From Candidatus Aenigmatarchaeota archaeon (GTDB lineage: Archaea; Aenigmatarchaeota; Aenigmatarchaeia; QMZP01; QMZT01): a DNA stretch of 64,000 nucleotides. The notes below the pieces were generated by a model that was not told the origin of the DNA, did no database searches, and saw only the letters and a list, made by a program, of their open reading frames with translations. The first letter of the stretch is position 1. Each line of letters starts with the position of its first letter. The stretch spans positions 13,592 to 77,591 of the forward strand of contig JBGPQP010000004.1 in assembly GCA_041489155.1 (NCBI GenBank), given 5' to 3'. The position numbers were made by a program, and so were the translations under genes. Positions 1 through 64,000 of the stretch are shown here, one piece after another.

Positions 1-207
1 TCCGGTTGCGCAGTCAAGGGCATATATGTAAAAATCCATAGAGCCGAAGTAAACTACGCCGTCTACTATTTTAGGGACGCTGTGTATGCTGCCGCCCGGC
101 CCGACGTTAAGCGCCCTGGTGACCAGCGATTCCCTTTTCCTGACTTCGAAGTCCTCGAGCTCCGTGTCGAAATCGGAAAACCCGATGGCCGTCCGTTTCA
201 GAGCCAT
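1..207 (-). CDS. N-terminal part of a PQQ-like beta-propeller repeat protein; the gene runs off the left edge
   Basis: The reverse complement from ATG at 207 is open to position 1 (69 codons): MALKRTAIGFSDFDTELEDFEVRKRESLVTRALNVGPGGSIHSVPKIVDGVVYFGSMDFYIYALDCATG. The 'DGxVYfGSxDxxlYALDxxTG' pattern is typical of PQQ/BamB-like propeller blades. It is absent from the ORF track because it is truncated. Confidence 0.45.
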   Translation of the reverse strand, partial: MALKRTAIGFSDFDTELEDFEVRKRESLVTRALNVGPGGSIHSVPKIVDGVVYFGSMDFYIYALDCATG

Positions 208-269
208 ATTAATTAAATTGAAAGCAAATATAATTATAAAGGGAAGAGAGGGTTTTGGGGTAGAGTAAC

Positions 270-2525
270 ATGGCTGTTTGCGAGGCGACGTATGACGAGG
301 AATCGAGGCGGCTGAAAGTCGACTGCCTGGGCTGCGTGTACGGCGCGTCGGTCGAGGACTACGACAACTGCATGGGCATGGTCATAGACAAGCTGCTATC
401 GAACAAGAACGTGGACTCCATCGTCCTCGCCAAAGAGAGGGAATACGAATATTCCGGCGAGCAGGTGAAGATGCTCGTAGAGATAGCGAACGTCATCGAA
501 AGCATAATCAGGGAAAGACTGATTTCTTACTCGAATCTCAAACCCGACACCTGCGGCAAATGCTACCCGAAGTTCCCTTCGAACATGCAGAACATAGCGA
601 TTAATCTCATAAGAAGGGACCCGGTAGGCGCTTACGTAGAACTTATCCGGGAGGGAAGGGAGCTTCTCGTGAGGATGGCGAAGAAAGACGCATGCCACCG
701 ATGCTACAGGCATTACAAGGAGGACATCGTGGATGTGCTCATGAAAAAGCTCGAGCCGACTAAAATGATACAGCTGGCGAAACCGAGGCTTTCAGGCTAC
801 CACGTGGGCAACCGCGAAATCTACCGCCAGGTTTTCACCCCCAGCGTCAGGCCGAACTTCATGCTCACGCGCTACATGATCGCGCCGCCGGAGAATGGGA
901 AGTCGGTGGACCGCTATAACGTGGGGGACATACAAGTCGAGATCTACAAGGTCCCGCACGATACCAATTATTTTTATCACGCCACTCCCCCGGAGTTCAA
1001 CCTCTCGGAGGAGAAATACGCGGTCATGGACGCGGCGAGAAGGTACATGGCGTCGCACAGGCCGAAAACCGCGGAGTTCGTGAAGTCGGAGAAAGTCAGG
1101 GAGATTTTCTACAACATCGGAAAGGACATGCTCCGCGAGGTCGCCGACAAGATGGGCATCTACCTGACGTCGAATGACATCGAGCAGATGGCCGCGATAC
1201 TTACAAGATACACGGCGGGCCTTGGCGTTCTCGAGGTTCTGCTGGCGGACGAGAGGATACAGGACATATACATAAACTCGCCCATCGAGAGCAAGCCCAT
1301 CCTCATTTTTCACCAGGACTACCAGGAATGCCAGACCAACCTCATTCCCACGAGAGAGGACGCGGAATCCTGGGCTACCCGCCTGAGGATACAGTCCGGG
1401 AGGCCGCTTGACGAGGCGAATCCCGTCCTCGACACGGACATCGGCGTGCCGGGGGGCAAGGCAAGGTTCGCGGTCATAACCAAAGGCCTGTCGCCGCTGG
1501 GTTTCGGCTTCGCGATAAGAAGGCACAGGGACAAGCCCTGGACGCTGCCCCTGTTCATAAAGAACGGCATGATAAGCCCGCTGGCAGCCGGCCTGATTTC
1601 ATTCCTTGTCGACGGCTCGGTTTCGCTGCTCGTCGCTGGAGGCAGGGGTTCAGGCAAAAGCAGCATGCTCGGTGCGATGATGCTCGAGCTGCTGCCCAAG
1701 GTAAGGATAGTGACGATAGAAGACACGCTCGAGCTCCCCGTCGACCAGCTGAGGGATCTGGGTTACAACATCGAATCGCTCAAGTCGAGGTCGGTTATAA
1801 CTAAAGTGGAATCTGAAATGCCCGCTGACGAGGCGCTTAGGACTGCGCTGCGTCTCGGCGACTCGGCGCTCATAATAGGCGAAATCCGTTCGAAAGAAGC
1901 GAGCGCGTTGTACGAGGCGATGAGAATCGGAGCGCTTTCTAACGTCGTCGCCGGGACGATTCACGGCGAGTCGCCATACGGCGTATACGACAGGGTCGTG
2001 AACGACCTTGGCGTTCCCCCGACGAGCTTCAAGGCGACTGACGTGATCCTAATATGCAAATCGCTCAGGTCAGCTGATGGCCTCCGCCGCTCCAGGAGGA
2101 TGACGGAAATCACGGAAGTGAGAAAGCACTGGGATACGAACCCGCAGAAGGAAGGGGGTTTTGTCGGCCTGATGGAATACAACGGCAAGGAGGACACGCT
2201 TAAGCCGACTGATACGTTCGTCAACGGCGAATCGGAAATTCTCAACAGGATCGCTTCCTACGTCAAGGAATGGTCAGGCAACTGGGAAACGGTCTGGGAG
2301 AACATAAAGCTCCGCGCCAGGATGAGGGAAAATCTCGTGAACATGGCTGACAAGCTCAGGATGCCAGAACTCATGGAGGCGGAATGGATTACGATGTCGA
2401 ACAACGAATACCACATCATCGCCGAGAAGCTGAAGGAGGATGTCGGGTCGGTCGACGCGAAAATCGCCTACGATGAATGGGAGAAGTGGCTCAGGCTGAA
2501 AATAAAGTCAGGAAGTAAAGATTGA
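270..2525 (+). CDS. Type II/IV secretion-family ATPase (archaeal FlaI/PilB/VirB11-like) with a long N-terminal region
   Basis: 751-aa ORF with an ATG start. Walker A 'GGRGSGKSSML' is followed by 'IVTIEDTLEL', 'ALRLGDSALIIGEIR' and 'GTIHGES', the usual secretion-ATPase boxes. Confidence 0.85.
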   Translation: MAVCEATYDEESRRLKVDCLGCVYGASVEDYDNCMGMVIDKLLSNKNVDSIVLAKEREYEYSGEQVKMLVEIANVIESIIRERLISYSNLKPDTCGKCYPKFPSNMQNIAINLIRRDPVGAYVELIREGRELLVRMAKKDACHRCYRHYKEDIVDVLMKKLEPTKMIQLAKPRLSGYHVGNREIYRQVFTPSVRPNFMLTRYMIAPPENGKSVDRYNVGDIQVEIYKVPHDTNYFYHATPPEFNLSEEKYAVMDAARRYMASHRPKTAEFVKSEKVREIFYNIGKDMLREVADKMGIYLTSNDIEQMAAILTRYTAGLGVLEVLLADERIQDIYINSPIESKPILIFHQDYQECQTNLIPTREDAESWATRLRIQSGRPLDEANPVLDTDIGVPGGKARFAVITKGLSPLGFGFAIRRHRDKPWTLPLFIKNGMISPLAAGLISFLVDGSVSLLVAGGRGSGKSSMLGAMMLELLPKVRIVTIEDTLELPVDQLRDLGYNIESLKSRSVITKVESEMPADEALRTALRLGDSALIIGEIRSKEASALYEAMRIGALSNVVAGTIHGESPYGVYDRVVNDLGVPPTSFKATDVILICKSLRSADGLRRSRRMTEITEVRKHWDTNPQKEGGFVGLMEYNGKEDTLKPTDTFVNGESEILNRIASYVKEWSGNWETVWENIKLRARMRENLVNMADKLRMPELMEAEWITMSNNEYHIIAEKLKEDVGSVDAKIAYDEWEKWLRLKIKSGSKD

Positions 2526-2770
2526 TTTTGCGCGGGCTTGTCGGCATACTGAAGGGAATAAGAATGGGCAGGAAATTAAGCGTGCGCTACCTTGTTACAA
2601 CAATCGTTGCATCAGCGCTGATTGGCGCAATCGCCGGCTTGTTCGTGGAAAATGACTTGAGATTCGCGATACTTGCAGGCTATGTTGGCGGTGACTTCAT
2701 AGAAAGCTTATACAAGGTGCGGTTCCGCGAGATATACAAGCCGTCAAACAGAAAGGTGAAAATACCATAG
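2522..2770 (+). CDS. Small membrane protein, hypothetical
   Basis: 82-aa ORF with a TTG start overlapping the ATPase stop. An alternative ATG at 2561 gives MGRKLSV.... It has one clear hydrophobic helix (LVTTIVASALIGAIAGLFV). No recognisable family. Confidence 0.35.
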   Translation: MILRGLVGILKGIRMGRKLSVRYLVTTIVASALIGAIAGLFVENDLRFAILAGYVGGDFIESLYKVRFREIYKPSNRKVKIP

Positions 2771-2778
2771 GTGAAACA

Positions 2779-5700
2779 ATGAAAGGATTCATGAAAATAA
2801 ATCTGGCCGCGTTTATTGCGTTAATGATGTTATTATCAATCATACTCTTTCCTAATGCAACCATGGCAACAATTTACTGCCCGGACTGCTCTAATACGTG
2901 TTGGAACCCATACTGGTTAACCAACTGTCCTGGGGGGTCAGCTGATAACTGCGGTGACTGTGGATGCACACAAACTTGTGACCAGGGGTGTGGTGCATCG
3001 TGCGATGATAACGGCGATTGCCCGAATTATTGTGCAGACGGTGACATATTGCAGGAGAACCGTGTATGTCAGTCAGGTTGCACATGCGACAGCGGCAGCT
3101 CATTTAATTGCAATAACTATAACTTTTACCTGTGTGGCAGCGGAAATGTCAGGTATCTTCGTAATTATTATTGTTCTGGTGGGAATTGCAACTCATACAA
3201 TGATGATTGGATAGATGACTGCGACGCAGTATGCGACGGCACCTGGATGAAGAAATGCAGCGGCGGCGATTGCGTCCTTGACTATGATTGCCTCGCCACC
3301 TGCACAGGCAAGCAGCGCTACCACGGCTGCTACGGCGGCTGCAACAGCCCCTATTGTGACACCGGCTACGGGAACCCGTGCGGAGCCGCATGCGACCAGA
3401 ACGACGTGCAGGAAGGGGGCGATCCGAATTGGTGCCAGGCCTGCTCAAACGACGCGAACTGCGCGTGGAACAACATAAATAACGGCTATCAATGCAGCTC
3501 CGCGGATTCGTGCTCCGGCAATTCGGTGTGCACACACTACGATTGCAGCAGCGGTGCGTGCAGCGCCCAGGATGGCTGCACCAACTGCGACATTTATGAT
3601 GGTTGGTATGGCGGCGGAGAAAATGGTTGCGGTGTCTATGATGACCCAACATCATATTACCGCGATTATTACTGCTCTAGCGGCTCGTGTACTTATTCTA
3701 ACACGAACTCTGCTGACTGCGACATTTATGATGGTTGGTATGGCGGCGGCAACACGGCTGGCTGCGGTGATGACCCAACATCATACCACAGGGATTATTA
3801 TGTAATTGCAAATACCGACTCATGTGACTACTGCAATGCCGACTCTGCTGATTGTGACGGTTCTGATGTCTGTTCTAATGTATGTTTAGGATCTTACATA
3901 TACAGTTACTTGGATTATTATGTGACTGCAAACACAGGCTCGTGCACATATGCATGGGGTTCATATATTGAAGACTGCGCGACAAAAGCGAGCGAGTGCA
4001 CGAGTGTTTCAAATTACAGGGACTACGTGGGCTGTTCGGGCGGTGCGTGCACTTATAATGATTATGATTCCGACTCGGCACAAGGTTATTGTGATGCGTG
4101 CAAGGGCGCTGGTTACTGGTACCTTGGAGGTGAAACTTCGCCAACCACGTGCTGCGAGGATTCTGGAGAATACAAAAGAACTTTTGTAGATTACGCAGGG
4201 AATTCATATGGTGTCCAGGACTGGGGCTCCAGCCAGGCAGCATGTTGCGATGCATCAACTGACCATATAAATTACAACGGCCAGTGTGTTACATCCGGCT
4301 CAGGCGGTTATGCAGTAGCAACAGGATATTCTGTTCATGACCAATATGCTTATCCTTACTACTATTCCGGTGATCAAGGATGGCTCGACCTGGACGGTCA
4401 TTCGTCCTGGCCAGCTGCATTCGGAGCAAATGTATGCGGCGGCAGCGGCTGGATATACATGTATGGCGATTCTACCGGAGAGAAATGCTCCACCGCAGGG
4501 GGCAGCGGCTGCTGGGACGCAGGACAAAACAACTATGGCTGCTGCGGCGATGATTCAGGAGAGAATTATCTTTACAGGTTGAGTTATTCGGACCAGGTTG
4601 GAGGGCTTACAGCAACTAGTACATCCGATTACGCATGCTGTGATGCTTCAACAGATTGCGTGTATAATGGAGCGTGTTATGCTCAAAGTACTTGGTATGA
4701 TTTAGATAGTAATGGTGTATATGATTCATACTGTTATGGCGTTAATGGCTGGTTAAATGCAGATAGACATACTTCATATTGTACAGCAAATCATTGGAAT
4801 ATTGGCGGAGATGCGGATTTAGAAGGTGATTATTATCAGGTCGGCGGAGGACGAACTGATTTTTGTGATATAGGTGCAGCCGGAACTCCAAGTACACAAT
4901 GCTGCTGCGGCGACGATACTGGGGAAAATTACAGGACATGCACCGATTCTTCAGCGAACGGCGACTGCGGAGCAGATACAACAGCGTGCTGCACTGCTAC
5001 AACAAAGTGCATTGACCACAACGGCGCATGCCAGTCGACTGGTTCATGTTATACTTTTGGTTCAGGTGGGTTGAAATCATATTGTAACTCCGGAACATGG
5101 GAAGACCCTGACGAAGCGAGTGGCTATTGCACAGCATCCGGATGCGGATACACATGGATGACAAACGTGCCCACTAGCGGAACACAATGCTGTGCTGATG
5201 ATTCAACATCAGATAATTCATATTATTATTCAGCTAATCCTACGACTGCAACATCGCTTTCCTGCGAGCGCTGCAATGCGGGCAGTTATGTTTCACCTGT
5301 AACTTATTATGGGAATGGTTATTACACGGGCTCACTGACCACTTCAACAACAACTAACTGCTATTATGGTGACATTACTTGCAGTGCCGCGAACGGCGCG
5401 AACGGAACCAATGCTAACATATATGGCAACGGCTGGACGACAGGTTCTGTAACGACGTCTACTTCGCTTGTATGCTACTACGGCGACATGGGTTGCAGCG
5501 ACGGATCACAGAGCAACGGCACTTCTGGAACGTACTACGGCAACGGATATTCTAGCGGCAGTGGGACTTCAAGGACATGCCATTATGGCGATATAACCTG
5601 CAGCGATGGCTCTGCCTCAAACGGGACATCGCAGAATATTTACGGCTGGGGCTACTATGAGGGAAGCCTGACGGCATCGACGAGCGTGAGCTGCAAAAGC

Positions 5701-8700
5701 GGCGCAGCTACATGCGCTGACGGCAGCGCGGCGAATGACAGCGCGACCACTCTTTATGGTAATGGTTACATGCCGGGAAGCGGGACGACGAGGACATGCT
5801 ACTACGGCGACATCACTTGCGCTTCGGGCAGCGAGGCGGACGGGACGAGCGCGACGGTCTATGGGTGGGGCTGGTACAGCGGAAGCCTCACGACCTCAGC
5901 GACGGTGACGTGCAGGAGACCTGCAGGCACGTGCTCCGACGGCAGCTCTGCGAACGGCTCTGCCAGCACGCTCTGCGGCAACGGTTATTTTTCGAGCTCA
6001 AGCTCTTCCTGTTCTTCCGCTGACCAGAACACGGCAACAAGCGGCTATTGTTATTATGGAGACATGGCATGCAGCGATGTATCGGAGGCGAATGGCGCTG
6101 TAAGCAGCCTGCTCCGTGGCAACGGTTACACGATAGGCACTCCTGCCACAGACGTGACAGGCACATGTTATTACGGCAACATTGCCTGCGGCGACGGCAG
6201 CAGCGGCAACGGAACGAACGCGACTGTTCACGGCAATGGTTACGAAAGCGTGGGCGCATGTTACTACGGCGACTGGGCATGCGGCGACGGGACTTATGCG
6301 AATGGCAGTTCCTGCGCCCTTGCCTGCGGAGGCTCGGGCAACGCGTGCTGCACCAGCCAGGGCATATACACGGACAGCGTCTCTTGTTCTGTTTCTGGTT
6401 GCGGCCAGACCAACCACGACAGGGACAGCGCGCAGAGCTATTGCACTGCTACGGCGTCCGGCTGCACCGCATACGACTGGAGCATCGGCGGCGAGATAAA
6501 TGCGACGGTCTGCTGCGGCGACGACACGGGCGAAAACAAGCGCCTGAGATTCTGCAGCTCATGGTGCGTTTCCAACGCCAGCGACGACGCGTGCTGCGGC
6601 TCATCGGACAAATGCGTTTACAACAGCGCCTGCTACGGCGCTGGCTCATGCTACTCGGATGACGCATACTGCGATGCGGGCGCATGGCACGACTCTGACG
6701 ACGGGCAAACGTACTGTGAGGCGTGCAGTGGAAGCGGCAGATGGAACGCGGGCGGGGAGGTCTCGCCGACCTTGTGCTGCGGCGACGAGGCAGGAGAGAA
6801 TTATGATTACAGGATCGCCGACGGAGGCATGGACAACAATTTCGCCACCAACTCGAGCGATGACGCGTGCTGCAGCGCTGCGAATGACTGCGTCGCTGGC
6901 AGCGCATGCTACAGCAGCGGGAGCACGGCGAACGACATCGACAGCGACGGGGACAACGACTACTGCAACGCAGGGATGTGGTATGACTGCAGCACGGCTG
7001 CGCAGTGCCCGTCGGGCTACAGCTGCTTCGTAGGCGACTGCGTGGACGTGATAGACCTCATGTATGTCATTCCCACGCCTGCCCACGGCTCAAAAACTCC
7101 CAATAGTTCTGTCACCATAAACCTCACGGCAAACGACACGGTAAGCATGAGCATCGACACGTGCACGCTCCAGTGGAACGGCGTCAACGAGACGATGACA
7201 AAGTCAGGCAGCGGGACGTATGCTAATTGTTATGCGACTAAAGCGGTTGCCGACGGCTCGAGCTACAGCTTCAGGGCTTATGTCAACGACAGCGCGGGCA
7301 ACCTGGAAATGGAAAACGAAAGGAACTTCAGCGTGAATACGGCGCCGTCGCTTCCGGGCGTTTATCTCAACGTTAGTTTCGCCAAGAGCGGTGACCATGT
7401 TCTTGTTGCGACGACGGGAGCGAATGACAGCAACGGCGACGAGTATTATCTCAGGTGCGGCAACACGACAGGCCTCTCGAACCTGTGCAATTCTTCCCAG
7501 GGAAGCGGGCAAAGAAACTGCTCCTTCGCCAGCGGATGGGACGATAACGTCCAGCACATTGTCTACTGCAGGCTTGACGACGGCTATGAATATTCAACCG
7601 AAGCGCAGGCCAACCTGACAGCGGACAACCTGCCTCCCACGCCCAATCCTGCGCAGATAGAAGCCGCAGCAATGGCTTCTACCTCCGCGACCGTCACGGC
7701 AGTAGCCGCGAGCGACGCGTCTGCTGGGCTGAATGCGCTTGCCTACCGTTTCAACGACTCCGGCACATGGAGCGAATGGCAGGCCGGCAGAACTTACATA
7801 AACTCTTCGCTGCAGCCCAACACTCTTTATTGTTTCAACGCGCAGTACAGGGATACGCTTAACAATACGGGTTCAGCCAGCAGCCAGGTGTGCAATTACA
7901 CCCTTGCAGACCAGCCGTCCGTCGCATCGGTCAGCTGCTCTTACAACGGCACGCATGCATGCCAGGCCAACTTCAGCATGGGTTCGAATCCATACGGAGT
8001 GGAATATTACATAGACGAGACTACCGGCAGCGCAGGCGGCAGCGACAAGAACTGGACCGCGTGGGCCGGCGAAACTTCTTACAACGACGTCGTGTCCCTG
8101 CCGCACACGTCATATTGTTACAGGATAGTTGCGAAGAACCAGAACGGGACATCGACTCCGTTTTCGTCTCAGGTATGCGACACGTCCTATAACAACGTGC
8201 CTTCTGTCACCAGGCCGGTTGTATATGACAGCACCATGGCAGAGAAAAGTCAAATAAAGGCCGGCAGGGACATGTACGTCAAGGTTAACGTCAGCGACGG
8301 CGACGGAGCGGATGACATAAGCTCGGTCAGAATAAAGATAACGGACAACAACGGCCAGACCAGGGTGAACAGCGCTGATATGGCAAGCATAGCATCAATA
8401 ACAAACGGCTACGTTTATCAGTACAGCTATCGCACGCCTTCCGACGGCGAGGGCACATGGACCATCGAAATCACCTGCGTCGACGACGGCAGCGCGCAGG
8501 TAACGAACTCGACCACATTTGCTATTCTCTCGCTAAGGCTGGGCATAAGGCTTGTGCTCAACGAAACCGCAGCAAAAATTTATGTCCCCGGAGAGGGGGA
8601 AAAGGCTTTTGCTGATTTAACGAATGCTTATTATCCGAGTCCTGAACATTACTACATCGCTTCTTACAAAAATGCGTCGCTTTACGGCCTTGTTTTCCAG

Positions 8701-9051
8701 GACCGCGACGCTTTAGGCTTGCTAATTAACAAGACAGCTGACACGTTCTCGGTGGGGCTCGACCTGAAATATCCGAACTCCGTCGTGTTCCTCGTCCATT
8801 CGAAAGGCGACTGGAGGACTCTCAACAGCAGGATCGGCCTTATAGAGAACGGGGCCTTCGCTGATTATTCAGAACCCACCTTCGCTTTCGGCCTGGGTGG
8901 CAAGCAAAAGATGAAAATACTGCTGCAGTACGAGAACGTGGACATTCTCGGCGGAAGGAGGGATGTCGGGAGGGGCGCGACTTCGCTTTCCATAAAGCAT
9001 GAGGGCCTTTTCGGGCAGAACATCGGCCTCAACATAACCAAGCCGCCGTAG
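2779..9051 (+). CDS. Giant (2,090 aa) secreted, extremely Cys-rich repeat protein with C-terminal FN3/Ig-like domains
   Basis: The ATG is preceded by 'ggtga'. N-terminal hydrophobic signal/anchor MKGFMKINLAAFIALMMLLSIILF. Hundreds of Cys residues, six CCGDxxGEN...ACCDxxxxC modules, about nine YYGDxxC ~35-aa repeats, two FN3-like segments (aa ~1615-1800) and many N-x-S/T sequons. No C-terminal TM helix. Confidence 0.85.
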   Translation: MKGFMKINLAAFIALMMLLSIILFPNATMATIYCPDCSNTCWNPYWLTNCPGGSADNCGDCGCTQTCDQGCGASCDDNGDCPNYCADGDILQENRVCQSGCTCDSGSSFNCNNYNFYLCGSGNVRYLRNYYCSGGNCNSYNDDWIDDCDAVCDGTWMKKCSGGDCVLDYDCLATCTGKQRYHGCYGGCNSPYCDTGYGNPCGAACDQNDVQEGGDPNWCQACSNDANCAWNNINNGYQCSSADSCSGNSVCTHYDCSSGACSAQDGCTNCDIYDGWYGGGENGCGVYDDPTSYYRDYYCSSGSCTYSNTNSADCDIYDGWYGGGNTAGCGDDPTSYHRDYYVIANTDSCDYCNADSADCDGSDVCSNVCLGSYIYSYLDYYVTANTGSCTYAWGSYIEDCATKASECTSVSNYRDYVGCSGGACTYNDYDSDSAQGYCDACKGAGYWYLGGETSPTTCCEDSGEYKRTFVDYAGNSYGVQDWGSSQAACCDASTDHINYNGQCVTSGSGGYAVATGYSVHDQYAYPYYYSGDQGWLDLDGHSSWPAAFGANVCGGSGWIYMYGDSTGEKCSTAGGSGCWDAGQNNYGCCGDDSGENYLYRLSYSDQVGGLTATSTSDYACCDASTDCVYNGACYAQSTWYDLDSNGVYDSYCYGVNGWLNADRHTSYCTANHWNIGGDADLEGDYYQVGGGRTDFCDIGAAGTPSTQCCCGDDTGENYRTCTDSSANGDCGADTTACCTATTKCIDHNGACQSTGSCYTFGSGGLKSYCNSGTWEDPDEASGYCTASGCGYTWMTNVPTSGTQCCADDSTSDNSYYYSANPTTATSLSCERCNAGSYVSPVTYYGNGYYTGSLTTSTTTNCYYGDITCSAANGANGTNANIYGNGWTTGSVTTSTSLVCYYGDMGCSDGSQSNGTSGTYYGNGYSSGSGTSRTCHYGDITCSDGSASNGTSQNIYGWGYYEGSLTASTSVSCKSGAATCADGSAANDSATTLYGNGYMPGSGTTRTCYYGDITCASGSEADGTSATVYGWGWYSGSLTTSATVTCRRPAGTCSDGSSANGSASTLCGNGYFSSSSSSCSSADQNTATSGYCYYGDMACSDVSEANGAVSSLLRGNGYTIGTPATDVTGTCYYGNIACGDGSSGNGTNATVHGNGYESVGACYYGDWACGDGTYANGSSCALACGGSGNACCTSQGIYTDSVSCSVSGCGQTNHDRDSAQSYCTATASGCTAYDWSIGGEINATVCCGDDTGENKRLRFCSSWCVSNASDDACCGSSDKCVYNSACYGAGSCYSDDAYCDAGAWHDSDDGQTYCEACSGSGRWNAGGEVSPTLCCGDEAGENYDYRIADGGMDNNFATNSSDDACCSAANDCVAGSACYSSGSTANDIDSDGDNDYCNAGMWYDCSTAAQCPSGYSCFVGDCVDVIDLMYVIPTPAHGSKTPNSSVTINLTANDTVSMSIDTCTLQWNGVNETMTKSGSGTYANCYATKAVADGSSYSFRAYVNDSAGNLEMENERNFSVNTAPSLPGVYLNVSFAKSGDHVLVATTGANDSNGDEYYLRCGNTTGLSNLCNSSQGSGQRNCSFASGWDDNVQHIVYCRLDDGYEYSTEAQANLTADNLPPTPNPAQIEAAAMASTSATVTAVAASDASAGLNALAYRFNDSGTWSEWQAGRTYINSSLQPNTLYCFNAQYRDTLNNTGSASSQVCNYTLADQPSVASVSCSYNGTHACQANFSMGSNPYGVEYYIDETTGSAGGSDKNWTAWAGETSYNDVVSLPHTSYCYRIVAKNQNGTSTPFSSQVCDTSYNNVPSVTRPVVYDSTMAEKSQIKAGRDMYVKVNVSDGDGADDISSVRIKITDNNGQTRVNSADMASIASITNGYVYQYSYRTPSDGEGTWTIEITCVDDGSAQVTNSTTFAILSLRLGIRLVLNETAAKIYVPGEGEKAFADLTNAYYPSPEHYYIASYKNASLYGLVFQDRDALGLLINKTADTFSVGLDLKYPNSVVFLVHSKGDWRTLNSRIGLIENGAFADYSEPTFAFGLGGKQKMKILLQYENVDILGGRRDVGRGATSLSIKHEGLFGQNIGLNITKPP

Positions 9052-9090
9052 GCTCCGGAAAATATAAGCGGCCGGGAGCAATTAATAAAC

Positions 9091-11196
9091 ATGGCCAGTC
9101 TTTTCGGCAAAAAGAAGAAAGAGCCGCCAGAAACAACCACGACCGAAGGCTATATGCAGCGCTACCAGCAGCTTTCCTTCCCCGACGAGAGCCAGCCGGT
9201 TGTGACCTCGCGCGAGTTCAGGCTTTTCAAGAAAAAAGAAGACCAGCCGCTGATATGGTTCGAAAGGCTCGCCCGCATCGCCGGCAAAATAATTTCTGCA
9301 AACCCGCCGGACGAGAACACGAAAAAGGAGCTTGAAACCTCGATTGCCTTCACGAGCATCCGCGTCACGCCGAAAGACGTGATGGCGCTCGTTTACCTCA
9401 CCATGATTTCTTTCGTGATAGCAGGCATATTTGTCGTGGTCCTGGGAATCGTCCCTCTTATGGGCGTGCTGTTCATTTCAATGGTCGGGGTCGGCCTCGG
9501 CTATTACTTCCTGAAATACCCGCTCAACCTCATGAAGGCTTACAGGATCGAGGCGTCGTCGCAGGTCGTGCTGGCCGTGCTGTACATGGTCGTCTCGATG
9601 CGCGTCACCCCCAACCTGGAGCAGGCGCTGAGGTTCTCCGCTGCGAACGTATCGGGCCCGCTCGCATGGGACCTTAGAAAGCTGCTGTGGGACATAGAGA
9701 TGGGGGGCTATTACTCGGCATCCCAAGCTCTAACCGACTACATAGCGAAATGGAAGGCAGAGAACGAGGAGTTCGCTGAGGCCCTGAGGCTCGTGCGCGA
9801 CTCTCGCACGCATACGCCCGAAAAGGCGGAAATCATCCTTAACGAGGCGCTGGACGTCATACTCAACGGCACGAAAACGCGCATGAAGCACTACGCGCAG
9901 GACCTCACGCTTCCGGTAAGCATTATACACATGATGGGCATCGTTCTTCCGATCCTCGGCAGCATAATGGCTCCGATGGCGGCGGTCTTCCTTTCCGACA
10001 TCGCCAGGCCGGAATATTTCTTCATAGGCTACGACGTCGTCCTGCCGCTTTTCATAGTATGGTTCATAAACAGCGTGCTCAAGAAAAGGCCTACGACCTT
10101 CTCCCAAGTGGACACCTCGCTGCATCCCGAGCTGCCGCCGAAGGGGAGCTTTTTCATCAACATGGGGAAAAAGAAAGTCGCGATGCCCGTCCTGCCGTTT
10201 TCGCTCATCACAGCGTTGGTTTTCATCGTCCCGGCGGTCCTGTTTTTCATGAGCGACCCCAGAGTATTTTTCTCAGGCGAAGGCGTCCACGACATGTTCT
10301 CGATGATAATGTCGCTGATGGTTATACTGGGCATCGCCCTGGGACTGGCGACGCATTTCATCCTTTCGAACTACCAGAGGATGAAGATACAGACTGACGT
10401 GCTGAAGACGGAGAGTGAGTTCGAACTCGCGCTCTTCCAGCTCGGCAACAGGATTTCCGGCGGGACCCCGATAGAACTCGCCCTTGAGAAATGCGTTGAC
10501 GACGTTAAGGACCTCAGCATCGCCGGCCTGTTCACGATAACCCTGCGCAACATAAAGAACCTGGGCATGACCTTCAAGGAGGCGCTGCTCAACGAGAAGT
10601 GGGGGGCCATAAGGTTCTACCCGAGCAGCCTGATAAGGAACATAATGTACATGATCGTCGACATCGCAAGGAAAGGCGTCAAATACGCGGCGGAGGGCAT
10701 GATGACGGTTTCGAAATACCTGCGCAACATACGCGAGACGCAGGAGTACATACGCGACCTCCTGCAGGAATCGGTCTCGTCGATGAAGTTCCAGGCATAC
10801 CTATTGACTCCGATGGTCACGGGCCTGATAGTCTCCATGGCCCAGGTGATAATCAAGGTCCTTTCCATCCTCGGCAAGAGGCTCCAGGAGCTGAGCGCCG
10901 GCAGCAACCTGCCGATAAACATAAGCAGCGGCCTGTTCACCGGAGGCGGCGCGGGAACAAGCTCTGTCTCGCCTGAGATGTTCCAGATAATAATAGGCAT
11001 ATACCTCATCGAGGTGATAATCATCCTCGCCATGTTCATGACCAAGATTTCGCAGGGAGAGGACAAGGTTTACATGTGGTATTCAGCGGGCAAGATGCTG
11101 ATTGTCGCCGTGACCATGTACTTCCTAGTCGCCATCGGCGCATCGATGATGTTCGGCGGCCTGATAGAGCAGGCGGTAAGCAGCATCGCGGGATAG
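9091..11196 (+). CDS. Polytopic membrane protein, FlaJ/PilC/TadC-like type IV filament platform (two T2SS-F-like halves)
   Basis: 701 aa. Two soluble helical segments (aa ~170-260 and ~455-560) are each followed by clusters of TM helices, which matches the duplicated GspF/FlaJ architecture. It sits in the same orientation as the ATPase at 270. Confidence 0.7.
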   Translation: MASLFGKKKKEPPETTTTEGYMQRYQQLSFPDESQPVVTSREFRLFKKKEDQPLIWFERLARIAGKIISANPPDENTKKELETSIAFTSIRVTPKDVMALVYLTMISFVIAGIFVVVLGIVPLMGVLFISMVGVGLGYYFLKYPLNLMKAYRIEASSQVVLAVLYMVVSMRVTPNLEQALRFSAANVSGPLAWDLRKLLWDIEMGGYYSASQALTDYIAKWKAENEEFAEALRLVRDSRTHTPEKAEIILNEALDVILNGTKTRMKHYAQDLTLPVSIIHMMGIVLPILGSIMAPMAAVFLSDIARPEYFFIGYDVVLPLFIVWFINSVLKKRPTTFSQVDTSLHPELPPKGSFFINMGKKKVAMPVLPFSLITALVFIVPAVLFFMSDPRVFFSGEGVHDMFSMIMSLMVILGIALGLATHFILSNYQRMKIQTDVLKTESEFELALFQLGNRISGGTPIELALEKCVDDVKDLSIAGLFTITLRNIKNLGMTFKEALLNEKWGAIRFYPSSLIRNIMYMIVDIARKGVKYAAEGMMTVSKYLRNIRETQEYIRDLLQESVSSMKFQAYLLTPMVTGLIVSMAQVIIKVLSILGKRLQELSAGSNLPINISSGLFTGGGAGTSSVSPEMFQIIIGIYLIEVIIILAMFMTKISQGEDKVYMWYSAGKMLIVAVTMYFLVAIGASMMFGGLIEQAVSSIAG

Positions 11197-11252
11197 CATC
11201 ATCTTTTTCTATAGCCTACGCTCAAAAGCTGGTGAAATCAAAAATTAAAAAG

Positions 11253-11326
11253 GGCCACGGCCGAGATTTGAACTCGGGCTAAGGGATCCACAGTCCCTTG
11301 TGCTACCAGGCTACACCACCGCGGCC
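11253..11326 (-). tRNA. tRNA-His (GTG), no intron, with genomically encoded G-1
   Basis: Reverse complement: G-GCCGCGG TG GTGTAGCCTGGTAGCACA AGGGA CTGTGGA TCCCT TAGC CCGAG TTCAAAT CTCGG CCGTGGC C. The cloverleaf folds and the anticodon loop is CUGUGGA. The extra 5' G pairs with C73, as expected for His. Oligo-T follows. Confidence 0.9.
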
Positions 11327-11381
11327 ATGGTTTTAATTTGTGAGAAGCTGTTTTAAATGTTTTACAAGCAGGCAAAAACGT

Positions 11382-13274
11382 CTATTTTATTTTTACGTGT
11401 TCCCTTACCTTGTCACCGGGCTTGCCGGATTTTATTTCATAAATAGGTTCCCTCTTGTCCTCGGGAACATGTATGCCTATTTCCTCTGCTGCGCCCAGTA
11501 TGGCCTCGCTCCTAACTCCGCGTATTTCAGATTCTTTTGCGGTCATCAATTTGCCCGAACCTTTCCAGTCAAAATACTTTGAGCCCGGAAGGATAACGGG
11601 CACGAGCATGCCTTCCCTTGCATTAGAGCACGTGGTAAGCGAAACCACCTTTTTGCTTCCTATGCTGACTTCGCAAATCTTAAGATTGTCGGCATTGGGA
11701 TGTTTCTTTACCTCGTCTATTCTTCCTACCACGAGGCTGTCCTGAGCAAGCACATTTTCAGCGGTTTTGCCGTCAGTCTCCTCGGCGCCTTCGGTTTCCG
11801 GCTTCATGAACGGGAAGAAGATGACGTCACGTATGCTGGGCGAGTCCGTGAGCAGCATTATCAGGCGGTCGACCCCGAGGCCTATCCCTGACGTAGGAGG
11901 CATGCCGTATTCCAGCGCGCGGACGAAATCGGCATCCATCCTCTGCGCCTCTTCATCTCCACGCTTGAGGTCCCGCTCAGCCTTCTCCCAGTAATGCCTT
12001 ATCTGCTCCGGGTCATTCGCTTCGGAGTACGAGTTGATGATTTCCCATGCGTTGACGAAGCTCTCGAAGCGCTCGGCAATCCTATCGTCGTCCTGCCTCC
12101 TTTTCGAAAGGCCTGAAACGTCCGACGGGAAATCGTAAATGTGAACAGGCTGGATGAGATGCTGCTCGACCTTGCTCTCGAAGACGTGCGCGACTATCTC
12201 GCCCCACGACATGCCCTTTTCGACTTCGGCGCCGAGCTCCTTCTCGGCGGCAAACGCCTTCTCCGCGTCGAGCTTGCCGAAGTCCTTTCCGGTGTATTGC
12301 TTCACCGCGTCCAGCATGCTCATCCTCTTCCATGGCGTTTTGAATTCCAGGACCTGGCCCTGGTAGACTATCTTCGTCTTGTCGCAGACCTGCTTGACTA
12401 TATGTTCTATCATTTTCTCCGTCAGGTCCATGCTGTCATTGTAATCCGCGTAGGCGCACATGGTTTCCATCATGAGGAATTCGGGATTATGCGTCTTGTC
12501 TATGCCCTCGTTCCTGAAGTCCTGCGAGAATTCGAATATCTTTTCATACCCTCCTACGATGAGCCGCTTGAGATAGAGCTCGTTCGAGATGCGCATGTAA
12601 ATCTTCATGTCCAGCGCGTTGAGCTTCGACTCGAAGGGCCTCGCGGACGCTCCTCCGTAAATGGGCTGTAGTATCGGCGTTTCGACTTCCTTGAAGCCGT
12701 GCGTCTTTAGGAACTCGCGTGTCGCTTCTATCGCCTTTGCTCTTTTATCGAAAACGTCCTTGACCTCGGGGCTGAGTATGAGGTCCACGTATCTCTGGCG
12801 GTAGCGCAGCTCCTTGTCCTTGAGGCCGAACCAGTCCTTCGGCAGCGGGCGCAGCGCTTTGGTGAGCAGCTCAAAATTTCCTGTATGAATACTGAGTTCG
12901 CCGCGCTTCGTGCGGAGCACGTGGCCCTTCGCGCCTATGATGTCGCCCGCGTTAAGCATGGCATCGAAGAAATCGAATTTCTCCTTCCCGATGCCCGCCT
13001 CGTCTACAAGCAGCTGGATTTTGCCAGAAGCATCGTTGAGGTCGGCGAATATCAGCCTGCCGTGCTTCCTTATCGACCTTATCCTTCCCGCGACTGAAAC
13101 TATGAGCTTCTTCATCTCCTTGCCGTTCCCGAGCTTCTCCGCCTTCTTGGCGATCTCGCTGACGAGATGCGTCTTGCCGTAGCGCCTCTTGTAGGGTTCT
13201 ATCTTCCTCTTTCTCAGCTCGGAGAGCTTTATGCGCCTTTCCTCGATTTCGGAGAGCGATTCCTTTTCGGTCAT
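11382..13274 (-). CDS. lysS: Class II lysyl-tRNA synthetase fused to a C-terminal Trbp111/EMAP-II-like tRNA-binding domain
   Basis: 630 aa. N-terminal OB anticodon-binding region; class II motifs '[14 protein letters not shown]', '[16 protein letters not shown]'. The C-terminal ~110 aa '[23 protein letters not shown]...[11 protein letters not shown]' matches the CsaA/Trbp111 OB fold. Confidence 0.9.
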
Positions 13275-13855
13275 GATTCCAACCAGATCTTTTCGAAGTA
13301 GGCCTCGAACTGCTCTGCCAGCGGCGGCGAGTTTATCGCGACGCTGGCCTCGTGGTTTTGGTCGAGCGCGCTGTAGCTCCAGTTCGTGGAGCCTATGATA
13401 ATAATCTTCGAATCTATTATTATAAGTTTAGCGTGAGTCCTCGTTTCCTTGGAATCGAACTTCGCGTTTATCCCCCTTTCTTTGAGCAGCGTTACAAGCG
13501 GCCTGTCTGTCGCCTCCTCGTCCACCAGAACGCGCACGTCCAGGCCGCTCTTCGAAGCGGCTTCCAGTTTTTCAACGAGCAGGTTGGCATTGCTGTCAGG
13601 ATAATCGGCGTAGTAATTGAGGCTGTACATCACAACGTGTATGCTGCTGTTCGCCGCCTCGAGCAATGCGCTTGCCTCAGGGAAATAGCCGCGGTCCGCG
13701 AGCATCAGAGCCTGGTCAGCTTCGAGGGAGACAGGCGCATACGTAACAGGACCTGAAAGGCTCAGGGCCAGGAAGGCCGCCAGAACCAGCAGAAGCAGAA
13801 TGAGCGAAAGCATCTTTCTGCTAGAAAAAGGGAAGGGTAGCGGGCTCGCGCGCAT
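13271..13855 (-). CDS. Phospholipase D-like (single HKD) protein with an N-terminal signal/anchor
   Basis: HKD motif '[20 protein letters not shown]'. Hydrophobic N-terminus [21 protein letters not shown]. The start was chosen at ATG 13855 (MRASPL...) rather than the longer ORF at 13918. The stop overlaps the lysS start (ATGA). Confidence 0.7.
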
Positions 13856-13930
13856 AAATATATTATAAATCATATAGAATATTAAATAGAGCCGCAGTAT
13901 AATTTCAGGAAAGACCAAAAGGGGTGTTGG

Positions 13931-16900
13931 ATGTTCAGAAGGGACGTTATCTTGTTCGGTGCCTTAGCCTTATTTTTGACGGCGCTTGTTTTTGTTCTGC
14001 CGGGCTCTGCGTTGTACAGCACCTACGGGAATTTCTCGGTCACGCCTGACGAGGTTTCCTTCAACTGGACGAATGTGAGCATAATTGTAACGTCCAATAG
14101 TAGCAGCCTTATAGTCGTGGTGAACAACACGGCAACAGAAATACAACCCAGGTATTTCACTTCAGGCGAATATCAGGTGTCCAGTCCCTGGCCCACGGAT
14201 CCTCAATGGAGGAACTGCTTCAGCGTGATAGGCGGGCCAAGCGGCATGAAGTTCATGGCGGAGAACGCTACCGGGACTTATGCCGTCCTTACGTACAGCG
14301 GCGAGCTGAACAACACAAACAGCACGACCTTTAACCTCACGGCCTACCAGTACTGCCCGCCCGGCTTGTACTCGGGCTATCTCTATGTTTTCAAGAACGG
14401 CGCTGAAGCCGACAAGGCCAAAATCGCCGCTAACGTCAGCATACCCATCAATCCCCAAAACACGTTCAACTTCACCGGCCGCTATTCTTCCTTCAAAGGT
14501 TCGTTCGTGGAAAGCGCTCAGAATTATCATTCATTTTATTTAAACAAAAGCCATATCGTGAACTCGACATGCGGGACGCTAAAACTGACCGGCTTCACAG
14601 GTGATATTGACATATTCCTTTTCGCTAATGCGAGCCTTCTTTATAAATCAATAAAAAGTTCTGGAGAAGACGAGGAAATAGAATGCGTTCCTTGGCCTGG
14701 AGAAGCCGAAAAGGAGATGATGGAAATAAGAGTTTACGGCAATGTCACGTCCGCTTATTCAGGTTATGTTTACTTCACCCCCCTTGGAGCGGCAAACACC
14801 AGCAACCCGAACCAGAAATTCAACGCCTCGAGTCCCATAAATTTGGGCGTTCTTGACCCCAACAGCACCTCGCAAAATGTTCCAGTAAACATATCCAACA
14901 TTGATGACCAGGCAGCCAACAGTGTAAAAGAAAGCGCGGAAGTTTACCGCGTTGATGCCTGGACCAACAAAAACCAATCCGGAACATACCGTTTCCTTGT
15001 CCCCAACTTTGCTGAGAAAGTGAAGGTCAAGATAGAGTGGACGAGCAACACGACTTATAACCTGTTCCTGAGTGACGTGAACGCCTATCTTTTCGGCAAT
15101 TCGAGCCAGAAATACAAAAACGCCAACAAGACCGGAAGCGTGAAAGAAGAGTTTGTAATCACTACTTCACCCCTAAATGAATCAAACGACGGTTACTGGA
15201 ACATAACCGTATTGAACACAAGCGCGATATACGGCAGCTATAACGTTACAGCCTATGTGTGGATGCCGGAGGATGCATGGTTCGAGAGCAGCTACACGCT
15301 AGGAGGCTTCAGCTTTGCTCCGATGGGAAGCGAGAACGACTCCCTTGGCTTTTCCTTCAATGTAACCGTCCCTGAACTTTACCTCACAAACGGAACATAC
15401 GAGGGTTTCCTGCGCTACAACAACACCGAAGGATGGAAACTGCAGGTTCCGTTCAATTTCAAGGTCAAAGCCGGAATGCTGCTCATGGACAACGAAAACA
15501 TGAGCTCCAGCACCCATGTGGTAAGAGACAACATCGGCTTTGACAGGCTTGGCGCGGGAGCGATCCCCCTTAACATAACTTACAATAACACGGGAGACTA
15601 TCCGATATACTACACGGAAACCAATAGCAGCAACAAGCTCTATCTGACCTCGAACACTTCGAATTATATAGATTTTGTTGTGGACGAAATGCCTGAGGAC
15701 GGCTCGAAGATAAACAACAACACCGGGGGAACAATGGACATCCGCCTGCTTTTAAACACGTCCCTGACAAACGACGTGGCGGGAACCTATGAAGGCAACA
15801 TGACCTTCAACACCACTAATACGACCGTCACTTCATCTTCCTATCCCTTCAAGATCTATACCCTTGTACTGAGGGTCGTCCTTACTAACGACCTTAGCGT
15901 CAACATAACGGATATCACTCCGTCGACCATAAACACCGAAAACGCGACTAACATAACAACGAAAGTAAGCGTGAAGCTGGAGAACGGGACGGTCATATCA
16001 TACTCGAATCCCGCACTTATGAACATAAGCGACTTCACCGGCATGATTCTTACAGAGGGCAACTACAGCGCAACGGGCAAGATTTACGACCTCACCCAGA
16101 ACAGGTCGCAGGCCGATACCTTACTCTGCCCCTCGGGAGGCGAATGCCGCATAAACTGGACTATTCCGGCCGGAGCCATAGGTGGGCAGTACTTCACAAA
16201 GGTTACCGCGCAGGTAAACACCAGCCAGATACCGAACGGCAATGGGAAAAAGATACTGACAGGGCAATACGAAACGCCCAACACGTCCGTCGTGGTAAAC
16301 GACACAGGCCTCTGGCTGCACATTGTTGACGACGAATGGGAGGATAACCTTTACGAATCAACCTCCTCCATTTACAGCGTGCGGGTCAAGAATTTCGGCC
16401 CGGCTACAGCGAACAAAGCACAGATTAAATTCTACAAGAACACGGACTGCCCCGTTTCAATAAGCAGGGATAGCGTTAACTGCTCAGAGTGCGGCGGCAC
16501 CTACACAAGCACCCAAGTGCCTTCCGACAGCTGGAACCTCACCACCCTTCCTGGCTACAAGAGCGACTGCCTGTGCAAGCTTTCATGGGAGCTGACTGCG
16601 ATTTCTGTTGATGAAACCGAGGAATGCGACGTGGACGTACGAGTGGTGACCAGCCATAAAAAATTCGAAGAGGTGAGCGCGACAATATATATCCGCACCA
16701 ACGCCACCAGCAACCAGGGGGCCCAGCAGACAACAACATGCACGACCAACGCGACCTGCGGCGACACGCAGTACTGCAAGAGCGGGAGCTGCATATCAGT
16801 TTCCTGCCCGTCCGGGCAATATGCGAAGAACCACGCGTGCAACAAGCACGGACCCCAGATAAACATAACCGCCTACGCCACCGAAAAAATATACGTGCTG

Positions 16901-17818
16901 CAGGGCGGCTCGAACTCGACTAAGGTGACGGCCAAGAACACGGGTGGATACTCCTACACAGCGAAACTCGAAGCGAACTCGACGGTTGCGGACTTCAATG
17001 CGAGCGTAACGCCGGCAAGCTATACGCTTTCGCCCGGCAACTCAGGCATTTTCACGGTTGACTTCAGCGTGTCTGCGAGCGCTGAAATAGGCTACTACAC
17101 GATGACGGTCAAGGCGTATGCCAGCGACAACGCAAGCGTTTACGCAACGAAAGATATAACCCTTGCGATAGAGCCGCTCGAGCAGACGAAGGCACTGGTC
17201 AACCAAACGTATGATAACATCAAGACTTTGTTCGCTTCTGTAGCGACCCTGTTCAACCAGCTTGCACCCAAGACAGACGACGCGAACTACACCCTAGCCA
17301 ACAGGACGTATTACAGGCTGCTCAACATGCTACAGGACATAGAGAACAACATAAAGCTGGGCAATTACCTGGAAGCCAGGAGCCTCATGGATGAGGCGAA
17401 TTCGTCTATAACGACTTTCAGGCAGCAGGTGGAGCAGCTTTCCGCGGCAGGCGGGCTGCTGTCTTTCCTTGGTGACAGCAACATCCTTACTCTGGTTGCG
17501 ATTCTTGTGGTGATAATAGTGATAGGAGGCTTCCTCGCGTACCTTCTGCTGCCGCCGAAGAAGGGCTACCATCCGATTACAGGATACCTGCCGAAAGAAA
17601 AGATCTCAGTCACGCACAAGCTTGCGTATTTCTTCACCCACATAAAGCTCAGAAAACCGAAGATGCCGGGCAGCCAGAGAACGCTGCAGACATACGAGAG
17701 GTCGGCTCCGGCCGCGCCTGCCCCGGTCCAGCCTGACAGGCGATACGCCGAAGGCTACCACAGGCTTGATGAATTCCCGCTGAGCTACGATAAGAGGAAG
17801 TTAAAGGAAAAGAAATAG
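13931..17818 (+). CDS. Large (1,295 aa) sequon-rich surface protein with a C-terminal TM anchor (S-layer/adhesin-like)
   Basis: N-terminal signal FGALALFLTALVFVLPGSA and very many N-x-S/T sites. A Cys-rich knot (TTTCTTNATCGDTQYCKSGSCISVSCPSGQYAKNHAC) is followed by a helical stalk. C-terminal TM ILTLVAILVVIIVIGGFLAYLLL is followed by a basic tail. Confidence 0.8.
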   Translation: MFRRDVILFGALALFLTALVFVLPGSALYSTYGNFSVTPDEVSFNWTNVSIIVTSNSSSLIVVVNNTATEIQPRYFTSGEYQVSSPWPTDPQWRNCFSVIGGPSGMKFMAENATGTYAVLTYSGELNNTNSTTFNLTAYQYCPPGLYSGYLYVFKNGAEADKAKIAANVSIPINPQNTFNFTGRYSSFKGSFVESAQNYHSFYLNKSHIVNSTCGTLKLTGFTGDIDIFLFANASLLYKSIKSSGEDEEIECVPWPGEAEKEMMEIRVYGNVTSAYSGYVYFTPLGAANTSNPNQKFNASSPINLGVLDPNSTSQNVPVNISNIDDQAANSVKESAEVYRVDAWTNKNQSGTYRFLVPNFAEKVKVKIEWTSNTTYNLFLSDVNAYLFGNSSQKYKNANKTGSVKEEFVITTSPLNESNDGYWNITVLNTSAIYGSYNVTAYVWMPEDAWFESSYTLGGFSFAPMGSENDSLGFSFNVTVPELYLTNGTYEGFLRYNNTEGWKLQVPFNFKVKAGMLLMDNENMSSSTHVVRDNIGFDRLGAGAIPLNITYNNTGDYPIYYTETNSSNKLYLTSNTSNYIDFVVDEMPEDGSKINNNTGGTMDIRLLLNTSLTNDVAGTYEGNMTFNTTNTTVTSSSYPFKIYTLVLRVVLTNDLSVNITDITPSTINTENATNITTKVSVKLENGTVISYSNPALMNISDFTGMILTEGNYSATGKIYDLTQNRSQADTLLCPSGGECRINWTIPAGAIGGQYFTKVTAQVNTSQIPNGNGKKILTGQYETPNTSVVVNDTGLWLHIVDDEWEDNLYESTSSIYSVRVKNFGPATANKAQIKFYKNTDCPVSISRDSVNCSECGGTYTSTQVPSDSWNLTTLPGYKSDCLCKLSWELTAISVDETEECDVDVRVVTSHKKFEEVSATIYIRTNATSNQGAQQTTTCTTNATCGDTQYCKSGSCISVSCPSGQYAKNHACNKHGPQINITAYATEKIYVLQGGSNSTKVTAKNTGGYSYTAKLEANSTVADFNASVTPASYTLSPGNSGIFTVDFSVSASAEIGYYTMTVKAYASDNASVYATKDITLAIEPLEQTKALVNQTYDNIKTLFASVATLFNQLAPKTDDANYTLANRTYYRLLNMLQDIENNIKLGNYLEARSLMDEANSSITTFRQQVEQLSAAGGLLSFLGDSNILTLVAILVVIIVIGGFLAYLLLPPKKGYHPITGYLPKEKISVTHKLAYFFTHIKLRKPKMPGSQRTLQTYERSAPAAPAPVQPDRRYAEGYHRLDEFPLSYDKRKLKEKK

Positions 17819-17878
17819 CGGATGCAGGCGGGTTTTTATTTTTAACAGGACAATTAATTTAAAGGGAGCAGTGTTTCC

Positions 17879-18691
17879 ATGACTTTAAGGGCAGCCGGTC
17901 TCTCGCTTTTTTTCATGCTTATCTTCACCGCCATAGGCTGGCTGATAGGCGTAATCGTAGGCATGATATTCAGGACCGCGAACGTCATGCTATGGGCCTT
18001 CGTCTTCTTCGTTCTGTCCGCCCTGATGATAGCGATAGGGCATTTTTACGCGCCCAGAATAATCCTTTCGAGATACAAGGCGAAAATCAGCGAGAAGAAG
18101 GAGCTGAACGACATGGTTGACAGGATGGCGGTGAACGCGAAAATAGAGACGCCGAAAGTCTACATTGCTCCGCTCGACGTCCCCAATTCCTTTGTCACCG
18201 GGAGAGGCAGGGAAGACGCTGCGATATGCGTCACAGAGGGCCTGCTGAGCCTCAACAAGGGAGAGATAGAAAACGTAGTGGCGCATGAGATATGGCACAT
18301 CGCCAACGGCGACCTGCCGTCGCAGAACCTCGCAGTCATAATCGCCGACGTGCTTTACCACACGGTGATTTTCATTCCGCTTGCGATTTTTGTTGTAAAG
18401 ATCACGCTTTCCGGGAGGCGGGAGTTCAGGGCGGATTACTATGCAACGCGCTACTCGAAGAAGCCGAGGGACATGGCCTCCGCCCTCAACAAGATGAGCG
18501 AGATCGCGAGACAAACCCCCATTGGAGGCTCGCCGGCGATGGAAAGCCTGTGGGTGGTTAATCCTTTCAAAAGGGAGGGCCTGGGCAGGTGGCTGTCCAC
18601 GCATCCGCCTACCGCCAGGAGGGCGAAAAGGGTGGAGGATATGGCGCACGAGGGCATGCCCGAAGCGCCGGAAGCGACGGAGGTGGACTGA
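17879..18691 (+). CDS. htpX: HtpX-like M48 zinc metalloprotease
   Basis: Two N-terminal TM helices, 'VAHEIWHI' (HExxH), two further TM helices, and a C-terminal 'STHPPTARR' typical of HtpX. Confidence 0.85.
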   Translation: MTLRAAGLSLFFMLIFTAIGWLIGVIVGMIFRTANVMLWAFVFFVLSALMIAIGHFYAPRIILSRYKAKISEKKELNDMVDRMAVNAKIETPKVYIAPLDVPNSFVTGRGREDAAICVTEGLLSLNKGEIENVVAHEIWHIANGDLPSQNLAVIIADVLYHTVIFIPLAIFVVKITLSGRREFRADYYATRYSKKPRDMASALNKMSEIARQTPIGGSPAMESLWVVNPFKREGLGRWLSTHPPTARRAKRVEDMAHEGMPEAPEATEVD

Positions 18692-18940
18692 ATGGTGAAA
18701 AAAATAACGGAGAGCATAGACAGGGAGCTGGCTTCGCTGCACAACCAGATCGAGTCCGGCGGGCCGGATATGCACACCGTGTGCGGAAAGCTTGAGCAGG
18801 TAATGCGCGACCTGAAGGTCTACGATCAGAAAAGGCACAAGACCGACCAGCTTTACGACGACGTAAACAAGCGTTTCGAAGCGCTTGTCCTCTCAATGGA
18901 GAAGCTGATAAAAATCCTGAAGAACAATGACATGGTTTAG
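18692..18940 (+). CDS. Small coiled-coil protein, hypothetical
   Basis: 82 aa. The ATG directly abuts the htpX stop (TGAATG). Helical heptad-like sequence with no recognised family. Confidence 0.4.
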   Translation: MVKKITESIDRELASLHNQIESGGPDMHTVCGKLEQVMRDLKVYDQKRHKTDQLYDDVNKRFEALVLSMEKLIKILKNNDMV

Positions 18941-18956
18941 TAAAGTTAAGCGTTTT

Positions 18957-19820
18957 TTATTTGCTCATTCTTATCGGAATCCATACGCCGCTTTCCGTGT
19001 AGTGACCTAAACCGCCAAAATCGTAAGCCCTGATCCTGTTTTTGCCGGCTTGTTTCGCTTTGAGCATGGCATTGTCAGCATAATGGACAATCGCTCTTGC
19101 GGCTATTTCCTCGAAATCCTTTCCAAGATCAGGAGCCTTGACGCCTGCCGTCTGCTGCAAACGGATGAAGTCGTATACATTCTTAAGCATCACAAGCGCC
19201 TTGTTTTTATCTGAACCTGAACGAGAGCAGTATTCGTTTATTCTTGCCATCGTTCTTTCAGCGACGCCGTCACTGTCCAGGAAAGCAGCTATGGTGTCCC
19301 TTCCTCTCTCCCCATAAAGCATCGGGACGCCTACAACATCGCTTGATGTGACGCCGCCGCTTATGGTAAAAGCATAATCATCGGCTATCAACCTTCTTAT
19401 TTCATCTGCTGTCATGTAAGCGCCTCTCGTGCTCGTCGATCTCAAAAGGGCCAGGAATTCATCGGCCTTCGTGCTGTTCCTGCAGACAATGTCCGAGGTT
19501 CTTAGATTGTTTTTTAATGAGAGGGCCGTGTTCCTTATGGCTTCGTCGCCTTTCTGGTGACCTTCGTCGTCATTTATGGCTTTGAGGTTGTCGTTGTCAA
19601 CGAAAAGGATGGCATGCGGCTGGCCAGCCCTGGCCGAGGCTGAGAGCTCGATAGGCAGTATCCTGTCAAAAAACTTCCTGTTGAAAATGCCCGTAAGAGA
19701 ATCATCATACAGAACTGCCTGAAGGCAATCAATGAGATAAGCCGCCTTTTTGCCGCCAGTTTCCTTTATGTGCTCTTCCAGCGCATGCGCGGCTTCGTCT
19801 ATTTTACTATTATCAGGCAT
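18957..19820 (-). CDS. GGDEF-like nucleotide cyclase domain protein with degenerate signature (KADEF)
   Basis: 'DSLTGIFNRKFF', 'ILFVDNDNLKAINDDEGHQKGDEAI', 'SDIVCRNSTKADEFLALL' and 'YADNAMLKAKQAGKNRI' line up with the GGDEF consensus (LTGLxNRR / DiDxFKxiNDxxGHxxGD / RxGGDEF / ADxALYxAKxxGRN). There is an ~85-aa insertion before the last helix. Confidence 0.75.
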   Translation of the reverse strand: MPDNSKIDEAAHALEEHIKETGGKKAAYLIDCLQAVLYDDSLTGIFNRKFFDRILPIELSASARAGQPHAILFVDNDNLKAINDDEGHQKGDEAIRNTALSLKNNLRTSDIVCRNSTKADEFLALLRSTSTRGAYMTADEIRRLIADDYAFTISGGVTSSDVVGVPMLYGERGRDTIAAFLDSDGVAERTMARINEYCSRSGSDKNKALVMLKNVYDFIRLQQTAGVKAPDLGKDFEEIAARAIVHYADNAMLKAKQAGKNRIRAYDFGGLGHYTESGVWIPIRMSK

Positions 19821-19948
19821 ATTTTATTCACTAATAGATAGTTACGTTATTAATTTATAAAGCTTTTTTGCCGCTTTCGAAGCGGCGATGTTTGTCGCTT
19901 TTTGGCAAAATTAGCCTCAAAAATGCGCCTGGCAGGATAACGATACCT

Positions 19949-19975
19949 TTATATATATATTATATAGTATATACA
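19949..19975. promoter_or_regulatory. TA-rich TATA-box region in a divergent intergenic spacer
   Basis: 'tatatatatattatatagtatatacag' lies ~30-55 nt upstream of ATG 20003. 'ggaggg' lies at 19991-19996. Confidence 0.4.
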
Positions 19976-20002
19976 GTACTAAACCAAAACGGAGGGATAA
20001 AA

Positions 20003-20236
20003 ATGGCAAACGTAACATTCGAAACTGTAAAAGCAGAAGAAGTGAAATTCGGTAGGAACAACTTCATCGAGGTCGCAAGAAAGAAAGCAACGACCGACCA
20101 GGGTGAAAATGAGTTCATAGCAATTTCTCGCGGGTTCTTCCTTCCAGACGGAACGAAGAAATTCAAGAGATCGATTGCAATACCGGACGAAAAGGAAATA
20201 AAGAAATTCATATCGGAAAGAATACTGGAATACTGA
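20003..20236 (+). CDS. Small PC4/YdbC-like putative ssDNA-binding protein
   Basis: 77 aa counted from the ATG preceded by GGAGGG; the upstream part of the 122-aa ORF is the TA-rich promoter. 'FGRNNFIEVARKKA...ENEFIAISRGFFLPDGTKKFKRSIAIP' resembles the PC4/YdbC beta-sheet pattern. The assignment is tentative. Confidence 0.5.
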   Translation: MANVTFETVKAEEVKFGRNNFIEVARKKATTDQGENEFIAISRGFFLPDGTKKFKRSIAIPDEKEIKKFISERILEY

Positions 20237-20378
20237 TGCGGTTTGGCTAAAGCTGAACCAAAGGGATACATTGTTCTTTCTTTCCCTTTATTTTCATTTT
20301 ATTTGATTTAAGCAGCTGTTATTCTAGCTTCCTTGAAATAAAAAAATTAAACAAAGCTCCAAAAACAGAATGGGGAAA

Positions 20379-20720
20379 TTAACCTATGTAGACGTCTTCC
20401 TTTCCTGTCACGACCTCGCTCTTCTCGACCTTCTTTAGCTCCTTGGGTATCTTTATCCTGCCGTGCTTCTTCTCGTAGCCCTCGACCGATTTCTTGAGCG
20501 TCTCAAGGAATATCTTCGCAAACTTCGCGTCCATGATCATGACCTTGTGCTTGACGGCGATGGTCTGCTGGGATTTTCCATGAATCTGGTCTATCCTGGG
20601 CGTGTTCTGCTTGAAGTCGAGAATGAACTTCGAGGGGTTGTAGATTATGCTTATCGCGTCAGTGTAGAAGCCTTCGTCCCTGTGGTCTATCTGGACGTTT
20701 ATGTTTCTCTCTTCCTCCAT
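20379..20720 (-). CDS. DUF3467-like small protein
   Basis: 113 aa. 'FYTDAISIIYNPSKFILDFKQ' resembles the DUF3467 core. Confidence 0.55.
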   Translation of the reverse strand: MEEERNINVQIDHRDEGFYTDAISIIYNPSKFILDFKQNTPRIDQIHGKSQQTIAVKHKVMIMDAKFAKIFLETLKKSVEGYEKKHGRIKIPKELKKVEKSEVVTGKEDVYIG

Positions 20721-20741
20721 GTTGCACCTCCAAATATCAAA

Positions 20742-22220
20742 TTACCTGAGCAGGTTTAATAAAAGCGGCGATGCGTTAACCAGCATCAAACCCACTATCA
20801 GCATTATTACCGCGTTCACGAGCAGCTCCTTTGTGCTCCTCCTGATTCTGAATTCCGCAACTAGCTCCTCGAACATCTTGCCACCGTCGAAGGGGACGAT
20901 CGGCAGGAGGTTCACGAGGGCGACGTTGAAGCTGAGGAAGAATATCCAGAAAAGCGTAGGCGTGAAGAAGAAGACGGCTTCCGCCTGAAGCCTGTACTTC
21001 TCCCTGAACTCGTCCTTGAGCTTGGAGGTTTCCTGCAGATCTATGCCTATGTAGCCCCTGCTTGCGTTGTCCGTCCTGGATGCGACGGTCAGGTTGAAGG
21101 TGCCGTTGGACGTGACGAAATTCACCTGCTGCCTGGGTTTTATCTGCGAGACGGCGAGATTGAAGGATTCGACGTCAAGCGTGGGCATGCCGTTTATTTC
21201 TTTTATCACGTAGCCCTTATCGAGGACGCCGTAAGCCGGCGTGCCGTTAGCAACGTTAGTTATAATCATGCCGGTAGGCTCGGTCATCATGCCAAGCGCC
21301 GGCCCCATCACGGAGACCAGCAGCAAGAGAGCGATTAGCGCGACTATGAGGTTGGTGAAAGAGCCTATCGCGTATATCCTCATCCTGCCCCTGCTCCTGT
21401 AAAGCTTCATGCCCTTCTCGTCCGGCTCAACGAAACCGCCTATGGGAAGCGGCCCCGCGGTAAGGATGCCTGCCGACTTGAGCCTTATCTTGTGCGACCT
21501 GGTAAGGACGCCGTGCGCGAATTCGTGCGGCACGAGCAGGCATATCATCGCTATCAGAGCCTGCCAGAAGGGGATGAAAATCCCTGTCCCGGGGAAGAAG
21601 AAACCCGGCCCTTCGCTGCTTACCGTGGGCAGCAGCGGCGATACGCCAGGGACGCTGCTCTGCAGCAGGATAATTTTCAGAGCCTGCGAGAACAGCAGGC
21701 TGATGAGCAGCGAGGGAATGCCAAACACGCCGACGAGAACCGAGACGTAAGGCTTGAGGAAGCCCATGTCGGAAAGCATGGGGAAAATTTCAAACGCTAT
21801 GACGCCCATGACCACGGCAGCAGCTGCCAGGTGCATCAGTTTTCTTTCGCTTCTCCTCAGCAGATAAACGCCTGCAGCGAGCACGCAAACGCCGATTACC
21901 GCAGGCAAAACGCCGAAGGAAAGGTACGTGAAAATCAGCGCTGCTGCGCCGAGCACGAGGGCGACGGACCATGTGTTACGGTATTTCGCGACGTAATAGC
22001 CTCCGACCCCTCCGAACGAAACCACTATTGCGATGTCGCCCAAGAATTTCCAGAAATAAGGCGAAAGCCTAGCGATGTTGTCGACGAACCTGAGGCCGTG
22101 CCTCGTCTCTATCATGAAGAAGACGTTGAAGAATCTTTTGTAACTTGTCCTGCTTAGCAGGATGAGGCCTATCAGAAAGGCGGCGATGCCTATTATTATG
22201 TAAGAATCAACAAATTCCAT
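20742..22220 (-). CDS. Site-2 protease family (M50) intramembrane metalloprotease with PDZ domain
   Basis: Multiple TM helices, 'VPHEFAHGV' (HExxH), a PDZ-like segment (GMIITNVANGTPAYGVLDKGYVIKEINGMP), and distal 'NLLPIVPFDGG'. Confidence 0.85.
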   Translation of the reverse strand: MEFVDSYIIIGIAAFLIGLILLSRTSYKRFFNVFFMIETRHGLRFVDNIARLSPYFWKFLGDIAIVVSFGGVGGYYVAKYRNTWSVALVLGAAALIFTYLSFGVLPAVIGVCVLAAGVYLLRRSERKLMHLAAAAVVMGVIAFEIFPMLSDMGFLKPYVSVLVGVFGIPSLLISLLFSQALKIILLQSSVPGVSPLLPTVSSEGPGFFFPGTGIFIPFWQALIAMICLLVPHEFAHGVLTRSHKIRLKSAGILTAGPLPIGGFVEPDEKGMKLYRSRGRMRIYAIGSFTNLIVALIALLLLVSVMGPALGMMTEPTGMIITNVANGTPAYGVLDKGYVIKEINGMPTLDVESFNLAVSQIKPRQQVNFVTSNGTFNLTVASRTDNASRGYIGIDLQETSKLKDEFREKYRLQAEAVFFFTPTLFWIFFLSFNVALVNLLPIVPFDGGKMFEELVAEFRIRRSTKELLVNAVIMLIVGLMLVNASPLLLNLLR

Positions 22221-22243
22221 ACAAATATTTTGTTCTCAGAAAG

Positions 22244-22825
22244 TTAAATAGCACGACGCTTTTTTTCGGGCAGGGCCTGAAATTCTCGTAGGATTTTTCC
22301 AAAAACTTTTTTCATCTCGGGCGTTTGTATGTTCTGCCGCCCGTCCTCGAAGAACTCGCTGAAATCGATTCTAGGGTTCGTCGTCGCGTACGCCAGCGCC
22401 TGCATACACATCTCCAGCTTGTCCAGGTCCCTGACGAACTGCGCCTCCTTCGTTTTCCGCTCTTCAAATTCCTTCCACAGACCGGTGATTTCCTTCGCCG
22501 TTTCATCCGGCAGGAGCGAAACGATTTTTTTCATGCCTTCTTCCTCGAGTTTTTTCTTCATCTTACCGGGCATCGTCCTGTCCTCTTTCCTGATCCTGCT
22601 GGGGATGTCGCCGGAATAGGCCTCGCACAGGTCGTGGACAAGCGCGAGCTTCACGCACCTGCCGGAATCCAGGCCCGTCTGTTTCGCATAGACGTAAGCC
22701 AGAACAGCCAGCATGAAGGAGTGGTCGGCAACGCTCTCGGACGCTTTAACGCCCTTGAGAATCCAGCCTGCCCTTTTCAGGTGCTTGAGTTTCAAAACTT
22801 TTGCCGCAAAATCCAGCAAATCCAT
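22244..22825 (-). CDS. HD-domain phosphohydrolase (YfbR-like 5'-nucleotidase family)
   Basis: 'ESVADHSF' and 'LVHDLCEAYSGDI' give the H...HD...D metal ligands. 193 aa. Confidence 0.8.
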   Translation of the reverse strand: MDLLDFAAKVLKLKHLKRAGWILKGVKASESVADHSFMLAVLAYVYAKQTGLDSGRCVKLALVHDLCEAYSGDIPSRIRKEDRTMPGKMKKKLEEEGMKKIVSLLPDETAKEITGLWKEFEERKTKEAQFVRDLDKLEMCMQALAYATTNPRIDFSEFFEDGRQNIQTPEMKKVFGKILREFQALPEKKRRAI

Positions 22826-22911
22826 AAAATCAATATTGTGCAGGGTTTTTTATAGGACTGGGCACATTATTTAAAATCCAGACACATAATAAACACTGCA
22901 AATAAATAGAT

Positions 22912-23089
22912 GCGGGGGTACCCAAGCGGTCAAAGGGGCTAGGCTAAGGTTCACGGCTTTGTCGTAATCTGGCCTGAAGAGAGGGTTAATCCCTTGATGA
23001 TTAGAAACCTAGTGCTTTAGTAGCTTCCAGGGTTCGAAAGCGCATGAAGTAGGTAAAACCTGCTTCGCTCGGAATTCCCTGCTCCCGCA
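22912..23089 (+). tRNA. Class II (long variable arm) tRNA, Leu-like, with two introns: 22950-23006 (position 37/38) and 23039-23075 (position 59/60)
   Basis: Acceptor GCGGGGG/CTCCCGC plus A73. Anticodon stem CTAGG/CCTAG; loop CTAAGG|A reads as anticodon AAG. Variable arm TGCTTTAGTAGCT. T arm CAGGG TTCGAA|T CCCTG. Both insertions fold into BHB-like motifs (details in findings). The spliced length is 84 nt. Confidence 0.8.
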
Positions 23090-23135
23090 TTAAATTTATA
23101 TATTCGCCTGATAATATTTAGAGATAATTAGCACA

Positions 23136-23924
23136 ATGGTGATTTGTTTGAAAATCAAGGTCATCAGCAAGAAGGGAGAGAATTTCAGGTTTCTTCTGGA
23201 GGGGGCGAATCCCGCCTTCGCAAATACGCTCAGAAGGATAATGATATCGGAAGTACCGAACATGACCATCGATTCTGTCGAATTCCAGGACAACACGTCA
23301 GCGCTGTTCGACGAAATAATCGCGCACAGGATGGGCATGATACCTTTGCAGTTCGATCCGGACAAGTTCAACGTCATGAAGGACTGCAAATGCGAGGGCA
23401 AAGGCTGCCCGTCATGCCAAGTTTTCTTCGCGCTGGAAAAGACAGGACCGGCGATGGTTTATTCATCCGACCTGAAATCATCGAACAAGAGCGTAAGGCC
23501 TACTTCACCGGATTTCCCGATAGTCAAGCTGCTCAAGGACCAGCACCTGAAGATGGAAGCGACCGCGAGGCTCGGAACCGGCAGGGAGCATGCCAAATTC
23601 CAGTCAGCCAACGTGGCTTACAATTATTTGCCTACCATAGAGGCTTCAAGCTCAGAGGATTTCAAAAGGGTCGTAAGCGCCTGCCCCAAGGGCGTGCTGG
23701 AAGTAAAGAACAGGAAGCTTGTTCTGGTCGACCCCTACGCATGCAACGAATGCAAGATGTGCGAGGAAACGGACGAGGGGGTAAAGATGAAGGGGGATCC
23801 GACGAAATTCGTGTTCAAGGTCGAGAGCATCTCGGGCCTTGAGCCGGAGTACATAGTCGAGAGGGCCGTGCAGATTCTCGAGGAGAAGGCGAAGGACTTC
23901 AAGGAACAACTGAAGGAAGTGTAG
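23136..23924 (+). CDS. rpoD: DNA-directed RNA polymerase subunit D (Rpo3)
   Basis: 'NAFANTLRRIMISEVPNMTIDSVEFQDNTSALFDEIIAHRMGMIPL' is the conserved Rpo3/RpoD dimerisation region. An internal Cys cluster (CNECKMCEE) matches the Fe-S-like domain. Confidence 0.9.
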   Translation: MVICLKIKVISKKGENFRFLLEGANPAFANTLRRIMISEVPNMTIDSVEFQDNTSALFDEIIAHRMGMIPLQFDPDKFNVMKDCKCEGKGCPSCQVFFALEKTGPAMVYSSDLKSSNKSVRPTSPDFPIVKLLKDQHLKMEATARLGTGREHAKFQSANVAYNYLPTIEASSSEDFKRVVSACPKGVLEVKNRKLVLVDPYACNECKMCEETDEGVKMKGDPTKFVFKVESISGLEPEYIVERAVQILEEKAKDFKEQLKEV

Positions 23925-23925
23925 C

Positions 23926-24123
23926 ATGACGCTGAAGCTCATCGTCTCCTGGATTTTCGGAGGGGCGCTGATAGCAGCGGCCGCGTGGATTCTTGGCCAT
24001 CTCGACGAGACACTGGGCGTTTCGCCTGCATCGTACTGGACCGCGTTTTTCCTTGCCTTCGTGCTCATACTCATAGGCGGCCTAGCGTGGATAAGCGTCG
24101 CCACGGCGACGTCGAAGCACTAA
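23926..24123 (+). CDS. Small two-TM membrane protein, hypothetical
   Basis: 65 aa. The ATG lies 2 nt after the rpoD stop. Two hydrophobic helices. Confidence 0.4.
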   Translation: MTLKLIVSWIFGGALIAAAAWILGHLDETLGVSPASYWTAFFLAFVLILIGGLAWISVATATSKH

Positions 24124-24206
24124 CACGGGAATAAATTCTGAAAAAGCGGTCTGATTCTTGGAAACATTCGCAAGGAATAAAAAGGGGTTGCGACCAATAA
24201 TAAAGC

Positions 24207-24425
24207 ATGTTGAACGAAAACGAGATGCAGATACTGGGAGTTTTCAGCCAGCGCCTCCTCATCAGAAGGGACGAGCTGAGAAGCGTCCTTGCTGAGAGCG
24301 GCGTCAACGACGGCACGATGACGATAAACAGGCTCAGTAGCCTCGGATACCTGAAGTTCATCGAGGCCGTGGGCGCTCCGTGCTACACGATAACGCAAGA
24401 GGGGATCAGGGCACTTAAAAAATAA
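24207..24425 (+). CDS. Small winged-helix DNA-binding protein
   Basis: 72 aa. 'EMQILGVFSQRLLIRRDELRSVL...INRLSSLGYLKFIE' has an HTH-plus-wing pattern (MarR/ArsR-like mini-protein). Confidence 0.5.
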   Translation: MLNENEMQILGVFSQRLLIRRDELRSVLAESGVNDGTMTINRLSSLGYLKFIEAVGAPCYTITQEGIRALKK

Positions 24426-24512
24426 GTTATAAGCCCCTTCTTTCTTATTATAAATTACTTAGCACAACGTAGATACGCTGATGCAGGTTGAACCTGCGTC
24501 TTTTGAGACGTT

Positions 24513-24538
24513 AGCCCCGTGTTGTAGCGGTCAAGCAT
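24513..24538 (+). repeat. Degenerate duplicate of the tRNA-Gln 5' end (24/26 identical to 25469-25494)
   Basis: AGCCCCGTGTTGTAGCGGTCAAGCAT compared with AGCCCCGTGGTGTAGCGGCCAAGCAT. This direct repeat brackets the LAGLIDADG ORF. Confidence 0.85.
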
Positions 24539-25468
24539 AAATTTAAACATACAAATTCAACTATATATATGAGGGTAAAACTTTTAGATGGCAAACAAAG
24601 AGCATTAATAGAGCAAGTAAAAAATAAAAATAATTTTAATTTTAAAGAACTTTCGACATTTCTACGCGTCAATGGAGCAGCATTAAGAGAATGGTATTAT
24701 GAAAGATGTCTTTTACCTTACAATATTTTTAGAAAGTTAGATGAAGAAAAAAACTTCGAAAAATTTATAATGGAAATTAGAGAACAGAACTGGGGTCAAA
24801 GAGATGGGGGTAAAAAATCATATGGGAACACAAAGAAAATAAAAAAACCGCTTTTCGACGAAAGATTGGCAGAACTCGTGGGTATTTTATTAGGAGATGG
24901 CAACATCTATTCGTATAGAAATGTGAAAAACGGTAAAGTAATATCGACGCATAGTATAAGAATTTGTGGTGATTCCAGAAATGATCACGAGTATGTAACG
25001 GAACATGTTTCAAATTTGTTACAAAATCTTTTTGAAATAAAAACTCGTTTGTACAAAAGTAAAAAAAGAAACGCAGTTTATGTAATAGCTGATGGAATTG
25101 AACTAGTGAAATTTTTCAATTCATTTGGCTTGAAACCCGGAAATAAGATAAAAAACAATCTTACGATTCCAGAATGGATATGGCAAGATCCAGTATTTTT
25201 GAAATCTTGCATACGTGGTTTATTTGATACGGATGGTTCAATCTATGAATTAAAACCGCATTGGCCGGGTTTGATTCAAATATCGTTCAGAAATTATAAT
25301 AAACTCCTCCTGAAAGATGTAGAAAGAGCCTTGAAACAATTAGGTTTCATTACATCGAAAATACATGACAAAAAAATTTGCATAACGAAACAAAATGAAG
25401 TTGATAAATTTTTTAAGGAGATAAAACCTAATAATCCTAAACACGTTAAGAAATATGAAAAAATCAGA
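24539..25468 (+). mobile_element. AT-rich homing-endonuclease cassette between the 26-nt direct repeats
   Basis: Composition shifts visibly by eye. The cassette has its own TATA-like sequence (aaatttaaac...tatatata) and is bounded by duplicated tRNA 5' sequence. Confidence 0.55.
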
Positions 25469-25483
25469 AGCCCCGTGGTGTAG
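24569..25483 (+). CDS. LAGLIDADG homing endonuclease (double-motif)
   Basis: 'LAELVGILLGDGNIY' and 'CIRGLFDTDGSIY' are two LAGLIDADG motifs. The ORF is conspicuously AT-rich relative to its flanks. Its last five codons and stop (AGC CCC GTG GTG TAG) are the first nucleotides of tRNA-Gln. Confidence 0.85.
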   Translation: MRVKLLDGKQRALIEQVKNKNNFNFKELSTFLRVNGAALREWYYERCLLPYNIFRKLDEEKNFEKFIMEIREQNWGQRDGGKKSYGNTKKIKKPLFDERLAELVGILLGDGNIYSYRNVKNGKVISTHSIRICGDSRNDHEYVTEHVSNLLQNLFEIKTRLYKSKKRNAVYVIADGIELVKFFNSFGLKPGNKIKNNLTIPEWIWQDPVFLKSCIRGLFDTDGSIYELKPHWPGLIQISFRNYNKLLLKDVERALKQLGFITSKIHDKKICITKQNEVDKFFKEIKPNNPKHVKKYEKIRSPVV

Positions 25484-25681
25484 CGGCCAAGCATTTTTCT
25501 GTATTTTTGATTGCAGAAAAATGGGCTAGGCATGCAGGGCTTTGGATTCACAAAGCTTCCAAAGCTTTGAGAACCCCCCACTAAGGGATTTCCGTGAACG
25601 CTTTGGCGGACGCGGAAGCTCCTTCAGGGGTTCTGTGAAAGAAGAAACCCGGCGACGGCGGTTCGAATCCGCCCGGGGCTA
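25469..25681 (+). tRNA. tRNA-Gln (TTG) with two introns: 25491-25529 (D-arm) and 25546-25646 (position 37/38)
   Basis: Exons AGCCCCGTGGTGTAGCGGCCAA | GCATGCAGGGCTTTGG | ACCCGGCGACGGCGGTTCGAATCCGCCCGGGGCTA give a 73-nt cloverleaf. Acceptor AGCCCCG/CGGGGCT plus A73; loop CTTTGGA; T arm GGCGG TTCGAAT CCGCC. There is one A28-G42 mismatch in the anticodon stem. Confidence 0.8.
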
Positions 25682-25692
25682 TCCTTTCTCAA

Positions 25693-26097
25693 TCAAATGT
25701 GATAAAAAGTGTAAGTTCCCCTCGTGTCCCTGCCCTGGCCGGAGACTGCGATGGTGATGGTCAGGGGATTGTTGGGCGGGGTTTTGCCCCAGTTGGAGCA
25801 GTTCAGGGCATAGAGCATCTCTATAGAATACGTCCTGCCGTACTCCTCCTGGAAAGACGTCTTGAGGTCCTCGAGCCTGTTCTCGAAGCTGTCCTTGGTT
25901 TCGTTGCAGTAATAGGTCTCACGTATGGTCTGGTTGAGGCCGCTTAGTATGTTGTTGAAAATCCGGACGTCCATCGCCATGAAAGGCTCGGTGATGTCGA
26001 CCTCGGAATACTGGAACAATGCCTGCTGGACGATGAATATCATGCCTACGAGGAAAACGATTGCGACAAGAAACAGCTGGCCCTTTTTCTTCCCCAT
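25693..26097 (-). CDS. Type IV pilin-like protein (class III signal peptide candidate)
   Basis: The N-terminus MGKKKG|QLFLVAIVFLVGMIFIVQQ has a basic stretch, Gly, Gln(+1), then a ~20-aa hydrophobic helix. This is the archaeal prepilin pattern. 134 aa. Confidence 0.5.
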   Translation of the reverse strand: MGKKKGQLFLVAIVFLVGMIFIVQQALFQYSEVDITEPFMAMDVRIFNNILSGLNQTIRETYYCNETKDSFENRLEDLKTSFQEEYGRTYSIEMLYALNCSNWGKTPPNNPLTITIAVSGQGRDTRGTYTFYHI

Positions 26098-26230
26098 GAA
26101 AATAATTTGCGCGGCTTAAATAAAAAAACGAAAATGAAAGGAACGAGATAAGACAGAGTGCGACGGAGGGGTGAGTCTCGCTATCGCCCCTGTTATTCCT
26201 GCCCCTTTCCCCTTCAAGCGTCGTCCGGGT

Positions 26231-27433
26231 CTAAGCAAGCAAGGGTATGCCGAGTTCCATGTGGATGTTCCTCTCCGGAACCGGCAATGTGTGCGTGACT
26301 GCGCCGAGCGGACCCATTACGTATGGCGATTTGACGCCCGTAACAACAGTGATGACCTTCAGCCTGTTTTTGTAAGCCGGGTCTATCCTCGCGCCCCATA
26401 TCACCGGAGCGTCGGGATCCAGCTGCTTCGAGACGTACTCGCCTATCCTGCTTACCTCTTCGAGTTTGAGGTCGTAGCCGCCGGTTATGTGTATGAGCGC
26501 GCCTGTCCCGCCGTGGTAATCCACGTCAAGCAGCGGGTGCGACATCGCCCTTATTATCGCTTCTTCGGCTCGCTCTTTGCCGTCGGATTCGCCGAAGCCT
26601 ACGGTGGAGACACCACCGATTTGCATTATCGCCTTTACGTCGGCGTAGTCCAGATTGACGAGCGAAGGCTGCGATATCGTCTCGGTTATGCCCTTTATCA
26701 TGTTCGCAACCAAGTCGTCGGCGACATAGAACGCTTGTTTCAGCGGAAGGTTGCCTGCTATCTTCAAAAGCCTGTCGTTCTCTATCGCTATAACAGTGTC
26801 AGAAACCTGCCTCAATGCGTACAAACCGTCCTCCGCCTTGTTCATTCTAGCGCCCTCGACCTTGAAAGGCATGGTCACGTTCGCTATTACTATCGCACCC
26901 ATCTCCTTCGCTATCCTCGCGATCACAGGCGCCCCGCCTGTTCCCGTTCCTCCACCCATTCCGGCGACAAGGAACAGCATGTCTATGCCTTCCAGCATCT
27001 TCTTTATTTCCCTCTCGCTCTCTTCTGTCGCCTTTTTGCCTACTCCCGGATATCCTCCTGCACCAAGACCCCTCGTTACCTCCCTGCCGAGCAAAAGCTT
27101 TTCGTGCGCATTGGTCATGCCAAGGTGTTTCGCGTCCGTATTCATCGCCACGGTCTTCGCTCCCAGGATGCCTATGTCGGTCAGCCTGGATATCGTGTTG
27201 TTGCCGCCTCCGCCCACGCCTACGACCAGAATCTTCGCGCCCATCATGTCCAGGTCGAACTCCTCCTTTATCCTCTGGTAGCAGTCTGTTGTCGAGCCAC
27301 CTCCCTTGACCGGCTCAGCCTCTTGCTTCTTGGCCTCTGCCGGCTTGGCTTCCGTTACGGATGCCGTTTCTATCGCCGCCTCCATCGCCTTCACGGCGGT
27401 TTCGGCCGATTCCTGCGCTTCCGTTGCTTCCAT
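26231..27433 (-). CDS. ftsZ: Cell division protein FtsZ (paralog with acidic/Ala-rich N-terminal extension)
   Basis: 'VVGVGGGGNNTISRL', 'NTDAKHL', 'GMGGGTGTGGAPVIA' (tubulin signature) and 'NLDYADVKAIM'. Confidence 0.92.
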   Translation of the reverse strand: MEATEAQESAETAVKAMEAAIETASVTEAKPAEAKKQEAEPVKGGGSTTDCYQRIKEEFDLDMMGAKILVVGVGGGGNNTISRLTDIGILGAKTVAMNTDAKHLGMTNAHEKLLLGREVTRGLGAGGYPGVGKKATEESEREIKKMLEGIDMLFLVAGMGGGTGTGGAPVIARIAKEMGAIVIANVTMPFKVEGARMNKAEDGLYALRQVSDTVIAIENDRLLKIAGNLPLKQAFYVADDLVANMIKGITETISQPSLVNLDYADVKAIMQIGGVSTVGFGESDGKERAEEAIIRAMSHPLLDVDYHGGTGALIHITGGYDLKLEEVSRIGEYVSKQLDPDAPVIWGARIDPAYKNRLKVITVVTGVKSPYVMGPLGAVTHTLPVPERNIHMELGIPLLA

Positions 27434-27904
27434 GCTAACTCACCCCTCATTGAATCTTGCACCCCGCCGCCGGAAATTATATGCTCCATCATTCATTTTC
27501 CAGTGTCGAAATGCTTTTATGTTCTTTTCTCAATTATTTTCCAAGAACTAGCTTATACTCAAGGATAACACCAAAGAACCAAATTCAATGAACTCAATTC
27601 GTCGCCAAACGAACTGGGTTCGCACGAAGGCAACTTCGCCAAAAGTTGCCTGTTAATTCCCTTTTTCTGCGCAGTTTAAAACGTTGTCAGTAAATAATTC
27701 CATTTTTGCTATATAAGCTTTTGCTACCCCTTCCGGCGAAAAGGAGGCTTTTTAGGTCTTTTTTCGCTTGCTTCAGGAGGCTCTTTCCCGGCAAAAACAG
27801 CGGCGACATATAGCGAAAAGTCCCTGCAGAAAGCTTTATAAAGCATGGATTTAATTACTTATCAGAGATAACACAATTAGAGGTTAAAGGAAAGGGTGTG
27901 TGGG

Positions 27905-28390
27905 ATGAGAAACGCATTCAAAAAATATCTCAAAGGTGAAAGAAACATTTTCATAGATCCAGAAATAAGCCTTGGAGCAAGGCAGTCCTACGTAAACGAA
28001 GGCCCTGCTTACAATTCGCTTGCCGGGCTCTTCCTTGAACTCGGAGGCAAGGTAATAAAAGGCCTGATAAAAGGCCTCACCGAAGAGGATCTCACAGGAG
28101 GCAAATACTACGGGCCACTCCAGATAGGAAAGAAAATATTTCATCTCGCCAACAGCGCTTACATAGGCGAATTCCTCGATAAAAACGGCGGCAAGTCGGA
28201 TGAGATAAACCTGGGCGCGCAGCACGAAGGCGTAAAGCTCATGAACCCCTTTTCGGCAAAATACGGAGTTCCACCGGGAGAGGTAGCCATACACGAAACA
28301 CTGCACGAAAAATTCCCGAATGCAAGCGAAGCCGAAATAACGCAGGCTGCAAGAATGCTTGCGCAGAAATACGAAGTGGCTCTAAACTGA
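27905..28390 (+). CDS. Hypothetical protein with an HExxH motif
   Basis: ATG at 27905 follows 'aaagggtg'; the track start at 27896 is GTG. 'VAIHETLHEKF' is the only recognisable motif. Confidence 0.45.
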   Translation: MRNAFKKYLKGERNIFIDPEISLGARQSYVNEGPAYNSLAGLFLELGGKVIKGLIKGLTEEDLTGGKYYGPLQIGKKIFHLANSAYIGEFLDKNGGKSDEINLGAQHEGVKLMNPFSAKYGVPPGEVAIHETLHEKFPNASEAEITQAARMLAQKYEVALN

Positions 28391-28405
28391 AAGGTGTAAT
28401 TGAAA

Positions 28406-29377
28406 ATGAACGCGCTCTCAACAAGACTTTTTGAAGACGGTGAGATAGGAATAGGTATAGCTGGAGGGAAACCCGTCACTCTTAGAGCGCAAAATGCTTC
28501 TGCCGGAGGCGGCGGGACGAACTACGACAACAACTTTGTTTATCCCGGAGTTGGGCGTCTTGCCTACAACGCTCTTGGCATGCTGGGCAGCTTGGCTGGC
28601 TATAAGGCGCTTGAGGCAATTAAATTTCCGAGAGATTCAACAAGAAACGCGCTTAAAGGATCATTCGAAAAGGTCTTTAAACAATATTATTTTTTCAAGG
28701 CAAAAAATGAATTTCCTTTCCTGTCCCAAAGATATGGATTCTTGCAGGGTTCCAGTATTGTTGACAGATATTGTACAATAACAGTCAAGGAGAATGGCGA
28801 AGAGAAGGAAAAGCCTCTCTTGATGCTGCCTCGGGGAGCAGATATAAAAAATGTAAAAGAATTTGGGAAACAATACCTGTTAACTTATTATCAGAATCCC
28901 GGACACAGCGAAAACTACAGCGATGAGCTGAATGATAGACTGAGGGGTATTTTCTTTAATCATCTGTGGGCGCAAACCGGTACCGATTCAAGATACATGA
29001 ACGGTGATCTCAGGGAAATGGAGGAATTCAGCAAATTCCAGGCAAAGCTTGCGAGCATAGATATACGCAACATCCATCAGTTGGGCAAATGCGAGGAAAT
29101 ATCCATAGCAGTACCAGTACAAGGCGGAGGCACTGTAAATAGCACGATAAGAATTTATCACAAGCCATACGGCCTGATGACTTATCTGCCAAACGAAGGC
29201 GGAAACTTTTTATCGGACGTGGTCGACAGGTATCTTTTCAAAATCGTTGAAGCGATAGCAGGAAGCAGAATTGCAAGACAAATATCCGAAGAGGAGCAGT
29301 TGAACGCGCACGTAAAACTTAGGGCCAACGTCACAGCGACCCTTGGCGGAAGGAAACCACTGGAACATTACACGTAA
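28406..29377 (+). CDS. Hypothetical protein (323 aa), no recognisable family
   Basis: The ATG at 28406 is 10 nt downstream of 'aaggtg'. The ORF is long and uninterrupted in a region that looks lower in GC. Confidence 0.5.
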   Translation: MNALSTRLFEDGEIGIGIAGGKPVTLRAQNASAGGGGTNYDNNFVYPGVGRLAYNALGMLGSLAGYKALEAIKFPRDSTRNALKGSFEKVFKQYYFFKAKNEFPFLSQRYGFLQGSSIVDRYCTITVKENGEEKEKPLLMLPRGADIKNVKEFGKQYLLTYYQNPGHSENYSDELNDRLRGIFFNHLWAQTGTDSRYMNGDLREMEEFSKFQAKLASIDIRNIHQLGKCEEISIAVPVQGGGTVNSTIRIYHKPYGLMTYLPNEGGNFLSDVVDRYLFKIVEAIAGSRIARQISEEEQLNAHVKLRANVTATLGGRKPLEHYT

Positions 29378-29434
29378 TAGAAAAAACTTGTTCGCAAGCC
29401 CACAAATTTAAACTTATTAGCCCAATAAATTAAC

Positions 29435-30088
29435 ATGGCCGTGGACATATTCGAGATGCTGGTCGACATACTGAAAATCAACCAGAACCTCGTAAATGAA
29501 TACTCGAGCCAGGGCCCGCTTTACCAGCTGTTTTACCTGTTCTTCTTCCCGATGGTTTTCATAATTGTTTTCATCTACCTGCTTTCTAACGCTGTAATGA
29601 AGGAGCACAAAGGCCTGAGGATACTGATATCAGTAGGCATCCTGGCCTTCATAATCCTGCAGGGCTATTACAGCTGGTTCGTCACCATAAGCAAGTTCTG
29701 GTTCTTCGGCCTCATATTCCTGGGATTCTTCTATTTCATAGTAGCCAGAAGAGGGGGAGGGGCGAAGGGCATGACGCTCGGAAGCGAAAAAGGAGGCAGC
29801 GCGATTCACTTCGTCGAGGAGCTGACCGGCAAGTCTCTGAATCCAATGAAGGCGCTTGAATACAGACAAAAAGCGGAGAGAACGCTGAAGAAACTCCTGC
29901 AAAGGAAAAATGTCCTAGAGGACAGGATAAGGCAGGTCAAGCACGACCCGAAGGCCGCGGAGCAGGTGTTCATGCAGGTAGGAGAGGTCGACCAGGCGAT
30001 AGCGCTGATAAGCGAGTTCATAAAGAGCGGCGCCTGGCACGATTACGAGGACTGGGTCAAGATCAATTCGAGCAGGTTCGGTCTGTAG
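29435..30088 (+). CDS. Membrane protein with C-terminal coiled-coil tail, hypothetical
   Basis: 217 aa. Three hydrophobic helices, then 'RQKAERTLKKLLQRKNVLEDRIRQVK'. Confidence 0.55.
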   Translation: MAVDIFEMLVDILKINQNLVNEYSSQGPLYQLFYLFFFPMVFIIVFIYLLSNAVMKEHKGLRILISVGILAFIILQGYYSWFVTISKFWFFGLIFLGFFYFIVARRGGGAKGMTLGSEKGGSAIHFVEELTGKSLNPMKALEYRQKAERTLKKLLQRKNVLEDRIRQVKHDPKAAEQVFMQVGEVDQAIALISEFIKSGAWHDYEDWVKINSSRFGL

Positions 30089-30090
30089 TG

Positions 30091-30567
30091 ATGTTTATGT
30101 TCCCTTTCGATTTCCTTGGGATGGAGACGCTTCTTCCATTTTTCCTCGTGCTCGCGATAGTCTACGGCGCGCTGGAGGTTTCGAAGGTCTTCACCAACCG
30201 CGGCGTCAAGGCGATAATAGCCGTCGTCTTCGCCTTCTTCTCGGTGATGAACGCGCAGGTCGTCGCCTTCATAAATTCAATCCTCCCTTACGCGGCGGGC
30301 TTTTTCGTCGTGATATTCATAGCCTGGATAGTGCTGAAGCCGCTGAGAGGCAAGGGTGAAGGAAAGAAGGGGATGGATCCCGTCCTGCTCGTGGTCATAC
30401 TCGTGCTCGTCCTGATACTCCTCGCGAGGATGCAGACCACGGATTATCTGCCCGAGAATAGCATATTCTCGAACACGAACTTGATCTGGATAGTGGGCAT
30501 AATAATCGCAGTGGTCGTGCTCTATAAGGTTTACAAGATAGGCTCCGGCCAGGGCCCCGGACCATGA
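30091..30567 (+). CDS. Polytopic small membrane protein, paralog of 30655-31194
   Basis: 'LLPFFLVLAIVYGALEVSKVF..RGVKAIIAVVFAFFSVM' aligns with the next gene's 'LFPFLLALAIVYGLLSWALKE...RGVIALIIAFFVMV'. Confidence 0.6.
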   Translation: MFMFPFDFLGMETLLPFFLVLAIVYGALEVSKVFTNRGVKAIIAVVFAFFSVMNAQVVAFINSILPYAAGFFVVIFIAWIVLKPLRGKGEGKKGMDPVLLVVILVLVLILLARMQTTDYLPENSIFSNTNLIWIVGIIIAVVVLYKVYKIGSGQGPGP

Positions 30568-30654
30568 TGATGAACGCGTCTTCTGCCCTTTTTAAAAAGC
30601 GCTATCTGCCGAGGAAGATATACTTTTATAAAGGTTCTATTACAATAAGTTAAT

Positions 30655-31194
30655 ATGGCAGACGGAGCATTTGCAACCTTATTGCAGAACATGTCAAGGC
30701 TGGGATTCTTCCAGTTCTTGTTTCCGTTCCTGCTTGCGCTAGCGATAGTCTACGGACTTCTCAGTTGGGCACTCAAGGAACAGTTACCGAAATCGGCGAG
30801 AGGCGTGATAGCGCTTATCATAGCGTTCTTCGTGATGGTTTACTCCAGCTGGAACTCTATGATCGTCACCTTCTTCGCGGAAATGTCAGGCATGTGGCTA
30901 GTGGTAGCGACAGGGCTGATGTTCATAGTCATACTGCTCGCGCTTGTGGGCTTCGACATCAAGACGCTTACTGCCGGAAAAACCAGCAAGTGGGTAATCG
31001 TCCTGCTACTGGTCTTCATCGGCATAGTGATCTTCTTCGGAGCCGGCGGGGCATGGCTGGTGAACATACCAGGATGGACTTGGAGCTCGGACTTCTGGAC
31101 AGTGCTGTTCTTCATAGTAATACTGGCGGTAGTGATATTCTGGCTAGGGCAGGAAGGCGGAGGCGGGGCACCAGCTGCGGCACCAGCCAAGTAG
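30655..31194 (+). CDS. Polytopic small membrane protein, paralog of 30091-30567
   Basis: Shares the N-terminal motif noted for 30091-30567. Five hydrophobic segments and a Gly/Ala/Pro tail. Confidence 0.6.
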   Translation: MADGAFATLLQNMSRLGFFQFLFPFLLALAIVYGLLSWALKEQLPKSARGVIALIIAFFVMVYSSWNSMIVTFFAEMSGMWLVVATGLMFIVILLALVGFDIKTLTAGKTSKWVIVLLLVFIGIVIFFGAGGAWLVNIPGWTWSSDFWTVLFFIVILAVVIFWLGQEGGGGAPAAAPAK

Positions 31195-31294
31195 TTTCCT
31201 TTGCTTTTTGCTTTTATTTTGAATAGTTTTAGCTGTAACTGCGTATTTTTTATTCCAGAAAACAAAGCTGTTTCAGGATAGAACGGGGATTGCC

Positions 31295-31645
31295 ATGAGA
31301 AGCGAAAGCAGGAAGAAGCCGGAAGCCTGGACGAAGATAGCGGGGGAGAGGATTCAGCTGCTGTTCGAGCAGGCGGAAAACGAGTTCAGGAAACATCCGG
31401 AGCGTGCGAAGCGCTACGTCGAGCTCGCCAGAAAAATCGCCATGAGATACAACGTCAGGCTGGCGCAGCGAAGCAATTTCTGCAGGCAATGCAACGCCTA
31501 TCTCAAGCCGGGCGTCAACTGCAGGGTCCGAACGAGAAAGGATAAACAGGCAGTCGCCGTCACATGCCTCGCGTGCGGCCACGTGTCGAGGCATCCTTAT
31601 ATACGCGAGAAGGAAATTAATAAAAAGAGGGGTAAAGGCAAATGA
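31295..31645 (+). CDS. RNase P protein component Rpr2/Rpp21 (Rnp4)
   Basis: Basic helical N-terminus (ERIQLLFEQAENEF...AKRYVELARKIAMRYNVRL) and zinc ribbon 'CRQCNAYL...VTCLACGH'. Confidence 0.75.
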   Translation: MRSESRKKPEAWTKIAGERIQLLFEQAENEFRKHPERAKRYVELARKIAMRYNVRLAQRSNFCRQCNAYLKPGVNCRVRTRKDKQAVAVTCLACGHVSRHPYIREKEINKKRGKGK

Positions 31646-31896
31646 AGCTCGTCCTGATGCTCGGCATGCTGGTAATCTTCATCTCGTGTTTTTTCATATT
31701 CTTCACCTTCGATTCGATGATAAGAAGCAAGTTCGTCTGCGAGTACCGTGAAAAACTGGTATGCAACGTCGGCCAGCTGAACAGCACCATAGTTTTCGGC
31801 ATCCTCATCGTGGGCATGTTCCTTTTCGTGGACACGCTGGTTGTTTACGTCATGATGAAAACCTGGGTGCCTGACCTTTTCGTTTACGGCGGATGA
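31642..31896 (+). CDS. Small membrane protein, hypothetical
   Basis: 84 aa. The start overlaps the Rpr2 stop (ATGA). Two or three hydrophobic helices. Confidence 0.35.
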   Translation: MKLVLMLGMLVIFISCFFIFFTFDSMIRSKFVCEYREKLVCNVGQLNSTIVFGILIVGMFLFVDTLVVYVMMKTWVPDLFVYGG

Positions 31897-31918
31897 TGCA
31901 AGGCGCATTCCGGAAAAA

Positions 31919-32578
31919 TCACTCGACGCCAAGCATCTTTCTGGATATCCACATTGCCGGGAATGAAATGAGTATGTACCATATCACAAGGCTCATGTAG
32001 GTCCAGCCGAAAAGGGGGACGCGGAAAGGCAGCGCCACTGCCAGGTTCATTTGCGTTTTGTTCATGCCGAGCGGTTCGACTGACCATCGCAGGCTGCCTG
32101 TCTGCAGGAGGTCGTCCTTGGAATACGCCATGTCGTCGGAGAAATCGCCGTTGCCGTTAATGTCTAGCGTGATTTTTATCTGGTCGTTTATTTTCTCGGC
32201 CCTCACTGGATAGCTGAAACCGGCGTAGGAAAACTGGCCTGCGCTGATATTCTCGCCGTTCGGCTTCATTTCTATAGCAACGCCTCCGTATGACTGCAGG
32301 ATGTAGCCGATCAGCAGGAGGCCTATGCCCATTGTGACAAACATGGGTTTCATCGTGTTGCGCATCTGCTTCTGGCTCAGCTTCATCATTTCGCTCATGT
32401 GCTCATTCGCCTTCTTCATGTCCTTCTGCTTTTGCGCTTCCTTTGACTTCTCCCTGTAGAATTTCATGTCCTTCTTTATCTGGCGCATCTCCGCCGGCTT
32501 GGTCAGAAACCTGTAGAGGAAACTGCTGAATATAAAGAAGCCAAGCGAGAAGAGAAATATTTCCTGGTATGGAAGCAT
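31919..32578 (-). CDS. DUF106/EMC3-like (archaeal YidC/Oxa1-like) membrane protein
   Basis: TM1 plus a basic coiled coil ('RQIKKDMKFYREKSKEAQKQKDMKKANEHMSEMMKLSQKQMRNTMKPMF'), then further TM helices. It lies downstream of the adk homolog, as in many archaea. Confidence 0.7.
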   Translation of the reverse strand: MLPYQEIFLFSLGFFIFSSFLYRFLTKPAEMRQIKKDMKFYREKSKEAQKQKDMKKANEHMSEMMKLSQKQMRNTMKPMFVTMGIGLLLIGYILQSYGGVAIEMKPNGENISAGQFSYAGFSYPVRAEKINDQIKITLDINGNGDFSDDMAYSKDDLLQTGSLRWSVEPLGMNKTQMNLAVALPFRVPLFGWTYMSLVIWYILISFPAMWISRKMLGVE

Positions 32579-32600
32579 AAAATCACAATCCTCGAAAATC

Positions 32601-33125
32601 CTAGTGCCTCAGCACGTCGCCCAGCTCCTCCACTGCTTCCATCATCTTACTTTCCCTGAACTTTATGAGCTTCAGGGTCGAGCCGGTGAGCGACGCGTAA
32701 ATCGAACCGAAGTACCTGTTTATCCCCTGCTGCTCAAGCGTCCTCGGGTCGAGCCTCTCGTTGATGTCGGCCTGCCTTTCAAGTATGACTATCGTGTCAG
32801 GCTTGAAGGAGCGGAAAAATCCCTCGGGCACCGCGCCTATGTAGCCGTGGCGCGTGTCGAAGGTGAGGTAACCGTTTATGAGCATGCTGCCCTTCTGCTC
32901 CTTGAGGTCGGCTATGACGGTCTTCTCCATGTCCTCGTAAAACTTCGTGAGCATCTGCCTCGCCGTCTCCGACTCGGCGGCCTGCTCGACGTCTTCGGCG
33001 ACTTCGCTTATCTTGTCGAAATCGACGACCGTGAACTCCTTCTTTCTGCCGGACCTCTGGAGCGCAAGCTCGACTATAGTTTTCCTGTCCAGTTCCCTAA
33101 GGCCTGTGACGAAAATCAATTTCAT
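32601..33125 (-). CDS. Archaeal-type adenylate kinase (AdkA) homolog lacking the P-loop
   Basis: The C-terminus 'SLTGSTLKLIKFRESKMMEAVEELGDVLRH' and central 'GYIGAVPEGFFRSFKPDTIVILE' resemble my recollection of the archaeal AdkA pattern. The N-terminus reads 'VTGLRELDRKT' where 'TGxPGxGKT/ST' is expected. The ATG at 33125 is preferred over the TTG at 33155. Confidence 0.7.
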   Translation of the reverse strand: MKLIFVTGLRELDRKTIVELALQRSGRKKEFTVVDFDKISEVAEDVEQAAESETARQMLTKFYEDMEKTVIADLKEQKGSMLINGYLTFDTRHGYIGAVPEGFFRSFKPDTIVILERQADINERLDPRTLEQQGINRYFGSIYASLTGSTLKLIKFRESKMMEAVEELGDVLRH

Positions 33126-33178
33126 GACAACACCCCGAAAATTTTGAATATGCAATTCCGCCTTTTTGAATATAAATA

Positions 33179-34225
33179 TTATCCGAAGCCTTTTAAAATA
33201 GTTTTCAGTTCGGATATGAGGCTGTCATCGCCCGGGTCCCTGCCACGCAGGAGGCCGAGGTAGACAGTGGTGAAGTCGAGGACGTACAATGTGGACAGCA
33301 TCCTTGAAAGCCCGTAGGGGTAGATGGACCACACCTCTGTGACGGACCTGGCCGATTTCTTCAGCAGGCCCTTTGTGAATTCTATGCGCTTCCTCATCTT
33401 CCCGCTTTCCTGGTTGTCTCTTATTATGACGACGGAGAAATTCTTGCCCATGGCAGCGTCGTCCCAGCCGAGGATAGAATTGTGGTTGAGCTCCGGGAAG
33501 ATCTCGCAGAACGAAGGCGTCTTCGAGTTCTCGTTGAACTGCGTCCTGGCGCGGTAGACGACGGGCTCGTAAACACCGAAGCCCTGGATGACGGGGATTG
33601 AACCGAAAAGCTTGAAGGCTATCCTTTTCGCGGGATTGTCCTTCATGGGATTCGAGACCTTTATTTCCTCCCTCGTCTCTTTCAAATTCTTCACTACCAG
33701 CTCCAGGTTCTGCTTGCCGATGAATCTGATTTTTTCGAGTATGATTATTACAGGGAAAAGCAGGTAGCCAAGGGCGAATCTGGGCTTGATGCCATCGACC
33801 TTCGGTATCTTGACGCAAAGGAGCGAGCGCTTCACGCACTCCTTCTCGAGCTCCCCTCCGGACGTCACGGCGATTAACTGGCATTCTCTTTTGGCAGCTT
33901 CCTTCAGGACGCTTAGCGTTTCCTCCGTGTTGCCCGAATAGCTTACGGCAAAAACGAGGTCTTTCCCTCCCACATATCTGGGCAGGTCGTACCCCTTTAT
34001 CACCCTTATCTCATTGTCCGGGAAAATGCCAGCAATTATGTCACCCACGATGCCGGAGGCTCCCATGCCGCAAACGAAAACCCTCTCGGGCTTTTTTATC
34101 CCATTGACGACGAATTTCCTTCCAACGGCGATGGCTTCCTCGCACTGCTCCGGGAATTTTTCAACAATATTCACTACTTTGGACAAATCGAGTTTTTCGA
34201 TTTCCTTCGGCTCGTCAAGAATCAT
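33179..34225 (-). CDS. Bifunctional phosphoglucose/phosphomannose isomerase (SIS domain)
   Basis: 'VCGMGASGIVGDI' and 'AVSYSGNTEETL' are SIS signatures. Its length and C-terminal helical domain fit the archaeal PGI/PMI family. Confidence 0.8.
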   Translation of the reverse strand: MILDEPKEIEKLDLSKVVNIVEKFPEQCEEAIAVGRKFVVNGIKKPERVFVCGMGASGIVGDIIAGIFPDNEIRVIKGYDLPRYVGGKDLVFAVSYSGNTEETLSVLKEAAKRECQLIAVTSGGELEKECVKRSLLCVKIPKVDGIKPRFALGYLLFPVIIILEKIRFIGKQNLELVVKNLKETREEIKVSNPMKDNPAKRIAFKLFGSIPVIQGFGVYEPVVYRARTQFNENSKTPSFCEIFPELNHNSILGWDDAAMGKNFSVVIIRDNQESGKMRKRIEFTKGLLKKSARSVTEVWSIYPYGLSRMLSTLYVLDFTTVYLGLLRGRDPGDDSLISELKTILKGFG

Positions 34226-35571
34226 TTCTTCTCCCCGTGCTTCCTGCTCTTTATCTCGTCGAAGCCCGTGTATTTCTTCAGGGCCTTAGGGATTTTTACG
34301 CTCCCGTCCTTCTGCTGGAAGTTTTCCAGGATAGCCGTCATTGCCCTCTGTGTCGCTATCGCCGTCGAGTTAAGCGAGTGGACGGCTTCTGTCTCCCCGT
34401 TTTTCTTTGCAAACTTTATGCCCAGCTTCCTTGGCTGGTAATCCGTGCAGTTGGAGCAGGAAACCATCTCCCTGAACATGCCCTGCGCCGGCATCCATGC
34501 CTCGAGGTCGTATTTTATGGCGGCGTTGTCGTTCATTTCGCCTGAGCAGATTGACATTATCCTGTACGGGATCTCGAGCTTCTGGAAAAGCTTTTCAGCG
34601 TTGTCTATCAGCCTCTCGAACCATTGCTGCGAATCCTCCGGCTTGCAGAACACGAACTGCTCGACCTTGTCGAACTGGTGGACGCGAAATATCCCTTTCG
34701 TGTCCTTGCCGTGCGCTCCCGCCTCGCGGCGGAAGTTCGTGGAGAAACCAACATACGCCTTCGGCAGGTCCTTCTCACGGAAGGTCTCGCCCATATGGTA
34801 CGCGGCGAGCGTCTGCTCCGCGGTGGCGATGAGAAAAAGATCCTCACCGTCGACCTTGTAGAGCTGGGTTTCGAAATCCGCCAGCTCGGCAGCACCTGAT
34901 ATCGCCGCCTTCTGCAGCATGAACGGCGTCCACATCGGCGTGAAGCCTTGTTTTATCAGGAAATCGAAAGCGAAGCATATGAGCGCAAGGTTAAGCGTGA
35001 CCATCTCATTCTTGAGATAATAGAATCTCGCCCCGACGAGCCTCGACGCCCTTTCCATGTCCGCAAGGTCGAGGCTTTCGGCAAGCTCTACCTGGCTTCT
35101 GGGCTGGAAGTGGAGGTTCTCGAATTGCATCGTCCCCCTCGAATCGCGCCTGAAGTTTTCCATGTCCTTCAGCACAACGAGAGGCTTGCCCCACGCGCGA
35201 ATGAACTTGTTCTCGTGCTCGCCCCTCCCGACATTGACTGACGCATGAAGGATGTTGCCTATCTTGTACCTGTACAAATCCCTCTCGGCAAGGTGCTTTT
35301 CGGCCTTTTTGTCGCTCTCGGCGATTTCCTCGTTTATCTGCTTCATCTCGTGTATCTTCGCCTTGGCCTCCTTGTCTCCCTTCTTTAGCTCGGCTATTTC
35401 CCTAGAGATTACGTTTCTCTTGTGTTTCAGGGACTCGACGTGTTTTAAAACGTCTCTCCATTTGTTATCGTGCTCTATCACCTTTTCTATCGCTGCCGTA
35501 TCCTTGAACCTTTTCTTCTCGGATTCGCGGATAACGTCGGGCTTTTCCCTGAAAAGCTTTATGTCGAGCAT
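34222..35571 (-). CDS. serS: Seryl-tRNA synthetase
   Basis: N-terminal coiled-coil arm (MLDIKLFREKPD...), class II motifs 'FRREAG..GKDTKGIFRVHQFDKVE' and 'STAIATQRAMTAILEN'. Confidence 0.92.
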   Translation of the reverse strand: MLDIKLFREKPDVIRESEKKRFKDTAAIEKVIEHDNKWRDVLKHVESLKHKRNVISREIAELKKGDKEAKAKIHEMKQINEEIAESDKKAEKHLAERDLYRYKIGNILHASVNVGRGEHENKFIRAWGKPLVVLKDMENFRRDSRGTMQFENLHFQPRSQVELAESLDLADMERASRLVGARFYYLKNEMVTLNLALICFAFDFLIKQGFTPMWTPFMLQKAAISGAAELADFETQLYKVDGEDLFLIATAEQTLAAYHMGETFREKDLPKAYVGFSTNFRREAGAHGKDTKGIFRVHQFDKVEQFVFCKPEDSQQWFERLIDNAEKLFQKLEIPYRIMSICSGEMNDNAAIKYDLEAWMPAQGMFREMVSCSNCTDYQPRKLGIKFAKKNGETEAVHSLNSTAIATQRAMTAILENFQQKDGSVKIPKALKKYTGFDEIKSRKHGEKK

Positions 35572-35577
35572 GCACCA

Positions 35578-36114
35578 TCACTCCTCTTTGTCATAATTAA
35601 TCACCGTGAAGACATCATAACCTTTTAGTTTCTCCCTGCCATTCAGGAAGCCGAGCTCTATGAGCATGGTTATGCCCACTATTTTCCCGCCGAGCTTCTC
35701 TATGAGCTTGGTGGCTGCCTGCATGGTCCCGCCGGTCGCGAGAAGGTCGTCGACTATAAGGACATTCTCTCCGTTATCTACGGCGTCCTCGTGCATCTCG
35801 AACGCGTCTTTCGAATATTCCGTGGCGAATTCCTCGCGTATCTTCCTCCAGGGCAGCTTGCCCGGCTTGCGCAGCGGGATGAAGCCCGCGCCAAGTTCAT
35901 ACGCTATCGCCGAGCCGAAGATGAAGCCGCGGCTCTCAGCCGAAACGACCTTGTCTATCCTCTTGTCCCTGAAGTGCTTGAGCATCTCTTGGATCGCGTA
36001 ATGGAACGCCTCGTGGTCCTGAAGCAGGGTCGTTATGTCCTTAAACATCACGCCTTTCTTCGGAAAATCAGGCACGGTGCGTATCTTCGCCCTGAGGTCA
36101 ATCGCCTTCTTCAT
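35578..36114 (-). CDS. apt: Adenine phosphoribosyltransferase
   Basis: 'IRTVPDFPKKGVMFKDITTLL' and PRPP loop 'VLIVDDLLATGGT'. The start is set at MKKAIDL; the longer ORF to 36219 would overlap the upstream permease. Confidence 0.88.
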   Translation of the reverse strand: MKKAIDLRAKIRTVPDFPKKGVMFKDITTLLQDHEAFHYAIQEMLKHFRDKRIDKVVSAESRGFIFGSAIAYELGAGFIPLRKPGKLPWRKIREEFATEYSKDAFEMHEDAVDNGENVLIVDDLLATGGTMQAATKLIEKLGGKIVGITMLIELGFLNGREKLKGYDVFTVINYDKEE

Positions 36115-36181
36115 GATATCATATTGGCGCGTCTGCTTAAAAATTTCTGCTGCGTCCTGCGCTTGGCGGTTAAGGCGGGCT

Positions 36182-36976
36182 TCACACGCTCTCGCTCTTT
36201 TCGAAGAAATACGCTCCAAGGAAGATCATGACCGCGGAGAAACCCAGCAAAACAGCGAGATCGGTCATAATGCCGAACGCAGAGAAGCCGATCAGAGAAG
36301 CGCGCATGCCGTCGATGCCGTATGTCAGCGGGTCTATGAATGATATCACTTTTATGAAAGCGGGCAGGTTGTCAAGAGGGAACAGCGCACCTGACAGGAA
36401 GAACAGCGGGAAAATCACGAAGTTCATTATCAGGTTGAAGCCCTGCATGTCGCGCATCTTCGAGGCGAAGACCAGGCCCAGGCCTATGAATGTCGTCGCT
36501 ATCAGCAGCATGAACACGACTGCTGTAAGGAATGCAAGAATGCCGGGCACCCTGAAGCCTATTACCATGGATATCAGGAGAATCAAAACGCCCTGGATAA
36601 GAGCGGTGGTCGCGCCGCCCGCTATCCTGCCCAGCACGATGGAAACCCTGTTGACCGGCGCAATCATTATTTCCTTGAGGAAGCCGAACTCCCTGTCCCA
36701 TAAAACCGAGATGCCTGCGAACATCGAGGTGAAGAGCATGCCCATGCCGACTATGCCGGGCACGAGGAAGCTTATGTAGCTCACTCCCCCGCTAAGTCCG
36801 GGAATTGCCATGCCCGAGAAGCCCATGCCCATGAACGACAGGAACAGCAGCGGCATCGCGAGCATGCCTATTATCCTGGATTTAGCCCTTACAAATCTCT
36901 TCATTTCCCTGAGCCACAAAACATAAATCGCGTTAGGGTTTACCAACATAATATCAATCCCCGAATCACATGCCAC
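36182..36976 (-). CDS. ABC-2 type transporter permease
   Basis: Six hydrophobic helices and 'REFGFLKEIMIAPV', typical of the ABC-2 family. The GTG start overlaps the ATPase stop; an alternative ATG lies at 36949. Confidence 0.8.
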   Translation of the reverse strand: MACDSGIDIMLVNPNAIYVLWLREMKRFVRAKSRIIGMLAMPLLFLSFMGMGFSGMAIPGLSGGVSYISFLVPGIVGMGMLFTSMFAGISVLWDREFGFLKEIMIAPVNRVSIVLGRIAGGATTALIQGVLILLISMVIGFRVPGILAFLTAVVFMLLIATTFIGLGLVFASKMRDMQGFNLIMNFVIFPLFFLSGALFPLDNLPAFIKVISFIDPLTYGIDGMRASLIGFSAFGIMTDLAVLLGFSAVMIFLGAYFFEKSESV

Positions 36977-37970
36977 GCCCGGCTCTCCTTCTCATCATCT
37001 CCCTGCCGAACTCGCCCTGGGATGATTCGTGCTCCCTGATGGTCTTGCCCGTGAAGTGCAGGAATACGTCTTCGAGGCTCGGCCTGTGCAGGTCGACCGA
37101 GCGGATGTTTACGCCCATTTTCGGTGCGTTGCAGACAAGCTCCGGAATTCTTTTCTCACCATGGTCCATGGTGAGGCAAAGTTCGCCGTCATGCATTTTC
37201 GCGTTCTTTATCCACTTGAGCGCCTTCACATATTTCATGTATTTTTCCATGTTGCCCTCGATTTCCAAGCACACTACGTCGCCTCCAAGAACGTCTTTAA
37301 GTTTTTTCGGCGTGTCGAGTGCGACGATCTTGCCCCGGTCGATTATCGCTATCCTGTCACAAAGGTAATCCGCTTCCTCCATGTAATGTGTTGTGAGTAT
37401 GATGGTGACATGCGCTTCCTTGTTCAGCTTTTTTATGTATTCCCAGATGTGCCTTCTCGTCTGGGCATCGAGGCCGAGCGTCGGCTCGTCGAGGAAAAGG
37501 ACCTTCGGCCTGTGTATCAAGCCACGCGCGATTTCCAGGCGGCGCTTCATGCCGCCGGAATATTTCTCCACAAGCATGTTCGCCTTGTCCGTGAGTTCAA
37601 CAAGCGCCAAGACCTCATCTATCATCTTCCTTCGCTCGTCAGTCGCCATGCCGTACATCATGCCGTGGAACTCGAGGTTCTCCCTGCCGGTCAATTTGTT
37701 GTCAAGCGCCGGGTCCTGGAAGACAATGCCTATGCTATTCCTGACATCGTTGGTGCTTTTCGTGACGTCAAAGCCGGCGACCTCGGCATAGCCCGACGTC
37801 GTCCTAAGAAGCGTTGAGAGGATGTTTATAGTCGTGGTCTTTCCGGCTCCGTTAGGTCCCAGCAGGCCGAAAAGCTCGCCGTTCTCGACAGCGAAGGATA
37901 TGCCGTCGACTGCCGTGAAACCGTTGAACTTCTTTACCAGGTTATCTACTTTTATTGCCGGCATAGGCAT
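36966..37970 (-). CDS. ABC transporter ATP-binding protein (DrrA/ABC-2 type)
   Basis: Walker A 'GPNGAGKTT', signature 'YSGGMKRRL', Walker B 'VLFLDEPT'. Confidence 0.9.
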   Translation of the reverse strand: MPMPAIKVDNLVKKFNGFTAVDGISFAVENGELFGLLGPNGAGKTTTINILSTLLRTTSGYAEVAGFDVTKSTNDVRNSIGIVFQDPALDNKLTGRENLEFHGMMYGMATDERRKMIDEVLALVELTDKANMLVEKYSGGMKRRLEIARGLIHRPKVLFLDEPTLGLDAQTRRHIWEYIKKLNKEAHVTIILTTHYMEEADYLCDRIAIIDRGKIVALDTPKKLKDVLGGDVVCLEIEGNMEKYMKYVKALKWIKNAKMHDGELCLTMDHGEKRIPELVCNAPKMGVNIRSVDLHRPSLEDVFLHFTGKTIREHESSQGEFGREMMRRRAGRGM

Positions 37971-38041
37971 CACTTAGCATGTTAAAGAAAATTAAATGCC
38001 TTAACAGGTTTAAATAGGTTTTATACTTCTAAAGAAAGGCA

Positions 38042-38521
38042 TCATACGCTCCCGAAGAGCGAGTATATCAAATCCCCTGCAAAGTGAGCCGCTATTATCA
38101 CGAGAACAGCGACCATGAGATGCTCAGTGATGACGCCCCACCTTTTTTTGCTGCCGCCTGCAATCTTGAAGTTCAGGCCGGTCAAAAGGGAAATGCCCCA
38201 CAGTATGCTTACCCACATTGCAACATCCAGCTCAAACAGCAAAACAGGAACTACGAAAGTTGAAGCCACGAAGAGCTTGGACAGGAATGTGTAAAGAGTC
38301 GATTCCCATATCTCCCTTGACGAATGCGTGTTTTCCGACTCTTCGGAAATGTGGATGCCGAGCGCATCGGAAAAAGCGTCGGCTATCGCTATGGTAAGTA
38401 TGCCGCCGAGCACAGCGAGTTGCGAATGCGTCCCCGAATTCAGCCCGATCATAAGGCCAAGGGTGGTGATTATGCCGGAGGTCGTGCCGAAACTGAAGCC
38501 GACTTTTTTGGAGTGCTTCAT
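38042..38521 (-). CDS. VIT1/CCC1-like (DUF125) membrane protein
   Basis: 'GTTSGIITTLGLMIGL', 'IAIADAFSDALGIHISEESE' and three C-terminal TM helices. The ATG at 38521 is preferred over the TTG at 38527. Confidence 0.6.
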   Translation of the reverse strand: MKHSKKVGFSFGTTSGIITTLGLMIGLNSGTHSQLAVLGGILTIAIADAFSDALGIHISEESENTHSSREIWESTLYTFLSKLFVASTFVVPVLLFELDVAMWVSILWGISLLTGLNFKIAGGSKKRWGVITEHLMVAVLVIIAAHFAGDLIYSLFGSV

Positions 38522-38959
38522 GAACAAAAAGTTAGTCTGCCGTGCTTAAAAAGCTTTTTTCGGGAGGGAAAAAGAAAAAGATGGCGCAATTTCCCGGGAT
38601 TGCTGCGCCCACTAATTATGAATTTGTTTTTTCAACAGCTCAGACCTCTTCTTCCTCGCTCTCTTCCACTTCAGTGTCTTCATCATCTTCTTCCACTAGC
38701 TTCTTCTTGGCCTTTTTCTTGTCCATCGTCCCATCCTCCTTCTTTCTTAAAAGTCGCTCCAGTTATTGTCCTCTTTGCCCCCTGTTCTGTTCTACGGTGG
38801 TTCGCCCTTTGATGATTTCAATATACAGAACCAGAATATAAAGCTTTCCTTTCGCTGCCACAGGAAAGTTAATATAAAGCTTTTGCGCAAATATAGAATT
38901 TAACCCGTATCGTTTTTTGCGCGCCAGCATTTTTATGGAGCCTCTCCCAATAGAAAATC

Positions 38960-39775
38960 ATGAAAATATTTCTCGGCCCTGCCGGAATACCTGTCACGGC
39001 GAAGGGCTCGTCTACCATCGACGGCATTAAGAGGGTCGCTGAGCTCGGGCTCAATGCAATGGAAATCGAGTTCGTTCGCGGAGTGCATATGGGCATTCCA
39101 CTGGCGAAGCAGGCGGGAAAGGTAGCGAAGGATGAGGGCATTCTGCTCTCGATACACGCGCCCTATTACATCAACCTGTGCAACCCGGAAAAAGCCGACG
39201 CTTCGAAAAAACGCATACTCGACTCATGCGAGCGCGCGCACCATCTCGGCGCATGGGTCGTCGTCTTCCATCCGGGCTATTACGGCAACGCGAAAGAGAG
39301 GGCTTTCAATCTCGTCCTCGAAGCCTGCCATGAGATGAACGACAGGATAAAGGCGAGCGGATGGGACGTGAAACTCGGCCTCGAGACGACAGGGAAGGTG
39401 TCGCAATTCGGCACGCTCGACGAGAACATCGCGATTCATCACAAAATAAAAAATTGCATCCCCGCCGTCGACTTCTCGCACATCTTCGCCAGGAACGCCG
39501 GCAAAATCGACTTCGCCGAAGTGCTGGAAAAAATGGAGGCGCTCGGCCTCGCGTACCATCACTGCCATTTCTCAGGCATCGAGTACACGCCCAAAGGCGA
39601 GAGGCACCATCTTACCATCGACAGCAGGAAACCCGACTTCAGCCTCCTGGCCAAAAGCCTCGTGAAAAGCAGGCTGAAGGTGATAACCGTAATTTCGGAA
39701 AGCCCGGTGCTGGAGCAGGACTCTCTCAGGATGAGAAATATACTGGAAGGAGCGGGATATCCATGGAAAAGGTGA
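38960..39775 (+). CDS. Endonuclease IV-like TIM-barrel protein (AP endonuclease family 2 / xylose-isomerase-like)
   Basis: 'GPAGIPVTAKGSSTIDGIKRVAELGLNAMEIEFVRGV', 'SIHAPYYINL' and 'VVFHPGYY' match the archaeal Nfo-like family pattern. Confidence 0.75.
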   Translation: MKIFLGPAGIPVTAKGSSTIDGIKRVAELGLNAMEIEFVRGVHMGIPLAKQAGKVAKDEGILLSIHAPYYINLCNPEKADASKKRILDSCERAHHLGAWVVVFHPGYYGNAKERAFNLVLEACHEMNDRIKASGWDVKLGLETTGKVSQFGTLDENIAIHHKIKNCIPAVDFSHIFARNAGKIDFAEVLEKMEALGLAYHHCHFSGIEYTPKGERHHLTIDSRKPDFSLLAKSLVKSRLKVITVISESPVLEQDSLRMRNILEGAGYPWKR

Positions 39776-40197
39776 TTCGCATTTACACGGACGGAGCCTC
39801 GCGCGGCAACCCGGGACCGGGCGCGATAGCATACATAATAACGGACGAAAGCGGCAACGTGCTCAGGCAGAGCGCGAAATTCATAGGTGCCTGCACCAAC
39901 AACATCGCCGAGTACAGCGCCCTTATCTTGGCGCTGGAAGATGCGATGAAGCTTGGAAGCGAAGCCTTTTGCTTCTCTGACAGCGAGCTCGTGGTGAGCC
40001 AGCTGCAGGGGAAATACAAGGTAAAGAAAGGCCACATAAAGGAGCTTTTCGAAAGGGTGAAAACGATAGAAAAGAACTTCAGTAAAATCGAATACAACAG
40101 CGTCCGCAGAACAGATGCGATGATACGGAAGGCCGACGATATGGTGAACGCAGTTCTGGACAATGTTGAAAAACTGCAGGCAATAAAGAGAAAATAA
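39763..40197 (+). CDS. rnhA: Ribonuclease HI
   Basis: 'IRIYTDGASRGNPGPGAIAYII', 'TNNIAEYSALILALE' and 'DSELVVSQL' give the DEDD catalytic pattern. The start is at ATG 39763. The upstream 134 codons of the track ORF are an Arg-rich out-of-frame overlap of the previous gene. Confidence 0.85.
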   Translation: MEKVIRIYTDGASRGNPGPGAIAYIITDESGNVLRQSAKFIGACTNNIAEYSALILALEDAMKLGSEAFCFSDSELVVSQLQGKYKVKKGHIKELFERVKTIEKNFSKIEYNSVRRTDAMIRKADDMVNAVLDNVEKLQAIKRK

Positions 40198-40207
40198 TTT
40201 CTAAAAT

Positions 40208-40891
40208 TTACTTCTCCACCAGCATTGCGTCATCGATTATGTAGAAGCCTCTTGCGCCGTCCCATTCCTTGTGCGCCCGCAGGATGCGGATTTTCTTTTT
40301 CATAATCGGCGCATCCAGCACGAAGGATTCGTATTCGCCGCCCTCGCCACCGATGTGTATGCCGTGCTTCTTCTGCAGTTTTTCAAGGTCTTCGACGGTT
40401 TCGTGATTTATCTTTCTGCCAAGCCATTTTGGATCGAGGCCCTCGGCTGCGACGGCGGTTATTATGACAACGAAGCCGGAAACTATCATTTCCTCGAGGT
40501 AGTCTTTCATGCCGCGGTTCCAGTGCGGTGAAATCGACTTGAAGCCGAGCTCCCTGCACACGTTGTCTATCCTCGTCCTCTGATATCTGCTCGCAAGGGC
40601 GCCTGAAACCACGCCGTCTATCTCGTTTTTAAGCGATGCAAGAACATCCCTGAGATCTTCCATTTCCCTGCCCTCCTCGCCTGACGTCTCCTTGATTATC
40701 AGCGGGATGCCCATCGCCTCGGAATGCAGTTTCGTCCATTCTATGTTGGGATGATGGAACATATAAGAGTCCCTGTTCTTGGGATCGAGGGTCACCAAGA
40801 ATTTGACGTGCAAACCCATGTTCATGGCTTTGTATATGGCGAAGGTCGAATCCTTCGCGCCCGAAAAAAGCACTGCCACGTTTTTCGGCAT
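40208..40891 (-). CDS. PP-loop ATP pyrophosphatase, diphthine-ammonia ligase (Dph6/MJ0570)-like
   Basis: 'VLFSGAKDS' (an SGGKDS variant) and 'GGEGGEYESFVLDAP' are hallmarks of the MJ0570/Dph6 family. Confidence 0.75.
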   Translation of the reverse strand: MPKNVAVLFSGAKDSTFAIYKAMNMGLHVKFLVTLDPKNRDSYMFHHPNIEWTKLHSEAMGIPLIIKETSGEEGREMEDLRDVLASLKNEIDGVVSGALASRYQRTRIDNVCRELGFKSISPHWNRGMKDYLEEMIVSGFVVIITAVAAEGLDPKWLGRKINHETVEDLEKLQKKHGIHIGGEGGEYESFVLDAPIMKKKIRILRAHKEWDGARGFYIIDDAMLVEK

Positions 40892-40986
40892 AATTATCCC
40901 GGTCCCTCTTTAATCATTCTGGTAAAGATAGTATTAAACTTTTGGTTAAATAAAAACATTTTGCTTCTCAGGATGTTTTCATTGCA

Positions 40987-41748
40987 TCAGAAAAGATCCT
41001 TCAGCTCGCCGAGGAACGTTCCGTCAAGAAGGTAAATTTTCGATGTCTTCATTTTCGCGGACCTGAAAAGCGGGCTGAGGCCGTGATACCTGTCAATTTT
41101 TTCGACCGGCATGTTCATCGATATCCCTCCGGAGAGCCTGTTGAAAACAGGGACTACTATCAGCTCCGGGAGGTTCGCAGGCAGTTTCCTGTATTTCTTT
41201 TTCAGCTTCTCCCTGTCGAATTCCATGCGCATCCAGACAGGCTCGGTGTAACGATATCCAAGCGGGTCGCGGAATTCTATCTGCGGGTGCTCGTGGCCGA
41301 TGAAGACGTATTTTTTGCCGAGGAAGTCTGCCGGCGGCCAGGCATGGCCATGGGTGAAATAGCATTCCTTTGCGGAGAAGCCGATGCCTGGATGCAGGCG
41401 GATGTTTGCCGGGACGAATTCCTTCAGGCTCGCATCATGGTTTCCATGCACGACCTCTACGCTGATTTTGTTCCCCAGCGCATAAAGGAAATCAGGGATC
41501 TCGCGCAACTCCTGCCTCGTAACGCCGGGAACCTTGTGTTTCACGTCGCCGAGTATGACCAGCCTTTTTGCCTTCGTGCGGCCGATGAGGGCCTCGATTT
41601 CCCTACGCATGCCTTCCATGTGCGAAGGGATTTTTATGCCGGATTTGTAGAAGTCGAATTCGACCCCGAGATGCAGGTCGGCGATGACGAGCGTATCGCC
41701 TACCAAAACCGCAGGATGGCTGGTGACGAATTTAGGCTCCATGGTCAT
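40987..41748 (-). CDS. Calcineurin-like metallophosphoesterase
   Basis: 'IADLHLG', 'ILGDVKH', 'GNHD' and 'GHEH' motifs in canonical order. Confidence 0.8.
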   Translation of the reverse strand: MTMEPKFVTSHPAVLVGDTLVIADLHLGVEFDFYKSGIKIPSHMEGMRREIEALIGRTKAKRLVILGDVKHKVPGVTRQELREIPDFLYALGNKISVEVVHGNHDASLKEFVPANIRLHPGIGFSAKECYFTHGHAWPPADFLGKKYVFIGHEHPQIEFRDPLGYRYTEPVWMRMEFDREKLKKKYRKLPANLPELIVVPVFNRLSGGISMNMPVEKIDRYHGLSPLFRSAKMKTSKIYLLDGTFLGELKDLF

Positions 41749-41792
41749 CTATTCGCGGTTGGTTTTTAAAATATGACTACAAAAATAAAGCG

Positions 41793-42722
41793 ATGTCCAG
41801 AGAAAAGGAACTGAAGGAAGAGGTCGAAGCCGCGAGGAAAAAACTCCGCGAGGAAATAAAAGCGAAGGAAAGGGAGGCGGACGAGAGGCTCGACGCGCTG
41901 CTTTCGCCAAAGAAAATGGAATTCTGCCCGCGCTGCGGCAGGAAGATAAATTCACGTTCTGAATGGGGAGGCCGCTGTCTCCACGACGGCTGCGAGGCAA
42001 TGGTTTGCATCGAATGCTGGGCATCCGAGGAAAAGCGCTTCTGCGGCAAACACTCTGGCGATTTCGTCAGAAAGGAAGAGCCCACCGAAGATGAGGTGAA
42101 AAGCCTCACGCTGAATTACATGGAATTCATAGAGCAGCGCATGAAAAAACACGGCCTCGACTGGACGCCGGAAGGCTTCATCAGAAAAAGCAAAACCGGA
42201 ACCAGGAAGAAAAAATACAGGGATTTCGAGATGATGGTTTATGAAAAGCATCTTTTCTCGAAAAGGCCGAGACTCGGCATCATAGTCAAGCCTGTTTCCC
42301 CTTCGGCGGAAGCGGATGCGAATGACATCATAGAAAGCACGGGGGAAGGGATGCATGCAGTTATAGTTTTCGTTGGCAGCGCCAGTTCCGTGACAACCAA
42401 GCTGAGAAAATTCGCCGAGGAATTTTCCAACAAAAAGGTTTCGCTTTTCATGGCTGACATGGAAAACGGGGATGTGCATTTCAACCGGAAGGAAAAAATA
42501 ACAGAGAAATATTCTTACTGGTTCGACCCGACAAAAACGCCGCTGAAATTCGCTGACATCCTGAAAGCCTTTTCCGAAAGCGTTGCCGGCAGGAGAATAG
42601 TTTCCGTGAAGGACTTCGCCGGCGGCATGGGTCTCGGAAAAGACGAGGCTGCAAGCATTCTCAGGAAGAGCGGCCTGCTGGAAGAGGTGAAGGGCGCTGA
42701 TTCTTACATATTGAAGGAATGA
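41793..42722 (+). CDS. Zinc-ribbon protein with C-terminal winged-helix-like region, hypothetical
   Basis: N-terminal coiled coil, 'CPRCGRKI...CLHDGCEAMVCIECW...FCGKH', then ~200 aa of unknown fold. Confidence 0.55.
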   Translation: MSREKELKEEVEAARKKLREEIKAKEREADERLDALLSPKKMEFCPRCGRKINSRSEWGGRCLHDGCEAMVCIECWASEEKRFCGKHSGDFVRKEEPTEDEVKSLTLNYMEFIEQRMKKHGLDWTPEGFIRKSKTGTRKKKYRDFEMMVYEKHLFSKRPRLGIIVKPVSPSAEADANDIIESTGEGMHAVIVFVGSASSVTTKLRKFAEEFSNKKVSLFMADMENGDVHFNRKEKITEKYSYWFDPTKTPLKFADILKAFSESVAGRRIVSVKDFAGGMGLGKDEAASILRKSGLLEEVKGADSYILKE

Positions 42723-42781
42723 GGCCGGCGGAAGAAACTTATAAATTAGGAATTGCTCTAATATGGATATAACCCGGGTCA

Positions 42782-42901
<120 letters not shown>

Positions 42902-42923
42902 TTCATGCTCAGGAGGTCTTTAC

Positions 42924-43622
42924 ATGCAGCAGGGAGATTTCGTTGAAATCGAGTATGTAGGGAAGGTAAAGCTTACAGGGGAAATATTCGACCTCACTTC
43001 GGAGGATACCGCAAAAAAGGAGAAGATATACAATCCGAACGCCCCATACGGGCCTGCGCTTGTGGTGATGGGCTCGAACATGGTGATAAACGGCGTGATG
43101 CGCGAGCTGGAGAAAATGGAGGTCGGCGAAGAAAGGCAGTTCGAGGTTTCGCCGCAGGACGGCTTCGGAACGCGCGATCCTCGGTTGATAAAAATTATCC
43201 CCATGTCAAAATTCATAGAGAACAAAATCAACCCAGTCCCTGGCACTTATTTTGACATCGACGGCATCCAGGCAAAGGTGCAGAGCATCTCAGGCGGCAG
43301 GGTGCGCGTGGATTTCAACAACCCGCTCGCCGGCAAGGCCCTGAATTACAGCGTTAAAATAACAAGAAAAATCGACGGCGCCAAGGAAAGGATAGAAGCC
43401 CTTCTGAAATATTATAGGGTGGATTTCTCTCACGTAGTGGTCGGCGAAAGGGAAGTTGATATCAAGGCGAAGAACGCCATCAACCCTCTTGCAAAAAAAA
43501 TCGTCAGCGACATGGTCACGAAGTGGGTAAAGGGTATGGAGAAGGTCGAATTCAAAGAGGAAATTGGAAATAAAAAAGCAGACAGCGACGAAGCGGAAAA
43601 TTCTGGAAATAAAAAAGTTTAA
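42924..43622 (+). CDS. FKBP-type peptidyl-prolyl cis-trans isomerase (archaeal long form with IF/chaperone insert)
   Basis: 'GDFVEIEYVGKV..GEIFD', 'GFGTRDP' and 'HPLAGK-like NPLAGKALNYSVKI' follow the SlyD/FKBP pattern. Confidence 0.85.
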   Translation: MQQGDFVEIEYVGKVKLTGEIFDLTSEDTAKKEKIYNPNAPYGPALVVMGSNMVINGVMRELEKMEVGEERQFEVSPQDGFGTRDPRLIKIIPMSKFIENKINPVPGTYFDIDGIQAKVQSISGGRVRVDFNNPLAGKALNYSVKITRKIDGAKERIEALLKYYRVDFSHVVVGEREVDIKAKNAINPLAKKIVSDMVTKWVKGMEKVEFKEEIGNKKADSDEAENSGNKKV

Positions 43623-43692
43623 ATAACTTATATACATAACTTCTTTATAATTGCAGCAAGTTATGTTTCGCAATTTGTAAAGGAGGGATATT

Positions 43693-44802
43693 ATGGGCGT
43701 CAGAAGCGTTGATATTAAGGATGAAATAAAAGAGGTCGTGAAGAGGAAACAGCACCCTGAGGTCGACGAGGAACTCAGGAAGATTCTTGAGTCCAAGAAG
43801 GCCGAGATCAAGGTCATAGGAGTCGGAGGCGCAGGAGGCAACACCATCTCGCGCATGACGCAGGTGGGCATAATCGGCGCCGAGACTATCGCGATGAACA
43901 CCGACGCCCAGGACCTGCTTTATACTGATGCTGACACCAAGGTCCTCATAGGCAGGGAACTTACCGGAGGCCTTGGAGCAGGCGCCGACCCGAAGGTCGG
44001 GACGGAAGCCGCGAAAGAGTCGAAAGAAGACATCAAGAAAGCGCTGGAAGGCGCCGACATGGTGTTCGTGACCTGCGGCCTTGGCGGCGGAACCGGGACC
44101 GGCGCAGCGCCGATAATCGCGGACATCGCGAAGAAAACCGGCGCGCTAACCGTGGGCGTTGTCACGCTTCCGTTCGGGATGGAAGGCAAGCAGAGGATGA
44201 GGAACGCGCAGGACGGCCTTGAAAATCTGCAGTCCATTGCCGACACCCTCATAATCATACCCAACGACAAGCTGCTTGAAATCGTCCCTGACGTATCGAT
44301 AACCACGGCGTTCAAAGTCGCTGATGAGATACTTGTAAACTCGGTCAAGGGCATAACGGAACTCGTCACCAAGCCCGGCCTTGTTAACCTCGACTTCGCG
44401 GACGTCCGCGCGGTGATGGGTGCAGGCGGCCTTGCCATGATAGGCATGGGCGAGAGCGACACGGAGAACCGCGCGCTTGAATCCGTCGAGAAGTCGCTGA
44501 ACAATCCGCTGCTTGACGTGAGCATAGAAGGCGCTTCTGGCGCCCTGATAAACGTCGCCGGCGGCGAGGACATAACCATAAAGGAATGCCAAGAAATCGT
44601 GGAGGCCGTCACGACCAAGCTCAACCCGGACGCGAAGATAATCTGGGGAGCGCAGATCGTTAAGGAGCTCGGCGACACCATAAGGGCGATGCTGATAGTG
44701 ACCGGAGTGAAATCCTCGCAGGTTTTCATGACCGAGAAGAAATTCACTTCAGCGAAGCAGAAAGAGATAGAAAGGGTTCTCGGGATAGACTTCGTGGAAT
44801 AA
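43693..44802 (+). CDS. ftsZ: Cell division protein FtsZ (second paralog)
   Basis: 'VIGVGGAGGNTISRM', 'NTDAQDL', 'GLGGGTGTGAAPIIA' and 'NLDFADVRAVM'. It lies upstream of secE-spt5, as in many archaea. Confidence 0.92.
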   Translation: MGVRSVDIKDEIKEVVKRKQHPEVDEELRKILESKKAEIKVIGVGGAGGNTISRMTQVGIIGAETIAMNTDAQDLLYTDADTKVLIGRELTGGLGAGADPKVGTEAAKESKEDIKKALEGADMVFVTCGLGGGTGTGAAPIIADIAKKTGALTVGVVTLPFGMEGKQRMRNAQDGLENLQSIADTLIIIPNDKLLEIVPDVSITTAFKVADEILVNSVKGITELVTKPGLVNLDFADVRAVMGAGGLAMIGMGESDTENRALESVEKSLNNPLLDVSIEGASGALINVAGGEDITIKECQEIVEAVTTKLNPDAKIIWGAQIVKELGDTIRAMLIVTGVKSSQVFMTEKKFTSAKQKEIERVLGIDFVE

Positions 44803-44899
44803 GACCGCGAGACGAGACCCTTGCCTTACCTTTTTAAGGTAATTTATTTAAACAACGTATATTATACAGATTATAATACAGGCAGGTCAAGGTCCAAGC

Positions 44900-45082
44900 A
44901 TGGGATTAAAAGAAGCGGTAGGGAACTGGAAGAGGGTGATTCAGGTAGCCAGGAAACCGAACAGGTTTGAGTTCACCTCCACGAGCAAGATATGCGCAGT
45001 GGGCCTGGTCCTGATAGGCTTTATCGGCTTCGTTATTTTCATGGCCGCGATTGTAATGTGCTGGGGAGGCTTCTGCTTATGA
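44900..45082 (+). CDS. secE: Preprotein translocase SecE / Sec61-gamma
   Basis: 60 aa. An amphipathic basic N-terminus plus a single TM (ICAVGLVLIGFIGFVIFMAAIV). It sits immediately 5' of spt5 with an ATGA overlap. Confidence 0.7.
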   Translation: MGLKEAVGNWKRVIQVARKPNRFEFTSTSKICAVGLVLIGFIGFVIFMAAIVMCWGGFCL

Positions 45083-45540
45083 CCATATACACCATCCGCA
45101 CGACTTCGGGAAGGGAGCAGATAGTAATAGACATGATAACCAACAAGATAAGGGCCGACAACATCCGCATAAAGAGCATCGCCCATCCCGGCGAGCTGAA
45201 AGGTTACATCTTCATCGAGGGCCCTGAAGGCGAGGTCAGGAAGGCGACGCAGGGCATAATGCACATAAAGGGCATAATAGAAAAGCCTGTCATGCTTTCT
45301 GAAATACAGCAGTTCTTCGAGACCAAGAAAACGAAGATCGTCGTCAGCGAGGGCGATATCGTCGAAATAGTGGGCGGGCCCTTCAAGGGCGAGAAAGGCA
45401 GAGTGCAGAGAATCGACAAAGTCAAGGACGAGATAACCGTCGAGCTGCTCGAGGCGAGCATCCCGATTCCCGTAACCATTTCGGTCGAGCTTCTGAAGCT
45501 GGTGAAAAGGGAGAAACCGGAAACTCAAAGCACGCTTTAA
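45079..45540 (+). CDS. spt5: Transcription elongation factor Spt5 (NusG)
   Basis: NGN domain 'IYTIRTTSGREQIV...GYIFIEG' and KOW 'GDIVEIVGGPFKGEKGRVQRID'. The start is at ATG 45079. Confidence 0.88.
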   Translation: MTIYTIRTTSGREQIVIDMITNKIRADNIRIKSIAHPGELKGYIFIEGPEGEVRKATQGIMHIKGIIEKPVMLSEIQQFFETKKTKIVVSEGDIVEIVGGPFKGEKGRVQRIDKVKDEITVELLEASIPIPVTISVELLKLVKREKPETQSTL

Positions 45541-45574
45541 AATCAATGTTTTTAATGATTTGAGTGAGTTTGCC

Positions 45575-47641
45575 TCAGCGTAATTTTCTTATCATGATTT
45601 TATTGTACAGCCTTTTCAGCCTTATGTATTCTTCGCCGGCCAGTTTCCTTTCCTCGTAAGAAAGCGAATTGTAAATATGATTGGCCTTTTCATACGCATC
45701 CTTAGCGCCGTCCATATCGGTTTCAACCAATGACTCTCCTATTCTCAAAAAGCCGCGCATATTATCAATCTTATCTTTGGCATCTGCGGTTCTGTCCCTC
45801 CGTTGCGGCGGACCTTCTTCATTGTAGTCAGCGTATCCAATCTCTTTCCTGAAAATAGCTTTTAGGTTGTTTTTCTGCTCCTCCAGATGGGCAGCCCTCA
45901 GCAATTTCGATATCTTTTTATTGTAAAATGCAATCATAGATAAGGCAATCAGCACGACGATGATTATTGAAACTATTACTGTGCTCCGGCTCAGTTCCTT
46001 GAAATATATTTTTTCCATCAGCTGTTCGAGCAGCTTTTTTGCTTCCAGGAGAGAGACATACGCATCGATGAATCTGTTCTCCTTTTTTAGCGTAATGCTT
46101 CTGAAAACCATCTCGTTCACAGTTTTAAGCACATCTTTTTCTTCCGAATATGCTTCTGCCTTAATCATGTCAGAACTCATGTCTTGCATGATTCTGAAAT
46201 ATTCAGCATTCAGAACTAATTCGATGGTCTCGGTCACGTAGTCGTATCCGTTCATTGCCTGTTTTGATTTTTCCATGGTTCCGTTGTAATCACCGGAGGC
46301 AAACATTTTCATTGCGGCATCGAGAGCAGAATCAAAGTCGGACATGTTTTTTTCAGAGCCTGGCACTTCCAATCCGAAGTTATTTGTCCAATTCAACATC
46401 GCATGCGTCTCTGATTTTCTTCTGACAGCCTCTTCGAGCATGAATTTCGCGCGGTTTTTTGTGCTCCTTGAAACCCCTAGCGCAACCACTTTCGGCACTT
46501 CTGATGTGCCGGACTTGGCAACAAGCGAAAGGCTGTATAACTGCTCGATTGCGCTGTCCGGAAGCTTGATCGCAACAAAAAAATTCTTTGATTCACCAGT
46601 TTTGATGTCCTGCTGTGTGGGGGCTACAAGTACCCAGTTGGAGGTAATACCATACACCTGAAGGGAGGTGTTATATGCCGTGGAATTGCCCGTGTTTTTG
46701 ACCTCAACGCTGAATTTCAATTCCTCTCCTGGGAACGCTTCGAGATAGTTCGGCGATATTATTGCAAAATCGGGCCTGGGCAGTTCCTGCGGGATAATTG
46801 CGCCCGAAGTGCCTCCGCCGCCATTTCTTGGCGGCGGCGAAGAAAGAACATAAAATAGCGGGCTGACGGCTCGTTTTATGTTTTCGTCGTTGGGATACTT
46901 TAGGGCAGCGATGAAATAGTATGAACCCGTATTCTCATTTACCGCAACGCTCTTGGTGTAATTCAGCCATTCTGCTATTGCTTTCCACGCGCATCCGTAG
47001 TTGTTGTAAGAAGGACCGCAAAGATATGCAGGATCACTGTTTATGCAGTAACAAATCTGGACATCGGTTGTTTCAAGGGGGGTAATCTTGTGTACCGAAA
47101 TGTCCGCTTCGATGACCTGTCCTTGGTAAAGTGCTGAGGGCCTTATGCCCGTGATCTCTATATCATCGATTGGATTTGTTGTGTTGACGTGGATCTGCAA
47201 GCTGGTGCTGTTCAAGCGATTGTCGTCAAGCGAGTATGAATAGAAAGTAATGTCATAAGTCCCTCCGTCATATCCGCTGCTTGGAGGAACATAGATGCGC
47301 AAGGTGACATTGCGGTCGCCGAAACCGGGCAGCAGGAATGCATAGTTGTCCTGGTAATAACTCATGCCTCCGCTCTGGTTCTGGAATTTAACGAAGCCGT
47401 TGGTATCGCTCTTGTTCAGGTATACGAGGACGTCAAGCGGATGGTTCTGGTAAACGGTCAGGTTCAGATAAAAGTAGTAGTCTTCAGGCACAAGTACGTT
47501 GCCATACTGCGGGAAAACGCCAAGCATACCCTTGACAGTGGCGTTCATATTGGTACTGCCGCCGGCGTACTGGGCCGATGCATTTGATGCCAGCAGCAAA
47601 TAGAAAACTGTGAAGCAAAGAATACTAAGGGAACTCCTCAT
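45575..47641 (-). CDS. Secreted surface protein with CARDB-like domain, helical stalk, TM anchor and cytoplasmic helical tail
   Basis: Signal peptide MRSSLSILCFTVFYLLLASNASA|Q. 'FPGEELKFSVEVKNTGNSTAYNTSLQVYG' is CARDB-like. TM 'VIVSIIIVVLIALSMIAFY'. Its architecture resembles the C-terminal half of the 13931 protein. Confidence 0.7.
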   Translation of the reverse strand: MRSSLSILCFTVFYLLLASNASAQYAGGSTNMNATVKGMLGVFPQYGNVLVPEDYYFYLNLTVYQNHPLDVLVYLNKSDTNGFVKFQNQSGGMSYYQDNYAFLLPGFGDRNVTLRIYVPPSSGYDGGTYDITFYSYSLDDNRLNSTSLQIHVNTTNPIDDIEITGIRPSALYQGQVIEADISVHKITPLETTDVQICYCINSDPAYLCGPSYNNYGCAWKAIAEWLNYTKSVAVNENTGSYYFIAALKYPNDENIKRAVSPLFYVLSSPPPRNGGGGTSGAIIPQELPRPDFAIISPNYLEAFPGEELKFSVEVKNTGNSTAYNTSLQVYGITSNWVLVAPTQQDIKTGESKNFFVAIKLPDSAIEQLYSLSLVAKSGTSEVPKVVALGVSRSTKNRAKFMLEEAVRRKSETHAMLNWTNNFGLEVPGSEKNMSDFDSALDAAMKMFASGDYNGTMEKSKQAMNGYDYVTETIELVLNAEYFRIMQDMSSDMIKAEAYSEEKDVLKTVNEMVFRSITLKKENRFIDAYVSLLEAKKLLEQLMEKIYFKELSRSTVIVSIIIVVLIALSMIAFYNKKISKLLRAAHLEEQKNNLKAIFRKEIGYADYNEEGPPQRRDRTADAKDKIDNMRGFLRIGESLVETDMDGAKDAYEKANHIYNSLSYEERKLAGEEYIRLKRLYNKIMIRKLR

Positions 47642-47672
47642 GTACAAATGATTGAATCGTTTCCATATAAAA

Positions 47673-48245
47673 CTACTTTCCGGATTTCTTTTTATTGCGC
47701 TTTTTCAAAACGAAGATTGCAACCGCCAGCGCCACGATTATCAATACGGCTGCCGAAAAAATAACGGGCAATATGCCAATGGGCTCCACTTGCACAGAAA
47801 ATTCATATGGCTCCTTTATCGTGGCTACCCCTATTTTTATGCTGTTAAGGATTGCACCATTGTAGACGACCTTTTCGGGGTTAATCTGGTAAATGATGGG
47901 CGCAGAAATTTCAAGGCACACCACCTTGCAAGATGGGTTGTCTGGGGACATGCACTTCTCGGAAATGCAAGATCGCCTCAAGTTCGTTTCCTGCGGGCAG
48001 TCAATCGGCGTTAGAGTAAAATCGTTAGGCGATATCTTTGTAGTGAGGGTGCTTACATCACCCGTGGTTCCTATATGATACGTCCCGCCTTCCTGGGTGG
48101 CGTAAATCCAGACGTCGCAGAAGTTGGTTTTGCTTCCGGATGGAAGTGTAATGCCGCCCTGTCCAAGAGAAATGCCTGCCTCAGCATTTGGCAAAAGCGA
48201 TATTAAAAACAAAACGGCCACGAGTGTCGCTAAATAAAGTCTCAT
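47673..48245 (-). CDS. Secreted protein with C-terminal TM anchor, hypothetical
   Basis: Signal MRLYLATLVAVLFLISLLPNAEA|G and C-terminal 'VIFSAAVLIIVALAVAIFVLKKRNKKK'. Confidence 0.6.
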   Translation of the reverse strand: MRLYLATLVAVLFLISLLPNAEAGISLGQGGITLPSGSKTNFCDVWIYATQEGGTYHIGTTGDVSTLTTKISPNDFTLTPIDCPQETNLRRSCISEKCMSPDNPSCKVVCLEISAPIIYQINPEKVVYNGAILNSIKIGVATIKEPYEFSVQVEPIGILPVIFSAAVLIIVALAVAIFVLKKRNKKKSGK

Positions 48246-48364
48246 GTGATTTAATTGTGTTATTGTTTAAAAAACTTATCACTTGAAAGGACCTGCTGGA
48301 AATCCTCGTGATAGCGAGAATACCTGATCACAAAAAGCTGTAAGTTGTGTGCTGCGTGAGAGAC

Positions 48365-48976
48365 TTAAGCGCACGTTCCGCAGTTGCTCTCAGAGGTTCC
48401 TTCTTGTCTTCCGCACCAACAGTATCCGGTTACATATACGCCTGGCTGCTGGCCGGCCGGTACACTAAGGAAGTATGTTGCCCAGCAGTTCGAATTAATC
48501 GAGCTGCTTTCGCACGTTTCCATTCCAGACCACCCGTTGGTCAGCGATATCGCAGTGCCGTTGCTGAAAATGTTGGTGCCGTTGTTCGCGGTGCTGTTTG
48601 CATGATAAGTGACGTTGCCTATGCCGATGTAATAACTTTCGGTCGTGAGGTTGGTCCTGTTGCTCGCATGTGAGAAATTGATGCTCACCGTAGATGAAGC
48701 GTCGACCGTGAGGTTAAAGGTCGAGCCTCCGTTGGCGGCGTTGTTGTTGCAACTCGCGTTGTTGCCGTTGCTGCTCTGATCCTGGGTGGCGAATGTAATG
48801 CCGTTCGTGAGGCAATTTGAGATTAAAATCGACACCCATCCGCGAACCGTCACGTTCATCGTTGTGCTGCCGGTCGCGTAGTCAGCCGAGTCTCCCAAAG
48901 GAGTGAAAACGCTTAACGTAAGCGCAAATAAGCCGAATACTATGAATATTCCCAACGCCCCAATTCCAACTCTCAT
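48365..48976 (-). CDS. Secreted/anchored protein homologous to the C-terminal domain of the 1,724-aa protein
   Basis: N-terminal hydrophobic helix. 'GITFATQDQ', 'IGIGNVTY' and 'YFLSVPAGQQPGVY' align with 'GIRFAEQDP', 'IGIGNVTV' and 'YFWLSVPQGQDPNSY' at the giant protein's C-terminus. Confidence 0.6.
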   Translation of the reverse strand: MRVGIGALGIFIVFGLFALTLSVFTPLGDSADYATGSTTMNVTVRGWVSILISNCLTNGITFATQDQSSNGNNASCNNNAANGGSTFNLTVDASSTVSINFSHASNRTNLTTESYYIGIGNVTYHANSTANNGTNIFSNGTAISLTNGWSGMETCESSSINSNCWATYFLSVPAGQQPGVYVTGYCWCGRQEGTSESNCGTCA

Positions 48977-49035
48977 AAATATTTATTAAGGCACTAGAAT
49001 ATAAATGTTTAAACATTTTTATTTTAAACTTCTTC

Positions 49036-52000
49036 CTACCCCCTTTCTTCTTTTATGTAAATCGTTGTGTTGTACGAGTTCGGGTCCTGTCCCTGCGGAA
49101 CCGACAGCCAGAAATACAGAGTAGTTATGTTGCTCTGGCCCGCGGGAACGTTCGACCTTATCAACTGATAGCCAGTTGAAAGCTGTATGACCTGGGAATC
49201 TGGCGACGTAGAATTGACAGTTACGTTACCTATGCCTATGACCGAACTCCCGTTTACCAGGTCACCTGTCGCCATTATCGAAACGTTGACTGTCCCGCAG
49301 CCAGCGGTGGACAAATCGGTTATGTTGTAGTTCCCGTTGTCCACCGCGGAAACGTTAACCTGATCCGGGTCCTGCTCAGCGAAGCGAATGCCTGCCTCAA
49401 GCTGCGAAGTCATTGCGAAATCAACGTTGCAGGCGCTCACGCTCAAATTCAGAACAGTCGTGTTCGAATTAATCCTTCCGGAAGAATCGTTCACGTACGT
49501 GGTGTTGTAAAAGAACGTCCCGGCCGAATCGCCCACGTTAACATTCACCGAATACCAGCCGTCGCCAGCCGAACCTGCGCAGCTGCCTGTGTCGGACATC
49601 GTTATATTGAATATGCTCCCGTTGGATTGCGTTACCGTAGTCCAGACAGCATTTACCCCAAAATTATCAGAAACTCCTGAAACGTTCAGGCATACAATTG
49701 TATTCATGCCCACAGAGCCTGAGTTGTTGATATGTTTGCTTCCTATTTGTGGGTTTGTTAAATCTACCGTGAACGTCCTGTTCACGTTGGACCAGTCTGC
49801 CTGATTAATTGTATCATTACACCACGCATCCCACTTCCATGTCCCTTCTGGTATGCCGGAGACGGTCACATTCCACCAACCGTTGTTCGTGGGGCTTGAA
49901 TTGGTCTGGTTCGCGTGCCAGCCTGACCAGTTGCCGTAGAGCTTGAGCGTACTCACGCCTATATTATCAGAACACTTCAAATCGAAAACTATTGAGCCGT
50001 CGGAGTCGTTATAATAGGTGACAGGATTCGTTCCCAGGGAGGCGGTTGGGTCGGCATCACTTTCTTCTTCTATCGTTATGTTGTGTTCCGAACCCAGCGT
50101 CAGGGTGAAGTTCAACTCTCCGTTAGCCTGCGATGTGAGATTGCAGTTCGCATCATTACAATCATTTCCGTCCATCTTTGCGGAATAGTTAATTGTCGTG
50201 TTTGGCATCTGCACTGTCAGATTTGTTGAGCCTGTCCCGTCCAAATAAATAGTTGCGTTATTTGTATCAGATGCAGGCGAGGTTGCTGATAAAATAAGGA
50301 CATCGGTGTTTGTGTTGTTCTTTATTTGAGGGGTTGTTGTGTACAAGTAAGATATGTTTACATAAGAAGGATTTGTTTGATTAGTATACCATGTTGGATG
50401 CGTTCTCAATTTAACAGCCAGCCGGTACCATGATTTTACATAATCCATTGACCAGTTCACAGTAAAGTTTCTGTTAATCCATGTATAGACAGTTACAATG
50501 GGGACACTTTGATTATAATCGCTGTTACTATCATAAGTAGTATATCTTTCAACACCTGTATAACTATCTGATTCAGCTTTATACCAAAAAGACATGTTCA
50601 TATCTTTAATAAAACTGGGGACAGTTACCGTTAAATCATCAGGAGATGCTTGAACCCAACCACTGCAGCTCCAATATTCTTCTGTTGTTGGGGGCGTTAA
50701 AAGCAAAGATTTTGCATCGGTGCCAATACCTGTTGGCTGACCGTGCGTTGGGTTAACATCCCTGAAATAGTAATCCACTTTTGCTTCTGTTGTATTAACA
50801 AGAAACGCATAGTTTCTTATTACATTATTGTTGTTGGTGGGTTCTGTTACATTTATTAGCAAAGAATATAACCCAAGCCTTGTTGCCGTAAAATTCCCTG
50901 TAATGCTATTCCCGCTTTTTGACATACTAACTGTTTCATAAGGCCTTGTTGTTATGTTGTATGCGCAATTATCGCAGGCTCCTCCACCTAGATAATACAG
51001 AGATATATTAAATCCAACCAAGTCATTAACATTAGGCGTTTGATTAGTTGTTGAAACCGTAATCATGGTGTTATTAATATTATGTATAAATTTATTATTG
51101 GAATAGATATTGTTTGAACTACTCATATCATATACATTATTTGATATAGTATTCCCAGTTAGATGGGTATTAGACGAAGACTGAAGATAAATACCATACC
51201 GAATGTTTGAATCGGCAGTGTTATTCGTAAGGTTGTTATCATAAGACGAAGAATCAATATAAATCCCGGCATAATAATTCGAATTAGCAGTGTTATTCGT
51301 AAGGGTGTTATTAGATGAACCCTGAAGATAAATACCAGAGCCCATGGACCAAGTGTTCGAATTGGCAGTGTTATTCGTAAGGGTGTTATTAGATGAAGAA
51401 GAAAGATAAATACCATGAGAGTTCATGCTCAAATTGACAGTGTTATTCGCAAGGGTATTAGATGAAGAATAAAGAAAAATACCCGCGTGGACACTCGAAC
51501 TAATAATATTATTGGCTATAATGTTATTATCAGAATAAGAATAAAATGTAAGTCCACGATAATTATTTGTTATAGTATTTCCTCTAATTTCTGTTCCTGT
51601 TGCATTAATCTCCAAACCATACTTACCGTCTGTGTTAGACCATCCAGCCTCGCTCAGCAAGGAATTCTTCATCGCAAATGTTGAGCCAGAATCAACTTTA
51701 AAGAAGAATTCACGTGTTGTATTGACTGCTGTGATATTGCTTGCATCACTTGTTGTTGATGCGTCATCATCATTGTCATAGATGTAGAAAGCCCCTCCTG
51801 ACTGTACTTTGATTCCGTACTGGCCATCACTAGAAGAATTCATTTTAGGGGTGACGTTCCTGAATGTGAGATTGCCGCCGTTCTGTATTGTAAGATTGCC
51901 AGTCATTGTCATTATTCTATTGCTGCACATCTGTGTATTGCTAATAATCCAATCATCACCACTGCCAGGATATGCACAGGTTGTATTAATACTGAATGAA

Positions 52001-54210
52001 ACATTTGTTATGCTATTAAGATTTCCCAATGTGTCATTTGCAAACAAGTATAATGTGTGCGTTCCTTCTGATGTGTCGAATGTTGTGTTTGCGCAGTTTG
52101 CCAATGTCGTGTTGGCGCCTTTGTCAAGGTTGTACCAGCACTTATCAACGCCTGTGTAATCCGTGACAGTGTAATTCAAGTTTATTGACAGATTTCCGTA
52201 TGTTCTGTTTTTTGGAGCAACTATTGTGATGCTTGGCGGTATGTTATCCGCTTGCACTTGCAGAGAGCCAGTATTATCTAGGTTTGCTGAACCTGCCTCT
52301 ATGTAGGTTGATGTTCCTACTGCACATCCTTCAACTGTCCAGTTAATAGTGCCAGCAGGATTGCTTGCGGGAAGGATAGAGCAAGAAACGTTGCTGGCGT
52401 AAATAGCGCAATAGGAAGCCATGGTGCCAGTCGTTTGTATCGCTATAATTCGTATCTGGTTTGAACCGCATGCATTAGTTATTGTCGCGCCACCTGAAAC
52501 TGTTAAGGTGATTGTTCCGCTCCATGGGTCGCCAGTTTCATAGTGCACAACCGAGAAGGTTGTGTTCTGGCCTAAGCTTATTGGTGAAGTGACAACAGTA
52601 AATGATGAATCATAAAGCCTTGCTGGCGCGTCGCTTGCAATCATCCATTGTCTCGACTCTTTCCAATTGCCGATTTCAAGCGGCCCGAGGATGAAGAGAG
52701 AGGGGGAGATGTCGGGCGCATCGAATTCGTAACCGATTTCATAGGTTTCGCCCGGGGTCAGCTTCTTGTCCCATGACAGAATCTTGGCATCCCCCGCGTC
52801 TGTGACCGTCATACCTTCATTAGGCGTTATTTCAAAGCCTGAAGGCACGTATTCGTTTATCAGGCCTTCGTAATCCTTGTTAGCCTTTATGACGAAAATC
52901 ATACTGTATTTCGCCGGCGGATATATTCTTGTCGGACCATTTCTTGCGACGTCGAAATCCGTTCGCTTTTTCACCTCGAATGCGTCTGTCATGCTCCTTA
53001 CGCCGTTCATTGTAATAGCTGTCAGATTCATGGTATATGTACCTTCCTTGTTCACGATGTAAGAGGCATAGTAATCGGGAAGGTTGGTCACTCCGTAGAG
53101 TTCGCATTCAGGCGAAACGCTTATAGTGCCATCGGACGTTCCCAAGGTTGTTGTTACGCCTTGCGAATCTGTTATTTGAAGCGTTACGTCGGCGTTGCAG
53201 ACCATGTGACCTTGGTCGTCCAGAACGGCCATTCCGATGAAGGCCTGCTCGTTTTCGAGATAAATCGATTTGTGGGTGTTTATGGCGAGCACGCCCCAGA
53301 GGAATTCCCCTTCTTTTTCGTATGTTTCATTCCCCTCCTTTACCTCCATCCTTATCTTGTACAAACCCGCCCTGAACGCCCTTCCTTTCGAAAGCTCTAT
53401 TTCATACTCCCCACTGCCAACCTTCAAAACATCCGCTTTTACCTCAAGCAATTTCCGGTCAGGGCCGTAAACAAAAACATTCAAAACCTCCGGCCATGTT
53501 CCCTCCTCGATTATCTTTCCCTGCTCGGAAAATACATTTTTCGAGATCAGCCTGAATCTCGGTTTTTCGTTCATCCCGAATCTCTCCTTTACTGGCGAGA
53601 ATCCCACAACTTTTTCCAAGAATAACCTTGGGAATGTTTCGTTGGTTTCCGTTACGTTCAGGTCGTGTTCAAGGAATGACCTGTTCTCGCTTGTTTTGTT
53701 AAACTCCTCTTCAAGAACAGTCCTATTCATAGCGGTTTCATTTTTCAGGAATGTCCTGTTTTCTGCCAACCCAGAAATCAGTTCCTCTCTCGTGACGTTC
53801 GATTCAACGCAGTCCCTGCATGTGCCCCACAAATATTTTCCCGTGGTTTCGTAGCCTTCACTCACATTATCGAAGGTTAAATCAGGAACATATTCAAGAA
53901 TTTGGACGATTGTCACGCTCGCGAAGAGCACTAGCAAGGCAAGAATGATAAAACCGGCGTTGATGCTGCACGAGGATTTGGCCCATGCACCTCTGGGGAA
54001 CCTGTGGCCGTTTTTCGTTTTCGGATAATGCAGCTTCGCCTTGCCTACGTCCCTCACGATAATCTTGCCCGTTGCCTGAAGGACGACGAGATATTTAGAG
54101 GCAGTCATCCTGTTTATGGCTAGCGCGCTGGCTATTTCCTCTATTGTAAGCCCGTAATCGTGTTTTGCGACAAGTTTCAGAATTTTTTCCTCAGTGCCGT
54201 TTCCGCCCAT
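49036..54210 (-). CDS. Giant (1,724 aa) membrane protein: N-terminal winged-helix domain, one TM helix, extracellular Ig-like domains and parallel beta-helix (PbH1/NosD-like) repeats
   Basis: wHTH 'ILKLVAKHDYGLTIEEIASALAINRMTASKYLVVLQATGKIIVRDVGKAKLHY'. TM 'GFIILALLVLFASVTIVQIL'. PbH1 repeats 'NNTLTNNTANSN...GIYLQSSSN'. Dense N-x-S/T sequons. Confidence 0.85.
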   Translation of the reverse strand: MGGNGTEEKILKLVAKHDYGLTIEEIASALAINRMTASKYLVVLQATGKIIVRDVGKAKLHYPKTKNGHRFPRGAWAKSSCSINAGFIILALLVLFASVTIVQILEYVPDLTFDNVSEGYETTGKYLWGTCRDCVESNVTREELISGLAENRTFLKNETAMNRTVLEEEFNKTSENRSFLEHDLNVTETNETFPRLFLEKVVGFSPVKERFGMNEKPRFRLISKNVFSEQGKIIEEGTWPEVLNVFVYGPDRKLLEVKADVLKVGSGEYEIELSKGRAFRAGLYKIRMEVKEGNETYEKEGEFLWGVLAINTHKSIYLENEQAFIGMAVLDDQGHMVCNADVTLQITDSQGVTTTLGTSDGTISVSPECELYGVTNLPDYYASYIVNKEGTYTMNLTAITMNGVRSMTDAFEVKKRTDFDVARNGPTRIYPPAKYSMIFVIKANKDYEGLINEYVPSGFEITPNEGMTVTDAGDAKILSWDKKLTPGETYEIGYEFDAPDISPSLFILGPLEIGNWKESRQWMIASDAPARLYDSSFTVVTSPISLGQNTTFSVVHYETGDPWSGTITLTVSGGATITNACGSNQIRIIAIQTTGTMASYCAIYASNVSCSILPASNPAGTINWTVEGCAVGTSTYIEAGSANLDNTGSLQVQADNIPPSITIVAPKNRTYGNLSINLNYTVTDYTGVDKCWYNLDKGANTTLANCANTTFDTSEGTHTLYLFANDTLGNLNSITNVSFSINTTCAYPGSGDDWIISNTQMCSNRIMTMTGNLTIQNGGNLTFRNVTPKMNSSSDGQYGIKVQSGGAFYIYDNDDDASTTSDASNITAVNTTREFFFKVDSGSTFAMKNSLLSEAGWSNTDGKYGLEINATGTEIRGNTITNNYRGLTFYSYSDNNIIANNIISSSVHAGIFLYSSSNTLANNTVNLSMNSHGIYLSSSSNNTLTNNTANSNTWSMGSGIYLQGSSNNTLTNNTANSNYYAGIYIDSSSYDNNLTNNTADSNIRYGIYLQSSSNTHLTGNTISNNVYDMSSSNNIYSNNKFIHNINNTMITVSTTNQTPNVNDLVGFNISLYYLGGGACDNCAYNITTRPYETVSMSKSGNSITGNFTATRLGLYSLLINVTEPTNNNNVIRNYAFLVNTTEAKVDYYFRDVNPTHGQPTGIGTDAKSLLLTPPTTEEYWSCSGWVQASPDDLTVTVPSFIKDMNMSFWYKAESDSYTGVERYTTYDSNSDYNQSVPIVTVYTWINRNFTVNWSMDYVKSWYRLAVKLRTHPTWYTNQTNPSYVNISYLYTTTPQIKNNTNTDVLILSATSPASDTNNATIYLDGTGSTNLTVQMPNTTINYSAKMDGNDCNDANCNLTSQANGELNFTLTLGSEHNITIEEESDADPTASLGTNPVTYYNDSDGSIVFDLKCSDNIGVSTLKLYGNWSGWHANQTNSSPTNNGWWNVTVSGIPEGTWKWDAWCNDTINQADWSNVNRTFTVDLTNPQIGSKHINNSGSVGMNTIVCLNVSGVSDNFGVNAVWTTVTQSNGSIFNITMSDTGSCAGSAGDGWYSVNVNVGDSAGTFFYNTTYVNDSSGRINSNTTVLNLSVSACNVDFAMTSQLEAGIRFAEQDPDQVNVSAVDNGNYNITDLSTAGCGTVNVSIMATGDLVNGSSVIGIGNVTVNSTSPDSQVIQLSTGYQLIRSNVPAGQSNITTLYFWLSVPQGQDPNSYNTTIYIKEERG

Positions 54211-54271
54211 CAGAAACCTCGCCAGCCAAAAACCATGTTTAATTATTTATACGAGGTCATATAAATTTTTT

Positions 54272-54298
54272 AATCATTGATGATTATCATTGATGATT
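54272..54298. promoter_or_regulatory. Tandem imperfect palindromes (2 x ATCATTGATGATT) in the divergent promoter region
   Basis: AATCAT-TG-ATGATT (54272-54285) is followed directly by ATCATTGATGATT (54286-54298). The site lies 62-88 nt upstream of the giant gene's ATG (54210, minus strand) and ~105 nt upstream of rpl11. Confidence 0.35.
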
Positions 54299-54401
54299 AT
54301 TTATTTCATCACCAAGTGCAAGATATCAAAAAAAATCCCCTAGCAAGCGACATGGTATAATGGCAACATTTAAATAGCCGACATATAATAATGTGATTAT
54401 T

Positions 54402-55004
54402 ATGCCAAAAGAGAAAGTGCAAGTAATGGTTGAAGGCGGCAAGGCAACAGCCGCTCCTCCGCTGGGACCAGCCCTTGGACCGCTTGGCGTCCCGATAAAG
54501 AAGATAATAGACGAGATAAACACCAAGACCAAGGACCTTGCAGGCACACAGGTTCCGGTGACCGTCATAGTTGATACCTCGACCAAGAACTTCGAGGTAA
54601 AGGTCGGCACGCCGCCGGTCAGCGCGCTCATCAAAAAAGAGCTCGGCATAGAGGCCGGCGCCAGCGAGGCGGGAAAGGTAAGGGCGGGCGACCTCACCGA
54701 AGAACAGGTTGTCAGGATTGCTTCTGCAAAATTCGGCTCAACCGATCCCCGCTACGTGAACCAGATAAAGGGCTCGGCGAGGAGCATGGGGATAACGATA
54801 GGCAAAGGCCCGCTGAGCGAAGATGAAATAAAGGCCTACGAAGACGCCAGGAAGAGGGCGACTGAAGCCAAGATGGCAGCCGCCGCCCCTGCAGCAGCGC
54901 CGGTGGAAGGAGAAGCACCGGCCGCAGCGCCCGTCGCAGCCGCGCCCAAGAAGGAAGAGAAACCCAAGGAAGAAAAGAAGAGAAAGATCAGAAGGGGCAA
55001 GTAA
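54402..55004 (+). CDS. rpl11: 50S ribosomal protein L11 (uL11) with a C-terminal Ala/Pro-Lys/Glu extension
   Basis: 'VEGGKATAAPPLGPALGPLGV' is the L11 signature. The ATG at 54402 (MPKEK...) is preferred over the GTG at 54393. See the findings for the extra ~60-aa tail. Confidence 0.9.
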   Translation: MPKEKVQVMVEGGKATAAPPLGPALGPLGVPIKKIIDEINTKTKDLAGTQVPVTVIVDTSTKNFEVKVGTPPVSALIKKELGIEAGASEAGKVRAGDLTEEQVVRIASAKFGSTDPRYVNQIKGSARSMGITIGKGPLSEDEIKAYEDARKRATEAKMAAAAPAAAPVEGEAPAAAPVAAAPKKEEKPKEEKKRKIRRGK

Positions 55005-55031
55005 GGCTTGAAATTTTAAATTGAAAATTAT

Positions 55032-55550
55032 TCAGTAGTCAGTCGTCTCTATCTTTTCCGCCAGGCTTTTCTTTATCAGGAGGTCTGCGTTGGGCTCGGG
55101 CAGGGTCGTGATGTCGCCTTTCTTGAAAGGCCCGTAGTTTTTCATGTTTATGCCGACGAACTTCGCGACGTCGTCGAGCAGCGTGACCATGACCAGCTTT
55201 TCGGCCTGCCTTTCCAGCTTCTCCTCCCTGCCCTTCTGGAAGCCGTTTATGCATTCGACTATCTTTTCGAAAAAGCTTCGCTCCTCGGCTGCCATGTTTT
55301 CGGGCACCACGCCGGAGTCTATGAAGCCGTGCGCGGCATTGAGAATCTTGCGCTCGCGCCGCTCGAATATCGTCTTAAGGCGGCGTTTCACCGCTTCCAT
55401 GGCCCACTGGTCCGTCTCGTCGCGGGACATTTTCCCTTTCTTTTCCAAGTATTCCCTGACCTGCTCGAAGAATTCCTCTGGCAGCTTGGTCAGACCAGCG
55501 GAGTTCCTCTCGTCCTCGAATATGCGCCTTATCGTCTCGTCGGTGAGCAT
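55032..55550 (-). CDS. GINS complex subunit (Gins51/Gins15-like)
   Basis: 'LTKLPEEFFEQVREYL' and 'ERRERKILNAA' are helical A-domain features. The C-terminal 'YGPFKKGDITTLPEPNADLLIKKSLAE' is a B-domain pattern common to archaeal GINS. Confidence 0.6.
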   Translation of the reverse strand: MLTDETIRRIFEDERNSAGLTKLPEEFFEQVREYLEKKGKMSRDETDQWAMEAVKRRLKTIFERRERKILNAAHGFIDSGVVPENMAAEERSFFEKIVECINGFQKGREEKLERQAEKLVMVTLLDDVAKFVGINMKNYGPFKKGDITTLPEPNADLLIKKSLAEKIETTDY

Positions 55551-55659
55551 GATTATTGGTTGGCGGGTGGGAATATAAAATTAAAAGCCCGGGCACGAGT
55601 GAAATCTCTTATAAAGCCGCGCAGGAAATAAATCATCAACATGATTGAGAGGGATAGCC

Positions 55660-57381
55660 ATGGCAGTGCGACAGCCTATAATCTCGGTGCTGGGTCACGT
55701 GGACTCGGGGAAGACGACTTTGCTCGACCGCATCAGGGGAAGCGCTGTCGCGCCTGGCGAGGCCGGCGGCATAACCCAGCACATCGGCGCTTCTGAGGTG
55801 CCGATAGAGAACATAAAGACATCCTGCGGCCCGCTTCTCAGCAGGATGAAAGTCGACGTTAAAATTCCCGGCCTGCTTTTCATAGACACGCCCGGCCACG
55901 AGGCGTTCACCACGCTGCGGAAGCGCGGCGGGTCGATCGCTGACATCGCGATTCTTATAATCGACATTAACGAGGGCATCCAGAAGCAGACCGAAGAAAG
56001 CATCATGTTTTTGAAAGAATTCAAAACTCCGTTCGTCGTCGCGGCGACGAAGATCGACAGGATTCTCGGCTGGCATTCTGAGGCGAATGCGTGCTTCCTG
56101 ACGAGCTTCGCTGCGCAGGATGCGAGGGCGCAGGACGAGCTTGAAGAGAAACTCTACAGGATAGTCGGCCAGCTCGGGGAGAAGGGCTTCCGGTCCGAGC
56201 GCTACGACCGCGTCGAGGACTTCGCGAAGGCGATATGCATCGTCCCCGTTTCCTCCGTGACTGGCGAGGGCATCCCTGACCTGCTCGTGCTCCTCACCGG
56301 CCTGGCGCAGAAATATCTTGAAAAGCGCCTCGAGGTCACGGGAGGCATGGGGAAGGGGACGATACTCGAGGTCAGGGAATACCGCGGGCTCGGGTCGACG
56401 ATAGATGTAATACTTTATGACGGCGTCGTCAGCCGCGGGGACACCATGATAATCGGCGGCGCGGGCCTGCTTGTGACGAAGGTCAAGGCCCTGCTCAAAC
56501 CCGAGCCGCTGAAGGAGATGCGCGTCGAGCGAGTCTTCCAGCCCATTGAAAGCGCCTCGGCTGCGTCCGGCGTGAAAATTTCCGCACCTGACCTCACCGG
56601 CGTGGTCGCCGGCTCGCCCGTGAGATTCGTAAGGAACGAGAAGGACGGGAAGGCCGCTATAAAGGACATAGAGAAGGAAATCGAGGAAGTCGAAATCGAG
56701 ACCGAGAACCAGGGCGTGATAATAAAGGCTGACACGCTCGGAAGCCTTGAAGGCCTGCTGAAGACGCTGAGGGGCATGAACATCCCGATAAGGAAGGCGA
56801 AGGTCGGTAATGTCGTGAGGAACGAAGTGATGGAAGCCTCCAACATGAAAAAGCCCGTCATATTCGTGTTCAACGTCGAAGTCCTTCCGGACGCCGACGA
56901 GCTGGCGAAAAAGCTCGGCGTGAACGTTTTCAAATCGAACATAATTTACAGGCTCATCGAGGATTACCAGAAATGGGAGGACGAAACCAAAAGGAACTCG
57001 GAATCAAAGCTTATCGACAGCGTTACCCATCCCGCAAGGATGACGATACTCCGCGGTTACGTGTTCCGCCAGTCCAAGCCTGCGATATTCGGCGTGGAAG
57101 TTCTCGGAGGAACGATAAGGCCCGGCTACAAGCTGAAAAAAGGCGAGCATACCATAGGGGAAATCAAGGAACTGCAGGCCGAGGGCGAGAAGGTGGAAAA
57201 GGCGAAGATAGGCGACAAAGTCGCTGTCTCTGTCGACGGCGTCACGATCGGCAGGCAGATAGACGAGGGCGACACGCTGGAAACAGTTCTCAGCGGCAGG
57301 GATTTCGAGATACTCGAGCGCTTGAAAAGCAAGCTCCCGGAAGATGAGAAGCGCCTGCTCGAGGAGTTCCAGGCCGGCTAG
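55660..57381 (+). CDS. infB: Translation initiation factor aIF5B (IF-2)
   Basis: 'ISVLGHVDSGKTTLLD', 'GITQHIGA', 'IDTPGHEAF' and 'ATKID' GTPase boxes. The ATG at 55660 is preferred over the TTG at 55645. Confidence 0.92.
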   Translation: MAVRQPIISVLGHVDSGKTTLLDRIRGSAVAPGEAGGITQHIGASEVPIENIKTSCGPLLSRMKVDVKIPGLLFIDTPGHEAFTTLRKRGGSIADIAILIIDINEGIQKQTEESIMFLKEFKTPFVVAATKIDRILGWHSEANACFLTSFAAQDARAQDELEEKLYRIVGQLGEKGFRSERYDRVEDFAKAICIVPVSSVTGEGIPDLLVLLTGLAQKYLEKRLEVTGGMGKGTILEVREYRGLGSTIDVILYDGVVSRGDTMIIGGAGLLVTKVKALLKPEPLKEMRVERVFQPIESASAASGVKISAPDLTGVVAGSPVRFVRNEKDGKAAIKDIEKEIEEVEIETENQGVIIKADTLGSLEGLLKTLRGMNIPIRKAKVGNVVRNEVMEASNMKKPVIFVFNVEVLPDADELAKKLGVNVFKSNIIYRLIEDYQKWEDETKRNSESKLIDSVTHPARMTILRGYVFRQSKPAIFGVEVLGGTIRPGYKLKKGEHTIGEIKELQAEGEKVEKAKIGDKVAVSVDGVTIGRQIDEGDTLETVLSGRDFEILERLKSKLPEDEKRLLEEFQAG

Positions 57382-57390
57382 GCTGAACCA

Positions 57391-57400
57391 ATTTAAATAC
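57391..57400 (+). promoter_or_regulatory. TATA-box candidate for aIF2-beta
   Basis: 'atttaaatac' lies ~25 nt upstream of ATG 57421, a spacing consistent with a short-leader or leaderless archaeal transcript. Confidence 0.35.
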
Positions 57401-57420
57401 GGCGCTTCTAATTGATTGTT

Positions 57421-57828
57421 ATGCAAACATACGAGAAATTGCTGGACATGGCGTTCGAAAGGCTGCCGAAGAGATCGGAGGACAGCGACCGCTTCCAGAT
57501 GCCACGCGCGAACATCCAGCCCGCGGGCGCCCGCACGATCATAATCAATTTCATCGAGATAGCGAGCACGTTCAGACGCGAGCCCGACCACCTGCAGAAA
57601 TTCATCCTGAAGGAGCTCGCGACTTCAGGCGAGCTGCAGAGCGGGAGGCTGGTCGTGCAGGGCAAGTTCAGGCCGGAAGTCGTCGACAAGAAAATCGAGC
57701 TTTACGCGAAGGAATACGTTCTGTGTCCTGACTGCAACAGGCCTGACACGAAATTCGTGCGAGAGGACCGCTTCCTTTTCCTCAAGTGCGAGGCATGCGG
57801 CTCCAAGCACGCGCTGAAAAAGATCTGA
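57421..57828 (+). CDS. Translation initiation factor aIF2 beta subunit
   Basis: 'YEKLLDMAFERLP', 'RFQMPRANI', 'LQKFILKELATSG' and the zinc ribbon 'CPDCNRPDT...CEACG'. Confidence 0.9.
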   Translation: MQTYEKLLDMAFERLPKRSEDSDRFQMPRANIQPAGARTIIINFIEIASTFRREPDHLQKFILKELATSGELQSGRLVVQGKFRPEVVDKKIELYAKEYVLCPDCNRPDTKFVREDRFLFLKCEACGSKHALKKI

Positions 57829-57849
57829 TTTTACTTTTGCCTTAAGTCT

Positions 57850-58953
57850 TTAACGGCTGATTTTGTTCCTGTCAACGGCCACCATGAAGCCGGTCGTCAT
57901 CCTGCTGAGCTCCGGGATTTTTATGCAGTCGCAGAACGTATCGGCCGTTGAAGAGCATATCTCGGCGTTCTGCATTATGTCGTCGTTCGTTTCACCTTCC
58001 GAGACGTTCATGTCCCTCGGGAAGGTTATCGAGAGGATGAACTCCTTCCCCTCATAAACTGTCGTGTACATCATGGCCACCTTTCTTCCGGTCTCTCTTT
58101 CCACCATCGCCATCACGCTTTCGTCCTTGAACGACGTATCGCTGCCGACGATGTTGACACCCTGTTTCATGAGTATGCGCACGGTCGAAACGCATCCCGC
58201 CGGAAGTTGCTGGTTCCCGATGAGGGCGTTGAACTGCGCCTCGTCCATGCCCATGAGGGAAGCGACGCCCTCCGCGAAGCTCGGCAGCGAGCGGAACGTT
58301 AGGACCGATAAAACGACGAGGGCGATTATCATGCAGATCCCGGCTATCATGTAAGGATCCTTCGCTCCGAGATGCTCTATTTTCTTGACTTCGCCCGTGT
58401 ATGCACCGAGGATGGCGAGCGCCTGTTTTTTGTCCTTTTCTAGAAGGATTTCCCATTCAGTGTTTTTCAGGCTCGCCTTCTTCGCGCTGAAGCCGGGCAG
58501 GAGGCTTTCGGCTGTTTTCTTTACCTCATCCTCTTTCAGCGTCTGGACCTTTTCCTTCAGCAGCAATCCTTCCAGCAGTTTTACGCTTTCCTTGAGCTTG
58601 GCTATGGTCCTGCTTTCGTCCTCGTCTTTCCTGTTGCGCGTTATAAGGTACAGGCCGACCGCGGCGATTATCGCCGCCATTATGCCGCCTATGAAGAGGT
58701 CGAGCTGTATCAGGTTAAATGGCGCCCCCTGAAGGAAGAAGAGATATTGCCTTATGCCCGCACCGAACAGGAGGCAGACGAAGCCCGTCGCGAGCATCGC
58801 GGGTATCCTTATGGTGAAAGCCATTTTCCTCTGCATGCCGCGAAACGCGACAGAACCGAAGACCCACGCGAGAACGACGTTCATCACTATCTGCGCTATG
58901 AAAAGCAGCATGGGCAGGGCGTCCATGATGTCAGCGACGGAGGCGAAAGCCAT
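57850..58953 (-). CDS. Polytopic membrane protein with C-terminal soluble domain, hypothetical
   Basis: 367 aa. Four N-terminal TM helices, a charged linker, one more TM helix, then a ~140-aa domain. No family recognised. Confidence 0.55.
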   Translation of the reverse strand: MAFASVADIMDALPMLLFIAQIVMNVVLAWVFGSVAFRGMQRKMAFTIRIPAMLATGFVCLLFGAGIRQYLFFLQGAPFNLIQLDLFIGGIMAAIIAAVGLYLITRNRKDEDESRTIAKLKESVKLLEGLLLKEKVQTLKEDEVKKTAESLLPGFSAKKASLKNTEWEILLEKDKKQALAILGAYTGEVKKIEHLGAKDPYMIAGICMIIALVVLSVLTFRSLPSFAEGVASLMGMDEAQFNALIGNQQLPAGCVSTVRILMKQGVNIVGSDTSFKDESVMAMVERETGRKVAMMYTTVYEGKEFILSITFPRDMNVSEGETNDDIMQNAEICSSTADTFCDCIKIPELSRMTTGFMVAVDRNKISR

Positions 58954-58997
58954 GAATAATATTTGGCAGAATTCGTATAAAAGAACCGTAAGGTTTC

Positions 58998-59237
58998 CTA
59001 TAAATTGGATATGCTGAAGAAGCCGGATTCCAGTATTTTGAGCAACTTATCTTCCTCTGAAATGTTCATCTCAAGCAGCGTTTTCACGTCCCTGAGCGCC
59101 TCGGCGTACATGGCGCTGTTGAAAGAATTGCTGTCGCGCATCTCCCATTTGTTTTTCGCCGACTTCGTGTAAAGAAAGAACGTCCTGCCGTCCGTGGTTA
59201 TCTTGTGCGTTTTTCCCTCGAAAAGAGTTTTCAGCAT
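58998..59237 (-). CDS. Small hypothetical protein
   Basis: 79 aa with an ATG start. Tandem palindromes lie immediately upstream. Confidence 0.4.
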   Translation of the reverse strand: MLKTLFEGKTHKITTDGRTFFLYTKSAKNKWEMRDSNSFNSAMYAEALRDVKTLLEMNISEEDKLLKILESGFFSISNL

Positions 59238-59238
59238 G

Positions 59239-59262
59239 ATGTTTAAACATATGTTTAAACAT
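59239..59262. promoter_or_regulatory. Two tandem copies of the perfect 12-bp palindrome ATGTTTAAACAT
   Basis: Copies at 59239-59250 and 59251-59262 abut the start of the minus-strand ORF 58998-59237. TTTAAA cores could serve as TATA boxes or as an operator. Confidence 0.35.
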
Positions 59263-59478
59263 GGATTTAAGGCTATATTGCCCCAGCTTCAGCTTTTAAA
59301 TATGCGCCTTCACTATATTCACAAGAACAGGCCAGTTCCTTCGGGTGCTAGCTTGTATCGCTTACAAGAGGCTTGTTCTTAACTTCGAAAGAAGCATACT
59401 GCGTATGCTTCATAATAAAAGGATTAAGGTGGGAATATCGCTAAGGCAAAAATAGAAGACGCAAAGCCGGCGGTCAAA

Positions 59479-59871
59479 ATGGCCGGATGGATAGACTACA
59501 AAACGAAGGAAGTCGAGGACCTCGTGCTCAAGTACGCCAAGCAGGGCATGCAGAGCGCGCAGATAGGCCTCATGCTGAGAGACCAGTACGGCATCCCTTC
59601 CGTGAAGGCGATAACCAAGAAGACCATAGCGCAGATACTCAAGGAAAACAAGGTCTATGCCAAGCTGCCGGAAGACCTGATGAACATCATGAGGCGCGTC
59701 GTCGAGCTCCGCGTGCATATGGAGCGCAACAAGAAAGACTACCAGTCATACCGTGGCCTCGAGCTCGCCGAATCTAATATCAGGCGCCTTGTAAAATACT
59801 ACATAAAGAAAGGCGTTCTTCCCAAGGGCTGGAAATACGACGCAGAGCAGGCAAAACTTCTGGTCAGGTAA
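59479..59871 (+). CDS. rps15: 30S ribosomal protein S15 (uS15; S13e type)
   Basis: '[40 protein letters not shown]' and '[29 protein letters not shown]'. No in-frame ATG/GTG/TTG lies upstream, so the usual basic N-terminal ~20 aa appears to be missing. Confidence 0.88.
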
Positions 59872-60054
59872 AACCGAAAAGGCCAAAAAGAGAGCGGATT
59901 CTTTATTTTCCGCTTTTGTTTTATTTTTAAAATCAGTTTACCTCTTGTAATTCTCCCTCACTTATTCCTCGAGACTCTTTAACGACTCTTAAGGCAAGTA
60001 AGCGTATTTTTTGCTTAATTTTATGTTTTTATTATTTTCAATGGCATTATTTTC

Positions 60055-60933
60055 ATGAGAAAGCTTCATGCGCTGTTCTATCTTATTTGCATGGAACTGA
60101 AGAGGAGCGCCCTCGGCGTAAAATATTTCGCCGAAGTTGACGTGACGGATAACTGCAACCTCAGGTGCAGGCACTGCTACCATTTCCACGGCAAGAACAA
60201 ATTTGAAAAAAAGGAACTGCCTTTGGACGTGTGGGAAAAGAGGTTCAGTGACCTTCACGGCGCCGGCGTAAGATTCATCCTGCTGGTCGGAGGAGAGCCC
60301 GCGCTGCGGCAGGATATTCTCATGCTCGCCGACAGAATTTTCCCCTTCGTGTACGTCATCACAAACGGTACAATTAAGATACCGCGGCAATTCAACCACA
60401 CATTGTTCGTTTCATTGGATGGCATGCAGAAAAGAAATGACTCGGTGAGGGGAATGGGAGTCTTTTCAAAAGTAATTGAAAATTATTCTGGGGATGGTCG
60501 TGTCGTTATCAACATGACGCTGCAAAAGGGCAATTACAAAGACCTTGAAGGAGTTGTCAGGATAGCGAAGGAAAATGGCTTCCGCGGCGTCGTGTGCAAC
60601 ATATGCGCGTCCGGGACTGATGCTGTCATACCGATGTTTGTAAAGAAACAGGAAAGAGAAGTTATAATGAAAGAGGTTGAACGTGTGAAGTCATTATATC
60701 CGAAAGACTTCCTTTTGAGTAAAACCATGATAAAATGGTACAAATGCCCCGATCACAGGGATTCGTGCTTTTGGGGCGATGAAACATTGCATTTCGATGT
60801 GTCATGGAACAGGAGGCGGTGTTTTGGAAGTAATGCTGACTGCTCAAACTGCGGATGCCTCGCCGGGTCATTTAAAAACCCGCTGATAACGGTGTTAAGG
60901 CATCCGCTGGGGACGAAGAAAATATTGGTTTAG
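60055..60933 (+). CDS. Radical SAM protein with a C-terminal Cys-rich (SPASM-like) region
   Basis: 'DNCNLRCRHCY' (CxxxCxxC), a 'GGEPALR' glycine-rich SAM motif, and C-terminal 'CPDHRDSCFWG...RRCFGSNADCSNCGC'. Confidence 0.8.
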   Translation: MRKLHALFYLICMELKRSALGVKYFAEVDVTDNCNLRCRHCYHFHGKNKFEKKELPLDVWEKRFSDLHGAGVRFILLVGGEPALRQDILMLADRIFPFVYVITNGTIKIPRQFNHTLFVSLDGMQKRNDSVRGMGVFSKVIENYSGDGRVVINMTLQKGNYKDLEGVVRIAKENGFRGVVCNICASGTDAVIPMFVKKQEREVIMKEVERVKSLYPKDFLLSKTMIKWYKCPDHRDSCFWGDETLHFDVSWNRRRCFGSNADCSNCGCLAGSFKNPLITVLRHPLGTKKILV

Positions 60934-60959
60934 CAGTTCCCCTCCGGTATTCCGGCGAT

Positions 60960-62162
60960 TTACTTGTAGTTCTCCCTCACGTATTCCTCGAGTTTGTTGA
61001 GCGATTCTTCGAGGACGTTCATGGGCGGGAGGAAGACGATTCTGAAATGGTCTGGCGTTGGATAGCCGAAACCCGTGCCGAAGACTGCAAGGATTTGTTT
61101 TTTGTAGAGGATGTCCATGATGAACTTCCTGTCGTCCGTCACGCCGGGAAGCTCGAATTTCGGGAACGCGTAAAACGCTCCTTTCGGTTTCGTACATGAG
61201 AAACCGTCGATTTCGTTGAAGCGCTTGTGTATCAAATCGCGCCTCTGTTTTAATTTCCTGTTCATCTCGGGTATGTGGTCCTGCGGTCCTTCGAGCGCGG
61301 GCTTGACAGCGTACTGGAACGGCCCCGGTGCCGAAAGCCTTGATCTCGCCAGGCGGAAGACGGTGTCCTGGAAGTCCTTCCTTGCCTCTTCCGGCCCGCT
61401 GAAAATCATCCATCCCGTTCTCCAGCCTGGCACGATGTAGTTCTTCGAAAGGCCGTTGAAGGTGAGGATGGGAATGTCGCTGGCGAGAGACGCGGTTGAA
61501 ACGTGCCTGTCGTCGTCCAGCAGGATTTTGTTGTAAATCTCGTCGGAGAAAATGACCAGGTTGTGTTCTCTGGCAAGGTCGACTATCTCCTGCAGCGTCT
61601 TCTGCGAGTAGAGCGCGCCAGTCGGGTTGTTGGGATTTATGAGAATTATGCCTTTTGTTTTGCTGTTGATTTTTTTCTTTATGTCGTCTATGTCAGGCTG
61701 CCAGCCATTCTCTTCAACGCACTTGTAGTGGTTGTGGGCGGCGCCGATCTTGTTGACGACAGCGGTATAAACCGGATATCCTGGAACGGGCGTAAGGATG
61801 TTTTCACCGGGGTTGAGCAGCGCGTTCATCGCCATCTCTATGCCTTCGCTGACGCCGGCGGTTATGAGGATATCGCTCTTCGTTACGCCCTTTATGCCGT
61901 CCCTTGCGGCTTCCTTGACTATCGCTTCCCTCGCCTCGTCAACGCCGGAAGAGTCGGCGTAGCCGTTGAGGTTCCGCGCCATGGCCTTTTCCACGGCTTC
62001 TATGATATGCCTCGGAGTGACGAAATCGTAAACGTTCGGGTCCCCGATGTTCAGGTTAAGGACTTTCTTGCCCTGCGCCTTCAGCTTGTTGGCCTCGACT
62101 ACGACGTCGCGTATGGCATAAGAAACCCTGCCTGCCCTTTCGGCCGGAATTATCCTGTTCAT
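60960..62162 (-). CDS. Class I/II PLP-dependent aminotransferase (AlaAT/AspAT-like)
   Basis: 'LNIGDPNVYDF', 'NPNNPTGALY' and 'FNGLSKNYIVPGWRTGW' (PLP-Lys motif SxK). Confidence 0.88.
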   Translation of the reverse strand: MNRIIPAERAGRVSYAIRDVVVEANKLKAQGKKVLNLNIGDPNVYDFVTPRHIIEAVEKAMARNLNGYADSSGVDEAREAIVKEAARDGIKGVTKSDILITAGVSEGIEMAMNALLNPGENILTPVPGYPVYTAVVNKIGAAHNHYKCVEENGWQPDIDDIKKKINSKTKGIILINPNNPTGALYSQKTLQEIVDLAREHNLVIFSDEIYNKILLDDDRHVSTASLASDIPILTFNGLSKNYIVPGWRTGWMIFSGPEEARKDFQDTVFRLARSRLSAPGPFQYAVKPALEGPQDHIPEMNRKLKQRRDLIHKRFNEIDGFSCTKPKGAFYAFPKFELPGVTDDRKFIMDILYKKQILAVFGTGFGYPTPDHFRIVFLPPMNVLEESLNKLEEYVRENYK

Positions 62163-62230
62163 GGTAAGATACTCTATTGTCTCCGGCTTTTTAAATTATT
62201 TGCCCTATCGGATTCGTCAGAAAGCGGATT

Positions 62231-63439
62231 TTATGCGGAATACAACTCCTGCATTCTTTTCTCGAGCCTGTCCATCGCTCCCTGGAGAATGTCTTCCTTC
62301 GGAAGAGTAACGATTCTTATGTGCGTTTTCTCATCCTTCGGCCAGTCGAAACCAGTGCCATGGACGACAAGGACATGTTCCTTGCCAAGAGCATCGAGAA
62401 CGAACCTCTTGTCATCATTGATTGGCGCATCAATTCCCGGGAAAACGTAAAAAGCGCCCTTCGGCTTTGTCACATGAACACCCTTCATTGCGTTCAGCCT
62501 TTCCACGACAAGATCGCTCCTTTTCTGCAGCTTGGCGTCCATTTCCTTTATGTGGTCCTGCGGTCCTTCGAGCGCGGGTTTTATGGCATACTGAAAAGGC
62601 CCGGGAGCGCACAGCCTTGCCCTCGCAAGCCTGTATACCGCTTCCCGATAGTCTCCTATTGCCTTCTCCGGTCCCGTGAATGCCATCCAGCCGATTCTCC
62701 AGCCGGGCACAAGATAATTTTTTGAAAGGCCGCCGAATGTCAGGAGCGGCGTCTCGCCTGCGAGGGAAGCAAGGGGCGTGTGCTTCCCGCCGTTGAAAAG
62801 GATCTTGTTGTAGATCTCGTCCGCGAATATCAGGATGTTCTTTTCCCCTGCTATATCTAATATTTCAAGTAGGGTTTTGTCAGGATAGACAGCGCCAGTC
62901 GGGTTGTTGGGGTTGTTTATGAGTATGCCGCGCGTGTTTTTGTCTATCTTTGTTTTTATGTCCTGCAGGTCGGGCTGCCAGTCATCTTTCTCCCTTGTCA
63001 TGTAAAGCCTTGGTTTCACGCCGAGCTTGTTGAGTATCGCAGTATAAAGAGGATATCCCGGCGCGGGTGTTAGGAAGTTTTCACCAAGGTTCACGAGCGA
63101 GGCCAGCGCAAGCTCAAGGCCCTCGCTCACGCCGGCGGTAACGAGAATCCTTTCCCTGTCTGCATTGACTCCTGTTCTGCGGTATTCGGTTTCAATCGCA
63201 TGTCTGGCTTCGGGTATTCCCAGAGAATCAACATAACCGTTCTTGTTCTCCCTCATCGCCTTGTCAACGGCATCAATCATGTGAGCAGGCGTGACGAAGT
63301 CGTAGACGTTAGGGTCGCCGATGTTCAGGTAAAGTATGTCACCTATCCCCTGTTTTTTGAGCTCGCCTGCCGCGACCGCCAGATCGCGTATGGCATAGGT
63401 GACGTCTTTTGTCCTTTCGGCCGGCCTTATCGGTTGCAT
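62231..63439 (-). CDS. Class I/II PLP-dependent aminotransferase, tandem paralog of 60960-62162
   Basis: 'LNIGDPNVYDF', 'NPNNPTGAVY' and 'FGGLSKNYLVPGWRIGW'. It is collinear with its neighbour over the full length. Confidence 0.88.
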   Translation of the reverse strand: MQPIRPAERTKDVTYAIRDLAVAAGELKKQGIGDILYLNIGDPNVYDFVTPAHMIDAVDKAMRENKNGYVDSLGIPEARHAIETEYRRTGVNADRERILVTAGVSEGLELALASLVNLGENFLTPAPGYPLYTAILNKLGVKPRLYMTREKDDWQPDLQDIKTKIDKNTRGILINNPNNPTGAVYPDKTLLEILDIAGEKNILIFADEIYNKILFNGGKHTPLASLAGETPLLTFGGLSKNYLVPGWRIGWMAFTGPEKAIGDYREAVYRLARARLCAPGPFQYAIKPALEGPQDHIKEMDAKLQKRSDLVVERLNAMKGVHVTKPKGAFYVFPGIDAPINDDKRFVLDALGKEHVLVVHGTGFDWPKDEKTHIRIVTLPKEDILQGAMDRLEKRMQELYSA

Positions 63440-63494
63440 ATCATTTCACAATTGATTAAAAATTTTAAAAGCCTTGCCTGCGCCAGTTTTTGGC

Positions 63495-64000
63495 TTATTC
63501 CCACACGAACTCGAACTTTTCGAAGTTCGTCTTTTTCTCGCGGCTGCTGATTCTCCATACGGTCATGATAATCAGGCCGCTGAGCACGCCGCCCACGTGG
63601 CCGAAATTCGCCACGCCCGGATCGAGGCCCATAAGACCGAAGAACGTCTCCTCGACCAGCAGGAAGACTAACATCACTGCCGCCGGCATGGGAAATAAGC
63701 CGAGCATGTAGACCCAGCTGGTGGGATAAAGAAACGCGTAAGCGGCCAGCACTCCGAAGACTGCGCCTGATGCGCCTATCAGGCCTGCGCCTATCGCTCC
63801 ATAAAGCCAGGACATGACGCCGATGTAGAACAGGGCTGAGCCTATGCCTGATAAAATGTAAAGAGCAGTGAATTTTTTCGTGCCTATGCTCTGCTCCAGC
63901 TGGAAGCCGAATATGGCGAAAACGAACATGTTTATGACCAAGTGGCCGGGGTAGATGGTAACGCCGGCGGCCGTCTCGGCGTAGGTTGCGTGCAGGAACA
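63495..64000 (-). CDS. Rhomboid-family intramembrane serine protease (N-terminus beyond the right edge)
   Basis: 'GASGAVFGVLAAY' (GxSG) and 'FGHVGGVLSGL' (catalytic His). Translation upstream of the TTG at 63941 stays open to 64000 and reads ...FLHATYAETAAGVTIYPGHLVINM, containing the rhomboid HxxxN motif. Confidence 0.8.
   Translation of the reverse strand, partial: FLHATYAETAAGVTIYPGHLVINMFVFAIFGFQLEQSIGTKKFTALYILSGIGSALFYIGVMSWLYGAIGAGLIGASGAVFGVLAAYAFLYPTSWVYMLGLFPMPAAVMLVFLLVEETFFGLMGLDPGVANFGHVGGVLSGLIIMTVWRISSREKKTNFEKFEFVWE

Follow-up and report, generated by a model that had tools for sequence, protein, structure and literature searches.

What is a 2,090-aa cysteine-rich secreted protein doing between the two core genes of a type IV filament machine? 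The question is raised by a 64,000-nucleotide stretch of DNA from a small-genome Aenigmatarchaeota archaeon (the window), in which the giant gene separates an ATPase gene from a platform gene. The preliminary description saw in this arrangement a dedicated machine for exporting or displaying the giant, operating instead of pilins. The locus was examined here against a comparison set of 80 Aenigmatarchaeota species.

Organization of the locus

The ATPase (270-2525), giant (2779-9051) and platform (9091-11196) genes are co-oriented and tightly spaced, in the order first reported, and all four ORFs of the locus, including one of 82 aa, lie on the plus strand. The features are given below, the promoter and terminator elements being read from the sequence.

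227..242, plus strand: TATA-like AT-rich element, putative operon promoter, ~30-40 nt 5′ of the ATPase start
270..2525, plus strand: type IV-filament assembly ATPase of the FlaI/CpaF/GspE superfamily, 751 aa (profile and motif evidence)
2508..5151, plus strand: hypervariable segment that the closest relative has exchanged; it begins at the ATPase gene end, takes in the 82-aa ORF and extends to giant residue ~791 (blastn against L092)
2522..2770, plus strand: 82-aa ORF with one hydrophobic segment, a TTG start and an internal ATG at 2564; questionable as a gene and not conserved as part of the locus
2779..2868, plus strand: signal peptide of the giant (residues 1-30), of Sec type, with cleavage predicted behind TMA (n, h and c regions read as MKGFMK, h region, PNATMA/T)
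2869..7458, plus strand: Cys-rich passenger, residues 31-1560 (motif positions and module alignment)
7096..8490, plus strand: Ig/FN3-like beta-domain region, residues ~1440-1904 (weak Pfam Big_13 and fn3-type matches)
8491..9048, plus strand: conserved C-terminal domain (CTD), residues ~1905-2090 (family HMM, 3.8e-60)
9059..9068, plus strand: TATA-like AAAATATAAG, possible internal promoter, ~28 nt 5′ of the platform ATG
9091..11196, plus strand: polytopic platform protein of the TadC/FlaJ/PilC (T2SSF) class, 701 aa, ~9 predicted TM segments
11204..11208, plus strand: T5 tract located 8 nt beyond the platform stop codon, a likely archaeal terminator closing the operon
13931..17818, plus strand: S-layer-like surface protein with signal peptide, many sequons and a C-terminal TM anchor; the operon's syntenic neighbour clade-wide
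25693..26097, minus strand: pilin candidate with a class III signal, MGKKKG/QLFLVAIVFLVGMIF, which the machine might use as a substrate (motif scan)

Only 39 nt separate the giant stop codon from the platform ATG, and the sequence after that stop contains no T-run comparable to the T5 tract behind the platform gene. The ATPase, giant and platform genes may be co-transcribed. The 82-aa membrane ORF had been counted as part of the locus. The ORF and its hydrophobic segment are present, but it is doubtful as a gene because the segment in which it lies (2508-5151) has no counterpart in the closest relative, L092, and tblastn returned zero matches in 98 related loci; it also matched no Pfam or NCBIfam family.

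The flanking genes encode a pilus-type ATPase and platform

The ATPase matched Pfam T2SSE at 63.2 bits (2.3e-17; cutoff 24.9). Its top NCBIfam model was FlaI, at 122.9 bits far under the cutoff of 550, and its best PDB relatives were 2oap (4e-30), CpaF (1e-21) and FlaI (2e-18). Walker A (GGRGSGKS, residues 457-464), Asp box (IEDT, 483), Walker B (LIIGEIR, 534) and His box (GTIH, 562) motifs were identified, together with a family-specific N-terminal extension of ~220 aa, kept in 22 orthologues, and a C-terminal extension of ~130 aa. The platform protein of the window itself had no Pfam or NCBIfam match. Its orthologues at 54-70% identity exceeded the PF00482 (T2SSF) gathering score in two stretches, and Foldseek aligned its AF2 model locally with the cytoplasmic domains of EpsF and OutF (probability 0.97-0.99, TM 0.7). 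The initial assignment of both proteins to a type IV-filament system is thereby upheld.

The 359 platform homologues belong essentially all to Aenigmatarchaeota, the platform gene adjoins its cognate ATPase gene in at least 30 loci, and the ATPase-platform pair is core across the whole phylum. Two observations tie the platform family to pilus biology: paralogous platform genes in the phylum pair with an A24 prepilin peptidase, and in a sister clade a protein of 836-1,153 aa, its N-terminus class-III-like, is encoded directly after the platform. Because of these associations the machinery appears to be a standard apparatus for assembling pilins. When every ORF of the window was scanned for class III signals, one good pilin candidate emerged, 25693-26097 on the minus strand (MGKKKG/QLFLVAIVF), which matched no Pfam or NCBIfam model; the scan revealed no pilin gene within 14 kb of the operon, in agreement with the distance originally given.

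The giant carries a Sec-type signal and a hypervariable N-terminal region

The giant contains 155 cysteines (7.4%), nearly all within residues 1-1560, and no predicted TM segment besides the signal. Orthologues in L002, L080 and L092, as well as stand-alone members of the family described below, carry Sec signals that are clearly of the AxA type, and not those of class III. The passenger is built of about six ~100-aa modules that have diverged from one another and show the motif CCGDDxGEN...ACC, and residues ~840-1170 comprise about eight 38-aa repeats (YGNGY..C.YGDxxC); tandem repetition was absent at the DNA level, and the Cys-rich passenger had no Pfam or PDB sequence match. The N-glycosylation sequons (NxS/T) cluster in the Ig/FN3-like region, which over ~105 aa shares 44% identity with a further secreted protein from Aenigmatarchaeota (L096:6159-7727). 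These features agree with the earlier portrayal of the giant as a secreted, Cys-rich, modular and adhesin-like protein.

Comparison with L092 localized the variation. In blastn alignments the flanks were 92-94% identical, but the 2.6-kb segment 2508-5151 was unaligned and 0.8 kb stood in its place. At the protein level, giant residues 4-186 were only 36% identical and residues ~187-783 were missing, so that the N-terminus of the giant was replaced between flanking proteins 94-98% identical to their L092 orthologues (ATPase 98.3%, platform 95%). Such hypervariability is typical of interaction surfaces. The S-layer-like protein at 13931-17818 is also hypervariable (54% identity to its L092 orthologue versus 94-98% for neighbouring genes).

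A conserved C-terminal domain defines the family

The CTD, of ~175 aa, is the sole part common to all proteins inserted at the operon slot. In these proteins the passenger extends from absent (201 aa overall) to >3,300 aa. The family that it defines comprises 166 representative clusters of 82-3,741 aa, the CTD match always lying at the C-terminal end, and all named members checked were from Aenigmatarchaeota. Members consist of an N-terminal Sec signal, a passenger of 0 to >3,500 aa and the CTD; passengers are unrelated between species (Cys-rich modules, beta-helix or LamG), and the CTD alone is constant. No Pfam, NCBIfam or PDB sequence match to the CTD was found, and the family is apparently undescribed. 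The AF2 model of the domain is a beta-sandwich (pLDDT 85.5) with no significant PDB match, the best Foldseek alignments being to the GH31 N-domain and YidC P1 supersandwiches (E ~0.015). No significant similarity of the fold to PilY1, pilins or FlaF/FlaG was detected, and the list of the 50 best Foldseek matches contained neither FlaF nor FlaG. The most conserved motif, PSF[AS][FY]GLG, forms the sole low-confidence loop of the otherwise confident model, a placement as expected for a partner-binding element.

Passenger-less proteins are the commonest form. Because about half of the listed representatives are stand-alone signal-plus-CTD proteins of ~190 aa, the CTD must have a function of its own and is not a mere sorting tag. 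All members checked have a Sec-type signal and no C-terminal TM segment, so another mechanism of retention is needed. On three unrelated contigs the gene for a ~225-aa protein with an N-terminal hydrophobic helix runs at its 3′ end into a stand-alone CTD gene. This protein gave a weak match to DUF7287 (E 0.004-0.006, under the gathering score), a family that we take to be pilin-like and to which no weight is given as evidence.

CTD genes also occur without the ATPase or platform in at least three conserved neighbourhoods, namely an archaeosortase-like cassette, a cassette of secreted and TM proteins near MoxR-vWA genes, and housekeeping contexts; in all other contexts with usable flanks (L096, L097, L098, L084 and L086) the CTD gene likewise was not beside these genes. 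Some stand-alone CTD genes adjoin an archaeosortase-family gene. In the CTD tree most pilus-linked CTDs cluster together; in this weak neighbour-joining tree those of L024/L033 and L045 fall outside the main pilus-linked clade.

Distribution of the arrangement across the phylum

A CTD gene lies directly 5′ of the platform gene in 13 GTDB species, in addition to the window and L092, the distance to the platform gene being -4 to 67 nt. The full order ATPase, CTD gene, platform recurred in L092, L002, L080 and L045. The L045 gene encodes a minimal 201-aa form (signal and CTD only), and its 4-nt overlap with the ATPase stop is suggestive of translational coupling. All cases with a CTD gene upstream fall within a single clade of the platform tree and occupy its basal branches too; the arrangement is therefore probably ancestral in that clade. 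Eight close relatives share the downstream synteny but have no gene between ATPase and platform, which abut directly; this implies at least three independent losses on the tree. In one of these eight genomes a CTD protein is encoded on the contig of the operon, at a distance of ~570 kb. In L066 and L069 the same slot holds an unrelated 211-219-aa TM/coiled-coil/Cys-rich ORF.

The giant is an add-on in some relatives only and not a replacement for pilins. The notion that it stands in their stead is not supported in view of the eight relatives, the A24 peptidase beside platform paralogues and the class-III-like protein of the sister clade.

Proposed role of the giant and alternative explanations

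Taking together the gene identities, domain architecture, recurrence and tight spacing, hypervariability and family distribution observed above, we tentatively favor, at a probability of roughly 0.45, a giant that is a Sec-exported hypervariable adhesin, docks by its CTD and is expressed together with a pilus machine that draws its pilins from genes at other sites. The locus would be the core operon of a phylum-wide type IV pilus-like machine, composed of a hexameric FlaI/CpaF-type ATPase and a TadC/FlaJ-type platform, with an accessory surface-protein gene carried between the two core genes in this lineage. Sec, and not the pilus machine, would export the giant, which would fold extracellularly with many disulfides. 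The CTD would then hold it at the surface by docking to a structure of the pilus system (the pilus, a minor pilin or the platform), and the fast-changing Cys-rich passenger would thereby be presented to host or substrate as an adhesin. The pilus itself may be built from class-III-signal pilins encoded elsewhere, for example at 25693-26097, and processed by a prepilin peptidase encoded outside the window. Against this reading count the eight relatives without the CTD gene, the CTD genes remote from ATPase and platform, the position of the L024/L033 and L045 CTDs on the weak tree and the lack of significant fold similarity between the CTD and PilY1, pilins or FlaF/FlaG; the TATA-like element before the platform gene could also uncouple its transcription.

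That so many different passengers end in this domain would also suit a general anchor to the cell wall or S-layer. The CTD would then be a phylum-specific envelope anchoring or assembly domain, binding for example the S-layer in a role like that of SLH domains or PGF-CTERM, and the giant an ordinary Sec-exported surface adhesin whose operon position provides co-regulation at most, without tying it physically or mechanistically to the pilus machine. The CTD neighbourhoods devoid of pilus genes, the repeated loss of the CTD gene from an otherwise intact operon, the distant CTD protein of one such genome, the very diverse passengers and the constant S-layer-like neighbour all favor this possibility, which we consider somewhat less probable than the first. 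Against it stand the very stable, tight position of the gene between or beside two otherwise abutting genes over platform identities of 57-95%, the passenger-less form overlapping the ATPase stop codon, the overlapping gene pairs with the ~225-aa protein, and the apparent restriction of the CTD and platform families to one and the same phylum.

The preliminary description's T2SS-like machine, with the giant as cargo, the CTD as its recognition signal and pilins having no role or forming a pseudopilus only, is decidedly unlikely. The succession of Sec signal, passenger and C-terminal beta-sandwich does resemble T9SS and T2SS substrates, and the position of the giant inside the operon and the 14 kb devoid of pilin genes would suit such an exporter. 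However, the ATPase-platform pair occurs without the giant in two other clades of the phylum besides the eight close relatives, CTD proteins occur in several contexts lacking pilus genes, and the commonest, passenger-less form would be senseless for a pure secretion signal. Archaea, moreover, have no outer membrane to cross. The prepilin peptidase and class-III-like N-termini associated with related platforms also argue against it, as does the common encoding of archaeal type IV pilins away from the ATPase/TadC pair (PMC4858521).

A fortuitous insertion into a slot permissive for envelope-protein genes, with no functional relation, could account for the unrelated occupants in L066 and L069 and for the wholesale exchange of the giant gene 5′ part and adjacent intergenic DNA between close relatives, but is likewise decidedly unlikely given that the CTD gene is kept at the exact slot with short gaps in at least 13 species and that the other occupants, too, belong to the envelope, a pattern suggestive of selected co-expression and not of neutrality.

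Comparison with known systems

FlaI/FlaJ/FlaG homologues have been reported in most Aenigmarchaeota MAGs (PMC8407114). The locus resembles that of the archaellum in the FlaI model topping the ATPase search and in the FlaJ-like polytopic layout of the platform. It differs in the low FlaI score (122.9 against 550) and in the absence of FlaH, FlaF/G and archaellin genes in or near the operon in profile and motif searches.

A constant C-terminal module on diverse Sec-exported passengers is shared with the T9SS CTD of Bacteroidota, SLH proteins and archaeal PGF-CTERM/archaeosortase substrates. Unlike these, the domain matched no T9SS CTD model or other NCBIfam or Pfam model; it has neither a C-terminal TM helix nor a PGF-type motif and, unlike sorting tags, is commonly found without a passenger.

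In logic, the family is like the pilus-associated adhesins PilY1 of bacteria and PilC of Neisseria: the signal is of Sec type and not a prepilin one, the adhesive N-terminal part is large and variable, the C-terminal domain is conserved and presumed to attach the protein to the pilus, and the gene stands among pilus genes. There is no relationship in sequence or fold, the CTD model being a ~175-aa beta-sandwich whereas the C-terminal domain of PilY1 is a beta-propeller. Minor-pilin genes are not adjacent here, and many CTD members are passenger-less or lie away from pilus genes.

The nearest parallel is with archaeal adhesion-pilus loci, in which an ATPase/TadC core is accompanied by large Sec-signal adhesin or S-layer-like proteins, with pilins elsewhere (Makarova, Koonin & Albers 2016, PMC4858521). 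Because such loci are already described, the earlier statement that no described system has this composition was too strong; DPANN type IV pilus islands with unrecognisable secreted components are likewise on record (Makarova et al. 2019, PMC6393860). Shared with such loci are a FlaI/VirB11-superfamily ATPase adjoining a TadC/FlaJ-type platform, pilins often encoded elsewhere, fast evolution of the components, and the presence in or beside the locus of large proteins with signal peptide, of Cys-rich components and of S-layer-like proteins with C-terminal TM. What distinguishes the present locus is the accessory gene lying between ATPase and platform, an accessory family defined by a C-terminal domain without Pfam or NCBIfam model, a passenger ranging from 0 to >3,500 aa at one operon position, and an ATPase (751 aa, with extra N- and C-terminal domains) and platform (without direct Pfam match) that represent divergent, phylum-specific subfamilies.

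The ATPase and the platform protein

Four ORFs, all co-oriented, were read from the sequence between 270 and 11196:

270-2525, + strand: secretion/pilus-assembly ATPase, 751 aa, with a match to Pfam T2SSE
2522-2770: ORF of 82 aa, without a family match
2779-9051, + strand: giant protein, 2,090 aa, with 155 cysteines, nearly all in residues 1-1560
9091-11196, + strand: platform protein, 701 aa, with about nine predicted TM segments

The type IV-filament ATPase assignment made in the preliminary description was confirmed by profile search, the protein scoring 63.2 bits against PF00437 (cutoff 24.9) over residues 411-596. The nearest PDB structures were the Archaeoglobus GspE-like protein 2oap (4e-30), CpaF (1e-21) and FlaI (2e-18). 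The Walker A (GGRGSGKS, 457-464), Asp box (IEDT, 483-486), Walker B (LIIGEIR, 534-540) and His box (GTIH, 562-565) motifs were intact, aligned with those of 2oap and were kept across 22 orthologues, in which the flanks of the T2SSE core (the N-terminal ~220 aa and C-terminal ~130 aa) were conserved as well. On its sequence, the protein is assigned to the type IV-filament assembly ATPase class (GspE/PilB/FlaI/CpaF). The top NCBIfam model was the FlaI equivalog NF058587; because the score was only 122.9 bits versus a cutoff of 550, and neither archaellum accessory genes (FlaH/FlaF/FlaG) nor archaellins were found in the operon or its flanks, an archaellum motor was ruled out.

The companion assignment of the platform to the T2SSF family held for its orthologues and failed for the window protein itself, which had no match to PF00482 even at E ≤ 10, none to any other Pfam model and none in NCBIfam. 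Orthologues 54-70% identical to it exceeded the PF00482 gathering score of 25.2 (P0027, 28.1 bits; P0060, 27.6 bits; P0114, 27.8 bits), with matches in two regions, ~152-297 and ~437-570, and 6 of 17 platform-family members matched the model. An AF2 model of the platform (pLDDT 72) resembled EpsF (2vmb, 3c1q) and OutF (5nbg) in local Foldseek alignments covering the cytoplasmic domains of those proteins (probability 0.85-0.99, target TM 0.61-0.76, rmsd ~3 Å), with global E-values that were not significant. A profile of the 17 members had no match among PDB sequences, and hhalign comparison of the N- and C-terminal halves of the platform detected no significant internal duplication. The 359 homologues found were essentially all labelled Aenigmatarchaeota, which places the window in that DPANN phylum, and the gene adjoined the ATPase gene, or lay one gene apart from it, in at least 30 related loci. 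The T2SSF matches of the orthologues, the local EpsF/OutF fold and the ATPase neighbourhood together identify the platform as a divergent TadC/FlaJ/PilC-class protein.

Inspection of the sequence placed an AT-rich TATA-like element upstream of the ATPase gene and GGTGA 5 nt before the ATG of the giant gene. The 39-nt spacer ahead of the platform gene holds AAAATATAAG, ~28 nt upstream of the platform ATG, and AAAATATAAG could serve as a promoter inside the operon. Beyond the platform stop codon come a T5 tract and then a tRNA-His gene (GTG) on the opposite strand (11252-11325, -). Co-transcription of the operon genes is plausible from these signals.

The 82-aa ORF had been described as a membrane protein of the locus. 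It had no homologue among the 98 related loci compared and was rejected both as a pilin and as a conserved component; we take it not to be a component of the locus.

The giant protein

The giant protein carries a Sec-type signal peptide and no later hydrophobic segment. Its Cys-rich part comprises about six diverged modules of ~100 aa each (CCGDDxGEN...ACC) and about eight 38-aa YGNGY repeats; it is followed by a sequon-rich, Ig/FN3-like region (weak Pfam matches), and the protein ends in ...NIGLNITKPP. The search for a family match to the giant came back negative beyond those weak Pfam matches, a sequence search of the PDB finding no relatives. The giant was also considered as a huge pilin, since its MKG/F is superficially class III-like, but orthologues and stand-alone family members carry plain AxA Sec signals. 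Within the window no DNA-level repeats in the giant gene, silent cassettes or paralogue were detected, and PADLOC defence-system models gave no match.

Operon arrangement among relatives

The comparison covered 80 loci centred on platform homologues, each GTDB species being represented by one genome; they were annotated by BLAST and with HMMs derived from the proteins of the window. In a neighbour-joining tree calculated without support values, the platforms fell into three clades. Clade I, to which the window belongs, has the same gene order downstream of the operon (AspRS, PLD-like protein, ~1,300-aa surface protein). In 13 clade I species a gene ends -4 to 67 nt ahead of the platform start, and the complete ATPase-gene-platform order was seen in the window, L092, L002/L005, L080 and L045. 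In eight clade I species (L004, L007, L008, L010, L011, L013, L015 and L018) the ATPase gene directly abuts the platform gene with nothing between. The order of ATPase, intervening gene and platform was recovered in part of the clade and was missing from these "empty" operons. Because the basal branches of clade I include an occupied slot between the two genes, occupation probably represents the ancestral state, and the gene was lost on at least three occasions. In other species, L066 (9253-9888) and L069 (9219-9878), the slot holds an unrelated 211-219-aa protein that combines a TM segment at its N-terminus with a coiled coil and a C-terminal part rich in Cys.

In clade II the ATPase-platform pair is followed by a protein of 836-1,153 aa with a class III-like (prepilin) N-terminus and a hydrophobic helix, e.g. 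MGKKG/ISSEFF..., and these may be giant pilin-like proteins. The C-terminus of the clade II proteins is hydrophobic and Gly-rich (L053:7484-10612, L055:12274-15735, L048:12143-14722 and others). Clade III platforms have no adjoining ATPase gene and in 21 loci lie beside a Peptidase_A24 membrane protein of the prepilin peptidase family; a WGDGDAW motif is carried by these A24-like genes (L059:2495-3223, L067:8575-9315, L001:9404-9940 and 18 more loci). The A24 peptidase beside clade III platforms and the class III-like proteins of clade II therefore embed the platform family in ordinary pilin biology. A scan of the 64-kb window for class III-signal pilins returned one good candidate, the ORF 14 kb away (25693-26097, -) that the preliminary description had named as nearest, and no A24 prepilin peptidase homologue was found within the 64 kb.

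A conserved C-terminal domain

Among the clade I slot proteins the shortest has 201 aa (L045) and the longest more than 3,313 aa (L033), and their N-terminal parts are unrelated (Cys-rich modules in the window, L002 and L080, a beta-helix in L009, LamG in L012). All end in the same ~175-aa domain, here called the CTD, as scored by a family HMM (E 1e-26 to 1e-60; the window giant 3.8e-60, residues 1907-2088). In the window giant the CTD spans residues ~1905-2090. The hallmarks of the family are an N-terminal Sec signal and the C-terminal motifs VYIPGxGE, HYY[IL]ASY, F[LT]VF[ST]KGDW and PSFxFGLG, all of which describe the window giant.

An exhaustive HMMER search, run over 1.84 billion representatives, found the CTD in 166 clusters whose proteins span 82-3,741 aa, and in every case the match lay at the very C-terminal end. 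Of the proteins among the matches listed, about half were 190-200 aa long and consisted of a Sec signal and the CTD alone, and all named members checked were from Aenigmatarchaeota. In word-index searches of a 5.8-billion-protein set, the last 216 aa of the giant had no match and a 42-sequence CTD profile had only eight, on short contigs. The CTD had no match in Pfam, NCBIfam or PDB sequences. An AF2 model from the 42-sequence alignment was a confident beta-sandwich (pLDDT 85.5), the sole low-confidence loop of which contained the most conserved motif, PSF[AS][FY]GLG. Foldseek comparison with PDB folds gave nothing significant (top matches, the GH31 N-domain and YidC P1, E ~0.015), and a FlaF/FlaG-like or PilY1-like fold was unsupported. 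Literature searches turned up no account of the CTD family, its modular passengers (the variable parts N-terminal of the CTD) or its slot inside the ATPase-platform operon.

Divergence from the closest relative

The closest relative of the window (L092/L093) is 92-94% identical at the nucleotide level where alignable, with protein identities of 98.3% (ATPase), 95.0% (platform), 94% (AspRS) and 96% (PLD). Window positions 2508-5151 have no counterpart there, 0.8 kb standing in their place. The giant of the relative is 1,548 aa long; residues 784-2090 of the window giant match it at 90.8%, residues 4-186 are only 36% identical, and ~600 aa are absent. A second protein, syntenic with the operon throughout the clade, behaved similarly:

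13931-17818, + strand: S-layer-like protein, 1,295 aa, with a signal peptide, many NxS/T sequons, a C-terminal TM anchor and a cytoplasmic tail

Identity to its orthologue in the closest relative is only 54%, and nucleotides 14098-16722 were unalignable. Judged on sequence comparison, the divergence of the giant and the S-layer-like protein is the pattern that would be expected of exposed interaction surfaces.

CTD genes away from the pilus genes

The contexts outside the operon come from 12 individual look-ups, many of which fell on short contigs. In L018, an "empty" operon on a 1.1-Mb contig, a 1,090-aa beta-helix and CTD protein is encoded ~570 kb off, in a surface-protein island with MoxR and vWA genes; its positional orthologue in L094 is a passenger-less 198-aa CTD gene. 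On three unrelated contigs an archaeosortase-family gene (TIGR04178, 48.6 bits), a gene for a ~225-aa protein and a stand-alone CTD gene follow one another as a shared cassette, the last two overlapping in their reading frames. The ~225-aa protein has an N-terminal hydrophobic helix and a weak match to DUF7287 (E ~0.004). The cassettes lie at L084:3419-5434, L087:1-1739 and L095:1-1627, and in two of the three contigs the archaeosortase-family protein has Ser in place of the active-site Cys. Further CTD-family genes occupied housekeeping contexts or lay beside other giants. At L098:10001-31226 two giant genes stand in succession, the first encoding 3,741 aa ending in the CTD and the second more than 3,270 aa; both products open with the basic motif GPYFYxTVRTxEGxxKTxYLG, ahead of any signal-like segment. 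In a CTD tree (neighbour-joining, weak, without support values) the main pilus-linked CTDs formed one group with the cassette CTDs nested beside it, L045 nearby and L024/L033 elsewhere.

Proposed role of the CTD and of the operon

The ATPase and platform appear to form the core of a type IV filament machine that assembles pilins and was not built for the giant, and the giant belongs to a modular family of Sec-exported surface proteins of which the CTD is the constant element. From these data we infer, with a probability of about 0.45, that the CTD docks the giant to something that the pilus system builds or contains, and that docking would thereby display a rapidly changing adhesin, following a PilY1-like logic. 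This reading is favoured because the operon position is long-term, tightly spaced and apparently ancestral, because a passenger-less form of the CTD overlaps the ATPase stop codon, and because stand-alone CTD genes pair with genes for proteins with an N-terminal hydrophobic helix.

The chief competing reading treats the CTD as a general anchor in the envelope or S-layer, with the operon position providing co-regulation only. The many CTD genes lying far from pilus genes and the repeated loss of the CTD gene from the operon speak for such an anchor; the long-retained, tightly spaced position favours docking, and we consider the general anchor somewhat unlikely. A more far-reaching proposal is that the CTD serves the type IV pilus-like machine as recognition and docking element for Sec-exported proteins, which the machine would capture and present at the pilus or its base, perhaps driving them across the S-layer; we regard this as doubtful. 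If it were true, Aenigmatarchaeota would possess a modular system for displaying adhesins, functionally analogous in archaea to PilY1 tip adhesins or to T2SS cargo handling, and exchange of passengers in the operon slot would adjust the specificity for host or substrate.

The preliminary description had suggested a dedicated export or display machine for the giant in place of pilins. Existing "empty" operons, abundant passenger-less CTD proteins, and the link of the platform family to prepilin peptidase and class III-like proteins make that model improbable. A purely fortuitous insertion of the giant gene would accord with the different envelope gene in the slot of L066 and L069, and is given little credence in view of the retained slot position.

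Other features of the window

The aspartyl-tRNA synthetase (11382-13274, -; 630 aa) carries an additional C-terminal tRNA_bind domain (PF01588) common only to the window and its closest relative, orthologues in most relatives being 497-530 aa long and lacking it. A 287-aa archaeal GGDEF-domain protein (18957-19820, -; Pfam 4.8e-27), with an orthologue in L092, has a degenerate signature (TKADEF for GGDEF). The pilin candidate at 25693-26097 (-) abuts ftsZ (26231-27433, -) and stands beside a LAGLIDADG-type ORF (24569-25483) in a low-GC stretch (0.415). Five co-oriented ORFs without family matches follow at 27896-31194 (+; 164, 325, 217, 159 and 179 aa), several of them with the hydrophobic N-terminal motif …LPFFLVLAIVYG…. 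A second surface-protein cluster (45575-54210, -), in which GC falls to 0.377 at 50-52 kb, comprises a protein of 1,724 aa that combines an HTH_11 domain at its N-terminus with beta-helix/NosD repeats, and then three secreted proteins (203, 190 and 690 aa), of which the 690-aa one has a CARDB domain.

Comparison with known systems

Makarova et al. (PMC4858521) catalogued archaeal type IV pilus loci in which an ATPase/TadC core occurs together with large "adhesin or S-layer-like" proteins that have signal peptides and conserved cysteines, the pilins being encoded elsewhere. Pilus islands of DPANN archaea in which the secreted proteins are unrecognisable have been noted (PMC6393860), and FlaI/FlaJ homologues were reported in Aenigmarchaeota MAGs (PMC8407114). 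All DPANN archaea cultivated so far depend on physical host-cell contact (PMC11291902); literature searches found no cultures or structures for Aenigmatarchaeota. The locus is a concrete, testable candidate for the molecules making this contact: a pilus motor found throughout the phylum and encoded, in one clade, in the same operon as a giant surface protein, the outer part of which is swapped even between near-identical genomes while the small C-terminal domain stays constant. The phylum-wide CTD family offers a handle on the variable surface repertoire and a defined domain for binding and structural work.

The substrates of archaeosortases (PGF-CTERM) have a signature motif, a TM helix and a basic tail, and an archaeosortase-family gene does adjoin some stand-alone CTD genes; the CTD was nevertheless rejected as such a substrate because a C-terminal TM is absent. 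Cargo of the Bacteroidota-type T9SS also bears a C-terminal domain, from which the CTD differs in matching neither a T9SS CTD model nor any other NCBIfam or Pfam model and in coming from an archaeon. Pilus tip adhesins of the PilY1/PilC type (Pfam PF05567) have a C-terminal beta-propeller, whereas the CTD is modelled as a beta-sandwich, without a PilY1-type Pfam match or a PilY1 among its 50 best Foldseek matches, and the giant resembles PilY1 in functional logic only. Docking of the CTD to the pilus system would reveal a new route by which archaeal pili are equipped with adhesins, and binding to the S-layer would make it a new archaeal surface-anchoring domain; both outcomes would be useful, and current views of type IV filament systems stand either way.

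Follow-up and report, generated by a model that had tools for sequence, protein, structure and literature searches.

The cysteine pattern that recurs in a giant secreted protein encoded in the window (the whole 64,000-nucleotide stretch of DNA analyzed here) defines a previously unannotated extracellular domain family, the CCGDD module, with a core of about 80-95 aa. The module consensus is C-x4-W-x-D-x-D-x5-C-x2-(C)...W-x-I-G-G-E-x5-CCGDDxxE...ACC-x4-DC-V-x4-CY; it combines eight core cysteines, including two vicinal CC pairs, with several invariant acidic residues. We slightly favor the view that the module serves as a disulfide-stapled, Ca2+-binding stalk or spacer in the giant surface proteins of DPANN archaea. 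These archaea rely on bodily contact with host cells, and their large surface proteins, of which the CCGDD module is a recurrent building block, are mostly annotated as hypothetical. With the module defined, hundreds of giant 'hypothetical' proteins could be split into domains, and the surface proteins of DPANN lineages would have a marker.

Module copies in the giant protein

The first-pass annotation, which was made from the sequence alone, placed six copies of the pattern between positions 4060 and 6920, and all three peptide strings that it quoted are present in a protein of 2090 aa. The repeats do exist and the extent was roughly right; however, a profile HMM resolved five complete modules and one N-terminal half copy, and these fall in two blocks (nt 4033-5244 and 6391-6963) separated by approximately 1.1 kb of another repeat (CYYGDxxC). 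The features of the gene are as follows.

2779..9051, + strand: giant-protein gene, an ORF encoding the 2090-aa protein that carries the modules
3580..3813, + strand: another shared Cys-containing module (CDxYDGWYGGG...DDPTSYxRDYY), two copies, aa 268-345
4033..4323, + strand: copy 1, aa 419-515, HMM score 50.7 bits; a variant without the 'DC' cysteine (TDHINYNGQC)
4429..4719, + strand: copy 2, aa 551-647, 53.0 bits
4717..5070, + strand: copy 3, aa 647-764, 49.0 bits
5065..5244, + strand: half module, aa 763-822, 24.8 bits; N-terminal half through CCADD, closing the first array
5296..6333, + strand: about seven units of the repeat YGNGY...C[YH]YGDxxC.DGSxxNGT, aa 840-1185; not a CCGDD module, separates the two module arrays
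6391..6654, + strand: copy 5, aa 1205-1292, 58.9 bits; optional loop pair (FCSSWC)
6652..6963, + strand: copy 6, aa 1292-1395, 78.4 bits; modelled with AlphaFold2 over aa 1293-1383

Copy 1 has an odd number of cysteines (9), copy 2 is preceded by a duplicated, hairpin-like 'GWLDLD' stretch (aa 533-541), and copy 3 contains a 25-aa insertion past GGD, a CCC triplet, and an optional loop Cys pair (CTDSSANGDC).

The HMM used to score the copies was built exclusively from modules in the proteins of other organisms. The real copies scored 25-78 bits, whereas 200 composition-preserving shuffles and the reversed sequence scored <=0.8 bits, and composition-corrected BLASTP of copy against copy gave 35-47% identity with E-values down to 5e-16; the recurrence noticed in the first reading is therefore real. 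A BLAST search of the whole protein against itself returned the identity match alone and was replaced by a search of the modules against the protein. At the DNA level the copies were 60-87% alike, and since this low likeness is limited to a short motif, the duplications are old and have been kept by protein-level selection. The module regions are also covered by independent sediment-metagenome contigs with 0-1 differences, so the repeat is not an assembly artefact.

The only hydrophobic segment of the giant protein is N-terminal (aa 1-33) and represents a signal peptide or signal anchor. The cysteine content is 7-14% across aa 34-1430 and 7.4% overall, compared with <=1.7% elsewhere in the window, and the module regions are strongly acidic (D+E, 12-17%; K+R, 2.5-3.7%). 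From aa 1431 to aa 2090 the protein is Ig/fn3-like and contains many N-x-S/T sequons; aa 34-822 contain none against about 10 expected. No module was found in the other ORFs of the window, leaving the giant protein as the sole carrier there.

Distribution and conservation of the family

Building a profile and searching with it, as had been proposed, proved productive: an exhaustive search with alignment A2 detected 451 protein clusters at E<=1e-3, of which 232 were detected at E<=1e-10 (clusters are represented at 50% identity). Homologues were not recovered when alignments A1 and A3 of the module were used in word-indexed searches; given the 451 clusters from the exhaustive search, these empty results are taken as failures of tool sensitivity and not as a sign of absence. 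Related loci were sought with the A4 subset, whose eight sequences sample the CCGDDx[GS]EN subtype only. The family comes almost entirely from DPANN archaea and spans several phyla; the few bacterial copies are from Myxococcota, Gammaproteobacteria, and Patescibacteria. The first-pass annotation considered such dense extracellular cysteine unusual for archaeal surface proteins. The giant protein is indeed an outlier within the window, but the claim does not hold for the lineage, since 451 clusters, mostly from DPANN archaea, make the module a common building block there.

The usual setting of the modules is a tandem array in a giant secreted protein, and one protein of 6834 aa contains 21 stretches, the highest number observed. 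A hydrophobic segment is present at the N-terminus in 102 of the 140 complete family proteins, and the partner domains in relatives, namely subtilase (S8), beta-helix/NosD, LamG, Ig-like, and dockerin domains, are all of extracellular types. Gaps between modules are <=25 aa in 229 of 385 instances, N-terminal half modules stand at the end of an array in 33 of 36 cases, and N-x-S/T sequons are depleted in modules across the family (309 observed vs 459+-18 expected).

The conservation of cysteines, whose pairing the first reading had marked for checking, was assessed across 396 distinct modules, numbered here by the A2 profile. Near-invariant cysteines are C14, C34, C35, C62, C63, C69 (96%), and C75; an upstream cysteine is present in 83% of the modules, the full set of eight core cysteines in 311, and a C-x2-C motif in about half. 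The other near-invariant positions are D8 (100%), G36 (91%), D37 (97%), D38 (97%), E41 (96%), W23 (85%), G27 (86%), and position 28, where 85% of the modules have E or D.

Database searches and predicted fold

The statement that the module belongs to no known family was borne out by Pfam, NCBIfam, PDB, and Foldseek alike. Pfam gave no match to aa 34-1430 of the giant protein at E<=1, and none to five single modules at E<=10 except for one chance zinc-ribbon match. When 147 modules were scanned singly, 12 unrelated Pfam families were matched by one member each (best E, 0.018). The named candidates EGF, LDL-A, granulin, GCC2_GCC3, furin-like, VSP, and PF11617 do not fit the module, and the homologue P0003, which has five modules, carries no precomputed Pfam domain in a set that extends to PF27334. 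PF27334 itself is precomputed on the homologue P0021; since no other homologue that bears the module has it, it is unlikely to correspond to the CCGDD module. NCBIfam, including the TIGR models of Cys-rich repeats, gave no family assignment to the whole protein, to single modules, or to the 147 modules, apart from scattered single-member chance matches (best E, 0.0085), and a search of PDB by sequence gave no match for the module. A literature search for the module motif or for cysteine-rich DPANN surface proteins returned nothing relevant.

Structure prediction for a single module, likewise suggested at first reading, was informative. AlphaFold2 modelled copy 6 (aa 1293-1383) with a pLDDT of 92.2 and a pTM of 0.78 from an alignment of 147 sequences, compared with a pLDDT of only 58.8 from 39 sequences; the latter model was left out of the fold search. 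The climb from 59 to 92.2 with the deeper alignment indicates that the alignment holds a consistent fold signal. The predicted module is beta-rich; its elements are a hairpin at the N-terminus, a short helix, and two further hairpins, one long and one short. A Foldseek search with this model against PDB and BFVD returned no similar fold.

Proposed role of the module

The slightly favored stalk or spacer role is drawn purely from architecture. The protein would be exported in a Sec-dependent manner, after which each module would fold as a small beta-rich unit stabilized by four core disulfides and one or two optional ones, with Ca2+ probably held via the D-x-D, GGE, and GDDxxE residues. Head-to-tail modules would form a rigid, protease-resistant stalk, often capped by an extra N-terminal half module, that may space out and display the working parts of giant DPANN surface proteins, such as the Ig/fn3-like domains here and the subtilases, beta-helix/NosD, LamG, and dockerin domains in relatives. 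The likely aim of such display would be contact with host cells or substrates.

It is plausible that the module cysteines form disulfides, judging from the eight core cysteines, the co-varying optional pairs, and secretion. The core cysteines split 4 + 4 across the separable halves of the module. The two cysteines of the optional loop pair co-occur (phi, 0.62-0.73) and bracket the predicted hairpin loop between strands 47-51 and 64-71, and an optional helix cysteine tracks an extra upstream cysteine (odds ratio, 3.9; p, 6e-9). Some module copies nevertheless have an odd cysteine count, a point against the proposed explanation. Acidic residues and Gly make up most of the near-invariant non-Cys positions (D, E, GDD, and E), which makes Ca2+ binding by the module plausible; D8, E/D28, D37, D38, and E41 are conserved candidate ligands.

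A ligand site would account equally well for the strict conservation of W, GGE, and GDDxxE, and the module may itself be an adhesin that binds glycans or envelopes in a Ca2+-dependent manner through these residues, with tandem copies providing multivalent host attachment. The invariant non-Cys residues, one aromatic plus acidic residues, are suggestive in this respect, as such a set is typical, by analogy, of Ca2+-dependent sugar sites. The scarcity of N-x-S/T sequons in the modules would leave a binding face clear, the family is centered on episymbiotic DPANN lineages, and host binding has been proposed for giant DPANN surface proteins (PMC10266531). However, identical residues are invariant over several phyla and in as many as 21 stretches of one protein, so that a structural cation site fits better than a site that recognizes diverse host surfaces. 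Moreover, the modules occur with enzymes (S8 proteases) and beta-helix proteins, for which a spacer role is enough, and resemble no lectin family or fold in Pfam or Foldseek. We therefore regard an adhesin as somewhat unlikely. It is unlikely, too, that the module is a new fold of DPANN origin that acts as a Ca2+-dependent multivalent binder of host glycans or S-layers, or as an extracellular thiol/metal redox module, with the bacterial copies acquired horizontally; if this were true, the module arrays would be the physical interface of the DPANN-host symbiosis.

The cysteines might instead ligate a metal center (Fe-S, Zn, Cu, or the like), which would make the module an extracellular metal-thiolate domain for metal capture, redox chemistry, or electron transfer. 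The vicinal CC pairs and the C-x2-C motif in about half of the modules are compatible with such a site, and relatives have NosD-type domains as well as PF11617 (MopE, a putative metal-binding motif) in other parts of these proteins. The sediment habitat points in the same direction: the source organism is from sediment metagenomes and probably anoxic surroundings, where extracellular disulfides would be less expected, and disulfide-forming machinery was not found in the window (no Dsb/VKOR-type gene among the scanned ORFs). On the other hand, the optional cysteines come and go in twos beside a predicted hairpin loop, and this paired gain and loss is the signature of a disulfide staple rather than of a metal site with three or four ligands. 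The even core count of eight, with four in each half, and the absence of conserved His partners among the 396 modules also argue against metal ligation, as does, weakly, the confident prediction of the fold without a cofactor. We thus consider a metal-thiolate domain very doubtful. Finally, the idea that the region contains no domain and is either a Cys/Asp/Gly-rich stretch of low complexity or a product of repeat mis-assembly, which draws on its compositional bias (8-14% Cys) and the empty word-indexed searches, is refuted by the shuffle controls (<=0.8 bits vs 25-78 bits for the real copies), the 451 clusters from the exhaustive search, and the same sequence in independent metagenome contigs, agrees poorly with the confident AlphaFold2 model, and is given practically no credence here.

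Comparison with known extracellular modules

LDL-receptor class A and calcium-binding EGF-like modules are short secreted units that have little hydrophobic core and depend on several disulfides and a cation cage of acidic residues, and in tandem they serve as rigid spacers in large eukaryotic surface proteins. The proposed working principle of the CCGDD module would be the same, by analogy only. The CCGDD module is archaeal and has about 90 aa, eight core cysteines, and two vicinal CC pairs, whereas LDL-A and EGF-like modules have about 40 aa and six cysteines; neither the whole protein nor the 147 modules matched them in Pfam, and no fold match was found. Granulin-type modules are beta-hairpin ladders pinned by vicinal CC pairs, and on the AlphaFold2 secondary structure the CCGDD module resembles them in placing vicinal CC pairs in the beta-hairpins of a small secreted unit. 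However, the spacing and number of cysteines differ, the helix and invariant acidic motifs of the CCGDD module are not found in granulins, and neither Pfam nor Foldseek gave a granulin match.

PF11617 (Cu-binding_MopE) is similar in that it consists of short Cys/Asp-rich repeats in large secreted prokaryotic proteins, and it co-resides with the CCGDD module in P0017 and P0025-P0027. The two occupy different positions, with PF11617 at aa 638-667 and the module at aa 936-1007 in P0017, and at aa 297-324 and aa 894-978, respectively, in P0027; moreover, PF11617 is 30 aa long with another motif, and no CCGDD module scores against it. Disulfide-rich, calcium-stabilized extracellular chemistry is usually linked to eukaryotic extracellular matrices, and the CCGDD module, being small and modelled with confidence, would offer a way to ask whether such proteins are made by anaerobic ultra-small archaea.

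Gene neighborhood

The giant-protein gene is flanked by two genes in the same orientation.

270..2525, + strand: FlaI/PilB/TadA-type secretion ATPase (T2SSE), upstream neighbor
9091..11196, + strand: 701-aa polytopic membrane protein without a family match, downstream neighbor

The 701-aa protein could be a candidate platform protein; comparison with FlaJ/TadC and other families in Pfam and NCBIfam gave no assignment. Elsewhere in the family, a GILT/thioredoxin-like gene adjoins one CCGDD homologue (P0003), which counts in favor of the disulfide-stapled reading.

Giant DPANN surface proteins beside secretion ATPases have been described as host-interaction devices, among them the 'SPEARE'-type proteins of Nanohaloarchaeota, which are 8,880-9,409 aa long and contain a VirB4/TraG-like ATPase domain (PMC10266531). 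That paper describes no cysteine-rich module, and its lone mention of 'cysteine' concerns glutamate-cysteine ligase in a section on redox. The giant protein shares with the SPEARE type its large size, Sec-dependent export, acidity, Ig-like domains, an adjacent secretion-type ATPase gene, and a DPANN source. However, it is not of the SPEARE type, for which more than 5,000 aa, an internal VirB4/TraG-like ATPase domain, tandem Ig-like domains, and an adjacent VirB4-type ATPase gene would be expected, as it has 2090 aa and no ATPase domain, and its neighbor is of the T2SSE/FlaI type. The archaeal origin assumed at first reading agrees with the aIF5B-type factor, Rpb3, and diphthamide synthase encoded in the window, and the nearest relatives are Aenigmatarchaeota.

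A repeated cysteine-rich module in the giant protein

The window contains a single ORF of 2090 aa at 2779-9051 (+). The only hydrophobic segment of its product is N-terminal (aa 1-33, ending PNATMA/TIY), with no further membrane-spanning stretch; judged by this hydrophobicity pattern, the protein would fit Sec export or N-terminal anchoring. Cysteine content was 13.8% in aa 34-418, 8.9% in aa 419-822, 7.1% in aa 823-1204 and 11.0% in aa 1205-1395, falling to only 2.0% in the C-terminal 660 aa; the remaining sizeable ORFs of the window contained 0-1.7%. The C-terminal part gave weak Ig/fn3-type matches and was enriched in N-x-S/T sequons (26 versus 10.3±2.7 expected), and aa 34-822 had none (about 10 expected).

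All three repeat peptides quoted in the first-pass annotation were found in this protein, and composition-corrected module-against-protein BLASTP linked the copies at 35-47% identity (E values down to 5e-16). When scored with a profile derived solely from other organisms' modules, aa 419-515, 551-647, 647-764, 1205-1292 and 1292-1395 reached 49-78 bits. The match at aa 763-822 scored 24.8 bits and was confined to the N-terminal half of the profile; by this measure, the first-pass observation is confirmed, with the six copies originally proposed corrected to five full modules and one half copy. They form two arrays (nt 4033-5244 and 6391-6963) separated by a different repeat, and no other ORF of the window carries this CCGDD module. 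DNA identity among the copies was only 60-87% and limited to the CCGDDxGEN codons, indicating old duplicates kept by selection at the protein level. Independent metagenome contigs across nt 4634-7438 and 4009-6719 showed one difference or none, which excludes mis-assembly. Together with null scores of ≤0.8 bits for 200 versions of the Cys-rich region shuffled at constant composition and for the reversed protein, this agreement rules out an artefact.

Two further repeats were observed. A second conserved module, CDxYDGWYGGG...DDPTSYxRDYY, occurs twice (window 3580-3813, aa 268-345) and contains a perfect 34-nt DNA repeat (3584-3617 and 3716-3749); it matched no family, and its DGWYGGG motif was also present in 16 homologous giant proteins, some lacking the CCGDD module. 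The repeat in the gap between the CCGDD arrays, YGNGY...C[YH]YGDxxC.DGSxxNGT, has about seven units with a period of 31-84 aa (window 5296-6333, aa 840-1185), and its motif occurs seven times in the homologue P0071.

Module anatomy

Conservation was counted over 396 distinct full modules with an 81-position profile. Near-invariant positions were D8 (100%), C14, W23 (85%), G26/G27 and E or D at 28 (85%); in the middle, C34, C35, G36 (91%), D37 and D38 (97% each) and E41 (96%); and towards the C terminus, A61, C62, C63, D68 (71%), C69 (96%), V70, C75 and Y76. Extending the profiled stretch upstream revealed an eighth conserved Cys (83%), 4-5 residues ahead of the Trp in a YCxxGxW hairpin. The full set of eight core Cys was present in 311 modules. 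Additional Cys were paired: in two alternative variable-loop pairs the partners co-occurred (phi 0.62-0.73), and the optional second Cys of C-x2-C, present in approximately 50% of modules, accompanied an additional Cys located 5-13 residues before the first core one (odds ratio 3.9, p 6e-9). Sequons were depleted in modules family-wide (309 observed versus 459±18 expected).

Modules were usually contiguous, with gaps of ≤25 aa in 229 of 385 cases. N-terminal half modules carried four of the eight core Cys and were the last array element in 33 of 36 cases, being internal only once; the half copy in the window (aa 763-822, nt 5065-5244) follows the same rule. Their cysteine content and position suggest that the halves are separable 4 + 4 Cys sub-units and that an extra N-terminal half caps the array.

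Family size and distribution

A whole-protein search returned 27 large proteins, several named Aenigmarchaeota or Diapherotrites; of these, 21 matched a local profile of the module and differed considerably in architecture. An exhaustive HMMER search with a 39-module profile against 1.84 billion representative proteins matched 451 proteins at E≤1e-3, of which 232 reached E≤1e-10 and 52 reached E≤1e-30. Up to 21 stretches were matched in the largest, of 6834 aa. The nearest modules (75-76% identity) were from Aenigmatarchaeota MAGs. Sampled members were named 'hypothetical protein' at source, save one with an fn3-domain name.

A scan limited to the CCGDDx[GS]EN subtype, with each species represented by a single genome, gave 67 loci, 60 of them archaeal and mostly labelled Woesearchaeota, Aenigmatarchaeota, Altiarchaeota, Nanoarchaeota, Undinarchaeota, Iainarchaeum, Pacearchaeota or Parvarchaeota; the label Methanosarcinales applied to nine of all loci. 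The dense cysteine had been considered unusual for archaeal surface proteins, a view that fails given how common the module is in DPANN. The other seven loci were in bacterial MAGs (Myxococcota, Gamma- and Deltaproteobacteria, Patescibacteria, Saccharibacteria and one unclassified bacterium), which points to transfer across domains of life, or else to mis-binning. These bacterial loci are L027 (a Myxococcota MAG, 2.69-Mb contig), L049, L056, L061, L062, L064 and L066; the 3036-aa Myxococcota protein P0002 has six module stretches alongside ASH/HYDIN-type Ig domains.

Comparison with known families and gene neighbourhood

Neither Pfam nor NCBIfam had a model matching the Cys-rich part of the protein, a module taken singly or any member of a set of 147 modules each scanned separately, and PDB sequence-profile searches were empty, which bears out the earlier view that the module is not assignable to a known family. 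The five-module homologue P0003 has no precomputed Pfam domain whatever. The MopE-type metal-binding motif PF11617 co-occurs in some proteins at different positions and was rejected as the module. Full-text literature searches turned up no report on the motif, nor on Cys-rich surface domains from DPANN archaea.

Three genes in the same orientation flank the giant gene and as a group resemble a secretion or type-IV-pilus-like module:

270-2525 (+), FlaI/PilB/TadA-type ATPase (T2SSE), immediately upstream
2522-2770 (+), small membrane ORF of 82 aa with one hydrophobic segment
9091-11196 (+), 701-aa polytopic membrane protein, downstream, with neither a family nor a PDB match

The homologues P0003, P0004 and P0005 have no such neighbours. 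Directly beside P0003, a 517-aa gene (L070 3773-5326) with weak GILT and faint Thioredoxin_4 matches could encode an exported thiol-disulfide oxidoreductase; the scanned ORFs of the window contained no similar gene.

The closest counterparts described so far are giant surface proteins of Nanohaloarchaeota, which are Sec-exported, acidic and rich in Ig-like domains, adjoin secretion ATPases and have been proposed to act in host interaction (PMC10266531). The likeness lies in the general setting, as the giant gene of the window adjoins a T2SSE/FlaI-type ATPase; however, its product is much smaller and lacks an internal ATPase domain.

Proposed function

What was observed is an exported, acidic, small tandem domain with eight conserved Cys, in which Cys are gained or lost in pairs and the other invariants are mostly acidic or Gly, plus a few others (W23, A61, V70, Y76). 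The interpretation in the first-pass annotation is supported in part, its disulfide and Ca2+ ideas being plausible proposals. Four core disulfides and optional staples would hold the module, and D-x-D, GGE and GDDxxE may bind a structural cation, most likely Ca2+. Such a module would serve as a rigid, protease-resistant element of a stalk, keeping the functional domains of DPANN surface proteins apart and displaying them, perhaps working like the unrelated Ca2+-binding EGF/LDL-A modules. As a whole, this disulfide-stapled, putative Ca2+-binding stalk unit is the best explanation and slightly more likely than not. The main alternative, a module that acts as a Ca2+-dependent adhesin in its own right, is rather unlikely: with the same invariants across phyla and in up to 21 stretches of one protein, a structural site is favoured over recognition of diverse ligands. 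Thiolate metal binding in anoxic sediment is improbable, given the pair-wise Cys covariation and the 4 + 4 Cys split.

The module defines a new domain family, perhaps with a new fold, whose functional type is familiar. It does not amount to a novel type of biological system. It is of use for the annotation of giant 'hypothetical' proteins, which number in the hundreds, and lends itself to structural study.

Organism and other gene content

The window is of archaeal origin, with genes for an aIF5B-type factor, Rpb3/RpoA, diphthamide synthase and two paralogues of FtsZ, the FtsZ genes lying at 26231-27433 (-) and 43693-44802 (+), within 17 kb of each other. Its DNA was found in several sediment metagenomes, and the giant protein is also recorded on a 131-kb contig of assembly GCA_041478965.1. 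A 119-nt tRNA at 42782-42900 (+), matched by Rfam at 58 bits and unreported by ARAGORN, has a length that suggests an intron-containing archaeal tRNA. GGDEF diguanylate cyclases are not known to be common in archaea; a clear domain of this type (E 4.7e-27) was present in a 287-aa protein at 18957-19820 (-). The 1724-aa protein at 49036-54210 (-) oddly pairs beta-helix/NosD repeats with an N-terminal HTH_11, and GC content reaches its minimum for the window inside the gene (0.377 at 50-52 kb). A LAGLIDADG-type homing-endonuclease-like ORF (24569-25483, +) lies in another low-GC stretch (0.415 at 24-26 kb).

Follow-up and report, generated by a model that had tools for sequence, protein, structure and literature searches.

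The question raised by this locus is why a gene for a LAGLIDADG homing endonuclease should run directly into a tRNA-Gln gene, and why a second copy of the beginning of that tRNA should lie on the far side of it. The locus is part of a 64,000-nucleotide stretch of Candidatus Aenigmatarchaeota DNA, referred to as the window, and its features are collected in Table 1. The interval 24539-25533 is probably a mobile cassette whose core is a free-standing LAGLIDADG homing endonuclease gene, the product of which would cleave tRNA-Gln genes. The cassette supplies a second copy of tRNA nt 1-21 together with a short intron, so that the tRNA is rebuilt downstream of it, while the former 5' end persists as a relic.

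Table 1. Features of the tRNA-Gln locus, in window coordinates
Feature	Coordinates	Strand	Basis and remarks
Presumed native tRNA-Gln promoter, TATA-like TTATAAAT	24448..24455	+	Putative; same box 44 nt before tRNA nt 1 in L087
Relic, native tRNA-Gln 5' portion (Sprinzl nt 1-25)	24513..24538	+	24/26 repeat; lies where the tRNA begins in syntenic L087
Insert relative to the empty site	24539..25533 (equally 24535-25529)	+	995 bp; window aligned with L087 and L089; low GC
Endonuclease TATA box, TTTAAA	24542..24547	+	27 nt before the ATG; compare the peak in 60 archaeal loci
LAGLIDADG homing endonuclease, free-standing, 304 aa	24569..25483	+	Pfam LAGLIDADG_3, E 2.7e-14, two stretches
Exon 1, nt 1-21, putative cassette-carried replacement copy	25469..25490	+	Shares 15 nt with the 3' end of the endonuclease ORF
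D-arm intron, 39 nt, AT-rich, position 21/22	25491..25529	+	Relaxed BHB (RNAfold); missing in L087 and L089
Exon 2, nt 22-37, anticodon UUG, native sequence	25530..25545	+	Identical to L087, including the A28.G42 mismatch
Canonical-position 37/38 intron, 101 nt, normal GC	25546..25646	+	Manual BHB reading; alignment with L087 and L089
Exon 3, nt 38-73, CCA not encoded	25647..25681	+	ARAGORN; alignment with relatives

The original prediction described an AT-rich ORF with two LAGLIDADG motifs and a stop codon inside the tRNA, and the Pfam assignment, the GC profile and the coordinates all agree with this description. GC content is 0.275-0.355 over 24500-25500 and 0.49-0.58 on both sides (about 30% versus about 53%), and the TAG stop at 25481-25483 constitutes nucleotides 13-15 of the tRNA. 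The protein consists of an N-terminal helical domain of approximately 75 residues followed by a double-LAGLIDADG core, in which the catalytic GDG (G109-D110-G111) and DTDG (D220-T221-D222-G223) motifs are invariant in 35 homologues. Its AlphaFold2 model (pLDDT 93.4) adopts the two-domain saddle fold (alpha-beta-beta-alpha-beta-beta-alpha), and Foldseek matches it to PI-PfuI, I-DmoI and I-Tsp061I (E 4e-9 to 3e-8, target TM-score 0.70-0.75). The bI3 maturase is also among the Foldseek matches. Judged by its predicted sequence and model, the enzyme looks intact. Viral carriers were sought in IMG/VR, whose only LAGLIDADG relatives are distant ones that lack the N-terminal domain and reach no more than 35% identity over the core.

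Syntenic relatives, which the original prediction had named as the place to look for empty and filled sites, have empty ones. Gene order at L087 and at L088/L089 is as in the window (FtsZ, a small ORF, tRNA-Gln, a 72-aa ORF, a 65-aa ORF and RpoD), and the FtsZ proteins of these two relatives are 81-82% identical to that of the window, the distance on which the claim of mobility rests. The target site is conserved, filled in the window and empty in L087, L088 and L089, where tRNA-Gln has neither an endonuclease gene nor a D-arm intron and only 231-276 nt separate the flanking genes. As the tRNA-Gln gene of both relatives is uninterrupted, the window carries a 995-bp insert, and the endonuclease gene and the 39-nt intron were gained together with respect to these relatives. 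L086, with an FtsZ 97% identical, is uninformative because its contig stops before the tRNA.

The tetranucleotide GCAT (tRNA nt 22-25) flanks the insert on both sides. The insert contains, from 5' to 3', a promoter, the endonuclease gene, a replacement for tRNA nt 1-21 and the 39-nt BHB intron, and the order in the window is accordingly relic nt 1-25, TATA box, endonuclease ORF, new nt 1-21, BHB intron and the native remainder of the tRNA. The only ORF in the 995 bp is the LAGLIDADG protein, so that the earlier statement that no integrase is present stands; genes for tyrosine or serine recombinases are absent from the insert. A permissive Rfam scan of 24300-25800 yielded three matches, all at chance level, with neither a group I ribozyme nor another intron family among them.

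The upstream copy (24513-24538) agrees with 25469-25494 at 24 of 26 positions, 956 bp apart, as had been claimed. A search of the 64 kb for the 26-mer with up to three mismatches returns these two sites only (0.00 expected in 100 shuffles). The copy itself is thus upheld, but the end originally given for it is not: it ends in ...TCAAGCAT, not ...CCAAGCAT. It differs from the working copy by G10>U and by a C>U change in the D-loop. The flank of L087 is near-identical to that of the window up to about 24478, so that the remnant falls where the native tRNA would begin, which bears out the suggestion that it is a 5' exon left behind. Both window copies have C16, whereas the syntenic relatives have A16, and C16 therefore leaves the foreign and the native copy undistinguished. 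Each border of the insert carries a directly repeated piece of the tRNA, and the tRNA is rebuilt. The cassette lies between the presumed native promoter, upstream of the relic, and the working tRNA.

The rebuilt tRNA-Gln was missed by default ARAGORN and by Rfam, and annotation of DPANN and CPR genomes may therefore miss such genes systematically. When 25491-25529 and 25546-25646 are removed, ARAGORN reports a 73-nt tRNA-Gln(UUG), and the exon sequence after removal of the D-arm intron is that of the intron-less relatives. In the RNAfold structure of the D-arm intron, a 4-bp GGCC/GGCU helix and an inner helix of 12 bp are separated by the bulges AAG (5') and AG(G) (3'); the intron contains no ORF. 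The 37/38 intron, read manually, has a C32UUU35/GAAG central helix with bulges GG/A and AA/A, and is homologous but variable in the relatives. The A28.G42 mismatch might have marked a dying tRNA, an interpretation that is ruled out by its occurrence in the empty-site L087 and in the metagenomic tRNA-Gln genes L138 and L145.

A different reading, whose long-intron splice the original prediction had listed as a point to check, is that the upstream 26-mer is the true exon 1 and that the endonuclease gene occupies a giant D-arm BHB intron, of which about 995 nt would be spliced out (24534/25530) with the downstream copy as intronic sequence. Archaeal rRNA BHB introns do carry LAGLIDADG genes, that of I-DmoI for example, and the remnant differs at only two of 26 positions and keeps the GGUC AA/G context. 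Such a splice is nevertheless extremely unlikely. The downstream copy belongs to a complete tRNA with a compact BHB, the endonuclease ORF ends within exon 1 of that tRNA and thus lies outside the spliced intron, and the 12-bp inner helix is local, the 3' part of the D-arm intron pairing at -24 kcal/mol with the nearby exon copy versus -10 kcal/mol with the remnant. The remnant also has U10 at a nearly universal G10, and elsewhere in the family G18G19 or the acceptor strand is missing from remnants. Finally, 30 of the 56 endonuclease-linked tRNA-Gln and tRNA-Glu genes have no D-arm intron at all, and the same layout occurs in bacterial relatives, although bacteria lack BHB splicing.

The other 26 of those 56 linked genes have introns at the same D-arm site, and the design GG(C/U)C AA ... 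G(G/A)CU A is repeated in all 26 loci. D-arm introns are commoner in linked genes than in background tRNA-Gln genes (26/56 versus about 5/68; Fisher p 6e-7, in a comparison confounded by taxonomy). They are not exclusive to linked genes, since L098, L135, L192 and L198 have 21/22 introns and a normal promoter with neither an endonuclease gene nearby nor a remnant. Differences in the D-stem between remnant and working copy are greater in the intron-less loci (Mann-Whitney p 0.005, for few and phylogenetically non-independent loci). Empty sites in relatives and the pattern across the family support the earlier view that a homing-endonuclease element is associated with the intron position in the D-arm of tRNA-Gln.

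All of the sequence data are metagenome assemblies, and contigs of this kind can be chimeric, so that the adjacency of endonuclease and tRNA could in principle reflect chance or mis-assembly. Read depth is reduced over the AT-rich part in some runs, in a pattern that is inconsistent between runs. This explanation is refuted, its probability being practically nil. Independent runs from different studies are identical across both junctions, and contigs from two independent public sediment-metagenome runs are identical to 23100-25172 with zero differences, thereby reproducing the upstream 26-mer, a copy whose absence on re-sequencing would have told against the original prediction. The same endonuclease protein is present on three contigs. 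In addition, the first base of a tRNA falls between -25 and +50 nt relative to the endonuclease stop at 63 of 83 related loci versus 3 of 889 control windows, the opposite of the free-standing gene unlinked to tRNA that had been considered as a possible outcome. Contigs of four DNA runs (from the same populations) contain no joint that skips the cassette; the intron-less joints recovered from these runs are tRNA-Gln genes of other organisms. The window sequence is absent from the RNA runs searched.

The arrangement, which the original prediction called unusual, is not an isolated case: dozens of DPANN archaea have it at tRNA-Gln, tRNA-Glu and tRNA-Val genes, and some CPR bacteria have it at tRNA-Ser genes. 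A phylogeny of the endonucleases, one of the checks proposed at the outset, resolves clades that track tRNA type (Gln, Glu, Val and bacterial Ser), and the C-termini of the homologues are the tRNA 5' end translated in all three frames. Decayed tRNA 5' remnants lie 30-45 nt before the ATG at at least 18 other loci (p<=0.01). Across 60 archaeal loci, TATA-like hexamers are sharply concentrated 27-29 nt ahead of the ATG, with 65 in that 10-nt bin versus at most 11 in any other, and the bacterial relatives have TTGACT-17-TATAAT (sigma-70) promoters together with decayed tRNA-Ser remnants. The spacing of the window's own TATA box implies a leaderless endonuclease mRNA. A dedicated tRNA promoter within the conserved C-terminal NPKH-L-N-K codons was considered and rejected, as there is no TATA-like peak near -30 from tRNA nt 1; co-transcription from the endonuclease promoter is therefore preferred. 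The combination of remnant, promoter, endonuclease gene and complete tRNA is the regular unit throughout the family, which makes the separate gene conversion or duplication formerly invoked to regenerate a functional copy superfluous.

It may be asked whether the insert is instead an integrase-type element in the style of pNOB8 or SSV, which entered by recombination with an attachment site within the 5' portion of the tRNA, carried the LAGLIDADG gene as cargo and later lost its integrase. Border repeats and a rebuilt, intron-gaining tRNA are the layout of Caldiarchaeum tRNA-Thr, where a recombinase gene adjoins (PMC3293823). Against this, the insert is only 995 bp long with a single LAGLIDADG ORF, the same minimal unit occurs without integrases at more than 60 loci, the ORF always adjoins the first tRNA bases, and the correspondence between endonuclease clade and tRNA type extends across the family. 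An origin of this kind is very unlikely.

Domestication is a somewhat more serious alternative, albeit still an unlikely one. In this case the LAGLIDADG protein would be a vertically inherited, immobile partner of the tRNA, such as a DNA-binding regulator or a processing helper transcribed along with it, and the remnant would be kept as part of a promoter. The family is old and diverse (27-52% identity) with an unchanged layout; the 3' end of the remnant, its best-conserved part, adjoins the TATA box, which is compatible with a BRE or promoter role; and LAGLIDADG proteins can turn into maturases, as the bI3 fold match illustrates. The filled window, however, stands against two nearest relatives with empty sites, its insert is foreign-looking in composition, and the catalytic residues do not vary. 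The endonuclease is linked to only three of 120 randomly sampled tRNA-Gln genes, a frequency that fits a sporadic parasite rather than a needed factor.

Under the preferred reading of a mobile cassette, the enzyme would cut the uninterrupted tRNA gene in the D-arm, at around nt 21-26 to judge by the insert borders. Cassette and intron have a common 21/22-25/26 boundary, and GCAT on both sides would correspond in size to the 4-nt overhang typical of LAGLIDADG enzymes. Repair of the break would copy the cassette from a filled allele, with the tRNA 5' part paired to the donor remnant as left homology (only about 22-26 nt) and the tRNA 3' part as right homology. Loci of the window type may escape re-cutting because the intron splits the target, and intron-less loci, by an argument based on few and phylogenetically non-independent cases, because the imported D-arm differs and is internally compensated. 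The endonuclease mRNA would start at the ATG and read on into the tRNA, which would be freed by RNase P and the splicing endonuclease and would depend on the cassette promoter for its expression. The cassette itself may have come by horizontal transfer from an AT-rich DPANN donor.

How non-canonical archaeal tRNA introns, tRNA fragments and split tRNA genes came about is an old question, and the leading idea, that mobile elements insert introns which then guard against a new invasion, rests mainly on integrase-type elements and one population study. The cassette is a compact, repeated and sequence-defined system in which gene, promoter, replacement exon and intron are gained together and relatives have empty sites, and it makes this idea testable by a simple cleavage assay. 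It is possible, although rather doubtful on balance, that these cassettes are an unrecognized, cross-domain class of natural "cleave-and-replace" drive elements, specialized for tRNA genes and taking over their transcription, in which each endonuclease would spread along with a 5' tRNA segment that resists cutting. If so, many of the non-canonical D-arm introns and orphan tRNA fragments in DPANN could stem from them, they might open a way to split tRNA genes, and the idea of introns derived from mobile elements, and protective against them, would gain a concrete agent that can be tested. The family also offers new tRNA-gene-specific LAGLIDADG scaffolds. No published description of such a putative cassette at tRNA genes of DPANN or CPR, or of LAGLIDADG genes abutting them, was found in the full-text literature searched, the coverage of which is incomplete, so that novelty is unproven.

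Several known systems share parts of this design. I-DmoI, I-Tsp061I and I-PorI have the same monomeric double-LAGLIDADG fold, archaeal hosts and a link to BHB introns. Their genes lie within spliced rRNA introns, whereas the window gene is free-standing, has its own promoter, abuts a tRNA and encodes an extra N-terminal domain of about 75 residues. Phage T4 SegB, a free-standing GIY-YIG endonuclease in a tRNA gene cluster (PMC13096335), is likewise a free-standing homing endonuclease acting at tRNA genes, but it is of another enzyme family and in a phage context, and is not known to be accompanied by a rebuilt tRNA or a relic.

The tRNA-Thr locus of Caldiarchaeum subterraneum (Sugahara et al. 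2012) has an upstream fragment of nt 1-27, a 1.8-kb insert and a rebuilt tRNA with an intron gained at 24/25, and it was proposed that mobile elements bring tRNA introns, which guard against re-invasion (PMC3293823). Fragment, insert and rebuilt, intron-gaining tRNA are common to both cases, and in both the gene of the insert adjoins the rebuilt tRNA in the same orientation. The proposed driver there, however, is a recombinase or integrase with attachment sites at a single locus; here the sole gene is a LAGLIDADG endonuclease, at dozens of loci in many lineages. In fungal mitochondria, partial C-terminal copies of cob and atp6 occur beside free-standing endonuclease ORFs (PMC6279837). Insertion there also brings a replacement piece of the gene, and the displaced piece stays as a pseudo-fragment, but there it is the 3' end of a protein gene that is replaced, often by in-frame fusion, whereas in the window it is the 5' end of an RNA gene. 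The Allomyces atp6 element is a further case of an endonuclease duplicating part of its target gene.

The cassette resembles collaborative homing, reportedly described in 2009 by Zeng, Bonocora and Shub and by Bonocora and Shub for cyanophage psbA, in which a free-standing endonuclease gene is said to lie beside its intron-bearing target. In the window, too, the endonuclease gene is outside the intron and directly beside the target gene, the intron occupies the place where cutting is presumed and would shield the allele that carries it, and gene and intron are present or absent together. The differences are that the target is a tRNA gene, that the intron is a protein-spliced BHB intron and not a group I ribozyme, that the cassette brings a replacement 5' end and leaves a relic, and that about half of the related loci are intron-less while the intron is also found without the endonuclease gene. 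It resembles in addition the synthetic "cleave and rescue" drives, in which a nuclease directed at an essential gene travels with a functional version of that gene that resists cutting. The cassette would likewise combine a nuclease acting on an essential gene with such a version, and rescue by an intron or by compensated recoding would be a natural parallel to engineered gene-drive designs. Unlike those drives, the cassette in the window is natural and sits in cis at the target locus, and its resistance would come from an intron or, at other loci, from compensated stem changes.

The region matches its first description in the original prediction: an open reading frame for a double-motif LAGLIDADG endonuclease, visibly low in GC, with its stop codon inside tRNA-Gln and a 24/26-identical repeat of the tRNA 5' end upstream. 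GC content is 0.275-0.355 over approximately 24500-25500, compared to 0.49-0.58 on either side. The 26-mer that begins the working tRNA copy (25469-25494) recurs at 24513-24538 with two mismatches. The window has no further site at three mismatches or fewer, and 100 shuffles lead one to expect none. Contigs of two independent public runs match both junctions without difference, and an identical endonuclease protein is encoded on three contigs (NCBI assembly GCA_041478965.1 and related assemblies). Nothing in the sequence or the predicted structure suggests a dead enzyme. The catalytic Asp of both motifs (D110 and D222) is invariant in 35 homologues, and in a confident AlphaFold2 model (pLDDT 93.4) roughly 200 C-terminal residues superpose on PI-PfuI, I-DmoI and I-Tsp061I. 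The N-terminal 75 or so residues form an additional helical domain without a counterpart in Pfam, and neither flanking gene has a Pfam or NCBIfam match.

Features of the tRNA-Gln locus, in window coordinates
Feature	Position	Strand	Remarks
Flanking gene, 72 aa	24207-24425	+	position kept in L087, L089 (syntenic relatives)
TATA box TTTAAA of endonuclease gene	24542-24547	+	lies at the -29 to -27 hexamer peak of archaeal loci
LAGLIDADG endonuclease ORF	24569-25483	+	304 aa; Pfam LAGLIDADG_3, E 2.7e-14, two stretches
Stop codon TAG of endonuclease ORF	25481-25483	+	tRNA nt 13-15
D-arm intron	25491-25529	+	39 nt, AT-rich, after A21 (position 21/22)
Second intron	25546-25646	+	101 nt, normal GC, canonical 37/38 position
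Flanking gene, 134 aa	25693-26097	-	position kept in L087, L089

The window tRNA-Gln is called neither by default ARAGORN nor by Rfam, and a 73-nt tRNA-Gln(UUG) is obtained once both introns are taken out. The minimum-free-energy structure has a 4-bp helix between G17-C20 of the exon and the GGCU that ends the D-arm intron. On its borders lie two bulges, one of 3 nt (AAG) and one of 2-3 nt (AG(G)), together with an inner helix of 12 bp; this predicted structure can be read as a relaxed bulge-helix-bulge (BHB) motif. An A28.G42 mismatch in the anticodon stem (window 25536 and 25651) was considered as a sign of decay and rejected, because relatives have the same mismatch (L087 and the metagenome genes L138 and L145); by this comparison it is a lineage trait, a conserved oddity. 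Elsewhere in the window, a tRNA-Ile(GAU) interrupted by a 43-nt intron (42782-42900, forward strand) is found by ARAGORN when introns are allowed and missed by the default run, so the tRNA content of the genome is probably under-annotated.

Judging by the FtsZ gene that lies 550 nt downstream, the host is one of the Aenigmarchaeota-like DPANN archaea. In two relatives, L087 and L088/L089, whose FtsZ orthologues are 82% and 81% identical, the order FtsZ, small ORF, tRNA-Gln, 72-aa ORF, 65-aa ORF, RpoD is kept, with tRNA-Gln lying in a 231-276 nt intergenic gap. Neither an endonuclease gene nor a D-arm intron is present at this tRNA-Gln, and the empty site reads AGCCCCGTGGTGTAGAGGCCAAGCAT followed directly by GCAGGGCTTTGGAT. 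[quoted passage not shown] The upstream flank of L087 is near-identical to that of the window as far as approximately 24478, and the upstream 26-mer thus occupies the exact place of the native tRNA start. Relative to the empty sites, the window has a 995-bp insert (24539-25533 or, equally, 24535-25529) with GCAT (tRNA nt 22-25) at both sides. In this insert, a spacer and the endonuclease gene are followed by tRNA nt 1-21, present here for the second time, and by the 39-nt intron. Judged from these alignments, the endonuclease gene and the D-arm intron are a joint arrival.

The endonuclease has 297 homologues at E<=0.001, all at 53% identity or less; of the ones that carry a name from their source, most are labelled as DPANN archaea. 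Their C-termini are encoded by the DNA string AGCCCCGTGGTGTAG in all three frames (...SPVV, ...APWCSGQ, ...QPRGVV), so it is the tRNA that is conserved and not a peptide. Scanning a single genome for each species gave 80 loci; with a detector requiring a 7-bp acceptor stem and a T-arm, a tRNA starts -25 to +50 nt from the endonuclease stop at 63 of 83 loci, compared to 3 of 889 control windows. The commonest overlaps between ORF and tRNA are 15 nt (30 loci) and 10 nt (15 loci). Among intron-less cases, ARAGORN assigns approximately 27 tRNA-Gln, 5 tRNA-Glu, 2 tRNA-Val and 7 tRNA-Ser, the last all in CPR bacteria. Accidental adjacency is disfavoured, and target specificity favoured, by a neighbour-joining tree in which endonuclease clades split by the type of adjoining tRNA. 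Some genomes have two or more cassettes. One Pacearchaeota contig (JBBDJR010000006.1) carries them at both tRNA-Gln isoacceptors, CUG and UUG (L011 and L021); at 52% identity between their endonucleases, neither is a recent within-genome copy of the other. A separate clade adjoins tRNA-Val(GAC) in Nanoarchaeota MAGs (L066, tRNA 4023-4093; L070, tRNA 4037-4108), whose genomes also have a cassette linked to Gln or Glu (L027, L052). At another locus (L004, 3911-4245), the sequence of an endonuclease-adjoining tRNA-Gln missed by the detector can be read as having three introns, in the D-arm, anticodon loop and T-loop.

In at least 18 loci (p<=0.01 by comparison with shuffles), tRNA nt 1-22/25 are repeated 30-45 nt ahead of the endonuclease start codon, and many others have weaker 5' remnants. 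The remnants are decayed, with G18G19 gone in several and the acceptor strand gone in many; on this pattern they are not working exons. In archaeal loci, a motif like (N)CA(A/T)-TAAATTTATA lies immediately 3' of the remnant, and TATA-like hexamers peak at -29 to -27 from the ATG (65 in that 10-nt bin and at most 11 elsewhere, in 60 loci). Such spacing is expected of an archaeal promoter when transcription begins at the ATG itself, yielding a leaderless mRNA. Hexamer counts give no comparable peak approximately 30 nt before the tRNA; most simply, the tRNA would thus be made as the 3' tail of the transcript that encodes the endonuclease. A hairpin with a T-run after it (GATGCAGGTTGAACCTGCGTCTTTTG) occupies 24479-24505, in the stretch that separates the presumed native promoter from the window remnant. 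L087 lacks about 21 nt of it, and read-through out of the old promoter may be terminated or weakened there.

In the model we propose, a free-standing homing endonuclease would cut an uninterrupted tRNA gene in its D-arm, and the break would be repaired off a filled allele. The cassette would bring its own promoter together with a new 5' segment to replace the old tRNA 5' end, which would be left behind. Because the stop codon is within the tRNA, RNase P cleavage would remove it; speculatively, this might keep endonuclease expression low.

An intron directly after A21 occurs in 26 of 56 parsed archaeal endonuclease-linked tRNA-Gln/Glu genes and in none of the other 30. Intron lengths range from 19 to 45 nt, and the common design is GG(C/U)C-AA ... 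G(G/A)CU-A. Among 120 background metagenome tRNA-Gln genes, drawn by 5'-end pattern, three are endonuclease-linked, and approximately five independent genes of the roughly 68 having enough upstream sequence have a 21/22 intron; the enrichment in linked genes (Fisher p 6e-7) is confounded by taxonomy. The D-arm intron clearly also occurs without an endonuclease gene: four metagenome tRNA-Gln genes (L098, L135, L192 and L198) have one at the same 21/22 site and of the same design, GG(U/C)C-AA ... GACU-A, with an ordinary TATA box upstream and neither endonuclease gene nor remnant. Lost cassettes may have left them as footprints, or they may be introns of independent origin. In intron-bearing loci, the D-stem is near-identical in remnant and working copy (0-1 differences), and remnant nt 22-25 match the start of exon 2 in the window, L044 and L006. 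Intron-less loci differ more (0-4, averaging 1.7; Mann-Whitney p 0.005), and the changes compensate each other, as in L011 with GTAC..GTAG versus GTCT..AGAT. In this small, phylogenetically non-independent sample, the pattern fits a rebuilt gene made cut-resistant by two routes, its target being either split by an intron or recoded.

The endonuclease genes of the CPR loci (L057, L065, L072, L074, L078, L079 and L083), which are remoter family members at 25-32% identity, adjoin tRNA-Ser in the same manner, with decayed tRNA-Ser-like remnants upstream of sigma-70-type promoters, TTGACT-17-TATAAT (11/12 matches in L074, 10/12 in L057). By layout, they are a cross-domain version of the cassette. 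BHB splicing is absent from bacteria, and the layout is thus independent of it.

The core of the original interpretation, a cassette tied to the D-arm intron site, holds. The secondary event invoked for its origin and the supposed rarity of the association do not, given the empty sites and the family-wide layout. No description of LAGLIDADG genes abutting tRNA genes was found in the literature searched, and the locus belongs to a widespread kind of free-standing homing-endonuclease element that is apparently undescribed. Among published layouts, the most similar is that of the Caldiarchaeum tRNA-Thr locus, where a 5' fragment is accompanied by a 1.8-kb insert that includes a recombinase and by a rebuilt tRNA with a new intron at 24/25 (PMC3293823). 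The closest mechanism is collaborative homing, in which a free-standing endonuclease acts with a neighbouring intron (references cited in PMC6279837), and a further parallel is provided by fungal mitochondrial endonuclease genes adjoining partial gene duplications (PMC6279837).
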